Shown: in pieces, positions 1 through 64,000 of the stretch
Numbering within the stretch: the stretch's first letter is position 1
Layout: each line of letters begins with the position of its first letter
Source: Macrostomum hystrix
Lineage: Eukaryota > Animalia > Platyhelminthes
Direction of reading: 5' to 3'
Assembly (NCBI GenBank): GCA_950097015.1
Contig: CATNEN010000024.1
Span: 4,898,001-4,962,000, forward strand
DNA: 64,000 bases
Notes under the pieces: generated by a model
Told to the model about the DNA's origin: nothing
The model's database searches: none
Seen by the model: only the letters and a program-made list of their open reading frames with translations
Program-made: the position numbers and the translations under genes

Positions 1-545
1 GAGTGACATCAGCTGAGGTTAGAGTGACACGGGCATTGTCACGCATTTATTCATATTTTATTTAATTAGTGTTTTGCTGTTAAGGAAACTAAGGAAATAA
101 ATGTCTTAGTCAGCATTTTCGTAAAGTACATGGCTTTGAGTCGAGCAGTTTAGCAATTAATTAATGCAAACTTCGCGCCTTGGCCAGCTGAACGCTGAAC
201 AAAAGGTGTGCTTAGCGAAACCAGAGACCGAAACAGGCTCAACTGCTCAAACGGCTTGCTCATTTTGTCATAGCTTAGGCTATTTGAGAACGACTCGCCA
301 AAAGAATAAAATAAAATTCTAACGAGAGACTGCGCTCAGGCCGCTATGCACAGCTGTGCCAAACCACAGTCAGTCTCACCCCATTAGCAAACAGCCCGCC
401 ACACTGCAGAATGTATAAGAGTTGGATGCCTCATCAACCACCCGAGTGGCGACCCGACACTCCGCATTCTCCGTTCTCTTCTGTCACACTTATTTGATTC
501 ATTCCTAATCCTGTATTCCCGTAGCTAGGCTAAATGCACTTTTAG

Positions 546-1900
546 CTATGCAGCCGGTCACTACCGCTACGCGACGGCCGGCGACCACAGCGATGGCGCT
601 GCCTGCCAGGCAGCAGCGACGCTGGCGAAAGCCGCGGACTGCGGCGGCCAACACGGTCGACGGTCCGGCGAATTCGATGTTGCTGCCGGCGTATGCGGCT
701 CACGTGAGAGACTGTCACCTGTTAGGACTGTCACCTGTTAGGACTGTCACCTGTTAGGACTGTCACCTGTTAGGACTGTCACCTGTTAGGACTGTCACCT
801 GTTAGGACTGTCACCTGTCAGTCAGGACTGTCACCTGTTAGGACTGTCACCTGTCAGTCAGGACTGTCACCTGTTAGGACTGTCACCTGTTAGGACTGTC
901 GCCTGTTAGTCAGGACTGTCATCTGTTAGGACTGTCACCTGTTAGGACTGTCACCTGTTAGTCAGGACTGTCACCTGTTAGTCAGGACTGTCACCTGTTA
1001 GTCAGGATTGTCACCTGTTAGTCAGGACTGTCACCTGTTAGTCAGGATTGTCACCTGTTAGTCAGGACTGTCACCTGTTAGTTAAATTTAATTACTTGCT
1101 GACCGCTTCCGCCCTCTCAGCGAGCACAATGCCAGCGCGACTACGCCGTCCTGTGCAACCGCTTCCCGACCCTCTCGGCGGTGTCCGCCGTCTCGACTGC
1201 CGGTCCGCGTCATCGGCAATATCGACGCACTGCGGAGGCCAAACTCGGTAACCATGGCAACCAAGAGGAGCTTGGCGCAGATAGCGAGGATGCATTGTGG
1301 CCTAGCGGATTTGTCACCAGCCTTCACAGACCCACGTTTGGACAGCAGCAAGCAGCTACAGCAGTAGGTATTTCGGCAGGTGCATACCTGTTATTTGTTA
1401 CCTTCATCTGACTCAGAAATCTGAGCAATCCCACTCATTCGACAGCATCAACTCCAGCGTTATCAGCAGCGGCGCTCGCAGCACCTGCCGGCGCAGCACG
1501 GCCTCAGCCGCGGCCGCAGCCTGCCGCACTTCAGCGGCGCCGACAACACCGACGAGGACACCTTCAACGAGGTCGAAAATTTCAACGACGCCGCTTCCGC
1601 GTCGACTTCATCATCGGCTGAGGCGGACGGCGTCGGCCGTCTGCGTCGCCGACTTCGCCTGGACGCCTGGCGACTCTGCGATCTGCTTCGTCGGCGTGGC
1701 TTCGGCGACCCGCGCCAGAATCATCAGCTGGGCGACGACGCCGATGGCGGCGATGGTCGACGTCGCCAGCGACGCTCCGGTCCTCGCATTCGCGAGGTGC
1801 GCTTTCACAACCATTCCACCAGCGTCTCCGGCTGGTTCGCCAGGCGCGACCTCGGCACCGGCGTCTCCGCTGCTAGGCCGGCGACTCTCAGCGTTGCTTA
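546..1900 (+). CDS. Probable 3' exons of an unidentified gene entering from the left (approx. 546-690, 1121-1367, ~1426/1446-1900)
   Basis: Three GC-rich blocks with C/G-ending codons (YAAGHYRYATAGDHSDG..., RAQCQRDYAVLCNRFPTLS..., HFSGADNTDEDTFNEVENF...TLSVA*). Bounded by tttag| at 545, |gtatgc at 691, ctctcag| at 1120 and |gtattt at 1368. The last acceptor is ambiguous and no domain was recognised. Confidence 0.35.
710..1081. repeat. Minisatellite GGACTGTCACCTGTTA (16 nt; 20-nt variant with added GTCA)
   Basis: Direct reading of the tandem units; fills the putative intron between 690 and 1121. Confidence 0.95.
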
Positions 1901-2164
1901 GCAACCAACCAAACTTCTCGAATGACGTGACCTATAATTCTAGGACTTATTTATTTTAGAGTGTCTGAATCTGTAGTAGCAACTATATTACTTCAGTAGC
2001 TGCGGTTGTATCAGGAGTCAGCACCACCGTTTGTGACTGTGCTGTTAGTGTTTCTGTTTCTTTGATTCTATTTTTAGAACCGAAAATGTACACACTGAGC
2101 TTGGAGGTTTGAATTGGAACACCGGCAGGTGGAAAAAGTAGTGAATCATTTTTTTCAATCAATC

Positions 2165-2455
2165 AGTGATTAGAGCGTCGGACTCATGACTTTAAGGTCG
2201 GGGGTTCGATTCCGAACTCCACTGGAACAATTTGTGTCCAATAGGCTATAGTAAGACACTTAACTCTGCATTGCTTCAGTCACCCAGCTGTTAAATGGGC
2301 ACCAGTAGTAGCTGGGTTAATTTACGGTGGGGGTGGCGTAGCCGCAGTCCATGGACTGAACAGCCGTACGCAGCGTTCAGGTGCGCCGCGCAATAGCTGC
2401 GGCTGTGTTGCCGGCTGCACATTTGGTCAGATTTGACAGGTGTATGCAATTATTA
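2165..2455 (+). mobile_element. tRNA-derived SINE, copy 1 (5'-eroded)
   Basis: B box GGTTCGATTC, then ttaactctgcattgc...cacccagctgttaaatggg, palindrome cagtccatggactg and an AT-rich tail. Colinear with the reverse complement of 32608-32905 over ~290 nt. Confidence 0.85.
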
Positions 2456-3009
2456 TTTTTTATTATGGACTGAACAGTTGTGCACCATATTTGAAAGTTG
2501 CAGCTGTCATTCGACGATGCAACAATACTACTTACTAACCAGTAGTGTGGGTGTTAGCAGTATTCATTTTTTTGCAGCGAAAATTTCAATTCAATTCAAT
2601 TCAAGTTTATTTGAAAAAATATGTTTTGTGTGCTGTTTCGTACCGAGAGGAAAAACTATTGGCAAAAATGACTTCACATTGTGAAACAGCCTCGCATGCG
2701 AAATTGTAGAGACATTGAAGTGCAGACCTTCAACCAACTATACAACAGATCACAAAATGCCCGGGTGACAAATTTATTGTTTCATCTGGAAAAGAGAACG
2801 GAAGCCATGCACAATTATTCAGAGACAAAAAGAAAACAAATTTATAAATCATAACTTTTTAAGCTTGCATGAAGGAGATAATCGCATTTTTTCTCGCACC
2901 ACGTACGTCGTAAAAGTCACAGTCTATCGTTTTTGTAGGATTTAGAGGGTCCAGGTTTATTGTGTGCACTTTTAAATCGTAAGAAAGAATCATCTGTAGG
3001 GTCAATATA

Positions 3010-3552
3010 ACGGCCGCCTCACTCCTCGCCTCCTCTAAAGCGTCAATTAAACAGCCACCTCACTCCTCGCCTCCTCTAAAGCGTCAATTAAACAGTCGCC
3101 TCACTCCTCGCTATTCTAAAGCTTCAATTAAACAGCCACCTCACTCCTCGCTGTTCTAAAGTGTCAATAAAACAGCCACCTCACTCCTCGCCTCCTCTAA
3201 AGCGTCAATTAAACAGTCGCCTCACTCCTCGCTATTTTAAAGCTTCAATTAAACAGCCACCTCACTCCTCGCTGTTCTAAAGTGTCAATAAAAAAGCCAC
3301 CTCACTCCTCGCTATTCTAAAGGGTCAATAAAACGGCCACCTCACTCCTCGCTATCCTAGAGTGTCAATAAAACAGCCACCTCACTCCTCGCCATTCTAA
3401 AGCGTCAATTAAACAGCCACCTCACTCCTCGCTGTTCTAAAGGGTCAATAAAATAGCCACCTCACTTCTCGCTATTCTAAAGGGTCAATAAAACAGCCAC
3501 CTCACTCCACGCTGTTCTAAAGGGTCAATAAAAAGCCACCTCACTCCTGGCT
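3010..3552. repeat. Minisatellite, ~40-nt unit (AAACAGCCACCTCACTCCTCGCTATTCTAAAGCGTCAATT)
   Basis: About 13 diverged tandem units. Confidence 0.95.
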
Positions 3553-3679
3553 TCAGTACAAAAAAGCGATAATACCTTTCCTCTGCGATCTTTCTGCCAG
3601 TTGATTTGCATCTGGAGTTGGACTAAGGTAGTCAACAGTCCCAAAACTGAGAAAATGTGTCAATTAAAAAAGTTGTAAT

Positions 3680-4105
3680 CTACTTGGCCAGTTCGCCACT
3701 AGCTTTTGCAGCCTTCAGCTTCTCGTGCCGATACAGGGTATAGGTGAGCACAGCTGATAGCATGATGGAGCCCAGACTCAGCACCGAGATGCCCACCAGG
3801 ATACAGACGTCCATCTGTCTGCCGAGCTTATAATAATAGATGGCGTTCCTTTCGTTATCCCTGGCTGTGAGGTTGTCATCCTGCGAGTACTGCCTGGGCA
3901 CCAGGTAGCCAAAGCTAATGAGCACAATTCCCAGAATGAGCAGAGCAATCGACAGGCAGCTGGAGAACTCCAGTGGATCCTCGCGCGGAGTCACGCACAT
4001 CATTCGACAGCAGCACAAGAGCTCCTGTTGCTGCTGCCGCTGCCTCTCTGGCTGCTTCTCGTCATCCAGCTGCGACGACGCAGACGACGACTCCTCCATT
4101 GTCAT
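3680..4105 (-). CDS. TMEM74: TMEM74/neurensin-family two-TM membrane protein (~141 aa)
   Basis: Two hydrophobic helices separated by VPRQYSQDDNLTARDNER...LGRQMDVCILVGISVLSLGSIMLS, which matches from recall vertebrate TMEM74 VPREVTVDPNTVAAREMER...LGAHLDRCVIAGLCLLTLGGVILS. ATG at 4105 lies 23 nt after a ttttgttttag acceptor; the ORF-track 5' extension is unlikely to be coding. Confidence 0.8.
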   Translation of the reverse strand: MTMEESSSASSQLDDEKQPERQRQQQQELLCCCRMMCVTPREDPLEFSSCLSIALLILGIVLISFGYLVPRQYSQDDNLTARDNERNAIYYYKLGRQMDVCILVGISVLSLGSIMLSAVLTYTLYRHEKLKAAKASGELAK

Positions 4106-4767
4106 GACAACCAAGTATTCTCGTTTAACTAAAACAAAATAATAAAGCTGATCTGTTTCCCAACTTTCTTGGCTTAACTTTTTAGTATTTGGTTTTATAG
4201 AAGATTGTGCCCCTGCCAAAACCCCAGCGCCATATGCTCCACTCGGATCCAATAGCTTATTAACCCAACGGCTCTAGCTCAGCAGTCTTTTTAATCTATT
4301 GATTTCTGGCTATGCGAAGGCTTACACTTTGCCTCTCCTCTCTTCCTCTTGCTCTCTGTCAGTTTAGCAAGCCACTGTATTGTACACCGACTGCAGAATT
4401 CGTGATTAGAACTTTCATTTCTCTTCCGTATGCCATGCAACTAAGAGAATAGTTTTCAACGGAAAACAAATCTAGCAGAACAATTTCCGCTGCATTGAAG
4501 CTTGCATTAACAATTCACTTCACTGTCAGAAGTGAAGTCACAACTTTTCATTACTTTTTACCACTATTTAACGATCAACAACCGCCTACGCTACTTTTAG
4601 TAGCTAAAGAGTTTTTTAAAGAGTTTTGGAATAGAAATGGAAACGAAAACTAACCCAGATGTACAGCTAGCTGCTCAGTCACTGGACTACGTAAGAGGGG
4701 GCCGCTACAGTCACGCAAATTTCTATCCTACCTAGTGCTTGTTCACATTTTATTTCATGTTCGATGG

Positions 4768-5570
4768 AACTGTTCTATGTTAGACAGGACTGTTCTATGT
4801 TAGACAGGACTGCTCTATGTTAGACAGGACTGCTCTATGTTAGACAGAACCGGTTCTATGTTAGACAGGACTGTTCTATGTTATACAGGACTGTTCTATG
4901 TTAGACAGGACTGTTTTTTGTTAGACAGACCTGTTCGATGTTAGACAGGACTGCTCTATGTTAGACAGGACTGCTCTATGTTAGACAGGACTGTTCTATG
5001 TTAGACAGAACTGTTCTATGTTAGACAGGACTGCTCTATGTTAGACAGGACTGTTCTGTGTTAGACAGACCTGTTCTATGTTAGACAGGACTGTTCTATG
5101 TTAGACAGGACTGTTCTATGTTAGACAGGACTGTTCTATGTTAGACAGAATTGTTCTATGTTAGACAGACCTGTTCTATGTTAGACAGGACTGTTCTATG
5201 TTAGACAGAATTGTTCTATGTTAGACAGACCTGTTCTATGTTAGACAGGACTGTTCTATGTTAGACAGGACTGCTCTATGTTAGACAGGACTGTTCTGTG
5301 TTAGACAGACCTGTTCTATGTTAGACAGGACTGTTCTATGTTAGACAGGACTGCTCTATGTTAGACAGGACTGTTCTATGTTAGACAGAATTGTTCTATG
5401 TTAGACAGACCTGTTCTATGTTAGACAGACCTGTTTTATGCTGGACAGAACTGTTCTATGATAGTCAGACCTGTTCTATGTTAGACAGACCTGTTCTATG
5501 CTAGTCAGACCTGTTCTATGCTAGACAGACCTGTTCTGTGTTAGACAGACCTGTTCTATGCTAGACAGGC
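4768..5570. repeat. Minisatellite, 20-nt unit CTGTTCTATGTTAGACAGGA
   Basis: About 40 tandem units. Confidence 0.97.
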
Positions 5571-6351
5571 ATCCATTTAATTTTATAGCTAGCTCTCCTA
5601 TTAACCCAGCTCTGCTTGACAACCATTTGTTTGGCCAATGTACATTTTCCTCAACTATTAACATTTATTATCCCAGCAACAAGCATTTTCTTATCGACAC
5701 TTTATCTAACCTTGCCTTATGAGGTGTTGGTTTGCCGCTTGCTCATACTCATTCCTTTGTTCCTACCTCTCTACTTGGCATGCGTTTGTTGAGCAGAAAA
5801 AAGTTGCCTCAAAGGAAGCAGCATGTCATGTTTGATCAGTTGGTTAAGCACTTGTATTGTGAGTCACTCACAGCCTAAAGTGGCAGTTTTCTAGCACTTG
5901 TACAGCGACAACAGCCCTGTTCTGTACATCATAGACACCTCCCCAGTCCTCTATTCTGTCAAAAATCGACTGGCAGCCACTTAGGGAAGAGGGGATTTGA
6001 GAACCCTGGCCCTGCCTCCCTACGCTCTACCCTCTATTTATCTACTTTATTCTGAAGGATTTTGCCCGGAGATGGGTGGGTATGAGGGGCGGGAGATTTC
6101 CGCTCTGGGAATGGGATCTGAAACCCAGGACAGCTGCCATTGTTTGCGTGGTGGGAAAATTTTTCAGGTGAGAAGAGGAAGGTGAAGCACTGTAGGGATT
6201 AAAATCCCAATTCACTTTTTGGCCAACAGATGGGTAGAGTGAGAAACAGAACCGCTCGCTTTCTGCTCAGGAGAATAACATTGAGTTGCAAACAGGTGAG
6301 CCTATTGAAAATGTGTTTGCTAAATAATCAGTTTCTAGTTTGCTAAACTGT

Positions 6352-6842
6352 CTGGATGATCTGTCTCCATGATCTGGCTGGATGATCTAGCTGGATGGTT
6401 TGGCTGGAAGATCAGGCTAGATGATCTGTCTGGATGTGGCTAGATGATCTGTCTGGGTGTGGCTAGATGATCTGTCTGGGTGTGGCTAGATGATCTGTCT
6501 GGGTGTGGCTAGATGATCTGTCTGGGTGTGGCTAGATGATCTGTCTGGGTGTGGCTAGATGATCTGTCTGGATGTGGCTAGATGATCTGTCTGGGTGTGG
6601 CTAGATGATCTGTCTGGATGTGGCTAGATGATCTGTCTGGATGTGGCTAGATGATCTGTCTGGATGTGGCTAGATGATCTGTCTGGATGTGGCCACATGA
6701 TCTATCTGGACGTGGCTAGATGATCTATCTGGATGTGGCTAGATGATCTATCTGGACGTGGCTAGATGATCTATCTGGATGTGGCTAGATGATCTATTTG
6801 GATGTGGCTAGATGATCTATCTGGATGTGGCTAGATGGCTAG
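6352..6842. repeat. Minisatellite, 23-nt unit GATGATCTGTCTGGATGTGGCTA (array 1)
   Basis: Tandem units; same family and orientation as 10657-12152. Confidence 0.97.
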
Positions 6843-7481
6843 ATGCCCAAACTCAGACTTAAAAACCTCCACCTAAGATTGGAGGCGGTCATTGTGGTGA
6901 ATTGTACTTTCGGTATCTTTCTTTATCCTTCTATCCTTCTCTCTATTCTAAGCGGACGGAGCGATGCCGCCTTAGCGGTTAAAACTGCACCGCGCCGGCC
7001 ACCCACCCCACTCCGCTTGGCTGTCAGCGTTTAGTCTCCGCCCCACCGACCCCATCAGCCTCTATAAGTTCTGCTTCTCTTATGAGCTGAAATGAGCAGC
7101 CTTGTCTTGAAGCTAGGAGCGAAACCAACGATATCTGCCCGTGGCCGATTTGGCAAAGGCGTTTTTGCCATAGACAACCATTTCATTTCAGCCAGGTATT
7201 GGGGCTTACTCTGCCCGATAGCAGCCAAGGCGTTTTTGCCATAGACAACAGCTGCAGCGGGCGGGAACTTTAGTTTTTTTCAACGAAGGCTCTACTAGGT
7301 CGACAGCTCGCGCAAATTGATTGCTCTATAGCGGGTCTCATCCAGGAAGCCAGAAATCAACTGGCTTCAGGTATTTTTTCATTGCAAACGGAGAACGGAG
7401 ATAGACGAAATAACGAAATAGATAGCGGCAAAAATCAAAGGAATGGTGAGGGGTCAAGGAATTCTGAATACTGTAGCTGTA

Positions 7482-7568
7482 TAAAATACAGAATGCAATA
7501 CAGAATACAATACAGAATGCAATACAGAATGCAATACAGAATGCAATACAGAATGCAATACAGAATAC
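7482..7568. repeat. 12-nt tandem repeat ATACAGAATGCA
   Basis: About 7 units. Confidence 0.9.
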
Positions 7569-8213
7569 GGTATTCAGAGCACGATGTAACTAGAATGAAC
7601 AACCCCAGTAATTAAGTTCGACAGAGAACGAACATCTCTTCTCCTATTCTCAAACCTTTCTTTCTTGAGAGTGCCGGGTCTGCAACTGAAACTACACATA
7701 AGAAAAGAGATTGGAGAGGCGCAGGGGGGGAGATGCAGTTTGAAAAAACTATTATCTCAATTTAGCTAGCCATGTGTAGTACGAAGTTTCCATTCTGATA
7801 ATTTATTTAGAGTTCCTTGGTGGAGTACTATGGGTACTGTACACACGCACACGCATGCATTACAGGTCGTCATGGCGTCCACCTCACGCCAGTGTTTCTT
7901 TTAAAAGTCTCAGAATTTTTCTCCAACTTGATACCGAAGGACGGATTTTCTAGGAAATATTCAGCGGTTTATGCGAGTTAGCGGGTAAAACCGTTCATTT
8001 TTGCCAATTAATCTTAAATCCAATTAGTTGGAAATACGACTTGACTGTGGTGAGCAGCGATTGTTGCTATGCTGTTTATTAGATGAAATCTGACTCTTTA
8101 TTCCGTGAATATTTTGAGCACTCGTGATAATCTGCCCTCTGTGGCTCTATCAGACTTTAACTTAGAGATATTTAAACTACAAAGAGAAACAAAAAACTAA
8201 TAAATTTTATCAC

Positions 8214-8800
8214 AGAGAGTGACTAGATACGAGAGTTACTAGATCAGAGAGTGACTAGATACGAGAGTTACTAGATCAGAGAGTGACTAGATACGAGAGT
8301 TATTAGATCAGAGAGTGACTAGATACGAGAGTTACTAGATCAGAGAGTGACTAGATCAGAGAGTGACTAGATACGAGAGTTACTAGATCAGAGAGTGACT
8401 AGATACGAGAGTTACTAGATCAGAGAGTGACTAGATACGAGAGTTACTAGATCAGAGAGTGACTAGATACGAGAGTTACTAGATCAGAGAGTGACTAGAT
8501 ACGAGAGTTACTAGATCAGAGAGTGACTAGATACGAGAGTTACTAGATCAGAGAGTGACTAGATCCGAGAGTGACTAGATCCGAGAGTGACTAGATCCGA
8601 GAGTGACTAGATCCGAGAGTGACTAGATCCGAGAGTTACTAGATCAGAGAGTGACTAGATACGAGAGTTACTAGATCAGAGAGTGACTAGATACGAGAGT
8701 TACTAGATCAGAGAGTGACTAGATACGAGAGTTACTAGATCAGAGAGTGACTAGATCCGAGAGTGACTAGATCCGAGAGTTACTAGATCAGAGAGTGACT
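8214..8800. repeat. Dimeric minisatellite GAGTGACTAGATACGA/GAGTTACTAGATCAGA (16+16 nt)
   Basis: Alternating 16-mers forming a 32-nt unit. Confidence 0.96.
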
Positions 8801-8861
8801 GGGGATTATCCAATCAGTTGTTAGTTGAATATTACAGTCAAGTATTAGTGGTATATTCAGT

Positions 8862-9390
8862 CAGGTATTAGAGGATTCAGTCAGGTATTAGAGGATTCAG
8901 TCAGGTGTCAGAGGATTCAGTCAGGTGTCAGAGGATTCACTCAGGTGTCAGAGGATTCAGCCAGGTGTCAGAGGATTCAGTCAGCTGGTGTCAGAGGATT
9001 CAGTCAGGTGTCAGAGGATTCAGTCAGGTGTCAGAGGATTCAGTCAGGTGTCAGAGGATTCAGTCAGGTGTCAGAGGATTCAGTCAGGTGTCAGAGGATT
9101 CAGTCAGGTGTCAGAGGATTCAGTCAGGTGTCAGAGGATTCAGTCAGGTGTCAGAGGATTCAGTCAGGTGTCAGAGGATTCAGTCAGGTGTCAGAGGATT
9201 CAGTCAGGTGTCAGAGGATTCAGTCAGGTGTCAGAGGATTCAGTCAGGTGTCAGAGGATTCAGTCAGGTGTCAGAGGATTCAGTCAGGTGTCAGAGGATT
9301 CAGTCAGGTGTCAGAGGATTCAGTCAGGTGTCAGAGGATTCAGTCAGGTGTCAGAGGATTCAGTCAGGTGTCAGAGGATTCAGTCAGGTA
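8862..9390. repeat. Minisatellite, 20-nt unit GTCAGAGGATTCAGTCAGGT
   Basis: Near-perfect units; the source of spurious ORF starts at 8905, 8925 and 8945. Confidence 0.97.
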
Positions 9391-9415
9391 TTCAACCAAT
9401 TCCCTTACTTCCCAG

Positions 9416-10660
9416 ATGAGCGCCGCCGTACAGTCGCTCGAGTCCCACAGACATTGGCACCTGGGCAGGTGTCTGAGACAGAAGCAGCGCTACCTTCAAA
9501 TGCTGGCCGCAGTATGCGTGGCCCTGCTACTGCTTCGATGGCTTCTGCAAAACGACAGTCAGGGGACTCTGAGCTCTTCGAGCCCAATTCGCAGCCGGAT
9601 CCGCTCGCTTCCGCCGCCGCAGCGTCTGCCAGAGTTGCCCAGTCTGTCAGAGCTTGCAGCCAATCAGAACAATTTCAGCTATTTCTACCGGTTGGCCTGG
9701 CAACAGATGGACTCGGCGCTGTACTTTATGGACATCGGCGGCTCCGGGCTGCCCCTGATGCGGCTGTCAGCCGAGGAGGAGCCAGCCGACTTCAGGGCCA
9801 GCCGAGCTGCTCAGTGGCTTCGCGGCCAGTCCTTGGCGGTGATTGGCACAATCAGGAATGGCATGCCTGGCCTGAGGCAGACATTGAAGAATGTGCAACA
9901 ATTCTGTGCCAGATTCGCATCTTGCAGCATCGTCCTGTTGGAGAACGACTCAAACGATGGCAGTAGAAAGTTTCTCCACCGAGTCAGTCGGTCAGATCCG
10001 AGAATAACGCTGCTTGGCTGCGGCCGCGTCAACTCCCCGCAGCCCTGCCGTCTGGACTTGTCATACTCCAGCGGCAAGCGACACCGACCCGGCTCCTCAA
10101 TGCCGCGGACCACCCAGGAGGAAATTGAACGAGGCTTAATGATGTCCGCCCTGAGAAATCAGTTGTTGGCCTATGTCTATACTAGGCTAGCCAGTAACCA
10201 CAGCTTATTGGCTGTAATAGATCCCGATTTGAACTGGGACGAATGGGATCATAGGTCACTGCTGCAGGGCTTGTACTATTTTGTCGCCAGGCCTAGTCTG
10301 GACTCGCTGTGCTCGGCCTCTTATTATTATTACTGGGGCCGGAGGACTGTCTATGATCCATGCACTCTGGAATTTCAAGGCGGCGACAGCCTCGGTGGCA
10401 GAGGCGCTGAACAGCCGGAGACCGAGGCGGAGCGAAGCTCGGCGGCGTTGCATCGAGCAGCCTGGCCAGTGAAGGTCAAGTCCTGCTTCCAGGGCCTCAC
10501 ATTCTATCGAATGAGTTCGCTGAGTGCGGCTCGCCTGATGTACAGGAAGGGACACGGTGAATGGATCTGCGAGCACAATACGCTGTCTAGGCAGCTGGCT
10601 GAGAACTATCTGGACCCCAACATGCAACTGCGGGTCCGGGTGGGACCGTTCAGACTCTAG
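9416..10660 (+). CDS. Intronless type II membrane GT-A-fold glycosyltransferase (GT2/CAP59-GT69-like), 414 aa
   Basis: N-terminal TM (MLAAVCVALLLLRWLL), followed by VIGTIRN, IVLLENDSNDGS, LRNQLL, a DxD motif (VIDPD), PVKVKSCFQGLTFY and ICEH. This motif order is typical of these GT-A enzymes. ATG follows directly after a ttacttcccag acceptor. Confidence 0.75.
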   Translation: MSAAVQSLESHRHWHLGRCLRQKQRYLQMLAAVCVALLLLRWLLQNDSQGTLSSSSPIRSRIRSLPPPQRLPELPSLSELAANQNNFSYFYRLAWQQMDSALYFMDIGGSGLPLMRLSAEEEPADFRASRAAQWLRGQSLAVIGTIRNGMPGLRQTLKNVQQFCARFASCSIVLLENDSNDGSRKFLHRVSRSDPRITLLGCGRVNSPQPCRLDLSYSSGKRHRPGSSMPRTTQEEIERGLMMSALRNQLLAYVYTRLASNHSLLAVIDPDLNWDEWDHRSLLQGLYYFVARPSLDSLCSASYYYYWGRRTVYDPCTLEFQGGDSLGGRGAEQPETEAERSSAALHRAAWPVKVKSCFQGLTFYRMSSLSAARLMYRKGHGEWICEHNTLSRQLAENYLDPNMQLRVRVGPFRL

Positions 10661-12152
10661 ATCATCTGTCTGGATGTAGCTAGATGATCTGTCTGGATGT
10701 GGCTAATGATCTGTCTGGATGTGGCTAATGATCTGTCTGGATGTGGCTAATGATCTGTCTGGATGTGGCTAATGATCTGTCTGGATGTGGCTAGATGATC
10801 TGTCTGGATGTGGCTAGATGATCTCTCTGGATGTGGCTAGATGATCTGTCTGGATGTGGCTAATGATCTGTCTGGATGTGGCTAATGATCTGTCTGGATG
10901 TAGCTAATGATCTGTCTGGATGTGGCTAGATGATCTGTCTGGATGTGGCTAGATGATCTGTCTGGATGTGGCTAGATGATCTGGCTCGATGTGGCTAGAT
11001 GATCTGTCTGGATGTGGCTAATGATCTGTCTGGATGTGGCTAATGATCTGTCTGGATGTAGCTAATGATCTGTCTGGATGTGGCTAATGATCTGTCTGGA
11101 TGTGGCTAATGATCTGTCTGGATGTGGCTAGATGATCTGTCTGGATGTGGCTAATGATCTGTCTGGATGTGGCTAGATGATCTGTCTGGATGTGGCTAGA
11201 TGATCTGTCTGGATGTGGCTAGATGATCTGTCTGGATGTGGCTAGATGATCTGTCTGGATGTGGCTAGATGATCTGTCTGGATGTGGCTAATGATCTGGC
11301 TCGATGTGGCTAGATGATCTGTCTGGATGTGGCTAGATGATCTGTCTGGATGTGGCTAGATGATCTGGCTGGATGTGGCTAGATGATCTGTCTGGATGTG
11401 GCTAATGATCTGTCTGGATGTGGCTAGATGATCTGGCTCGATGTGGCTAGATGATCTGTCTGGATGTGGCTAATGATCTGTCTGGATGTGGCTAGATGAT
11501 CTGTCTGGATGTGGCTAGATGATCTGGCTCGATGTGGCTAGATGATCTGTCTGGATGTAGCTAATGATCTGTCTGGATGTGGCTAGATGATCTGTCTGGA
11601 TGTGGCTGGATGATCTGGCTGGATGTGGCTAATGATCTGTCTGGATGTGGCTAGATGATCTGTCTGGATGTGGCTAATGATCTGTCTGGATGTGGCTAGA
11701 TGATCTGTCTGGATGTGGCTAATGATCTGTCTGGATGTGGCTGGATGATCTGGCTGGATGTGGCTAATGATCTGTCTGGATGTGGCTAGATGATCTGTCT
11801 GGATGTGGCTAGATGATCTGGCTGGATGTGGCTAGATGATCTGTCTGGATGTAGCTAATGATCTGTCTGGATGTGGCTAGATGATCTGTCTGGATGTGGC
11901 TAGATGATCTGTCTGGATGTGGCTAGATGATCTGTCTGGATGTAGCTAATGATCTGTCTGGATGTGGCTAGATGATCTGTCTGGATGTGGCTAATGATCT
12001 GTCTGGATGTGGCTAGATGATCTGTCTGGATGTGGCTAGATGATCTGGCTGGATGTGGCTAGATGATCTGTCTGGATGTGGCTAGATGATCTGGCTGGAT
12101 GTGGCTAGATGGTCTGGCTGGATGATCTCCCTGGATGTGGCTAGATGATCTA
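10657..12152. repeat. Minisatellite, 22/23-nt unit GATGATCTGTCTGGATGTGGCTA(A) (array 2)
   Basis: About 65 units, beginning at the stop codon of the glycosyltransferase. Confidence 0.97.
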
Positions 12153-12537
12153 GTTCAGTAATGAATGGACTTTGTGTATCTAGATTTCTATTTGATTTAG
12201 ATAGAATTTTCTCAATTTTCAAAGACGGAATATTTTTTTACCTTGATCTATCCCTAAAGAAATCTGACATTGTTCAGATACTTTAAACCTTGTAGCAAAC
12301 GAAAATACAAAACTTTCCTTTTCCCCTTATGAGGCATTCTGACTTTTTTGTTATACTTTATTCTAAATGTGTCGCTACAGCCAGTTACTAATTTTTAGTT
12401 GTTTTTTTCTACTGAAAAATACAGCAACACTACTGTTAGTAGATTATGTGATAAAAATCCAAAAAATTTGATTGGAATAAAATGATTTACAGCAGAGTAT
12501 ATTTATCTCGCAAATTACACTTTTAAGAGATAGATTA

Positions 12538-13000
12538 AGACACAGTACAGTACAGACAGGCTGGGTGAGACACAGTACAGTACAGACAGGCTGGGTGAGA
12601 GACAGTACAGACAGGCTGGGTGAGACACAGTACAGACAGGCTGGGTGAGACACAGTACAGACAGGCTGGGTGAGACACAGTACAGACAGGCTGGGTGAGA
12701 CACAGTACAGGCTGGCTGGGTGAGACACAGTACAGACAGGCTGGGTGAGACACAGTACAGGCTGGCTGGGTGAGACACAGTACAGGCTGGCTGGGTGAGA
12801 GACAGTACAGACAGGCTGGGTGAGACACAGTACAGTACAGACAGGCTGGGTGAGACACAGTACAGTACAGACAGGCTGGGTGAGACACAGTACAATACAG
12901 ACAGGCTGGGTGAGAGACAGTACAGACAGGCTGGGTGAGACACAGTACAGACAGGCTGGGTGAGACACAGTACAGACAGGCTGGGTGAGACACAGGACAG
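12538..13000. repeat. Minisatellite, 25/30-nt unit AGACACAGTACAGACAGGCTGGGTG
   Basis: Tandem units. Confidence 0.96.
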
Positions 13001-13962
13001 ACGCATGCGGCAGGCAATAGCACAGCCTGTGTCAGCTGCTGATTGGTTAGTAAGGTTGGCGCCACAGGGGGTCCATGTCAGGTATTCGCAGTGTCTCATT
13101 GGCTAGCGAGAATTGGCTTATAAAGGCTTACCCAGCAATGACTGCCATTCACAGAGGACTCATCCGTCTCCCGGACAGCTCCATTGTGGTCTGTCGTGGA
13201 AAAAAACTTAAGTAAAATTGCAGCGAGCTATTGCATTCATCGGTAAGTTTTTAATGACTTTATTAGTCTTAAAATTGTTATAATCTTTAAGTTATTTTCT
13301 GGCAGACAAAGATTATCTGAATACAATGAAAGCGAAACTGGCTATGCTAATTTAATGTCAATTATCGTTTTTTCGCCAACAAATTATGCACAGACACGTA
13401 TGGAAATGAAGACAAAAAGGCGAGGGTGGAAGTTGTCCTTTCGATTTCCGAATAGCTGAAACGTCTTGGAAATTGCATTCCTCTGTTGCATCTGCGTTGC
13501 TTTGACGAAACGGTGAAGAAACGGAAAAGACAAAATTGATTTCACTCGAGGGTCAAATAGAGGTCTGAAATAGATCCAACAACTGACTTATGAAATAATG
13601 AACCCATGAACTCTTACACTCAGGAAATCATAAAGTGATAAAAATATGTCACATGCAGTACAAAGAATGTGACAAGGAATTAGCTGAGATGCTGTGGTTA
13701 TAAGTAAAATTTAGAAATATTTGCGTCCACCCAGTGAGCCCATGATCTCCAGCAATGGCGTGAGGTGGGTAGAAATTTAGAAGGAGTGAGTCATAGTATA
13801 CGCATCTAGTTTCAGCCAATGAGCGTACAGATATCGAGGCGTGAGGTGGGTCGCACATAATTGCCTTGTGGAGAGTGAACCAATTATTAGAGTAAATAGG
13901 GTTATCGATCCGTCAAAATTCTTGATAAGCGAAATCCACCTATTAATTTTCTCAGCAAAGCT

Positions 13963-15640
13963 ATGAGCCTAAATGGCACACTCGGCGAGACCGGCAGCCA
14001 CTGCGTTACCGTGGCCTACCTGCGCTCACCTGGATTCGCCCTACTTACCGCCAGCCTTGCCCTAATCAATGCCGCAGTTGTCCTCGGCAACATCCTGGTT
14101 GTGCTGGCCGCATGCACTTCCACCAAGCTACAGGGCGCCCTCACCAGCACCTTCGTAGTCAGCCTGGCTGTCAGCGACCTCCTGCTGGGCCTCGGCGTTC
14201 TGCCATTCTCCATCACTCACCAGGTGCTGCTGAAGCACTGGGTCTTCAGCTCCTGGTGGTGCCAGATCTGGCTGGCCCTGGACGTCTGGACCTGCACAGC
14301 CTCCATTCTCAACCTGGTGGTGATCAGCCTGGACCGCTATATTAGCCTGCGGCATCCGCTCAAGTAATTTTATAACTTCTTTGAAGTTTCGAATCCTTAA
14401 ATATTACACGGAAGTTTCACCCCCTGAAGTCTGAAGGCCCAGATTTATCAAACCCATGAAGTTTTCACACTCCTGAAGTTCTGAAGCCTCACACCCCTGA
14501 AGTTTCATACCACTGAAGTTACCCCTGAAGTTTAAAACCCTGTAGTTTTACATTCATGAATTTTATTACCCCTGAAGTTTCACACCCCTGAAGTCTAACA
14601 TCCCCAGGAACTGCTTCCCCATCTGCAGATATCCCAAGCTCATGGACCGGCGGCGGGCCCGCATCCTCGTAACTGCAGTCTGGATCCTGGCCTGCGCCAT
14701 CAGCCTGCCGACGCTGCTGAAGCTGCTACTTCAGACCGACTCATCCGCCGGCTCCACTTTGGCGACTCCGGCCGCCTCTTTAACCATAGACAATTCGGAT
14801 CACGACAGTCCGACGGTGAACGAGTCTGCGCCCGACTGTCTCCGCCTGGGACCAACCTGCACCATCGCAGACAGCACACCAGGCTACATTGTCTACTCAG
14901 CGCTTGGCTCATTCTTTCTACCCTTCCTAGTCATGATCTACTTCTATGCTCACATCTTTGCGGCCGTGCATCGCACTCTCAAAGCTGGACGAAGAGGCGC
15001 CGCCGAGAATGGCCAGTTGAGAATTCATCGAGGAGGAGGCGGCGGTGGCGGCGGCGGCGGCGGCGGCGGTGTCAGGACGGCGTTACTGGCTGGCGGAGAA
15101 GCCAGAATCGGTGGGGACGGTGTCAACAGGGCTGTCGGAGGCGGCGGAGGCGGCGGTGGCGGCATCAGGACGGCGCTTCTACCGTTGCCAGGGGCAGCGG
15201 CCTCAATGCCGAGGCCGGGCTCCTGGACAGCGCTGGCCGGCACGGCTGCCGCGGCGGCCACCAGGCGGGCGGCAGCGCCGTTCTCCTCGGCCGGCCGCTA
15301 TGGTCGAGAACTGAAAGCCGCCCGCATGCTGGCCATCATCTGCGTCACCTTTGTCGGCTGCTGGGCGCCATTCTTCTCCGTGTATTTGTCTGGCGCCGTC
15401 TGCTCCGACTGCGTCTCGGCGTTAGTCTTCGACATCTGCTTCTGGCTGGGCTATGTAAACAGCGCCCTGAATCCGCTGATCTACGCGCTATTCTCAGCTG
15501 ACTATCGACGTGCCTTCAAGACGCTGATTCTGCGCCGTCGTCGGCGCCAGTATGACACCATCGGTACGCTGGCCAGGCGCGGACTGCACGGCATGGGTGC
15601 TCTGGCAGGAGCCCGAGGTCAGCTGTCGCAGCAAGCCTGA
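13963..15640 (+). CDS. Oamb: Alpha-adrenergic-like octopamine receptor (class A aminergic GPCR), 2 exons: 13963-14363 and 14629-15640; 470 aa
   Basis: Seven TM segments; TM3 WLALDVWTCTASILNLVVISLDRY (amine-binding Asp and DRY); GYIVYSALGSFFLP; CWAPFF; FWLGYVNSALNPLIYALFS. The phase-2 intron gtaatt...ctgcag joins HPLK-YPKL. Octopamine versus other amine specificity is inferred from recalled similarity to OAMB. Confidence 0.9.
14405..14600. repeat. Degenerate intronic repeat (CACCCCTGAAGTTT core)
   Basis: About 9 imperfect copies inside the GPCR intron. Confidence 0.8.
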
Positions 15641-15677
15641 TGGAATCGCCGTGGCTTTTTATTCAGTCTGGTCATGG

Positions 15678-16100
15678 AGTTTCCCTTCCCAAGGTCAATT
15701 GAGGCTGGATTTCCCTTCCTTAAGGTAAATTGAGGCTGGATTTCCCTTCCTCAAGGTCAATTGTGGCTGGATTCCCCTTCTCAAGGCCAATTGAGGCTGG
15801 ATTTCCCTTCCCCAGGTCAATTGAGGCTGGATTTCCCTTCCTCAAGGTCAATTGAGGCTGGATTTCCCTTCCTCAAGGTCAATTGAGGCTGGATTTCCCT
15901 TCCTCAAGGTCAATTGAGGCTGGATTTCCCTTCCTCAAGGTCAATTGAGGCTGGATTTCCCTTCCCAAGGCCAACTAAGGCTGGATTTCCCTTCCTCAAG
16001 GTCAATTGAGGCTTGATTTCCCTTCCCCAGGTCAATTGAGGCTTGATTTCCCTTCCCCAAGGTCAATTGAGGCTGGGTTTCCCTTCCCCAAGGTCAATTT
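15678..16100. repeat. Minisatellite, ~31-nt unit GGTCAATTGAGGCTGGATTTCCCTTCCTCAA
   Basis: About 13 units starting ~40 nt after the GPCR stop. Confidence 0.95.
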
Positions 16101-17444
16101 TCCTTCTTAGGAACAATTGGGGTTGGATTTCCGTTTCGTTTGGTTAGGCTCGCCATCCCAATAGGAAAATATTCTCTTCCCAATGTTGGCTAAGCTAAGC
16201 TTCTGAATTTCATGACAGACTCCATTCTGTTCTGAAAAGGTTAGCATATAAAAAATAAAATCTGTAAACGAATACGGATACTCAAATTCTCATGTAAAAT
16301 AGTAGTTGTTTTTATTAGAATGGGCATTTTAAAAACAAAAAACTGAACATATATTTTGTGTCCATTTTGTCAATTTGCCGCACCAGATTCTAATAGTAAA
16401 TACTTTTTGATTGCTGGCAATCAATCTTAATAGTTACATTGTGACTTTCTGACTTATTTTATTTACTCAATACTATTACTCGTATTTGTTTCGATGGTGA
16501 TTGGTTAGAACCAGCTTAATAACTCCCTTGCTCTCTGTTTTCTATAACCCACCCACTCGCCCACCTCACACCCTGTCCGAAGCCTGATATACGCCCCACC
16601 CCACTCCCCGGTCTGATTTGATTGGCCGAAGCGGTATTCCTTATCTCTTGCTAGCTCGTATAAGTTCTAATACCGTAGAACTTCATTCTACTGACAAAAC
16701 GCCCATCTCTCTTAATACGAATTCGAAAAGAAAAACGAAAAAAAACTGCAAGTTAAACGGTTTAGTGCTCAGATGCAAGAAATTGCACTATTGCAATGTT
16801 TGACCAATCTATCTTTAGCCCTCTATTTCCTCTCCATATTCTTCTTTCGTTGATTAAATATTCTGTCCAGTCCTGGAGCAGCCATGCAGGCACACTTGCA
16901 GAACAGACAGAGATAGCTGAATGGGTCAGGAAAAGGCTTCCACTGAAATAAGATATCATTGAAATGGGAAGACTTGGCAAGTCGCTTACTTTTTTGTGTG
17001 CCACCCCCCGTTCCCGGATGGAGGATCCGAGGCATACAGTGATTCCTTGTCTGGGCGCAGATAGATTGCATCCCGTTGAGCTGGCTGCTTGTTTGACAGT
17101 GCTTGATCTCCGCACTGTAGTTAGGGGGCCCAGACGATCGCTTGCTGTGAGACTAGCTTGCGGTTGATGTATAGTCGGTCTAATTTCTCAAACTTTCCGC
17201 CAACATTCTGCTACTTCCCCCATTTTCTCCTTGCTCAATCTTGCTCACAGATGTTCCTCCTTCACTGAGCAGTATTGTCCAGTCTCTTCTCCAAATATCA
17301 TTGTGATGCTCTCCCTATCTCTCTTCATCAAAAACCTCCCACTCTACGTACTCTTAACTCCACCTCACTTTCACTCTCACTGCCTCGTTTCTCCCCTCTC
17401 TTAAAGTTTATCTCATACTTCAAACCTCACCCCGATCTCTCTAG

Positions 17445-18755
17445 CGATCTCACCCTGCTTCTCACTTCCTCTCTTCATCAATCTCTCCCTGCTTCTCACT
17501 TCCTCTCTTCATCAATCTCTCCCTGCTTCTCACTTCCTCTCTCCATCCATCTCTCCCTGCTTCTCACTTTCTCTCTCCATCAATCTCCCCCGCTTCTCAC
17601 TTTCTCTCTCCATCAATCTCTCCCTGCTTCTCACTTCCTCTCTCCATCCATCTCTCCCTGCTTCTCACTTTCTCTCTCCATCAATCTCTCCCCGCTTCTC
17701 ACTTTCTCTCTCCATCAATCTCTCCCCGCTTCTCACTCCATCTCTCCATCCATCTCTCCCTGCTTCTCACTCCCTATCTCCATCAATCCCTCCCTGCTTC
17801 TCACTCCCTATCTTCATCAATCTTTCCCTACTTCTCACTCCTAATCTCCATCCATCTCTCCCTGCTTCCCACTCCCTATCTTCATCAATCTCTCCCTACT
17901 TCTCACTCCCTATCTTCATCAATCCCTCCCTGCTTCTCACTCCCTATCTCCATCAATCCCTCCCTGCTTCTCACTCCCTATCTCCATCAATCTTTCCCTA
18001 CTTCTCACTCCCTATCTTCATCAATCCCTCCCTGCTTCTCACTCCCTATCTCCATCAATCCCTCCCTGCTTCTCACTCCCTATCTTCATCAATCTTTCCC
18101 TACTTCTCACTCCTAATCTCCATCCATCTCTCCCTGCTTCTCACTCCCTATCTCCATCAATCTCTCCCTGCTTCTCACTCCTTATCTCCATCCATCTCTC
18201 CCTGCTTCTCACTCCCTATCTTCATCAATCTCTCCCTACTTCTCACTCCTAATCTCCATCCATCTCTCCCTGCTTCTCACTCCTTATCTCCATCCATCTC
18301 TCCCTGCTTCTCACTCCCTATCTTCATTAATCTCTCCCTACTTCTCACTCCTTATCTCCATCCATCTCTCCCTGCTTCTCACTCCTTATCTCCATCCATC
18401 TCTCCCTGCTTCTCACTCCCTATCTTCATCAATCTCTCCCTACTTCTCACTCCTAATCTCCATCCATCTCTCCCTGCTTCTCACTCCCTATCTCCATCAA
18501 TCCCTCCCTGCTTCTCACTCCCTATCTTCATCAATCTCTCCCTACTTCTCACTCCTAATCTCCATCCATCTCTCCCTGCTTCTCACTCCCTATCTTCATC
18601 AATCTCTCCCTACTTCTCACTCCTAATCTCCATCCATCTCTCCCTGCTTCTCACTCCCTATCTCCATCAATCCCTCCCTGCTTCTCACTCCCTATCTTCA
18701 TCAATCTCTCCCTACTTCTCACTCCTAATCTCCATCCATCTCTCCCGGCTTCTCA
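17445..18755. repeat. Pyrimidine-rich minisatellite, ~34-nt unit CTTCTCACTCCCTATCTCCATCAATCTCTCCCTG
   Basis: About 38 units. Confidence 0.96.
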
Positions 18756-19431
18756 CCTCGCTCTATCCAAATGTTTCACCCAATCGCACAGAGATATATC
18801 ATTGCAAAAATAAGTTTTCCTCTCTGGGAAAAGAAAAACAAAGCGGCACTGCAAATTAAGCGTGAGCTGTCTCTCAGATCCCGCTTTCCATCTGATTGCC
18901 TAATTTAGTTAAAAAAAACACGACTGAACCGAAAGAAAAATAGGCAGCGAAATCTAATCAGAAGACGCATCTTCTCTCTCTGCCCAACCTGAGCGAATAT
19001 GAAAAAGGGAGTCCCTGATTGGCAATAGAATTCAATTTCATAGCAACAAGTAAGAACTTAAAAGCGAACAAGAAATTAAAGCCACGAATACTGAATGACA
19101 TTTAACAAAAATATCAACGCTGAATTTCCTTGTATCCCTTTCGAGCCGCATTCAGCTGGCCCGAATGGCGAACTAATTCACTTTGGCGACTCGCCAAATT
19201 GGACCCGACCGTCCAGGCGTGACTTTTGGCTATGACCAGTTCTCAAGGACTGAACATGAGCTCATACTCCAGGGATTCCTTCCGGGGATGCGGTTGGCAC
19301 AAGTATAAATTGCATCCTCTCCTTTGAGCAACACATTGAGCATTTGTGACCAGTTATTCCTTCATGTGTGCGATCAGCGAACCGACTAAAAAACTGCGAA
19401 ACCATGGCAAGAAGGAAATTTGTAAAACCTC

Positions 19432-19566
19432 CATGGTGTCTGTCCTTGGTGTCTGTCCTTGGTGTCTGTCCTTGGTGTCTGTCCTTGGTGTCTGTCCTTG
19501 GTGTCTGTCCTTGGTGTCTGTCCTTGGTGTCTGTCCTTGGTGTCTGTCCTTGGTGTCTGTCCTTGG

Positions 19567-19655
<89 letters not shown>

Positions 19656-19664
19656 GTCTGTCTA

Positions 19665-19743
<79 letters not shown>

Positions 19744-19752
19744 GTCTGTCTA

Positions 19753-19843
<91 letters not shown>

Positions 19844-19852
19844 GTCTGTCTA

Positions 19853-19913
<61 letters not shown>
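19432..19913. repeat. 13-mer GGTGTCTGTCCTT array grading into a (TCTG)n microsatellite
   Basis: 13-mers from about 19432 to 19570, then (TCTG)n with TCTA interruptions. Confidence 0.97.
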
Positions 19914-19914
<1 letters not shown>

Positions 19915-20577
19915 CTGAAGATCCACTCGAGCTATTTCATCAAAGGCTGGGACATGGCTGGTGGCTGGGCTCAGGGAAAGTTGACCGTTCGCTCGTCAGG
20001 CTCAAAAGTAGATAGGATGAATGAGATGAGGAGAAATATTCCCTTGGGAAGATGAATCTAGTGCGCTGTAGGCTGTGGGGGCGCCGTAATTTAGTTGGCC
20101 TCAATCAGGTCCCTAACCCCGCCCCCGCAACCCCCTCCCAGATTCTTCAGAGCTGCCCGCTTCAAGTCGGGCCGGCGATTCCTCCTTTCCTAGAAATCGC
20201 ATTTCTTCCCATTTCCCCTCCCGTGCGCAGCTCCCATCCATGGCAGCGCTGCCTGCTCGTTTGACATCACAATCCCCCTAGCAAGGTTGTAGAGATGGGA
20301 TTTCAGCCATGCGGAGGGTATCAACCTGACGCTGGGAGGCCAATTAAAAGAACTTTTTTAACACGGACTAACACGGCCCGAATTGGTTGGCCAAAGACAG
20401 TTGCGATTCAATTGGCAATCAGGGGGGGGCGGGCGGGCGTTCTTGGGCTCGAATTGTAACTCGATTTCATAATCTATTTTCGAGCGGCAGCTATCGTTCG
20501 CAGTCCACGTTCTCGGAATTTTAATGATCGAGGCTCGCCCCCATTGACTATCCTGAGGCAATTCGCGCACCTCCCAA

Positions 20578-22160
20578 GCTGAGAGACACCTCCCTAGTCC
20601 ATCAGAGACACCTTCCTAGTCCATCAGAGACACCTCCCTAGTCCATCAGAGACACCTCCCTAGTCCATCAGAGACACCTCCCTAGTTCATCAGAGACACC
20701 TCCCTAGTCCATCTGAGACACCTCCCTAGTCCATCAGAGACACCTCCCTAGTCCATCAGAGACACCTTTCTAGTCCATCTGAGACACCTCCCTAGTCCAT
20801 CTGAGACACCTCCCTAGTCCATCTGAGACACCTCCCTAGTCCATCTGAGACACCTCCCTAGTCCATTTGAGACACCTCCCTAGTCCATCAGAGACACCTC
20901 CCTAGTCCATTTGAGACACCTCCCTAGTCCATCAGAGACACCTCCCTAGTCCATTTGAGACACCTCCCTAGTCCATCAGAGACACCTCCCTAGTCCATCT
21001 GAGACACCTCCCTAGTCCATTTGAGACACCTCCCTAGTCCATTAGAGACACCTCCCTAGTCCATTAGAGACACCTCCCTAGTCCATTAGAGACACCTCCC
21101 TAGTCCATCAGAGACACCTCCCTAGTCCATTTGAGACACCTCCCTAGTCCATCAGAGACACCTCCCTAGTCCATCTGAGACACCTCCCTAGTCCATTAGA
21201 GACACCTCCCTAGTCCATCAGAGACACCTCCCTAGTCCATCAGAGATATCTCCCTAGTCCATCTGAGACACCTCCCTAGTCCATCAGAGACACCTCCCTA
21301 GTCCATCAGAGATATCTCCCTAGTCCATCTGAGACACCTCCCTAGTTCATCAGAGACACCTCCCTAGTTCATCTGAGAGACACCTCCCTAGTCCATCAGA
21401 GACACCTCCCTAGTCCATCAGAGACACCTCCCTAGTCCATCAGAGACACCTCCCTAGTCCATCTGAGACACCTCCCTAGTCCATCAGAGATATCTCCCTA
21501 GTTCATCAGAGACACCTCCCTAGTTCATCTGAGAGACACCTCCCTAGTCCATCAGAGACACCTCCCTAGTCCATCTGAGAGACACCTCCCTAGTTCATCA
21601 GAGACACCTCCCTAGTCCATCTGAGAGACACCTCCCTAGTCCATCTGAGACACCTCCCTAGTCCATCAGAGACACCTCCCTAGTCCATCAGAGACACCTC
21701 CCTAGTCCATCTGAGATATCTCCTTAGTCCATCTGAGACGCCTCCCTAGTTCATCTGAGAGACACCTCCCTAGTCCATCAGAGACACCTCCCTAGTCCAT
21801 CTGAGAGACACCTCCCTAGTTCATCAGAGACACCTCCCTAGTCCATCTGAGAGACACCTCCCTAGTCCATCTGAGACACCTCCCTAGTCCATCAGAGACA
21901 CCTCCCTAGTCCATCAGAGACACTTCCCTAGTCCATCTGAGATATCTCCCTAGTTCATCAGAGACGCCTCCCTAGTCCATCTGAGAGACACCTCCCTAGT
22001 CCATCAGAGACACCTCCCTAGTCCATCTGAGATATCTCCCTAGTTCATCAGAGACGCCTCCCTAGTCCATCTGAGAGACACCTCCCTAGTCCATCAGAGA
22101 CACCTCCCTAGTCCATCTGAGAGACACCTCCCTAGTTCATCAGAGACACCCCCCTAGCCC
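20578..22160. repeat. Minisatellite, 22-nt unit GAGACACCTCCCTAGTCCATCA
   Basis: About 70 units. Confidence 0.97.
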
Positions 22161-22751
22161 ATCATAGGCCCACCCAAAAGCGAGTCTAGTTTTTTTTAGT
22201 CTAACATTTTTCTCAGTACATTGTGGAGTGCAAATCGAATAAGTTCCGCTTTTAGAGTGACCTCGGAACGATGGGATAATAGCTAGTTGGAGAACTTTAG
22301 GGGAACTGCCCTGTGATTGAATTGTCAGCTTAATCAAAGCTAGGAACCCCATAATGCCGCACCCGGCACTTGCCGCCTCCCCATTTATCCTAACAGCTTC
22401 TAGAGCTGGTAAGTCTGTTCTCTTTTGCTTGTTCCGAAAAAATGTCCACGCGGCCAATGGGCAAGTCTGGGACGATTTTTTACTAGTCGTTCGCATAGCA
22501 ACTATCTTTGCTGTCATTTTCATTCGCATTAACTATGGCTAGCCGATTTGCAAGCATGAAAAAATTTTAATCGCTTATTAGTGCCAGCTCAGAAGTAGGT
22601 ACTTTTGCAAAACCATTCAGGTGTGACAAGCACACAATTTTCCCCGTTTTTTGTTTTTGGCTAACACGGTTTGCTGAACTCTAGTTTAGCTTTTTGTTTA
22701 CAATCCAATGCGCGTGCAGTGCTAAGTTTCCTAGAAAACCTCAACGCAATC

Positions 22752-24300
22752 GCTGGACTAGCAATCCAATCTCTATGAACTTATAATCCAATCTCTAGAC
22801 TAGCAATCCAATCGCTAGACTAGCAATCCATTCTCTATGAACTTATAATCCAATCGCTAGACTAGCAATCCATTGTCTATGAACTTATAATCCAATCGCT
22901 AGACTAGCAATCCAATCTCTAGACTAGCAATCCAATCTCTATGAACTTATAATCCAATCGCTAGACTAGCAATCCAATCTCTATGAACTTATAATCCAAT
23001 CGCTAGACTAGCAATCCAATCTCTATGAACTTATAATCCAATAGCTAGACTAGCAATCCATTGTCTATGAACTTATAATCCAATCGCTAGACTAGCAATC
23101 CAATCTCTAGACTATCAATCCAATCTCTAGACTAGCAATCCAATCTATAGACCAGCAATCCAATCTCTAGACTAGCAATCCAATCTCTAGACTAGCAATC
23201 CAATCTCTAGACTAGCAATCCAATCTCTAGACTAGCAACCCATTCTCTAGACTAGCAATCCAATCTCTAGACTAGCAATCCAATCTCTATGAACTTATAA
23301 TCCAATCGCTAGACTAGCAATCCAATCTCTATGAACTTATAATCCAATCGCTAGACTAGCAATCCAATCTCTATGAACTAATCCAATCGCTAGACTAGCA
23401 ATCCATTGTCTATGAACTTATAATCCAATCGCTAGACTAGCAATCCATTCTCTATGAACTTATAATCCAATCTCTAGACTAGCAATCCAATCGCTAGACT
23501 AGCAATCTATTCTCTATGAACTTATAATCCAATCGCTAGACTAGCAATCCATTGTCTATGAACTTATAATCCAATCGCTAGACTAGCAATCCAATCTCTA
23601 TGAACTTATAATTCAATCGCTAGACTAGCAATCCATTGTCTATGAACTTATAATCCAATCGCTAGACTAGCAATCCAATCTCTAGACTAGCAATCCAATC
23701 TTTATGAACTTATAATCCAATCGCTAGACTAGCAATCCAATCTCTATGAACTTATAATCCAATCGCTAGACTAGCAATCCAATCTCTATGAACTTATAAT
23801 CCAATCGCTAGACTAGCAATCCATTGTCTATGAACTTATAATCCAATCGCTAGACTAGCAATCCAATCTCTAGACTATCAATCCAATCTCTAGACTAGCA
23901 ATCCAATCTATAGACCAGCAATCCAATCTCTAGACTAGCAATCCAATCTATAGACCAGCAATCCAATCTCTAGACTAGCAATCCAATCTCTAGACTAGCA
24001 ATCCAATCTCTAGACTAGCAATCCAATCTCTAGACTAGCAACCCATTCTCTAGACTAGCAATCCAATCTCTAGACTAGCAATCCAATCTCTAGACTAGCA
24101 ATCCAATCTCTAGACTAGCAATCCAATCTCTAGACTAGCAATCCAATCTCTAGACTAGCAATCCAATCTCTAGACTAGCAATCCAATCTCTAGACTAGCA
24201 ATCCAATCTCTAGACTAGCAATCCAATCTCTAGACTAGCAATTCAATCTCTAGACTAGCAATCCAATCTCTAGACTAGCAATCCAATCTCTAGACCAGCA
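22752..24300. repeat. Compound minisatellite: 20-mer GACTAGCAATCCAATCTCTA interleaved with 22-mer TGAACTTATAATCCAATCGCTA
   Basis: Alternating 42-nt dimers and pure 20-mer runs. Confidence 0.96.
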
Positions 24301-24764
24301 ATATTTATTCATCAATTTCTGATCTGTAAAGCTAGCCCTTGCAGGCCTGTATGTTGGGCACCTGGTTCCTTGCTTGCTGATTTCTGTCTCTCCCCCACTC
24401 ACTTTCGCACAATTTTTTTGTCTCGTCAATGGCCTAATTAACACGATCGATGGGTAGGGGGTAGGGCAGGCGTGGTTTTTTATAGTCTGTAAACCATTGG
24501 GCTAAGGTATATTATGATATGTCTATTGCGTTCGTGTAGTACGCGATGAAAATCCTGGGCTTTTGGAATCCGGAGGGAATGCTGGATGCGAGCGAGGAAG
24601 GGGGGCAGGAAGGATACATAAGCTAATAAACTGACGCTTGCTAATGGGAACAGGGAACTGTAAGCTGTCAGGTTGCATTACTGATATGAGAGATTTCCGC
24701 GTCTGAACTGCCGCTGCTGCTTCTGCCGCACGCTCGCGAAATACCAATAGGGAGTCAGGAGCAT

Positions 24765-25780
24765 GAGGATAGAGGAGAGATGAGAGAGGAGAGATGGGAG
24801 ATGAGAGAGGAGAGATGAGAGAGGAAAGATGGGAGATGAGAGAGGAAAGATGAGAGAGGAGAGATGAGAGAGGAGAGATGGGAGATGAGAGAGGAGAGAT
24901 GAGAGAGGAGAGATGGGAGATGAGAGAGGAGAGATGAGAGAGGAGAGATGGGAGATGAGAGAGGAAAGATGAGAGAGGAGAGATGGGAGATGAGAGAGGA
25001 GATATGAGAGAAGAGAAATGAGAGAGGAGAGATGGGAGATGAGAGAGGAGAGATGGGAGATGAGAGTGGAGAGATGAGAGAGGAGAAATGAGAGAGGAGA
25101 GATGGGAGATGAGAGATGAGAGAGGAGAGAGGAGAGAGGAGAGATGAGAGAGGAGAGATGGGAGATGAGAGTGGAGAGATGAGAGAGGAGAAATGAGAGA
25201 GGAGAGATGGGAGATGAGAGATGAGAGAGGAGAGAGGAGAGAGGAGAGAGGAGAGATGAGAGAGGAGAGATGAGACAGGATAGATGAGAGAGGAGAGATG
25301 AGAGAGGAGAGGGGAGAGAGGAGAGATGAGAGAGGAGAGATGAGAGAGGAGAGAGGAGAGAGGAGAGATGAGAGAGGAGAGGGGAGAGAGGAGAGATGAG
25401 GGAGGAGAGATGAGAGAGGAGAGATGGAAGATAAGAGAAGAGAGGAGAGGGGAGAGAGGAGAGGGGGAGAGAGTAGGGGGTAGAGAGGAGAGGGGGGAAA
25501 GAGGTGAGCGGAGGAGAGGAGAGAGGATAGATGATAGAGGATAGATGAGAGAGGAGAGATGAGAGAGGAGAGAGGAGAGAGGAGAGATGAGAGAGGAGAG
25601 ATGAGACAGGAGAGATGAGAGAGGAGAGATGAGAGAGGAGAGGGGAGAGAGGAGAGATGAGGGAGGAGAGATGAGAGAGGAGAGATGGGAGATGAGAGAG
25701 GAGAGGAGAGAGGAGAGGGGGAGAGAGTAGGGGGTAGAGAGGAGAGGGGGAAAGAGGTGAGCGGAGGAGAGGAGAGAGGG
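24765..25780. repeat. Polypurine (GA-rich) tract, GAGAGGAGAGATGA-like units
   Basis: About 1 kb, almost entirely A/G with sparse T. Confidence 0.95.
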
Positions 25781-26837
25781 ACGAATAAAGAGACTGGCTA
25801 AAGAGTATATGTAGAAGAAAGAATGTAGAGGAGAAAAGTCGTTATACTGTATAATGGGAGCAGAAAAAAAGTGAATGTAAGCTAGAAAACGGTTTAAGAA
25901 ATCAAAAGAAAGAAGCCAGATGATGTCGGATGATTGGGCAGATAACGGAAATAAGGGATAATAGAGAAGGAGAGAACGGAAGTGGTGGCAAAAAATAGCC
26001 ATTGAGAACTGGGATAAGTGCGACGTCAAATAGATGTAGCGGTTGCTGTGGTCACCGCTGGCCATTCATGCTTTGGACAGTCATAGCCCAAAGTGCTGTC
26101 CAGTTCTGCGTGTCTTGCTGGAACTCTTGCATGTCGCTTTTCTACAAGAATCCCAAAATTCAGCGAGTCTGTGACGGCTCTTGAGACTGCCTGACACTGT
26201 CTCACTGCTCAACTATTTGTCTCAGCTAAGAAATCATCTTGCTCGCGCTCTGGTCTAGCTCGAATCTGGGACTTGGGGGTTCATTTCGGCCGGCGAAGGA
26301 TTTCAACTCATCAGGCCAGTGGGGACTTGTGCCCCATCAGCTGAGGGGGGATAAGTGGTCACTTGTCCTCGACGGGAAATTTCGACTGTGAAATTCGCCT
26401 ACAAGCACAAAGAATTGACAGCGTGGGATAATGGGAAGATAAATGGGGATCGATTGGGAGTGCGGGCGAGGAGAAGAAATCGGCGAGTAATGGGAGAACT
26501 GTATTTGTGAGGGGATAACTCTCAAATTGTGTAGCATTATTGCTAGTTGTCTGTGGATCAAGGAAGGCTGCGTACAGTTTAGCACTTTGTTGCTGCAAAA
26601 AAGCGACTAAGTTTAGGCCCGGATCCGTCATCCAGCGAGGCAGCATTTCTTGGAAAACTAATTGCTGGAACCTTTGAAGTGGTGTGGGCCTTTGAATTTG
26701 ACGCGCGCTTTTACAATCGGATGGATTGTGACAGCCAGAACTGGGAGGTTTCTGAAAGCACTTTAATCTCGAACTAAACTGGGTCAGATAATTGCGCGAA
26801 TCATAGAGCATTTTGGATTTGAGCAATTTTTTATCTG

Positions 26838-27200
26838 TGGATCTGAGGATCTGAGGATCTGAGGATCTGAGGATATGAGGAACTGAGGATATGAGTGAGG
26901 ATATGAGGATATGAGGATATGAGGATATGAGGATCTGAGGATATGAGGATCTGAGTATCTGAGGATATGAGGATATGAGGATATGAGGAACTGAGGATAT
27001 GAGGAACTGAGGATATGAGGATCTGAGGATATGAGGATCTGAGGATATGAGGATCTGAGGATATGAAGATATGAGGATATGAGGATATGAGGATATGAGG
27101 ATCTGAGGATTTGAGGAACTGAGGATATGAGTGAGGATATGAGGATATGAGGATATGAGGATCTGAGGATATGAGGATCTGAGTATCTGAGGATATGAGG
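26838..27200. repeat. 8-nt microsatellite TGAGGATA/TGAGGATC
   Basis: Tandem units. Confidence 0.95.
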
Positions 27201-28137
27201 TTAGTTACGTAAGCATGCTTGGCTACTTGCAGTAGCTCATAAAAAGAAGGTCGTTTAGAAGTTTTATAAGCTTTTGAAATTCTTTCAGATGATTGTAGTT
27301 AAATATTTATTGCGAGCGAATTAGCACTGCCTTCCATCTGTTTCTGTGCTTCTCAAACAGGCGCTAATTTTGAGCACTGTCAATTGTTCATTTTTGTTGT
27401 ATGCAATATCTTACACAGTTGGTTAAGAAATATTTGCACAGCTGTGCATGGAGCGTTTGCTGGCTTTACTCAAGGGCGAGAAACCTACAGCTGACAATGC
27501 ATCTTTCCGCCTGAGATTGCTTGCTAAAGATAGGAATAGATTATTATTGTGTGAGTCACTTGTTTCTAATCTAAGAAATTACGAGCCTTAAGGAGGATAA
27601 GTGTGTGGCAAGGCTATAAGGAAGGTTGGTGGTTGAGTATAGCCGGCAGCTTAAATGTTAGTTATGGCGAGACTCGTAAAATGAGTTTGAGTAGGTTGAG
27701 TTCGCCAAGGAGTAGTGGCAATTAGAGGCAGGGTTTTAAGAATGAAAATATTTCTTTCAGCAAAGAGAAGCGTATAGAGCAGGGTCGAGGCTGAGAAGGC
27801 AGGCATGTCGTAGAGTCGTAGATGTTGGTTAGAGAGATGGAGAGACAGAGAGACAGGTATCGCGGGGTTGGCGCTTCTGGTTGGAAAGACAAAAAGGCCA
27901 CGCAACACATTCTAAAGATGAAAATAAACTATAATAGAAACTAAAATAGAAAGACTGCCGACCTAATGCCGACAGCTGCATGGCTGGGGTTGGTGGCTGA
28001 TGGTCGGACATTTGGAAAGATTCTTTTAAATTGTTTAAAGCAAAGCTAAAAGGAGAGTTTAACTGAACTGGGCTCAACCTGCTTTTGAAACAGCGCCAAT
28101 TTTATTTTACTCAGATTGAAGCGATTTGAAGCGATTA

Positions 28138-31100
28138 ATGATGTCAGCACAGATGGAAGCCACAGCGACTTGCCTAGTGCTGATCGCTTTTGGGCTCCCG
28201 ACCGGGGCTCGAGCTCAGGACCTCACACCGGGAGCGGCGGCCGGAGTTGCATTCGTTGTAACTTTCGTCGTCTGCCTGTGCGTCTGTCTCATTGTTGTCT
28301 GCCTGCTGCTGAAGCGACTCCGACTAGCGCAGAGAAGAGGCGAGTCTTGCTTGATGATTTCTATTAAGACCAATGGGGCATTTCAAATACCCACTTGTCG
28401 ATTTGTCGAATGTTTTGGGAGATACGGAAAAGCATAAATGTGGGTATTTGAAATACTATATCTACTGTTGATAGTTCGGCTTCATTTTTGTTATAGCTCG
28501 TACATAAAACCATAAACTTTTTTTTACAAATTTGTTTAAAATTTCGAAGTTATCTAATGATAACAAACATTTTATTCGACTTCTAAGAAAGTGGGTTAGT
28601 AATAATTGCAAGAGGGCTGCGGGCAATGGCCCATCGTTTGGTGACACTAGACCCGCAGCCAGCCGCAGGCAATTCTGCCCATTTCGCTGACTCCTGAGCA
28701 CACACGCACACAGATACTGTACGCAGGCACGTGCTCACACAGGTGTGTACATCTGCCGACTTTCTCATCGTCAGGCAGCTTGTAATGTACGAGAATTTCT
28801 AAATAATAAATGCAGTCACATAATTGAAAAAGCTTCACAATATTTGACGTAGCCCTCATTTCCAACTGCAATTGACAGCCGAAATTTCGCGCGCCTATCG
28901 CGGCGGCGTCGAAAATAGCGGCTTCGACAGGGTCGACAGGGAGACCGGTGCTAGCGCTGGCGGCGGCGGAGGCGCCGGCGGTGCTGTAAGTCGAGTTAAC
29001 GAACGCAGCTCAGCGACAGACACCAGTTCCGTCGTGAGTCATTAATAATAGATAGAATTTTCGATAAAATGCAGTCAAACCAAGCAATGGGCCAGTTGCA
29101 GAAAAACAGTAAACTTGTCTCACTATTAATTAGGTCCAGCCAGTCGGCAAGTCCAGAATTTCTGTGTGCGCCACCAAGTCAGAGGATCTGGCGTTGAAGG
29201 TCAAGCTAATCGACAACATGGCGCTCGTGTCCAAGGACCCGCTGCACAGCTCATTGTGCAGCCGATTGGGCGTCAGAAGCGGTGAGTTCGTCAGAGGTTT
29301 AGCACGGGAGCATGGGAAGCGTTTTGAATAGAATCGACAAAAAATCTGATTTCGCGTCCCGCAGGCGATCGCATTGTCGGATTCCACATTGACCTGACCA
29401 CGGGCGATGCGGAGCCGGAAGCGGAGCTCGTGAGCTTTCTGCTGGGCTTGGTCGGCCACTTCGGCCTGACCGTCGATTTCGAGCGGCGACAACCGTCAAC
29501 GACGACCACCACTCCCGTTGTTCCACCGCGAGAGGCTTCTAGAAGCGGCATCGTGCCGTCCATCGTTGTCTCTGCGTCTACAACAACACCGGCGTCTGAG
29601 GCTGCAGAGGTGGCTCCGGAATCCAAAGCTCGCGCCGCTGCTGCCGCGCCCGCTGCCACCGCGTCTGAGGTGGCGCTTGCAGCAGCGAATTCCGGGACGC
29701 GTCTTCTTCTTGGTCGCATCTGCGGCGGCCCTCTGCACGCGGCCGGCGATCAGTTCCAGCGCGCGCTGCTGACCTCCGAGTGGACGGAGGCGGAGCCCAG
29801 CAGTGACGAATGGGTGGGCGTGAGCGCCGAGCTGATGGTGCGCGAGGAGGAGGACACGCACGCCTACGCGGTGATTGGGGAGGCTTTCGCAGCGCCGGAC
29901 CTGTCCCTAGAGCTGACCGACAACGACGCCAAGAAGACCTGGCGCTCGTTGCCCGGTCATGACCTCGATGCCATCGAGCTGGAGGTGGCGATGGAGAAGC
30001 CAGTCTCCAGTCCGAATTTTCACGCAGCATCGGCTCCTGCGGCGGCGGAGCGGGCCGACAAAATAAGCGACCGCCGCGGCTCTGGTTCGTCCGTTGACAC
30101 CTCGTCTGGCACAGCCAGTACGCAGGTCGAGGTTATGGCACCGAGAGACTTGCTGCGACTGCGGGCAAGCGACGCCGCTGACGGTGGTGGTGACGACGAC
30201 GCCCAGACAACATCGGGAGACGAGGATTTCGAAGAGAGAGACGCTGTGGCCGCGGCGGTGAAGGAGGCGGACAAAGCGGTTTCAAAGTCCATGGTGAAAC
30301 CTGAATTCGAGATAGGAGCGAATTTTGAAATCGCTAATGAGTCTGACGTGAAAACCGACATTGAAGTGCAAGCAGAAGTGGAACTCGACGTCGATGCACA
30401 AGCGGAAGTGGAACTTGACTTTGATGATCAAACGGAAGTGGAACTCGACGTCGATGCACAAGCGGAAGTGGAACTTGACTTCGATGATCAAACGGAAGTG
30501 GAACTCGACGTCGATGCACAAGTTGAAGTGGAACTCGACGTCGATGCACAAGCGGAAGTGGAAGTCGACGTCGATGCACAAGCGGAAGAAGATTTGGAAG
30601 ATTTGGAGTTTGAGCGCGCAGAAAGCATTTTGGAGGCAGAGTCGGAGGCTGACGACATCGAGGAGATTTCCATTGACGATGATACACCGGACACTAGAAG
30701 CCTAGAACCGTCAGCCTTAGCGTCGATGCAACTCAGGACTGAGACTAGCAGCAGTAGCGGCAGCAGCAGAAGAAACAGCAGCAGCGATACCGACGGGTCT
30801 AATCGTCAGCTGGCAGACGCCATACAGCAGGCGGCCCAGGCAGTCGAAAATGAAATTGAGCCTGACGTGGTGGAGGCAGAGGAGATTGTACCGCTGGCGT
30901 CGGGTGGGCAGCAAAGGGAGCCACGGGCAGCACCAGCCTGGGAGAGTCTGGACAACCAGTTGGTGGCAGGTCGACGACGGGAAAATTCGGATCACCAGCT
31001 GGTCCAAGCAGTTCGCTGGGAAAATCTTGAAAATCATTCCGTGCCAGGAAGTGGGTGGAAAAATTTAGACAATCAGCCGGTGCAATCAGGTAATTTTTTG

Positions 31101-31860
31101 TGAAGTGAATACTCCTTACGAGCGCACCCCCTAGCAGTTAAAATATTATTAAGTTTCCTATTTACGCTAATCGAGAACGCTCTTTCACACACGCTAAAAC
31201 ATCCGCCTCACGCATGAGGTTACCTGCATCCCGCACCCAACTCATTCCTACACCCACCTCACTCCATCACCCACCTCACTCCTTCACCCACCCCACTCCT
31301 TCACACCCTTCACTCACCCCAAATCGAACTCACATATTTAAGCTGCTGTTGAGGAGCCGCCAGTGCAAGTGGTAACCGTCCAGCATCAAGAATCCCGGCC
31401 GAAGCCATCGAAAATACCGCAGCGCTCGCTCAGTGCCGTTCTCAAAGAAGTCGAGCTGGCAACTGCCAACCTTGTGGAGAGCGAGGCAGTCGCCGCTTCT
31501 AGCGCACACAACGACGCCAGCATCGAGTCACCACCCGCAGTCGAAGAGGACGTGGTCACTGTGACACTGGCGCCGGCGTCGGCGATTCAGCTGGACTTTC
31601 AAGCGCTGGAGGAACAGCGAGAAGATGAAGTTAGGCCAGAGTCACCGCTACTTGACTCCGAGCTTCTGCGCGAAATTCAAGCTGGCGCTGAGAGGATTTG
31701 GGACGATGAGGACGGCGTCGGCAGTGAAAGCGACCTTCGACTAGAGGAGTCAGAGGGCGAACTGTCTGACAGTTTCCAAGAGTTTCTGCAAAACGAGGAA
31801 GAGCTGGAGGGTGATGGCCTCAGCCGGATGATTCAGAAGCTTGAAGAATCTGACGCTTGA
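28138..31860 (+). CDS. Uncharacterised single-pass membrane protein with a cytosolic PDZ-like domain and long acidic tail; exons 28138-28343, 28931-28985, 29134-29281, 29365-31089, 31343-31860 (~883 aa)
   Basis: Signal-like segment (ATCLVLIAFGLPTGARA), TM (GVAFVVTFVVCLCVCLIVVCLLL) and basic stop-transfer KRLR. Exons 3-4 join into DLALKVKLIDNMALVSKDPLHSSLCSRLGVRSGDRIVGFHIDLTTGDAEPEAELVSFLLGLVGHFGLTVDFER. All phases are consistent; the first donor (GA|gtcttg) and last acceptor (tttaag|) are weak. Confidence 0.7.
28668..28779 (+). repeat. Unclassified ~110-bp dispersed element, copy 1
   Basis: ggcaattctgcccattt...ctcctgagcacacacgcacacagatactgtacgcaggcac...ctttctcatcgtcaggcagc, nearly identical to 50431-50540. 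Confidence 0.85.
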
Positions 31861-31875
31861 GAGTGTTGGATTAGA

Positions 31876-32010
31876 GTTGAAGGAGTGAGGTGGGTGAAGG
31901 AGTGAGGTGGGTGAAGGAGTGAGGTGGGTGAAGGAGTGAGGTGGGTTGAAGGAGTGAGGTAGGTAAAGGAGTGAGGTGGGCGAAAGGGGTGGGGTGGGGT
32001 GTGGAAAGGG
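31876..32010. repeat. 17-nt repeat GAAGGAGTGAGGTGGGT; inverted copies at 31251-31305
   Basis: Direct reading; the intronic CACCCACCTCACTCCTT units are its reverse complement. Confidence 0.9.
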
Positions 32011-32607
32011 TGAGTGGGGGTGAAAGACTGAGGTGGGTGCCAGAGCGAGCTGGGCACAGAAGTTGGGTGGATGGAGCAGTGTGGTAGTGAGGTGTTGTTT
32101 CGGAGAAGGATTAGAATACCAAAGAAATCTAGGCAAATAAAAGGGATAGAGGGTTGCAGAAGACTGTTGTTGAGCATTCAAATTTATCGGAATTGGCAAA
32201 AAATATTGGCACTCATTACTACCCACATTATACTCATTGTTTGCGCTTCTGCTCCTCATTCTGGCTTGCCAATTATTGTGTACACCTACTTGTAAACCAT
32301 TTTAAAGCTGCACAAAGATTAGCACCAGCTGGCTGACTAATCCCCTTTGTGTCGAATCTAAATGCTAATTGTTAGTCAAGGAGATGGAAGGCAAGGTTTA
32401 ACACCTTCCTGTCCGTATCGATTCCGAAATCGACATTACATAACGAATTAACGAATTCATTTATGAACGAATGCACCGAAAACATTAATAGAGACAATGT
32501 AAGAATATAAATGTTTATCAACAGGTATTAATAATTGCAGCATTGTTACTTTATTTTAACCTTATTATCGATGTTTGCGAAACCCTTAAAGCAAATAAAA
32601 AGTATAT

Positions 32608-32905
32608 ATAATTGATCACACCTGCCCCAATTGGGCCAGATGCGCAGCCGACAGCACAGCCGCAGCTAATGCGCGGCGCATCTGAAGGCTGCGTACAGCT
32701 GTTCAGTCCATGGACTGGGGGGACGTCACACCCACCCTCAATTGCCCCCAGCTGATGCTGGTACCCATTTAACAGCTGGGTGAACAGCAGCAATGCAGAG
32801 TAAATTGGCTTGCTAAAGGATACAAACAGTTCCAGTGGACTTAAGAATCGAACCACCGACCTTCAAGTCATGAGTACGCCGCTTAAACCACTAGGCTACA
32901 ACCCC
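32608..32905 (-). mobile_element. tRNA-derived SINE, copy 2 (most complete)
   Basis: The minus strand starts GGGGTTGTAGCCTAGTGG (A box)...actcatgact...GGTTCGATTC (B box), then the same body and palindrome as copy 1. Confidence 0.9.
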
Positions 32906-33039
32906 ATATAGGCTATAACTGGCAAAATTATACTTAAAGCCTTGAATGGTGATCTGTTGAAAAAACTTCCCAATCAGTGATTGAGAGGAATCGAAACAAT
33001 TTTAATCTACGAACTAGCAATTAAAAACGACGAACAAAT

Positions 33040-35010
33040 AGCTTCTAAAACGACGAACTAACCATTGGAAATCGACGAACTGACCATTTGAAATAGACGA
33101 ACTGACCATTTAAAATCGACGAACTAACCATTTGAAATCGACGAACTAACCATTTGAAATCGACGAACTAAACATTTGAAATCGACGAACTGACCATTTG
33201 AAATCTACGAACTGACCATTTGAAATCGACGAACTGACCATTTAAAATCGACGAACTAACCATTTAAAATCGACGAACTAAACATTTGAAATCGACGAAC
33301 TGACCATTTGAAATCTACGAACTGACCATTTGAAATCGACGAACTGACCATTTAAAATCGACGAACTAACCATTTAAAATCGACGAACTGAACATTTGAA
33401 ATCGACGAACTGACCATTTGAAATCTACGAACTGACCATTTGAAATCGACGAACTGACCATTTAAAATCGACGAACTGACCATTTAAAAACGACGAACAA
33501 ATAGCTTCTAAAACGACGAACTAACCATTGGAAATCGACGAACTGACCATTTGAAATCGACGAACTGACCATTTAAAATCGACGAACTGACCATTTAAAA
33601 TCGACGAACTAACCATTTAAAATCGACGAACTAACCATTTAAAATCGACGAACTGACCATTTGAAATCGACGAACCAACCATTTAAAATCGACGAACTAA
33701 CCATTTAAAATCGACGAACTAACCATTTAAAATCGACGAACTGACCATTTAAAATCGACGAACTGACCATTTGAAATCGACGAACTAACCATTTAAAATC
33801 GACGAACTGAACATTTGAAATCGACGAATTGACCATTTGAAATCTACGAACTGACCATTTGAAATCGACGAACTGACCATTTGAAATCGACGAACTGAAC
33901 ATTTAAAATCGACGAACTGACCATTTAAAATCGACGAACTGACCATTTAAAATCGATGAACTGACCATTTGAAATCGACGAACTGACCATTTAAAATCGA
34001 CGAACTAACCATTTAAAATCGACGAACTAAACATTTGAAATCGACGAACTAAACATTTTAAATCGACGAACTGACCATTTGAAATCGACGAACTGACCAT
34101 TTAAAATCGACAAACTAACCATTTAAAATCGACGAACTAACCATTTGAAATCGACGAACTAACCATTTAAAATCGACGAACTAAACATTTGAAATCGACG
34201 AACTAAACATTTTAAATCGACGAACTGACCATTTGAAATAGACGAACTGACCATTTAAAATCGACGAACTAACCATTTAAAATCGACGAACTAAACATTT
34301 GAAATCGACGAACTAAACATTTTAAATCGACGAACTGACCATTTGAAATAGACGAACTGACCATTTAAAATCGACGAACTAACCATTTTAAATCGACGAA
34401 CTGACCATTTGAAATCGACGAACTGACCATTTAAAATCGACGAACTAACCATTTGAAATCGACGAACTAAACATTTTAAATCGACGAACTGACCATTTGA
34501 AATAGACGAACTGACCATTTAAAATCGACAAACTAACCATTTAAAATCGACGAACTAACCATTTGAAATATATGAACTAACCATTTTAAATCGACGAACT
34601 AAACATTTGAAATCGACGAACTAAACATTTTAAATCGACGAACTGACCATTTGAAATCGACGAACTGACCATTTGAAATCGACGAACTGACCATTTAAAA
34701 TCGACGAACTGACCATTTAAAATCGACGAACTGACCATTTAAAATCGACGAACTAACCATTTAAAATCGACGAACTGACCATTTAAAATCGACGAACTGA
34801 CCATTTAAAATCGACGAACTAACCATTTAAAATCGACGAACTAACCATTTAAAATCGACGAACTGACCATTTGAAATCGACGAACTGACCATTTGAAATC
34901 TACGAACTAACCATTTAAAATCGACGAACTGACCATTTAAAATCGACGAACTGACCATTTGAAATCGACGAACTGACCATTTGAAATCGACGAACTGACC
35001 ATTTGAAATA
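33040..35010. repeat. Minisatellite, 22-nt unit AAATCGACGAACTGACCATTT(G/A)
   Basis: About 90 units; one flank-like segment is repeated at about 33023 and 33487. Confidence 0.97.
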
Positions 35011-35782
35011 GATTAGCTAACCAATAATCAATTTCTAGTACTATCACGCTAAATTAAGAAATAACAAAAAACAGGGCAAGTGACTTTATAAACCTAGAAA
35101 TTGTATTATTGTGTTGTAATACAGCAATGTAAACCAACATAATATAGCGGTGATATTTTATTAATCGCATCTCGTTATATCACAAAATTTAAGAACCAAA
35201 TTCAGCTGTACTGAAGTCTATTACACTTCTAGTGTAAAAAAGCAATCAGAGGAATTTTTTGCTAAAAAAGCAACACACTTACATTGAAAAATAAATTAAA
35301 ATATTGTGATAACTGAAACCTGGTTATAGGAAAAAACTAGTGTCTCTTTGTAAAAAATATATTATTATGTATTCTATTACTGTGTATGACATCCTTATGT
35401 TCAATCTAAAACAAAAAAAAACAAAACAAACTTATTAAGTGCTGATGCAAAAACTCATCAAATACTACTTAAATTCTAGCCAAACATCAGTAGTATTAAG
35501 AGTAGATGAAACACCTGATTCTATTTGTAAAAAAACTGGCTAAAATGGAGACAAAAGAATTTGGAATAGAGGTTTAAAATGATAATACGAATACATATTG
35601 GCTACAAGTAAAAATATAATTGTGAGCAAACAATAAGCTGGTTTCCATGTGAAGTCTGTAGCAGACTGGATGGCACAACAGCTGGTGCAGCAGTGGTTCC
35701 ACAGTCAATGAATTAGATGTACGATAAAACTAATTAAAAAACATACTACTGATCGGTTCGCCAGTTTCACAAGTAGTATCTC

Positions 35783-38700
35783 TCACAGCGCTTGAAACAT
35801 GTTGCTTTTCTCCGAGAACGAAGCCGGAGCCATCTTGACCTGGGTGCGCTTGTTCTTCCCAATTTTGGCCCGCATCTCCTCCAGGCTCGTATTGCCGAGT
35901 GGGTCGCCATTTTTGGCGCCGGCGGCTGCGGCGGCGGATGGGGCAGCGGCAGGTGCCGGTTTCGACTGCGGCGGCGGACTCGGCGCTAGCGGCCGCTGCG
36001 GCGGCGGAGTCGGTGCTAGCGGCCGCTGCGGCGGCGGAGTCGGAGACGGAGGCGGACTCGACTAGGAGGCGGTGGGAGACAGTGCATCATGAGTAATGAC
36101 AGAGCCAGATATACCCTGATTGGAGGTGACTGTGACACCACAGCTCAGGTGATTGGAGGTGATCTGACGGGACAGCGGGGGTGATTAGAGGTAATCTGAC
36201 CGGACAGTGGGGGTGATTGGAAGTGATCTGAACGGACAGCGGGGTGATTGGAGGTGATCTGACCGGACAGCGGAGGTGATTAGAGGTGATCTGACCGGAC
36301 AGTGGGGGTGATTAGAGGTAATCTGACCGAACAGTGGGGGTGATTAGAGGTGATCTGACCGGACAGTGGGGGTGATTAGAGGTAATCTGACGGGACAGCA
36401 GAGGTGATTGGAGGTGATCTGACCGGACAGTGGGGGTGATTGGAGGTGATCTGACCGGACAGCGGAGGTGATTAGAGGTGATCTGACGGGACAGCCTTGG
36501 TGATTAGAGGTCAGACGCCACAGAACAGCCTTAAAGGTGTTCCAAGTTCTGATTGAAATAAAACTGGAATGGCTACTAGCATAACAGCTCACTTGCTGTT
36601 TGCCTATCAAGGTTACACGTGAGAGGGCTTTGTTAAGGTACTCAAATTTCATACATAAACCAGTTGTATGTAACTCTAGGCGCATTAAAATGTAGATTTC
36701 TCAGCTAAGCACACTACACTGTGTTGCGTTGGTCTAAACCTTGCCTTGACTAACACTGTGGAGAGAAAAAGAGAAAGTTAAAATAACTAGCGGAAGAAAT
36801 TTGCACCCAACAGACCTTTTAACATCCATTTCGAATTAACAAATCAGAGCCTTTCAGCAAAAACACGAACAGAAATCACAGTAGCTACACTAAATACATT
36901 ATTCAGCATGCACCAGCCACAGAACAGCACACACGCGCGCGCACATACACCGGGTATTATTTGCCAAACAATAATATCAGACCCCGAGCCTACTCTCCTA
37001 CTCACTATTCTCTCTCTCACTGCTCACGGTTTCGCGCTGAGCTGAAAGAATTGCGGGCGGTAGCATTGAAATTCTAGCAAAGGCAGTAAATCGTATTTCT
37101 TCTCTTATTTGTGTTTTGGATGCAGCTCGGTTTGTCGGGCGGTTTCGGAAAGAAAGATTTCAAATCTCTCTCCTGCCTTTAGTTTGTTCTGCTATTTGCA
37201 TTTCCCACTCACTCACTACAGACGACGCCCATAGTTCTCAATAAGAATAAGAAAGCTATTACTATGTGCTAGTAAATGACAGGGCATAGCCTAATTTGAA
37301 CAAGTACTCAAGTTCTCAGCATTTTCATTGCACATACCATCAGAGCGTGTGTACATTTTATAAGAACACTTGCGCGCTAGACTTAAGTATAATATTTTTA
37401 CTGTTGGTAGACTGCTTCTGAGTACAGGAGATAAGTGTGATGACCATCAAAATGGCTTCTGAGTACAGGAGATAAGTGTGATGACCATCAAAATGGCTTC
37501 TGAGTACAGGAGATAAGTGTGATGACCATCAAAATGGCTTCTGAGTACAGGAGATAAGTGTGATGACCATCAAAATGGCTTCTGAGTACAGGAGATAAGT
37601 GTGATGACCATCAAATAGAGTGATGAGGCGAAATAGAGCCGAGAGTGATGAGGCAAAATGGAAAACTAACTGGTTACCTTGGCAACATCGGGCACCGCAT
37701 AATCTGCTTCGTCAGCTGGCTGAGGCGAGTGCGAGCGGACCGGGGTTCGATTCTCTGCCGAGGGCGACGGCGAGGGCGGCGCAGCGTACTCTACACCGCT
37801 GGACTGCAAATGATAATTAAGAAATTAAACGCACTAATTACATGATGAGGCATTTATCATAAAAATGAAGTACAGCTACAAAAATATGTGCTTTGCTTAG
37901 GCCAAAAAAATTAAATACTAACATGAACTATAATACAAATACGAGCTATAAATAGTAAAGAACAATAATATAAGTATCCAACTATACATGAACCATATAC
38001 TAGTTAATATTAACTAATATAAATAAAAAATGCAACTTAACAATAATCATTCTTACCTCTTCATTTTGAACTGTCTCAGAGACCGTAGGCTCAGTGTCAG
38101 GTGTGGTAAATGTTAAAATGCCCAACATATCACTGTTGATAACAATGCTATGCTCCTTGCAGTACTTGTAGGTCTCATTTGGTGCCACAAGCATAGTCAC
38201 TTGGTTTGGTGTCTCCTTAATCCGTTCAACAACCTTTTGATGACTGAGGTCCTCTATAAGGAAGGTTGAAAGAAATGTGAAATTAAAAATTATTAAATGT
38301 ATGACCAATAACATGGTAAGGAAATTTACGAAATTTTAGTAAAATTAGCTACATTATTTTGTGCATTCTAACCTTGCACTGTTGTAGATCAACATAGCTA
38401 GCTTATACAATTTTACTTGATTACATAAAGCCAAGTTAACAAGATAGTATTTGTGCAACGTGCATGGTACAATATAGCTAGCTAGTTATATATTTCTTTA
38501 TTGTTAAGAAATATCACTTAGCTATCTTAAAAATGAAATTGAAAGTTATATAAAAATCGAAAAATACAATTCTTTCACTTCTCTCATCAAGCCTAAAAAG
38601 TCAAATGGATAACTAATTATATAAATATAAATATATGTTATCTTCAAACCTTTAATTACTAACACAATATTATTTTTTCACTAAAACTAGCTTGCTAATA

Positions 38701-39071
38701 CTAGCTAATATGATAATTCGGTTATTAGGCCTAGCTATTTTATAAGGAACTAACCAACAAAGCAGTAAAACTAATAGTTAACATTTCGACCAAAAAGTCA
38801 TAAAAATATAGTATACATGCAAGCAGTAAATAATTTCTAAGATAATACTTAATAGCTTTACAAACTTACCGACATTTGCACCATTGACTTCGACTAAGAA
38901 GTACTTTGGACCAAGACCACCTGTCTCAGCAGGAGAATTAGGATCTACTTTACCAACATACTGCCCTGGCTTCCCCTTTTCGGCATGAAGATTGAAGCCA
39001 TAACCAGCATATGTCGGCCATTTTTTAAGAGTACAAAGTCTGGGCTGGGGTAAGTGGGATGGAATAGACAT
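35783..39071 (-). CDS. NHERF1: NHERF/EBP50-like scaffold with one PDZ and a C-terminal ERM-binding tail; exons 39071-38870, 38253-38057, 37803-37678, 36061-35783 (267 aa)
   Basis: [44 protein letters not shown]...VEVNGANV|[23 protein letters not shown] is a NHERF-type PDZ. A Pro-rich linker leads to the C-terminus [35 protein letters not shown], which resembles the EBP50 tail. Phases 1,0,0 are consistent. Confidence 0.88.
36115..36512. repeat. Minisatellite, ~32-nt unit GGTGATTAGAGGTGATCTGACCGGACAGTGGG
   Basis: About 12 units in NHERF intron 3. Confidence 0.94.
37415..37615. repeat. 41-nt tandem repeat CTTCTGAGTACAGGAGATAAGTGTGATGACCATCAAAATGG
   Basis: About 5 essentially identical copies. 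Confidence 0.95.
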
Positions 39072-40614
39072 TTTGATTAAGTGCTATACACAAGTGACAA
39101 TGGCGTTCGTGATGTTAAACTTAAGCTGGAGCTCGAGACTGTGACGAATGAATTTGACTGATATTATGCCTGTAGCTACAAGGACAAAAATTTACTAATG
39201 TCACTTTTGTATAACTAGACAGACAAGTGTTCCACACTATTAATTGAAAGGCGTTTTGCCTATCTTTGGATCGGGTTTCTAATGTACATTAAATGAAACT
39301 AAAATTATGACAATGATGTCAGTGGCATAACAAACTACAACTTTTTAAGTCCATGTAAAACTATAATATGCAATAATGAATATATATTCCCCTATTTAAG
39401 ATACTAATTGTCCTGTGTTGTGGTGGTTTTGTTTTTTTACTTCTCTAACAAGACCCGTAAAATCCTTTTTAGATAAGTAGAAATCCGTTTCATGGCAAAA
39501 TGAACGTTATCTTAAACATTAGCCTTGTATTATGTCTAAACCTAATATTTTTTATGTATCCGAATTCGAGACTTCTGATACAAAAGTCATCATTTTACTA
39601 TCTGGCAGCACTTTTAAAAAACCTGATTTGGTATAACTTGTGCAGTTGACTTAAAATAGAAAAATTGATGAATTGATCATATTGTGCACATTAAGGTTAC
39701 TAATTTCAGCAAGCGAACCGGAATATTTCCATAATAGCTGCGTAAAAATAATCTTAAAGAAGCGTTCGGTCGTGTTCGCGCATAAAATATAGTAAATATA
39801 CCATTGACTCACAATATAACTGCATGTGTATGTATTGTGGCTAATCTAATATTTTTTTAAGTAATACTTGCTTTTCATCCACAATGTGCACACATTTTTA
39901 CAGTGGTTATTTATACACTGAAGGGTAAGTTACAGTGTATATTTTAAAGTTTGAGCTCTTGAAGATGACGAAATCAAAACTCTATTTTTACAATAAAACT
40001 AAAGGTGAGGAATTCTAACGCACAATGGCTACATTATTTTCTTAGAAATCATCGTAGAATTTATTGAGCACTGGAGCTGGCTTTTTGACACCAGAATTTC
40101 GAAAGCTGCAGGGGTTAATGGGAGATTAGAAGGCCATTAGAGCTTCAGAGAACCTTGGCGATTATAGCTAATAGCTTTGCTATTTGTCAACTTTCGATTA
40201 ATTCGCGGTCAGAGAGGACAAGTTTACGCTCGTAGTTGGAGGAGTGAAACTAACACAAACAGCCTCTAAGATCACGCTATAGCCAGAATTTACTAATCTG
40301 GAATGATGGCAACAACAACTTGTGTATTTGTAAGGGAAATCGAAGGTGCGATTTCCGCCTCTGCGTACGCAGTACGCGTGCGGTCTGTCTATGCGGGATC
40401 GTGCCAAATTTACTTACATTTTTGGCTTTATCTACGAGCTACGATGTGAAAGCTAGCCTTTAACTTTTGTATACAACCTATGCAACAATTGTGAGGAATC
40501 ATCTAATCTTGGGTAAATCATTTATTCGGTTTGGCACTGAATTAAAAATGCTACATTCTGCAGTTTATGCATTTTGCTAGTTTTTCGATTTGTGTCTCTA
40601 ATGGATTTTGTTCG

Positions 40615-41462
40615 TGCAAAAGTTTGATCTAGCTTCAGGTTTTACTCTCATCCTGAGGTTTTTTATTGGTTACCTAGCTTCAGACACCTCCTTCTATCCT
40701 GAAGTTTTCTATCTAGCTTCAGGCTCTTCCTTCCATCCTGAAGTTTTCTCACTTGCTCCAGGCTCTTCCTTACTGAAGTTTTCTAACTAGCTTCAGGCTC
40801 TTCCTTACTGAAGTTTTCTATCTAGCTTCAGACTCTTCCTTACTGAAGTTTTCCATCTAGATTCAGGCTCTTCCTTCTGTCCTGAAGTTTTATAACTAGC
40901 TTCAGGCTCTTCGTTCTGTCCTGAAGTTTTATAACTAGCTTCAGGCTCTTCCTTGTGTACTGAAGTTTTCCAACTAGCTTTAGGCTCTTCCTTCTGTACT
41001 TAAGTATTATAAATAGCTTCAGGCTCTTCCTTCTGTCCTGAATTTTTCTAACTAGCTTCAGGCTCTTCCTTACTGAATTTTTCTAACTAGCTTTAGGCTC
41101 TTCCTTCCGGAAGTTTTCTAACTAGCTTCAGGCTCTTCCTTCCAGAAGTTTTCTAACAAGCTTCAGGCTCTTCCTTCTGTCCTGAAGTTTTATAACTAGC
41201 TTTCAGGCTCTTCCTTACTGAAGTTTTCTAACTAGCTTCAGGCTCTTTCTTGTGTACTGAAGTTTTCTAACAAGCTTTCAGGCTCTTCCTTCCGGAAGTT
41301 TTCTAACTAGCTTCAGGCTCTTCCTTCCGGAAGTTTTCTAACTAGCTTCAGGTTCTTCCTTGTATCCTGAAGTTTTCTAACTAGCTTCAGGTTCTTCCTT
41401 CCGGAAGTTTTCTAACAAGCTTCAGGCTCTTCCTTCTGTCCTGAAGTTTTATAACTAGCTTT
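40615..41462. repeat. Minisatellite, ~35-39-nt unit CTAGCTTCAGGCTCTTCCTTACTGAAGTTTTCTAA
   Basis: Diverged tandem units. Confidence 0.94.
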
Positions 41463-41756
41463 ATTTTTTCCTTCTAGAGCTACTAGAAGGCTTTAGATCT
41501 TTTTGATTCATGAGATTTGCGCACATTTACATAAATTTTTTTCTGATTCCAGAAGCGATTTTTACACGAAAATGAAGTTGAGAGAATTGACGAGCTGTAC
41601 AACAGCAAAGAATTTAACAGCCAAAAATGCGAAATATTTTTATTAGAACAGGTCTTAAAATTAAGGTGTGAAATCTGCAACAACTAAAATTAAAAAATCA
41701 CACTCATGACAAAACCAGTGTTAAAAGTGCATTCGTGCCAATGTCAAATTAACTTT

Positions 41757-42962
41757 CTCACTCTTCTCTCATTCCCATCTCACTCTTTACTCATTCTCAT
41801 CTCACTCTTTACTCATTCTTATCTCACTCTTTACTCATTCTTATCTCACTAATTACTCATTCTTATCTCACTCTTTACCCATTCTCATCTCACTCTTTAC
41901 TCATTCTTATCTCACTCTTTACTCATTCTCATCTCACTCTTTACTCATTCTTATCTCACTCTTTACTCATTCTTATCTCACTCTTTACTCATTCTCATCT
42001 CACTCATTACTCATTCTTATCTCACTCTTTACTCATTCTCATCTCACTCATTACTCATTCTTATCTCACTCTTCACTCATTCTTATCTCACTCATTACTC
42101 ATTCTTATCTCACTCTACTCATTCTTATCTCACTCTTTACTCATTCTTATCTCACTCTTTACTCATTCTTATCTCACTCTTTACTCATTCTTATCTCACT
42201 AATTACTCATTCTTATCTCACTCTTTACTCATTCTTATCTCACTCTACTCATTCTTATCTCACTCTTTACTCATTCTTATCTCACTCTTTACTCATTCTT
42301 ATCTCACTCTTTACTCATTCTCATCTCACTCTACTCATTCTTATCTCACTCTTTACTCATTCTTATCTCACTCTTTACTCATTCTTATCTCACTCTTTAC
42401 TCATTCTTATCTCACTAATTACTCATTCTTATCTCACTCTTTACTCATTCTCATCTCACTCTTTACTCATTCTTATCTCACTCTTTACTCATTCTTATCT
42501 CACTCTTTACTCATTCTTATCTCACTCTTTACTCATTCTTATCTCACTAATTACTCATTCTTATCTCACTCTTTACTCATTCTTATCTCACTCATTACTC
42601 ATTCTTATCTCACTAATTACTCATTCTTATCTCACTCTTTACTCATTCTTATCTCACTCTTTACTCATTCTCATCTCACTCTTTACTCATTCTTATCTCA
42701 CTCTTTACTCATTCTTATCTCACTCTTTACTCATTCTTATCTCACTCATTACTCATTCTTATCTCACTCATTACTCATTCTTATCTCACTCTTTACTCAT
42801 TCTCATCTCACTCTTTACTCATTCTTATCTCACTCTTTACTCATTCTCATCTCACTCTTTACTCATTCTTATCTCACTCTTTACTCATTCTTATCACACT
42901 AATTACTCATTCTTATCTCACTCTTTACTCATTCTTATCTCACTCATTACTCATTCTTATCT
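41757..42962. repeat. Minisatellite, 22-nt unit ACTCATTCTTATCTCACTCTTT
   Basis: About 55 units. Confidence 0.97.
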
Positions 42963-43754
42963 ATCTCAAGCTAAAAGAATGTTTTCAAGAAATAGAAAAA
43001 TAGTACTCGACAAATCTCAGTTTGCTCGGAAGAAGGTCAGACGAGTGATGCAGGCAGACAAACATATCTGCCAATAACCTGATTGTTGGAAAATGCATAC
43101 AATTCTGGAATCAGATGTGACATGCTATAGAACTCTACTGAGTCTATGAGGGCTAAATACTGTCCCAATGCAGATAAGCATATTTCTATGTAAAATTTCT
43201 TTGTATGCCATTCCGCCATCCGATTTGAACCTGCCAATTTCTTCTCAGTGAAAATGGTCTTGTCAGACCTTGGCCAGAGGCTCACAGTCCCATAGGAGGT
43301 CTAAGGGGTCGCAATGTCGCATGTAACGCAGCTGTCTCGCGGTGTCAGTTCATCGTTTCGTGTTTTTTTTCATATTTTCTAGTCGGCTTTTAGCCTCAAC
43401 CCCCAGCCCACTGAACAAAGTCCTCCAAATAAGATAATGCGAGCTATCCTGTTTCCCATAGTTGTGTCTTTAGCCGAATTTTTTTTTCTAGTTCTTAAAC
43501 ATATCGCTTGTCTACTTCATTTCCCATTGACATTCGTTTGCCAGATAGCTGTCTTGCTCCCTCACTCTTCTCTTTTGCTTCTTCATCTTTTCAACTTCCC
43601 ACAAATCCCAGGGGAAAATTTCTGGCATTGGCTGCTTTTCTGAGTGTTTTTTCGACTTTGTTTGTCCTTCATGCGGCTGCTGTCTGAGTTATATGGTGAG
43701 AACTCGGGTGGCTAGTTTAACTTGATGTGATAGTTTTGTGATTTATCATATAAC

Positions 43755-45660
43755 TTGGATATTTAGCGTCATATTTCTTGGATATTTAGGGTCATATTTC
43801 TTGGATATTTAGCGTCATATTTCTTGGATATTTAGCGTCATATTTCTCGGATATTTAGGGTCATATTTCTCGGATATTTAGGGTCATATTTCTTGGATAT
43901 TTAGGGTCATATAATTAGGATATTTAGCGTCATATTTCTCGGATATTTAGGGTCATATTTCTCAGATATTTAGGGTCATATTTCTTGGATATTTAGGGTC
44001 ATATAATTAGGATATTTAGCGTCATATTTCTTGGATATTTAGGGTCATATAGTTAGAATATTTAGCGTCATATTTCTTGGATATTTAGGGTCCTATAATT
44101 AGGATATTTAGGGTCATATAATTAGGATATTTAGGGTCATATAATTAGGATATTTAGCGTCATATTGATTGGATATTTAGGGTCATATAATTAGGATATT
44201 TAGCGTCATATTGATTGGATATTTAGGGTCATATAATTAGGATATTTAGGGTCATATGATTAGGATATTTAGGGTCATATAATTAGGATATATAGCGTCA
44301 TATTTCTTGGATATTTAGGGTCATATAATTAGGATATTTAGGGTCATATAATTAGGATATTTAGCGTCATATTTCTTGGATATTTAGGGTCATATAATTA
44401 GGATATTTAGCGTCATATTGATTGGATATTTAGGGTCATATAATTAGGATATTTAGGGTCATATTTCTCAGATATTTAGGGTCATATTTCTTGGATATTT
44501 AGGGTCATATTTCTTGGATATTTAGGGTCATATTTCTCGGATATTTAGGGTCATATTTCTCGGATATTTAGGGTCATATTTCTTGGATATTTAGGGTCAT
44601 ATAATTAGAATATATAGGGTCATATAATTAGGATACATAGCGTCATATTTCTTGGATATTTAGGGTCATATAATTAGGATATTTAGGGTCATATTTCTTG
44701 CATATTTCGGGTCATATAATAATGATATTTAGCGTCATATGGTTAGGATATTTAGGGTCATATTTCTTGGATATTTAGCGTCATATTTCTTGGATATTTA
44801 GGGTCATATTTCTTGGATATTTAGGGTCATATAATTAGGATATTTAGGGTCATATTTCTTGGATATTTAGCGTCATATTTCTTGGATATTTAGGGTCATA
44901 TAATTAGGATATTTAGGGTCATATAATTAGGATATATAGCGTCATATTTCTTGGATATTTAGGGTCATATTTCTTGGATATTTAGGGTCATATAATTAGG
45001 ATATTTAGGGTCATATTTCTTAGATATTTAGCGTCATATTTCTTGGATATTTAGGGTCATATAATTAGGATATTTAGGATTATATAATTAGGATATATAG
45101 CGTCATATTTCTTGGATATTTAGGGTCATATTTCTTAGATATTTAGGGTCATATAATTAGGATATTTAGGGTCATATAATTAGGATATTTAGGGTCATAT
45201 TTCTCGGATATTTAGGGTCATATTTCTCGGATATTTAGGGTCATATTTCTTGGATATTTAGGGTCATATTTCTTGGATATTTAGGGTCATATAATTAGGA
45301 TATTTAGCGTCATATTGATTGGATATTTAGGGTCATATAATTAGGATATTTAGGGTCATATTTCTTGGATATTTAGCGTCATATTTCTTGGATATTTAGG
45401 GTCATATAATTAGGATATTTAGGGTCATATTTCTTGGATATTTAGCGTCATATTTCTTGGATATTTAGGGTCATATAATTAGGATATTTAGGGTCATATT
45501 TCTTGGATATTTGGCGTCATATTTCTTGGATATTTAGGGTCATATTTCTTGGATATTTAGGGTCATATTTCTTGGATATTTAGGCTCATATAATTAGGAT
45601 ATTTAGGGGCTTAATTAGGATATATAGCGTCATATTTCTTGGATATTTAGGGTCATATTA
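43755..45660. repeat. Minisatellite, 23-nt unit GGATATTTAGGGTCATATTTCTT / ...ATAATTA
   Basis: About 82 units. Confidence 0.97.
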
Positions 45661-46032
45661 CAAACCGATACTGAAGGTCACTGAGGCCCGTATATTTAGG
45701 GCCGTTGTATCCTACATTTTTGTATCAGTGATTCCTGGTTATTTACTGTCATTTAAACGAAACGAAACAGATTTATACAAGCAAACAGTTTCAATGATTT
45801 CCCTCATTTCCACAAAAGATCGTGCGAAAAACAAATTTCGAAAATCTCATCAATTCACACCGCTCAAAAGAGTGGTTAACACATGAGGATATTATTCACT
45901 TCCTGTAATTTCGGTTAGTCCAAGGGAACCGTCAATTGTATGTTTGGTCTGCAAATTGTGACCGTTATGGCCAAATTATTTGCATGCACTTCGCTGTTGT
46001 GTCTTTCATCTCATATGTAGGACAGTCATTTT

Positions 46033-46278
<246 letters not shown>

Positions 46279-46883
46279 TGTGGGATCTTGTCAGATTGCA
46301 TTACAGCCAAGTCACTGTAAAGTATCTTCAGCACCATCAGCAGCCCCATCAGCAGGCAGAGGCAGCCCCATCACCCTAGTGTCCCATTCGCATACGAGCC
46401 TATGCAGTATGCTTCGGTTATACATGCGGAAAATGCGAAATCTGCGAGCCTGACAACAGCACTGCCCAGGGCTCTGACGGGACAACTGCCAAAATGGAAT
46501 GCCAGCTGACGTTTCCACTGGAGAGTGAAGACACGAAGGTAGAAGGGGCAGAGCAAATGCTCGAGGGTCTTCCCCATTTGGTAGCATAGCATTCAGTTGT
46601 CTAGCCATTCTGATTGGCCGAATCCTGCATAGTGATCCCAAGTAGTTGCCGGGCTAGTAGGAGAGAGATCGCGGTTGGCTAAGAGCCTAATTTTTTCGGA
46701 TATGACCCTCAGAACTTGTAAGAGGAAGCGAGACACAGCATCGAGCTTGGCAATCGGTGAATCGAAAATTCTTGCTTAGACATCAGAGTGCTTTTGATTG
46801 CTTTCGGCGAGCTCGTAGCGCCTTGTTTCTGGGGCCTGTTTGAGCTCGCTCACTGCGACAACTGACGCACTGATTGGCCGCGA

Positions 46884-49800
46884 ATGCAGCCCATTGTGAC
46901 AACCCTGTGGGCCGCACTAACGGCTGCGCTGGTGTCCAGTAAGTACAGATTTACAGACAATTGTTATAGATTTACCGACAATTGTTATAGATTTACAGAC
47001 AATTGTTACAGATTTACAGACAATTGTCAAAGATTTACAGACAATTGTCAAATATTTACAGACAATTGTCAAACATTTACAGACAATTGTCAAAAATTTA
47101 CAGAAAATTGTTAAATATTTACAGACAATTGTCAAAGATTTACAGAAAATTGTTATAGATTTATGGATATTATGGATCCACTACAGATGTACAGATATCC
47201 ACTACAGATGTACAGATATCCACTACAGATGTACAGATATCCACTACAGATGTACAGATATCCACTACAGATGTACAGATATCCACTACAGATGTACAGA
47301 TATCCACTACAGATGTACAGATATCCACTACAGATGTACAGATATCCACTACAGATGTACAGATACCCAATTCAGATGTACAGATATCCACTACAGATGT
47401 ACAGATATCCACTTGTAAGGAATCTGCAGTTGTCAGGAATAGCTAAAATACAATGCCGATAACCAAAAAGCCTTTGACAATATCATAGGGCACATTCATA
47501 GTCCTGAAATATGCTCAAACACAGCACTACAAGCATTCTACTGAGTGCTGAATGAGAGTTCCCATAATCTTATAAGCAAATAACTGCCTATAGCAAATAG
47601 TCAACTCAAGTTGAAAGTGTTAAAGAAAAATTCCTTCCAGTCATCAAGTGTTTGCCATCCGAAATACTAAGCAAGTGCTGCACACACGCTCACTCAGCAA
47701 CAGAGAGTGCACACTGTAACACAATGGGTTAGGGTAAACTTTTCGGGTATGAAAAGGCGTTGCAAAAGTTTCAGGCAATTTGTTTTACGACTCGGGTTGA
47801 AACGGCAACAGAAGGTGAAAGGAGACCGATAGGGGGGAAGGCGGCCCATTTGCTCCTAGTAGCAGCTGCCGGGTTGGCGAGAGACCGCTCTATTGCGCCC
47901 ACTGTTAAGTTAGTTTCCTATAATCTACTGTAAGAATGCAGAAACGGACTGACATTCAGAGGCTGGAGGCCGATTCATAAAATTCTAGCTTGGGGTGGGG
48001 GCCGCGGCTGTGTCAAAATGTGCACGGAAACACACCGGCTTACGCATGCGCGCACACACACAACGGACCTGGACACTGGGCGCCTGGCTAAGTAACAAAT
48101 TCTGTTGATTCAGACTGAAGCTCTTCTGAAGACCATAACTTTTATATGGAAAGAAGCGATGCTATCGCAACTTTTTAGTAGAATTATAAACGGAGACAGC
48201 GGAGGTAGCGGAGGTAGCGGAGGCAGTGGAGGCAGTGGAGGTAGCGGAGGTAGCGGAGGCAGTGGAGGTAGCGGAGGCAGTGGAGGTAGCGGAGGTAGCG
48301 GAGGTAGCGGAGGTAGCGGAGGTAGCGGAGGTAGCGGAGGTAGCGGAGGTAGCGGAGGTAGCGGAGGTAGCGGAGATAGCGGAGGTAGCGGAGATAGCGG
48401 AGGTAGCGGAGATAGCGGAGATAGCGGAGGTAGCGGAGATAGCGGAGGTAGCGGAGGTAGCGGAGATAGCGGATGTAGCGGATATAGCGGAGGTAGCGGA
48501 GGTAGCGGATGTAGCGGAGATATCGGAGATAGCGGAGGTAGCGGAGGTAGCGGAGGTAGCGGAGATAGCGGATGTAGTGGATGTAGCGGATGTAGCGGAG
48601 ATAGCGGATGTAGCGGAGATAGCGGAGATAGCGGAGGTAGCGGAGGTAGCGGAGATAGCGGATGTAGTGGATGTAGCGGATGTAGCGGAGATAGCGGATG
48701 TAGCGGAGATAGCGGAGATAGCGGAGATAGCGGAGATAGCGGAGGTAGCGGAGGTAGCGGATGTAACGGAGATAGCGGAGGTAGCGGAGGTAGCGGAGGT
48801 AGCGGAGGTAGCGGAGATAGCGGAGGTAGCGGCGGAACAGAGAAACAGAAAGGTGGAACATAAATAGCCCGCCAAAAGTCTGTTGTCGCTAGACAAAGCT
48901 TTGTTAATGCCAATCAGTCTTCCAAACCGAATGCGGATTATTTCTCCGCTTAGCTTCACCCCTCCAATCCAATCCGCAACCTTCAGCAGTGCAGCATAAT
49001 CCCAACAGCCTGAGCACTCCCTTATCCCCAATCGTCCAGGTCGTTTTGCTCCCTAACCTAGGGGAAGAGACAAGAGCGGTTGGAGCAGGCGGATTTCACT
49101 TAGGTTAAGGAATTTAGCAGCGCCAATTGGGGGGTTGGTGTAGGATTGGAGCATTTTTCACTCGGTGGGGCGAGCCGCCTTCGGTCATTGGCATTCAATT
49201 ATAGAAGCCGTTTATTTATTACCTGGCTGGCTGGCCGGCCTCTGTTGGTCAGAAGTGGGCCACTTGTCAGGCCGCACACACAACGGATAGTTGACGATTG
49301 GAAGTCCACAGCTTGAAGCCTGGAGCAAATGGCGCAGTCATGTGAAGTGACAGCTTCTCGCGAGGGATTAAATCGAATTTTCTTAAAAATGCATAGCTAT
49401 TTTTTTATGATCTACGAGTGTTAAAGTGAAAATATCGATATTTAGGGCTCACTTTTTGGAGTAAGGGTAAAGAGAGCGATCTCTCTCTAAAGTGAGAGTG
49501 ACAGCGAGAGTGAGAGAGAGTGACAGCGGGAGTGACAGAGAGAGTGACAGCGAGAGTGAGAGAGTGACAGCGGGAGTGAGAGAGAGTGACTGCGAGAGTG
49601 ACAGAGTGACAGCAAGAGTGACAGCGAGAGTTTGAGAGAGTGAGTGATAGCGAGAGTGACAGCGAGAGTGACAGAGAGAGTGACAGCGAGAGTGAGAGAG
49701 TGACAGCGAGAGTGAGAGAGTGACAGCAGGAGTGACAGAGAGAGTGACAGCGAGAGTGAGAGAGTGACAGCGAGATTGAGAGAGAGAGTGACTGCGAGAG

Positions 49801-52800
49801 TTTGAGAGAGTGAGTGATAGCGAGAGTGACAGCGAGAGTGAGAGAGAGTGACAGCGAGAGTGAGAGAGAGTGACAGCGAGAGTGAGAGAGAGTGACAGCG
49901 AGAGTGAGAGAGAGTGACAGCGAGAGTGAGAGAGAGTGATAGCGAGAGTGAGAGAGAGAATGACAGCGAGAGTGACAGAGTGACAGCAAGAGTGACAGCG
50001 AGAGTGAGAGAGAGTGATGGCGAGATTAAGAGTGAGAGTGACAGAGCGAGTGACAGCCAGAGTGAGAGCGAAGTGATGCCAAAGACAAATCAGCTTCAAC
50101 CTGCACGCGGAAGCATGGAATTTATTTTCCCGAACTCCTTTAGAAAACGTTAAGGAGCAAAAACTTGTTCCCGACGCTGTTTTCTTAGTTTTGATTTTGG
50201 CTTCAATTTTCGTTTCGATCGCCTTTTCATAGCTGCTTTCAATATTATTAATTTCTACGCACCGAATGCGGGCTTTTTACTTCAAACAAAAAGAAATTCA
50301 AACAGATACAAATTAGAGTTGCAATTTCTAGAATAAGTTTTCCACAAGATGCAGCAGAAACGCAGAAGACACCGGCTGTAGGCCGAATCGAAACTAATGG
50401 GGTGTTTTTCAGTTACGTAGCCAGTGAGGAGGCAATTCTGCCCATTTGACTCCTGAGCACACACGCACACAGATACTGTACGCAGGCACACGCTCACACA
50501 GGTGTGTACATCTGCCCTGACTTTCTCATCGTCAGGCAGCGTACACTCTAACTGTGCCTTGGAGGTTGGCCCTCAAGGGCGAAAATTGCACGACAAGCCC
50601 CCAAGCCTTCTCAGGTGTCAGGTTTCAGCTACTATCCTCCTGATCCTCTGGAGGATTTTGGGGTGCCTCATCCGCCATCCGCCAGTTTTGTGGTGTCTCA
50701 TCCGCCATCCGCCAGTTTTGGGGTGTCTCATCCGCCATCTGCCAGTTTTGGGGTGTCTCATCCGCCATGAACCAGTTTTGGGGTGTCTCATCCGCCATCC
50801 GCCAGTTTTGGGGTGTCTCATCCGTCATGAACCAGTTTTGGGGTGTCTCATCCGCCATGAACCAGTTTTGGGGTGTCTCATCCGCCATCCGCCAGTTTTG
50901 GGGTGTCTCATCCGTCATGAACCAGTTTTGGGGTGTCTCATCCGCCATGAACCAGTTTTGGGGTGTCTCATCCGCCATGAACCAGTTTTGGGGTGTCTCA
51001 TCCGTCATGAACCAGTTTTGGGGTGTCTCATCCGCCATCCGCCAGTTTTGGGGTGTCTCATCCGTCATGAACCAGTTTTGGGGTGTCTCATCCGCCATCC
51101 GCCAGTTTTGGGGTGTCTCATCCGCCATCCGCCAGTTTTGGGGTGTCTCATCCGTCATGAACCAGTTTTGGGGTGTCTCATCCGCCATCCGCCAGTTTTG
51201 GGGTGTCTCATCCGTCATGAACCAGTTTTGGGGTGTCTCATCCGCCATGAACCAGTTTTGGGGTGTCTCATCCGCCATCCGCCAGTTTTGGGGTGTCTCA
51301 TCCGTCATGAACCAGTTTTGGGGTGTCTCATCCGTCATGAACCAGTTTTGGGGTGTCTCATCCGCCATCCGCCAGTTTTGGGGTGTCTCATCCGCCATGA
51401 ACCAGTTTTGGGGTGTCTCATCCGTCATGAAACAGTTTTGGGGTGTCTCATCCGCCATCCGCCAGTTTTGGGGTGTCTCATCCGCCATCCGCCAGTTTTG
51501 GGGTGTCTCATCCGTCATGAACCAGTTTTGGGGTGTCTCATCCGCCATCCGCCAGTTTTGGGGTGTCTCATCCGTCATGAACCAGTTTTGGGGTGTCTCA
51601 TCCGTCATGAACCAGTTTTGGGGTGTCTCATCCGCCATCCGCCAGTTTTGGGGTGTCTCATCCGCCATGAACCAGTTTTGGGGTGTCTCATCCGTCATGA
51701 AACAGTTTTGGGGTGTCTCATCCGCCATCCGCCAGTTTTGGGGTGTCTCATCCGCCATCCGCCAGTTTTGGGGTGTCTCATCCGCCATGAACCAGTTTTG
51801 GGGTGTCTCATCCGTCATGAAACAGTTTTGGGGTGTCTCATCCGCCATCCGCCAGTTTTGGGGTGTCTCATCCGCCATCCGCCAGTTTTGGGGTGTCTCA
51901 TCCGTCATGAACCAGTTTTGGGGTGTCTCATCCGCCATCCGCCAGTTTTGGGGTGTCTCATCCGTCATGAACCAGTTTTGGGGTGTCTCATCCGTCATGA
52001 ACCAGTTTTGGGGTGTCTCATCCGCCATCCGCCAGTTTTGGGGTGTCTCATCCGCCATGAACCAGTTTTGGGGTGTCTCATCCGTCATGAAACAGTTTTG
52101 GGGTGTCTCATCCGCCATCCGCCAGTTTTGGGGTGTCTCATCCGCCATCCGCCAGTTTTGGGGTGTCTCATCCGACATGAACCAGTTTTGGGGTGTCTCA
52201 TCCGCCATCCGCCAGTGGAGACTGGGGTGTCTCAGAACCAATGATCGCAATGATCCAGACGTTTGAATCACAGTGGTTTTTTTCCAGTAATCTTGTTGGT
52301 TTGAATTAAACCAATTAAAGAAATCATTGCAATATTCCCTACAGAGCAACTTTGACGCTTGAAATTTTGACTATCCTAGAAAATCCTATTTGGGATCTAA
52401 GCGTGGGAGGCGTTAGCATCGGGTTAGTAGCCGGACATTAGTCAATAAAAATCAATAACTTAAGATTATTGATTCAGCTGCCCAAGTCTGCAACAAACTA
52501 AGAGCAAGAATTTCGGGCCTTTTTATACCCCACTTTGATTTCATTCCTCTGTAGCGAGTGCAAAAAATCAATGCCTTTGTGTTTTTCAGTCTTTCTGTTC
52601 ATTTACACCAGCCGAGTTTGAAAGCACAAGAAATGGCAGGCACTCATTTCTCAGAGTCTTACATTTGGTCTCAACTGTTCGCAATGTCCAAGCTGACGCT
52701 GTCTAATTGAAGTAGGAAAAAGTTCTGCACTGGTTTAAAGTGCTTCGTCAATTCGAGATTGAAATTGTTTTAAATAATCCAATTTCTGAAGAGCAAGGGA

Positions 52801-55800
52801 AACACTGGGAGAGTTCTTGGTGGGCCAAAATGATGCAATTTATGCTGTGAGTTGAGCTCTAACTCAGTTTGAGCAATTCCGAATTCGCAGAATTTTACAG
52901 CGCTGCAGCTCTTCTGAAATGCTGATGCTTTCCTTTCTTGCTGACTTACACAAGGAAATCGTCCTCCCCGTGCCTCTCCTAGCCTATAGTTCCTTAATCT
53001 CATTGTCTACTTCCCTGTCTCTCTGCCTCACCTCTTTGTCTCTCCGTCTCACCTCTTTGTCTCTCCGTCTCACCTCTTTGTCTCTCCGTCTCACCTCTTT
53101 GTCTCTCCGTCTCACCTTTTTGTCTCTCCGTCTCACCTCTTTGTCTCTCCGTCTCACCTCTTTGTCTCTCCGTCTCACCTCTTTGTCTCTCTGTCTCACC
53201 TCTTTGTCTCTCCGTCTCACCTCTTTGTCTTTCCGTCTCACCTCCTTGTATCTCCGTCTCACCTCTTTGTCTCTCCGTCTCACCTCTTTGTCTCTCCGTC
53301 TTACGTCTTTGTCTCTCTGTCTCGCCCCTTGTCTTTTCATTCAGTTCTCCATTTTAACAGAAACCTCTGTAGAAGTGAGTAACAATAGTTTAAAATGCGT
53401 GCACTGCCTCTCGCTCTCTCTCTCTCCAGTTTTCTTTCGGGCTAGGCCATTGAATTTGAAAGCCGACAGTCCGTTGGTCAGTCAGCGAGGCAAGGCGTGT
53501 CGCAGCGCAATGCCAGGCTGCTTTGCCAGTCCGCTCCTCCGGTTTCACACTCTCCCAAAACGCCAGGATCGCCAGCTGCGGCGCCAGGTTCGCGCAATGA
53601 GACCCGCCTAGTACTCAGCCGGTCCGGGAATTAGCTTGAGCACAGCTCAGAAATGGACACACACTGAGAGAGAGAGAGCAGAGGAGAGCAAGTGTGAAAA
53701 TTCGGGGCCAGTAAAATAATATTCAGCACGCCGGCTGTCAGTCACGCTAGTTTTGCTAGAAAAACTTTTCTCTGCCTAAAAAATAAGACAGCTAGCCTTC
53801 AAGCTCGTTTCAGACATTATTCGCTGCGTGAATTTGCCTGCCACTTTAGACTGAATGATAATAATGTAGATGTGACAAACTCTGATCATGAACAAAGGTC
53901 GCATATGGACGAACAGAATAAGGGAGAATGAGATTAGGGAGAGAAGAGGAGAGACTGGGATAAAGGGGGTGGAGAGACTGGGATAAAGGGTTCGAGAGAC
54001 TGGGATTAAGGGAGTGGAGAGACTGGGATTAAGGGAGTGGAAAGACTGGGATTAAGGGAGTGGAGAGCAGGGAGACAGACAGGGAGATAGACAGGGAGAC
54101 AGGCTAGGAGACAGGCTAGGAGACAGGCAGGGAGACAGACAGGGAGACAGGCAGGGAGACAGACAGGGAGACAGGCTAGGAGACAGGCAGGGAGACAGAC
54201 AGGGAGACAGGCAGGGAGACAGACAGGGAGACAGACAGGGAGACAGGCAGGGAGACAGACAGGGAGACAGGCTAGGAGTCAGGCAGGGAGACAGGCAGGG
54301 AGACAGGCTAGGAGACAGACAGGGAGACAGGCTAGGAGACAGACAGGGAGACAGGCAGGGAGACAGACAGGGAGACAGGCTAGGAGACAGGCAGGGAGAC
54401 AGGCAGGGAGACAGACAGGGAGACAGGCTAGGAGACAGGCAGGGAGACAGACAGGGAGACAGGCAGGGAGACAGGCAGGGAGTCAGACAGGGAGACAGGC
54501 AGGGCTACAGGCTGGCAGACTCGCGAGGAAGTGGTCAGATGAGGCAGCAAGGACGGACACCTGGAAGAGAGTCCGCAACAGCAATCGATCAGTATCGTGA
54601 GAAACAGGAAGGCCATGCAGCCCCAGCTAGCAGAAGTCAGGAGGGCCGGAGGAGTAAATTGAAATCAGCGGATGGCCGCGCCGACTGATGAAGTTTTCCA
54701 TTTTGCATTCTCCGGCGTTGGTTGACGCGCTTGTCCCCGAGGCCATTGACGGGGGTCGCAGATGAAGTGATTATTTTCTTGCTGCACAGTCCGCTGCCGC
54801 CGATTGCCTGTAGCTATGCGCAGCTTACTTTGGTCAGAGAAAATAAACCCTTTCCGGTCTGTTTGTTTGGCTTGACAACCGAAACTAAGTTGGTTGGTGG
54901 CGCTGGGTCGGGGGTCAAAAGTGAGATCCCAAGGGGGGCATCTCCAGCTTCTCTTTTTGCTTGGTGCAAATCTTTTATGGTTCGTACTTTTTATTTACAA
55001 TCATCGGATTATCGCCTAGCCTCGACCGGGATAATAGCGAATGTACTTTTCGAAAGCGACTTTCACGACTTTCAATCTGTCAATACTTCTCCAAGGCTCT
55101 ATCGCACTGGTCCACGAGTCTCACATCGTCTCCAACCTCCTCCATTTCAAACTCTTATCTCGCTTAATCCCAGTCTCTCCTCTCCCTTAATCCCAGTCTC
55201 TCCACTCCCTTAATCCCAGTCTCTCCACTCCCTTGATCCCAGTCTCTCCACTCCCTTGATCCCAGTCTCTCCACTCCATTAATCCCAGTCTCTCCACTCC
55301 CTTAATCCCAGTCTCTCCACTCCCTTAATCCCAGTCTCTCCACTCCCTTAATCCCAGTCTCTCCACTTCCTTAATCCCAGTATCTCCACTCCCTTAATCC
55401 CAGTCTCTCCACTCCCTTAATCCCAGTCTCTCCACTTCCTTAATCCCAGTATCTCCACTCCCTTAATCCCAGTCTCTCCACTCCCTTGATCCCAGGCTCT
55501 CCACTCCCTTGATCCCAGTCTCTCCACTCCCTTGATCCCAGTCTCTCCACTCCCTTAATCCCAGTCTCTCCACTCCCTTAATCCCAGTCTCTCCACTCCC
55601 TTAATCCCAGTCTCTCCACTCCCTTAATCCCAGTCTCTCCACTTCCTTAATCCCAGTATCTCCACTCCCTTAATCCCAGTCTCTCCACTCCCTTGATCTC
55701 AGTCTCTCCACTCCCTTAATCCCAGTCTCTCCACTCCCTTGATCCCAGTCTCTCCACTCCATTAATCCCAGTCTCTCCACTCCATTAATCCCAGTCTCTC

Positions 55801-57563
55801 CACTCCCTTAATACCAGTCTCTCCACTCCCTTAATCCCAGTCTCTCCACTCCCTTAATCCCAGTCTCTCCACTCCCTTAATCCCAGTCTCTCCACTCCCT
55901 TAATCCCAGTCTCTCCACTCCATTAATCCCAGTCTCTCCACTCCCTTAATCCCAGTCTCTCCACTCCCTTAATCCCAGTCTCTCCACTCCCTTAATCCCA
56001 GTCTCTCCACTTCCTTAATCCCAGTATCTCCACTCCCTTAATCCCAGTCTCTCCACTCCCTTGATCTCAGTCTCTCCACTCCCTTAATCCCAGTCTCTCC
56101 ACTCCCTTGATCCCAGTCTCTCCACTCCATTAATCCCAGTCTCTCCACTCCATTAATCCCAGTCTCTCCACTCCCTTAATACCAGTCTCTCCACTCCCTT
56201 AATCCCAGTCTCTCCACTCCCTTAATCCCAGTCCCTCCACTTCCTTAATCCCAGTCTCTCCACTCCCTTAATCCCAGTCTCTCCACTCTCTTGATCCCAG
56301 TCTCTCCACTCCCTTAATCCCAGTCTCTCCACTTCCTTAATCCCATTATCTCCACTCCCTTAATCCCAGTCTCTCCACTCCATTAATCCCAGTCTCTCCA
56401 CTCCCTTAATCCCAGTCTCTCCACTCCCTTAATCCCAGTCTCTCCACTCCATTAATCCTAGTCTCTCCACTCCCTTGATCCCAGTCTCTCCACTCCCTTA
56501 ATCCCAGTCTCTCCACTCCATTAATCCCAGTCTCTCCACTCCCTTAATCCCAGTCTCTCCACTCCCTTAATCCCAGTCTCTCCACTCCCTTAATCCCAGT
56601 CTCTCCACTTCCTTAATCCCAGTATCTCCACTCCCTTAATCCCAGTCTCTCCACTCCCTTGATCCCAGGCTCTCCACTCCCTTGATCCCAGTCTCTCCAC
56701 TCCCTTAATCCCAGTCTCTCCACTTCCTTGATCCCAGTCTCTCCACTTCCTTAATCCCAGTCTCTCCACTTCCTTGATCCCAGTCTCTCCACTCCCTTGA
56801 TCCCAGTATCTCCACTCCCTTGATCCCAGTCTCTCCACTTCCTTAATCCCAGTCTCTCCACTTCCTTAATCCCAGTCTCGCCACCTCCTTAATCCCAGTC
56901 TCTCCACTCCCTTGATCCCAGTCTCTCCTGTCCGTGCCTGTCTCCCTGCCTGTCCTTCAACCACAGTCTCTCTTTCTGGTCCGTTCAAGTCACTCCAGTT
57001 CAGTATATTCTCTCTAATATTATCTATTATCTCTATTCGCTGAATTTCGAAATAGGTTAAACATTTCATAAATTCAGTAGTAACCATCATGTTATTGTCA
57101 ATCACCCTGATCGAAATCTACTAGTTGAATCTCCTATTTGAATTACTGACCTTATTTTCACTGTCCAACCTGTCATTCACAGTTCACTTTGTTTCCGGTT
57201 CAATCTTTTCAATCTCAATGGCTAGTGTATACCTTGGCTTTCGTTGATGACTTTTGTACGCTATTGAAGTATTTTTAATTATCTGGCCTTCGCTCAGCCA
57301 CTTCTTGTGCCATGAAGGACTGTTCACAATAGAAATAAAAAAATGTGCTTTGTCGCATGGCACTGCAGCAGGAAAGTAGAGGACATGCGAAGCTGAAAAC
57401 AACTGCTGCTGCTACACAGGCATCCCTCCACCTCCATCCATCCATCCCTCCATCCCTCGACTAAGGTCGACACGGCCGACCGTTCAATTTCATTCCAGTC
57501 TCCTATCCATCGCCAGCAAAAGCGTCGCCAATATAGCAGTGACTTTCTGACTGCCTCTTAGCC

Positions 57564-57600
<37 letters not shown>

Positions 57601-59042
57601 TTGTTTCTCGCAGACCGCTGATGCGTGGCGTATGGCGGGGGCGGTGGCGTCAACAGCAGAGAAAAAAGCAGCAGCAGCAGCCGTTGCTGAGGTCGAGCTC
57701 TTATAGTTGGAGGGTAAGGATGCTGCTGCTGCTGCTGCTGCAGCTTCCTTGGCAGTCAATCAGGCTTGAACATCTGCGACAGAAGCGCCCGCCTTTCGCC
57801 AAGCAGTGCTCTGACGCATCAGCAAATACCTCCTCTTGTCCTTCCCGCCCACATTCCGGTGCTATTTTTTTCCGCGTTGAACATTTTCCTGCTTCTAGGC
57901 GACTCGAGGCTCCAGGCTCGCTGAGAGAGGCGAGAAAATCTGAGCGCCATCGCAGTCACGTTTACAGCCGACGCAACTAATGCACCTTGGGCTATTGGAG
58001 AGATTTCTTAAGCCCTCGTCCTGGTCCGCGGGTTGTTTTCTGGCCTCTCATTTTATCTGTTCGGTTCGGTCTGAAAAAGCTCGGCCTATAAGAATTGCAC
58101 TAATTGGTTGACAGTTTAAATCGGCACGGACCCCACCATCAGTTGATCTTGAACAAGCAGATTTTTTTGTTCGAAGAAAGGGCGAGGCGGCGAGGCGGGA
58201 AGAAACGCTAGCGTTGCTCTCTTCAGTTTTCGAAGCCCTGTCATTCGCGATGATGCCCCGCTGATTATCGGCTCGGTCTGACTGTTTCTTAGAAAGAAAC
58301 TAATCCGCCGTCTGCAGTCTCCAATCCGCAGTCTAAAGCGACCTTCGTCTGTCTTCGGCGTCAAACAAAACCCGAGGGGGTTAGAGGGAGACGGGTAGAG
58401 AGCCTGGGACAGGTGCCTCTGGCATTTGCCTATCCCCATGCATAATCTCCCACACCTAGGCTGCCGAATCCCACAGGGGATAGAACTTGGGGATCGCCCC
58501 CGCTGGGGAGTAAGATTTCCGGGGCGCGAATTCGAGGCGCTAATCGGCGGCCTTGACCCGGCTAATGCTCCTGTAATTATGATTACTATTGCTATTAATT
58601 ATTGAGGATCATCGTTTTAAAGGTCGCGAAAATTTTAAAACTCGAACCCTCCCCACATACACTCTCACACACTCACAGTGTCTATGGCCGGGCATCACGA
58701 AAGGCGCCTGCTGTACTATCTGTTCGACCCGGCCAATCGCACCAATCCGCTGGAGGTGCACAATCCGATGGAGCGCCCGGTAAAAAATGAGTCCAATGTG
58801 CTCTACGTCTGGTTCAAAGTGTCACTGCAGCAGATCATCGACCTGGTGAGAGGCCTGGCTGTGGCGTTCAATGTCACAGGCTTTGTCTTGACTCTATTAT
58901 AGTAACATTTATATCGATGGAAAACACAGAGAGACAGACAAACAGACTGATTGACAGACAGACAGACAGACAGACAGACACAGACAGACAGACAGGCAGA
59001 CAGACAGACAGAGACACACAGATGAGAGACAGACAGTTAGAT

Positions 59043-59136
<94 letters not shown>

Positions 59137-59137
59137 T

Positions 59138-59216
<79 letters not shown>

Positions 59217-59217
59217 T

Positions 59218-59292
<75 letters not shown>

Positions 59293-59320
59293 TGACAGAC
59301 AGACAGACAGACAGACAGAA

Positions 59321-59399
<79 letters not shown>

Positions 59400-59460
59400 G
59401 AGACACACAGACACTATGACAGACAGACAGACTGACAGACAGACAGAGAGACAGACAGAC

Positions 59461-59537
<77 letters not shown>

Positions 59538-61423
59538 TGCAAGCAACAGCCTTACCTCCGTTTGTATGACGAGCCAGCAGTCTAAAATGAAGCTCACATG
59601 TTTACAGCCCTTTACAGGCTTTGCTTTGGAAACATTTCCTTCTAAAAAATGCAATTTTCTTCACCGAGAACCACAGCAAAGTTGGAACTATCGCTAGGGT
59701 GCCAAGATGGCCGCTGCTTATTGCATTTCCGCCACATGACGGCGGTTTCAAAGTCCAGCTGAACAGTTTGGACGATTTTCAACCGATCCGTCATCAATAT
59801 TGTCTGCTGCACAGCAAACACCAATATCCATGGCTTCTGCCGGGTCTGCTCCATCCATCCCCACACTTTTCCCCTCACTAATTGCACCGGCTAGAGTCTG
59901 GATACACACTCCAGTGTCATCTAGATACACACTCCAGAATCATCTAGATACACACTCCAGTATCATCTAGATACACACTCCAGTGTCATCTAGATACACA
60001 CTCCAGTGTCATCTAGATACACACTCCAGTGTCATCTAGATACACACTCCAGTGTCATCTAGATACACACTCCAGTATCATCTAGATACACACTCCAGTA
60101 TCATCTAGATACACACTCCAGTATCATCTAGATACACACTCCAGTATCATCTAGATACACACTCCAGTGTCATCTAGATACACACTCCAGTGTCATCTAG
60201 ATACACACTCCACTAAAACTTGAACCTGCAGGATGAAAAGAAGCAAATTTTGATAACAAACTTCTGGCTGGATCAAGTGAGACAAACTCGGATTGTCAGC
60301 TCTGAACACTGCCTGGAAATATGACCCGGATGTAGATCCCATTCAGTTATCCTATTGTGCTTGCTAGCGATAAAATGGTCTCTATCACTGTGCGTACTTG
60401 ATAAACAAAACTTGCCATATTCACTTTCATTTCTGTTATTTCTTGTTGTGCACAAATTTCGTAACCCAGTTCAACTGAATTCTCAGACTAAGAATTTTAG
60501 GCTACGTAATTTGTGTAACGTTGCTGCTCTGAAAGGTAGGCATTGATAAACACACTGATAGGCATTGATAAACACACAGGTAAGCATTGATAAACACACT
60601 GATAGACATGAATAAACATACTGATAGGCATTCATAAACACACTGGTGGGCATTGATAAACTCACTGATAGGCATTGATAAACACACTGATAGGCATTGA
60701 TAAGCACGCTGGTATACATGTAAAAACACACAGATAAACATGAATAAACACGCAGATAGACATGAATAAACACACAGATAAACATGAATAAACACGCAGA
60801 TAGACATGATAAACATACTGATAGACATTGATAAACACAATGGTGGGCATGAATAAAGACACTTATAGACATTGATATACACACTGATAGGCATTGATAA
60901 ACACTGCACTGATAAGCATTGATAAACACACAGTGACATGAATAAACACACATGTAGACGTGAATAAACACACTGATAGGCATTGATAAACAGACTAACA
61001 GACTAGAACTCAGAGGTATTTAGAAATACGGATGATCTAATCATTTCGGTCACTTATAAGTGTTTTGATTCACCAAAAAGTATTCTGAAAAATCCAATCT
61101 AACGCACAGCAGCCTATGAATATACTCCGACTATACTACTATTATCCTGTCTATCCTATTTTATTTCTATTCCAACGCAGGACGAGAAAAATCAGATTCT
61201 GTTCTCAAATATCTGGCTGGATTTGGTAAGCCTTTGCCAGCCATGAGTTATAGGCTGTCTAGCTTATATTTAAATAATAAATCAACAAATCTAAGCCTAC
61301 TGGTTTTTGCTTTATGAGAATGCTATCGACTTTTTTGAAGAGCGCTTTTTTATATTTATTTTTCAAAGTACATCATGGCTACTTACAGTAGCATGTATTT
61401 GCATTCTTTAAGCATGCCGAAAC

Positions 61424-61462
<39 letters not shown>

Positions 61463-63168
61463 ATACTCTCAGGACTTAAAGGGCTTGTAGCCTAGTGGTT
61501 AGAGCCTTGTACTCATGACTTAAAGGTCGATGGTCGTTTAGCAAGATAGTTAAGTTAACTCTGCATTGCCTTCAGAGCTTCTGTTAAATTGGTACCAGCA
61601 TTATCTGGGTTGTAGTACACATTAGCTAGTGTAATCAAATATTATTAATTATTATTATTAATAATTGAAACACTCACACACACTCACACTCATATACATC
61701 TTGGTACTTTTAACTAAAATAAATGTCTTTGACTGATCTGAAATACTTCTTCAGTTTCATAAGCTAAATGAGCATTTCACATAAACACTATTTGTCATAT
61801 TACTAAGAGTAGTTTTAATTGCGCTTTGCATTGCTATTAACCGCAACTTGCCTTGCTTGCCTAATTGTGCTAATCGGTTTTTCAATAGACTTTAGTGTCC
61901 GGTAAACTGAAGTTTGTAAACAAGTAGACTGTAAACAACGATTATAATTGATAGTAGCTCGTAGCTCGTAATTACCTATTTTTTCCCACAGACTTGGCAC
62001 GACTATCACTTCATGTGGGATCCGAAGGATTTCGGTGGCATCACAAAGATCAACATCGATCCGAAACGTGTTTGGCGACCCGATATCCTACTGTATAACA
62101 GGTGCGATCACTTTTTTCGGAGTAGGAATTCTGAATTATTGGGAGTATGAGCGATCCCTTATAACATACCTCTAGATTGCACTGAGGAATTTCTGAGCAG
62201 TTTTTGGATGCGTTAATAGAATTCGGGATTTTAGTGAACCGGATCGCTAGATCATTGGGATTCGTAGGTAAGGGAATTGGATTTGTAGATAAGTGAATGG
62301 GATTTGTAGATAAGTGAATGGGATTCGTAGATAAGTGAATGGGATTTGTAGATAAGTGAACGGGATTTGTAGATAAGTGAATGGGATTTGTAGATAAGTG
62401 AATGGGATTCGTAGATAAGTGAATGGGATTCGTAGATTAGTGAATGGGATTCGTAGATAAGTGAACGGGATTTGTAGATAAATGAATGGGATTTGTAGAT
62501 AAGTGAAGGGGATTTGTAGATAAGTGAACGGGATTTGTAGATAAGTGAATGGGATTTGTAGATAAGTGAACGGGATTTGTAGATAAGTGAATGGGATTCG
62601 TAGATAAGTGATTGGGGTTTTAGATAAGTGAATGGGATTCGTAGATAAGTGAACGGGATTTGTAGATAAATGAATGGGATTTGTAGATAAGTTTATGGGA
62701 TTTGTAGATAAGTGAATGGGATTTGTAGACAAGCGAATTGGATTTGTAGATAAGTTAATGGGATTTGTAAATAAGTGAATATTATTGTTGAATAAATTAA
62801 GAATTCGAACCAATAAAATTTAGGAATTAAATTTTTTATGAACCAAAACAGCGCTGATGAGAAGTTCGATGGCACCTACCCCACAAATGTGGTGATCGAG
62901 TACACAGGCAACGTGAACTTCATCCCGCCTGGCATGTTCCGCTCAACCTGCAAGATCGACACAACCTGGTTTCCGTTCGACACCCAGGTTTGCAAGCTGA
63001 AGTTCGGCTCCTGGTCGTACGATGGTGGCACGCTGGACCTCAGGCTGAAATGCTCAGACCAGGCTTTAAATACGACTGAAATGCGACTCAGCGATCCTAA
63101 AAACTGCTCAGAGATTGGCGAGGCTGATTTGGAGACCTATGTGTCTAGCGGCGAGTGGTACCTGGAAA
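46884..63168 (+). CDS. CHRNA7: Alpha7-like nicotinic acetylcholine receptor subunit, 5' part: exon 1 46884-46938, exon 2 58679-58845, exon 3a 60232-60276 / 3b 61181-61225, exon 4 61992-62101, exon 5 62852-63168; continues beyond the window
   Basis: Signal peptide [18 protein letters not shown]; ERPVKNES...SLQQIIDL; DEK.QIL..N.WLD.; TWHDY...[18 protein letters not shown]; Cys-loop [15 protein letters not shown]; FGSWSYDG; GEWYL. Exon sizes 55/45/110 and phases equal those recalled for human CHRNA7. The loop C vicinal Cys and TM2 are outside the window, so alpha status and ion selectivity are not shown. Linking exon 1 across 11.7 kb is inferred. Confidence 0.88.
46945..47412. repeat. Two adjacent 21-nt minisatellites (TTACAGACAATTGTTATAGAT; TACAGATGTACAGATATCCAC)
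   Basis: They start ~7 nt after the nAChR exon 1 donor. Confidence 0.95.
48190..48836. repeat. 9-nt repeat GCGGAGGTA/GCGGAGATA/GCGGATGTA
   Basis: About 70 units; open in several frames; intronic. Confidence 0.96.
49490..50075. repeat. GA-rich compound repeat (GAGAGTGACAGC-like)
   Basis: Tandem degenerate units. Confidence 0.92.
50431..50540 (+). repeat. Unclassified ~110-bp dispersed element, copy 2
   Basis: Matches 28668-28779 with few differences. Confidence 0.85.
50655..52215. repeat. 30-nt minisatellite TCCG(C/T)CAT(CCG/GAA)CCAGTTTTGGGGTGTCTCA with higher-order structure
   Basis: About 52 units in four main variants. Confidence 0.98.
53015..53320. repeat. 21-nt minisatellite TCTCTCCGTCTCACCTCTTTG
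   Basis: About 14 units. Confidence 0.95.
53950..54512. repeat. 23-mer GGGAGTGGAGAGACTGGGATTAA (~5 units) followed by 12-mer GGGAGACAG(A/G)CA
   Basis: Direct reading; the 23-mer is the reverse complement of the 55163-56927 unit. Confidence 0.94.
55163..56927. repeat. 23-nt minisatellite TTAATCCCAGTCTCTCCACTCCC
   Basis: About 76 units with an internal 368-bp (16-unit) duplication. Confidence 0.98.
58925..59536. repeat. (ACAG)n microsatellite in nAChR intron 2
   Basis: Direct reading. Confidence 0.97.
59905..60212. repeat. 23-nt minisatellite ACACTCCAGT(G/A)TCATCTAGATAC
   Basis: About 13 units ending ~20 nt before the exon 3a acceptor. Confidence 0.96.
60232..60276 (+). CDS. nAChR exon 3a ([15 protein letters not shown])
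   Basis: cctgcag| 45 nt |gtgaga, phase 0/0. Confidence 0.85.
60535..60992. repeat. Degenerate ~22-nt minisatellite ATTGATAAACACACTGATAGGC
   Basis: Lies between exons 3a and 3b. Confidence 0.92.
61181..61225 (+). CDS. nAChR exon 3b ([15 protein letters not shown])
   Basis: ccaacgcag| 45 nt |gtaagc, phase 0/0. Confidence 0.88.
61425..61461. repeat. (CA)n microsatellite
   Basis: Direct reading. Confidence 0.95.
61481..61612 (+). mobile_element. tRNA-derived SINE, copy 3 (internally deleted, lacks B box and 3' half)
   Basis: gggcttgtagcctagtggttagagc...actcatgacttaaaggtcg...ttaactctgcattgcc...ctgttaaattggtaccagc matches copies 1 and 2. Confidence 0.8.
62268..62780. repeat. 21-nt minisatellite GGGATTTGTAGATAAGTGAAT
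   Basis: About 24 units in nAChR intron 4. Confidence 0.96.
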
Positions 63169-63279
63169 GTGAGTTGTCGAGAAAAAAAATACGAAGTTGT
63201 GTACTCAAAGTAGCCGGATTTGAGTAAAACTATAATATGTTTCAGAAATATGGAACTTCAATGTAAAAGCCCCAATACC

Positions 63280-63678
63280 AGGATTCTGATCCCAGGATTC
63301 TGATCCCAGGATTCTGATCCCAGGATTCTGATCCCAGGATTCTGATCCCAGGATTCTGATCCCAGGATTCTGATCCCAGGATTCTGATCCCAGGATTCTG
63401 ATCCCAGGATTCTGATCCCAGGATTCTGATCCCAGGATTCTGATCCCAGGATTCTGATCCCAGGATTCTGATCCCAGGATTCTGATCCCAGGATTCTGAT
63501 CCCAGGATTCTGATCCCAGGATTCTGATCCCAGGATTCTGATCCCAGGATTCTGATCCCAGGATTCTGATCCCAGGATTCTGATCCCAGGATTCTGATCC
63601 CAGGATTCTGATCCCAGGATTCTGATCCCAGGATTCTGATCCCAGGATTCTGATCCCAGGATTCTGATCCCAGGATTC
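63280..63678. repeat. Perfect 14-nt repeat CAGGATTCTGATCC
   Basis: About 28 identical units. Confidence 0.98.
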
Positions 63679-64000
63679 CACTTTTTTAATACTCGTTATG
63701 ACCACAAGACGCAAGATATTTCCTCAACTCGATATTTTTAGCTTAGCATTACGGTTTATTCCATTAACAATACTCAACTAACAAGAACCTCACTAAAATA
63801 CTTTGATTCTACAAATATGAGTTTTAACTAGACGGCCTAGATATTATTTTTGTGCTGTCTAACCCAGCGTACTCGTTTGGTTGCTCTTTAACACACAAGA
63901 TGTAGCTTGTCCAATACCTAAGCTTTCTAACAACTGCAGTTTAACTCCTTGGCGCTGTATTGCTGTTTTATAGATACAGAATTCGAAATGTTTTTGAATT

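What the first reader, a model, noticed from the sequence alone, without database searches (positions are those of the whole stretch)
60232..61225. Tandemly duplicated, apparently mutually exclusive loop D exon in an alpha7-like nAChR
Seen: two 45-nt, phase 0/0 exons with canonical splice sites lie between exon 2 and exon 4, encoding [15 protein letters not shown] and [15 protein letters not shown]. They differ at 5 of 15 residues and at 6 synonymous sites, with no indels or stops, which suggests both are under purifying selection. Established: this exon encodes loop D of the complementary ligand-binding face, and insect nAChR alpha6 has alternative exons 3a/3b at this same position. Inference: this non-insect, probably flatworm, gene makes pharmacologically distinct isoforms by the same switch, through deep ancestry or convergence. 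The exons are ~900 nt apart and both preserve frame, so neither steric exclusion nor NMD would enforce exclusivity; a regulated mechanism such as RNA pairing would be needed. The ORF track misses both exons.
Basis: partly seen in the sequence, partly recalled or inferred. Interest (0 to 1): 0.85.

Follow-up and report, generated by a model that had tools for sequence, protein, structure and literature searches.

The report
Flatworm nicotinic receptor: duplicated loop-D exon
A Macrostomum flatworm alpha7-type acetylcholine receptor gene carries two conserved copies of the 45-base exon that forms part of the ligand-binding site, as insect alpha6 genes do, but only the second copy has so far been seen in transcripts.

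Summary
Two 45-nt, phase-0 exons with AG/GT sites lie between exon 2 and exon 4 of an alpha7-like nAChR gene: 3a at 60232-60276 and 3b at 61181-61225.

The strongest new evidence is comparative. The syntenic Macrostomum lignano locus (L001) has the same 3a/3b layout. Constitutive exons there differ at dS about 1.1 and the introns no longer align. Yet 3a is amino-acid identical, with 6 nucleotide changes, all synonymous. So 3a is a translated, selected exon, not a relic or an assembly artefact.

Spliced contigs from four runs of one study all read exon 2 > 3b > 4 > 5. No 3a junction was seen, so 3b is the default exon. Mutually exclusive use of 3a remains an inference. No conserved RNA-pairing element was found.

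The duplication is not unique to insects and this worm. Tandem exon-3 copies also occur in nemerteans (RefSeq isoforms use one copy each), Priapulus, ticks and barnacles. Trematodes, Lingula, an oyster and the sister Macrostomum paralogue have one copy.

Deep ancestry versus convergence stays open; the peptides slightly favour a lineage-specific duplication. I class this as a new member of a known kind.

The scan had already noted further exon pairs in this gene (s1-348902, s1-348890) and in a paralogue (s1-337213).

The parts
46884..46938 (+). Exon 1 (coding part): signal peptide [18 protein letters not shown] plus 1 nt, donor gtaagt
   Evidence: tblastn of P0153 residues 1-18. Sequence read. 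The phase fits exon 2, which starts with 2 nt.
58679..58845 (+). Exon 2, N-terminal helix and beta1 strand, ending ...SLQQIIDL
   Evidence: Its last 30 nt precede 3b in the RNA contigs of all four runs (loose ends before 61181). It is 94% aa identical to L001 19630-19791.
58926..59537 (.). (ACAG)n microsatellite, about 154 copies, in the intron directly after exon 2
   Evidence: TRF. A repeat of the same unit lies at the same place in L001.
60232..60276 (+). Exon 3a, upstream and divergent copy: [15 protein letters not shown] (beta1-beta2 loop plus beta2 strand / loop D)
   Evidence: It is aa-identical in L001 21732-21776 with 6 synonymous and 0 non-synonymous changes, while the introns do not align. 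It was not seen spliced in RNA contigs.
60277..61180 (+). 904-nt intron between 3a and 3b, containing a degenerate 22-nt minisatellite (60537-60996)
   Evidence: It does not align to the 1751-nt counterpart in L001.
61181..61225 (+). Exon 3b, downstream and canonical copy: [15 protein letters not shown]; the exon used in the observed transcripts
   Evidence: Joint 61225>61992 with exon 2 sequence upstream in one contig in each of four runs. L001 23528-23572 differs by 5 synonymous and 1 non-synonymous change. The same exon type is found in all Macrostomum paralogues.
61992..62101 (+). Exon 4 (110 nt): [12 protein letters not shown]...RPDILLYN
   Evidence: It is 100% aa identical in L001.
62852..63168 (+). 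Exon 5 (317 nt): loop A, the Cys-loop (C-13 residues-C), loop B and a long loop F. The gene continues beyond the window.
   Evidence: Its first bases follow exon 4 in the RNA contigs.

Best explanation
The gene encodes an alpha7-type nicotinic receptor subunit of a Macrostomum flatworm. Its 45-nt exon for the beta1-beta2 loop and beta2 strand (loop D, with the complementary-face tryptophan) was duplicated in tandem, and both copies are kept as coding sequence.

Exon 3b is the canonical copy, shared with all paralogues, and is the default exon in whole-animal RNA. Exon 3a is a derived copy. It has Asn to Lys in the otherwise invariant DEKNQ gating loop, Ile/Phe changes on the strand around the tryptophan, and a terminal Gln.

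I infer that 3a replaces 3b in a minority of transcripts, probably in particular cells or stages. That would give a receptor with altered agonist pharmacology and/or gating, as insect alpha6 3a/3b do.

Shown: the anatomy, selection on both copies, and use of 3b.
Inferred: that 3a is spliced in, that it excludes 3b, and the functional consequence.
Unknown: how exclusivity is enforced. The slightly weaker polypyrimidine tract of 3a suggests activator-dependent inclusion rather than a structural lock.
For: - Exact exon anatomy with AG/GT sites.
- The Pfam profile leaves exactly 15 positions (41-55) between exon 2 and exon 4.
- The syntenic M. lignano locus L001 has the same order: exon 2, 3a, 3b, exon 4, exon 5.
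- Window versus L001: constitutive exons give dN 0.035 and dS 1.08. Exon 3a has 6 nt changes, all synonymous. Exon 3b has 5 synonymous and 1 non-synonymous change.
- blastn aligns only the exons plus a few flanking bases, and 3a is 88.7% identical, like the other exons.
- 3a keeps the residues that are constant across all 23 exon-3 peptides compared: D, E, K, Q, W.
- Transcripts reading exon 2 > 3b > 4 > 5 occur in 4 runs.
- Nemertean RefSeq isoforms use one copy each.
- The insect precedent is PMC1919356.
- The polypyrimidine fraction is 0.55/0.64 for 3a against 0.73/0.77 for 3b.
Against: - No transcript, contig or database protein with 3a was found.
- The only RNA piece over 3a is unspliced. 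It covers 60243-60394 at depth 2.7 and runs through the donor.
- The RNA data are assembled contigs from one study at depth 14-31, which drop rare isoforms, so this absence is weak evidence.
- Inclusion of both copies, or of neither, keeps the frame.
- A tick alpha6 transcript with both copies exists (PMC13578988).
- No mechanism for exclusivity was identified.
Confidence: 0.62

Rival explanations
1. Exon 3a is a cassette exon included together with 3b. This adds 15 residues rather than swapping them, as in Ixodes ricinus alpha6A or Bombyx type III transcripts.
For: Both exons are 45 nt and phase 0, so co-inclusion keeps the frame. Co-included forms are documented in a tick (PMC13578988) and in Bombyx (PMC1919356). 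3b was present in every transcript seen.
Against: The Pfam domain has room for only one copy. 3a retains every fold-critical residue of 3b, as expected if it substitutes for 3b. The tick co-included form gave no functional receptor in oocytes. No 60276>61181 joint was seen.
Confidence: 0.13
2. Exon 3a is not translated. It is either a decaying duplicate or a conserved non-coding decoy that influences splicing of 3b.
For: 3a was never seen spliced. It is absent from the annotated M. lignano protein P0153 and from all database proteins. The sister paralogue does without it.
Against: At dS about 1 the flanking introns are unalignable. Yet 3a has 39 of 45 identical bases, intact splice sites and open frame, and all 6 changes are synonymous in the receptor frame. 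That pattern is specific to translated sequence.
Confidence: 0.1
3. The pair is an assembly artefact, produced by merged haplotypes or paralogues.
For: Macrostomum genomes carry several near-identical gene copies. The introns here are full of tandem repeats.
Against: An independent M. lignano assembly has the same two exons in the same order with unique flanks. The copies differ at 14 of 45 nt and sit in unrelated intron sequence. The paralogue transcript seen in the RNA has a different exon 3 and different flanks.
Confidence: 0.01

Closest known systems
Insect nAChR alpha6 (Drosophila Dalpha6 and orthologues), alternative exons 3a/3b
   Same: The exon is the same one: 45 nt, phase 0/0, encoding DEKNQ...W, the beta1-beta2 loop plus loop D. 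Both have two tandem copies, and both genes belong to the alpha7-like group (PMC1919356). The M. lignano counterpart also has a duplicated TM2 exon, as insect alpha6 has exon 8a-c.
   Different: Both insect copies are documented in mRNA; here only 3b is. The arthropod a/b signatures (I.T versus L.I at positions 6 and 8) are not shared by the flatworm copies. Flatworm 3a is an outlier with Lys in the DEKNQ loop. Orthology of the duplication is not supported.
Ixodes ricinus alpha6 exon 3a/3b (PMC13578988)
   Same: It is a non-insect animal with tandem exon-3 copies, and 3b is present in all transcripts.
   Different: In the tick, 3a was found only together with 3b, and that form was non-functional in oocytes. 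Whether the flatworm behaves this way is unknown.
Nemertean alpha7-like genes (Lineus longissimus XP_064652926 versus XP_064652936; Tubulanus polymorphus XP_074649611 versus XP_074649612)
   Same: These are spiralians with two tandem 45-nt exon-3 copies. In Lineus (L004) they lie at 63458-63502 and 63606-63650. The predicted isoforms contain one copy each.
   Different: The Lineus copies are 103 nt apart and differ at 2 residues; the three Tubulanus differences lie in the 15-residue exon-3 segment. The Macrostomum copies are 904-1751 nt apart and differ at 5. The nemertean isoforms are database models; I found no paper describing them.
Vertebrate CHRNA7 exon 3 and trematode, brachiopod and oyster alpha7-like genes
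   Same: They have the homologous 45-nt exon at the same position in the domain.
   Different: They have a single copy and no alternative.

Membership tests
Cys-loop receptor, nicotinic alpha7-like subunit | Neurotransmitter-gated ion-channel ligand-binding domain | tested here: met
   Pfam PF02931 on exon 5 (E 7.6e-23), exon 4 (1.8e-10) and exon 2 (3e-3).
Cys-loop receptor, nicotinic alpha7-like subunit | Cys-loop with two cysteines 13 residues apart, and closest solved relative alpha7 | tested here: met
   [15 protein letters not shown] in exon 5. The 13 best PDB sequences are all alpha7, E about 1e-24. The gene groups with protostome alpha7-like genes in the tree.
Cys-loop receptor, nicotinic alpha7-like subunit | Loop C vicinal cysteines (alpha-type subunit) | tested here: inconclusive
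   This exon lies beyond the window end. The syntenic M. lignano gene has YDCCPYPF and YDCCPHPF in its two loop-C exon copies.
Tandem mutually exclusive exon pair of the insect alpha6 exon 3a/3b type | Two adjacent homologous exons of equal length and phase with their own splice sites | tested here: met
Tandem mutually exclusive exon pair of the insect alpha6 exon 3a/3b type | Both copies maintained by purifying selection | tested here: met
   Window versus L001: 3a has 0 non-synonymous and 6 synonymous nt changes. 3b has 1 non-synonymous and 5 synonymous codon changes. Background dS is 1.08 and the introns are unalignable.
Tandem mutually exclusive exon pair of the insect alpha6 exon 3a/3b type | Mature transcripts contain exactly one of the copies, and each copy is used | tested here: inconclusive
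   3b-only transcripts were found in 4 runs of one study. No 3a junction and no 3a+3b joint was seen. The data are contigs at depth 14-31 and would miss a minor isoform.
Tandem mutually exclusive exon pair of the insect alpha6 exon 3a/3b type | The duplication is the same evolutionary event as in arthropods | tested here: inconclusive
   Flatworm 3a matches any other exon 3 at no more than 10 of 15 residues, and no arthropod a/b signature is shared. The sister paralogue and trematodes have one copy. Fifteen residues give no power for a tree.
Mutually exclusive splicing by competing RNA structures (docking site / selector, as in Dscam1 and 14-3-3 xi) | A conserved intronic docking sequence complementary to a selector next to each variable exon | tested here: not met
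   Only two short inverted repeats were found, at chance level. No intron block is conserved with L001 except a marginal 19-mer (E 0.41), which has no complementary partner in either locus. The best inter-intron duplexes are loose and differently placed in the two loci. Two sequences cannot exclude a purely structural conservation.
Mutually exclusive splicing by steric hindrance or by frame/NMD | An intron between the copies too short to splice, or a frame shift when both are included | tested here: not met
   The intron is 904 nt here and 1751 nt in L001. Both exons are 45 nt and phase 0.

The most novel reading that the evidence does not exclude
The exon-3 pair is a survivor of an alternative-exon system already present in the alpha7-like receptor gene of the last common protostome ancestor. 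That system may also have included the TM2 and loop C/M1 pairs found in the same gene. Under this reading it was retained in arthropods, priapulids, nemerteans and Macrostomum, and lost repeatedly elsewhere. It would be one of the oldest conserved mutually exclusive splicing events known in a neurotransmitter receptor.
Probability: 0.25. Interest if true: 0.7.

Novelty: new member of a known kind. Interest (0 to 1): 0.45.

Why it matters
Alternative loop-D exons are how insects obtain pharmacologically distinct alpha6 receptors from one gene, and alpha6 is the target of spinosad. A flatworm gene has a selected second copy of the same exon. In the M. lignano counterpart, tandem pairs also exist for the loop C/M1 and TM2 exons, giving up to eight combinations. 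This shows that modular diversification is not an arthropod peculiarity. Together with the nemertean and priapulid cases, it gives a concrete data set for asking whether such splicing is ancient or repeatedly reinvented. It also flags missed 45-nt exons in current Macrostomum gene models. Macrostomum is a laboratory model with transgenesis, so isoform-specific expression and function can be tested.

Tried and rejected
- RNA evidence. I chose this stretch to avoid the long ACAG and 23-nt repeats, so exon 2 junctions appear only as loose ends.
- 3a-containing proteins. Searches with P0001 residues 30-245 and P0153 residues 21-232, plus cluster members, found none. The database does not seem to hold proteins from these RNA runs, so this blank means little.
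- A third protein search with a short junction peptide was considered and not run, because the expected yield was very low for its cost.
- RNA pairing. The inverted-repeat scan, the conserved-block search and the RNAduplex scans of both loci gave nothing convincing.
- A tree of the 15-residue peptides was rejected as powerless; an identity matrix is given instead.
- Loci for the other Macrostomum paralogues (P0001, P0003) and for Tubulanus (P0159) were not on record. The status of exon 3 in Macrostomum paralogues C and D is therefore unknown.
- Structure prediction of the two isoforms was not run.

Full report
**1. What is in the window**

Reading 58600-62300 and translating it confirms the finding exactly.

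- Exon 2 is 58679-58845 and ends ...SLQQIIDL|gtgaga.
- Exon 3a is 60232-60276 (cag|...|gtgaga) and encodes [15 protein letters not shown].
- Exon 3b is 61181-61225 (cag|...|gtaagc) and encodes [15 protein letters not shown].
- Exon 4 is 61992-62101.
- I added exon 5 at 62852-63168.
- I added the signal-peptide exon 1 at 46884-46938.

The two copies share 31 of 45 nt. Five codons differ non-synonymously and six synonymously.

Exon 5 matches human alpha7 best among solved structures, at E about 1e-24. Exons 2, 4 and 5 hit Pfam Neur_chan_LBD. Exon 2 ends at profile position 40 and exon 4 begins at 56. The domain therefore needs exactly one 15-residue exon between them.

A six-frame motif scan of the whole window finds only these two matches.

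By my own residue count on the alpha7 sequence, the exon corresponds to mature alpha7 residues 44-58. Established knowledge of alpha7 places the beta1-beta2 gating loop and the beta2 strand, with the loop-D tryptophan 55, in this segment.

**2. Organism and counterpart locus**

The nearest proteins are Macrostomum lignano alpha7-like subunits. This agrees with earlier notes of the scan.

The closest protein is P0153 (PAA48279.1). It lies on contig NIVC01004192.1, fetched as L001. L001 has the same layout:

- exon 2 at 19630-19791
- exon 3a at 21732-21776
- exon 3b at 23528-23572
- exon 4 at 24604-24711
- exon 5 at 25646-25960

A PDZ-domain gene lies about 7-8 kb upstream of exon 1 in both loci. 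The two loci are therefore syntenic counterparts. They are either orthologues in two Macrostomum species or old duplicates; I could not tell which.

**3. Selection**

Between the window and L001, the constitutive exons give dN 0.035 and dS 1.08. blastn aligns only the exons plus 3-7 flanking bases, together with the ACAG repeat after exon 2. The introns have diverged beyond alignment.

Against that background, 3a is 88.7% identical in nucleotides and 100% identical in protein, and its 6 nucleotide changes are all synonymous. Exon 3b has 5 synonymous and 1 non-synonymous change (Ser/Ala). The splice sites of both copies are kept.

This is the signature of translated, constrained exons. It rules out a decaying duplicate. 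Because it comes from an independent assembly, it also rules out a merged-haplotype artefact.

**4. Transcripts**

I laid them on 60213-62255.

Each run has one contig with the joint 61225>61992. The end of exon 2 lies immediately before 61181, and the start of exon 5 lies after 62101. The transcript therefore reads exon 2 > 3b > 4 > 5, at depth 14-31.

No contig joins 3a to anything. One 152-nt piece (60243-60394, depth 2.7) runs unspliced through the 3a donor, like other low-level intron pieces.

A second contig in all four runs matches 3b with 4 mismatches but has other flanks (...QQIIDV / TWSDYHFKW). It is the transcript of a paralogue, probably the counterpart of M. lignano P0372.

Contigs drop rare variants. 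The result therefore says that 3b is the major form, not that 3a is silent. The annotated M. lignano protein also uses 3b. No 3a-containing protein exists in the databases searched.

**5. Mechanism**

3a keeps the residues that are constant across all 23 exon-3 peptides compared (D, E, K, Q, W). This is what one expects if it takes the place of 3b in the fold.

3a differs from 3b at five positions:

| Position in exon | 3a | 3b | Location |
|---|---|---|---|
| 4 | Lys | Asn | DEKNQ gating loop; Asn is invariant in the 21 other peptides compared |
| 8 | Ile | Phe | Same face of the strand as the tryptophan |
| 9 | Thr | Ser | Strand |
| 11 | Phe | Ile | Strand |
| 15 | Gln | Leu | Gln is also seen in the non-alpha7-type subunits P0007 and P0354 |

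A switch should therefore alter both the complementary binding face and the coupling to the pore. This is an inference.

Neither steric hindrance nor a frame shift can enforce exclusivity. The intron between the copies is 904 nt here and 1751 nt in L001.

I found no docking/selector arrangement:

- The two short inverted repeats are at chance level.
- The only candidate conserved intron block is a 19-mer at 59786-59804 (E 0.41), and it has no complementary partner.
- The best inter-intron duplexes are loose and differently placed in the two loci.

The 3a acceptor has a somewhat poorer pyrimidine tract than that of 3b. This fits regulated, activator-dependent inclusion.

Co-inclusion remains possible. 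It occurs in Bombyx (PMC1919356) and in Ixodes ricinus, where the double form was non-functional (PMC13578988).

**6. Distribution**

| Taxon | Exon-3 copies | Evidence |
|---|---|---|
| Insects, ticks, a barnacle | Two | Tandem read-through models or isoform pairs |
| Priapulus caudatus | Two | L006 26093-26137 and 26495-26539 |
| Lineus longissimus (nemertean) | Two | L004 63458-63502 and 63606-63650; RefSeq isoforms X1/X4/X6 versus X2/X3/X5 carry one copy each |
| Tubulanus polymorphus (nemertean) | Two (inferred) | Isoforms X1 and X2 differ at three residues, all in exon 3 |
| Schistosoma haematobium | One | |
| Two further trematode-type loci | One | |
| Lingula gene | One | |
| Crassostrea virginica | One | |
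| Macrostomum paralogue B (L002) | One | Only 73 nt between exon 2 and its 3b-type exon |

In a protein tree the four M. lignano paralogues form one clade (100/98). Gene A, which has two copies, is sister to gene B, which has one (100/99). The flatworm genes sit inside a spiralian alpha7-like group.

Flatworm 3a resembles no foreign copy better than it resembles its own 3b, at 10 of 15 residues. Arthropod a/b signatures are absent from both flatworm copies.

This slightly favours a duplication within the Macrostomum lineage, that is, convergence. An ancient pair with many losses needs a similar number of events and cannot be excluded.

The M. lignano counterpart gene also has tandem pairs of the loop C/M1 exon (27211-27408 and 28060-28257) and of the TM2 exon (28917-29006 and 29532-29621). 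These match the scan's notes for the sequence just beyond this window. They also parallel insect exon 8 and a Lineus alternative region at residues 207-270.

**7. Literature**

The insect alpha6 3a/3b exons and the tick case are published. Full-text searches found no paper that links mutually exclusive exons of nicotinic receptors with flatworms, nemerteans or lophotrochozoans. They also found no docking/selector work on alpha6.

**8. Verdict**

The exon pair is real, conserved and homologous in position to the insect alpha6 alternatives. Exon 3b is the default. Use of 3a, and its exclusivity, remain to be shown.

It is a new, non-arthropod member of a known kind of receptor diversification. 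Interest is moderate. It would rise if 3a transcripts are found, or if the pair proves ancestral to protostomes.

Noticed in passing
window 58926-59537; L001 about 19792-20483: A 612-nt (ACAG)n microsatellite begins about 80 nt after the exon 2 donor. A repeat of the same unit sits at the same place in the M. lignano counterpart, although the rest of the intron does not align. It could be a persistent microsatellite or a splicing-factor binding platform.
   Followed up: partly
window 58096-58127 (L001 19106-19137); window 59786-59804 (L001 20998-21016): These are the only short intronic blocks shared with L001. One is a 32-mer about 550 nt upstream of exon 2 (29 of 32 identical, E 1.5e-6) that contains TAATTGG. 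The other is a marginal 19-mer in the intron before 3a (17 of 19, E 0.41). No complementary partner was found for the 19-mer.
   Followed up: partly
window 59897-60212, 60537-60996, 62256-62780, 63278-63678: Every intron of this gene segment holds a long minisatellite: 23 nt x 13.7, 22 nt x 21, 21 nt x 25 and 14 nt x 28.6 (the last at 100% identity). The 23-nt array ends 20 nt before exon 3a.
   Followed up: no
L001 27211-27408 / 28060-28257 and 28917-29006 / 29532-29621: The M. lignano counterpart gene has tandem pairs of the loop C/M1 exon and of the TM2 exon. Together with 3a/3b this gives up to 8 combinations. The database models P0003 and P0156 wrongly include both copies in series.
   Followed up: partly
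L004 (Lineus longissimus), proteins P0179, P0358-P0361: RefSeq isoforms of the nemertean gene differ in exon 3. They also differ in an alternative exon 4 (MWNAYNVQWDPAEFG versus MWNDYHLRWNPKNYG) and in an alternative region at residues 207-270, which is loop C/M1.
   Followed up: partly
window 62039: All four RNA runs read T where the window has C. By my own count from the exon 4 frame it falls on a third codon position of a Gly codon, so it would be synonymous; that count was not run in a tool. It is most simply a strain or allele difference, and it is not an A-to-I type change.
   Followed up: no
window 63040-63140 (exon 5): The loop F region is about 20 residues longer than in human alpha7 (...[37 protein letters not shown]...). 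The insertion is shared by the M. lignano paralogues.
   Followed up: no
proteins P0156/P0373 (667 aa) versus P0372 (682 aa): M. lignano database models of paralogue C differ by exactly 15 residues. The 45-nt exon 3 is missing from some models, so small exons of this family are often missed in annotation.
   Followed up: no
window 38134-39073: Exons of a PDZ-domain gene lie upstream of the receptor gene, about 81% identical to L001 2411-3089. This shows conserved synteny.
   Followed up: partly
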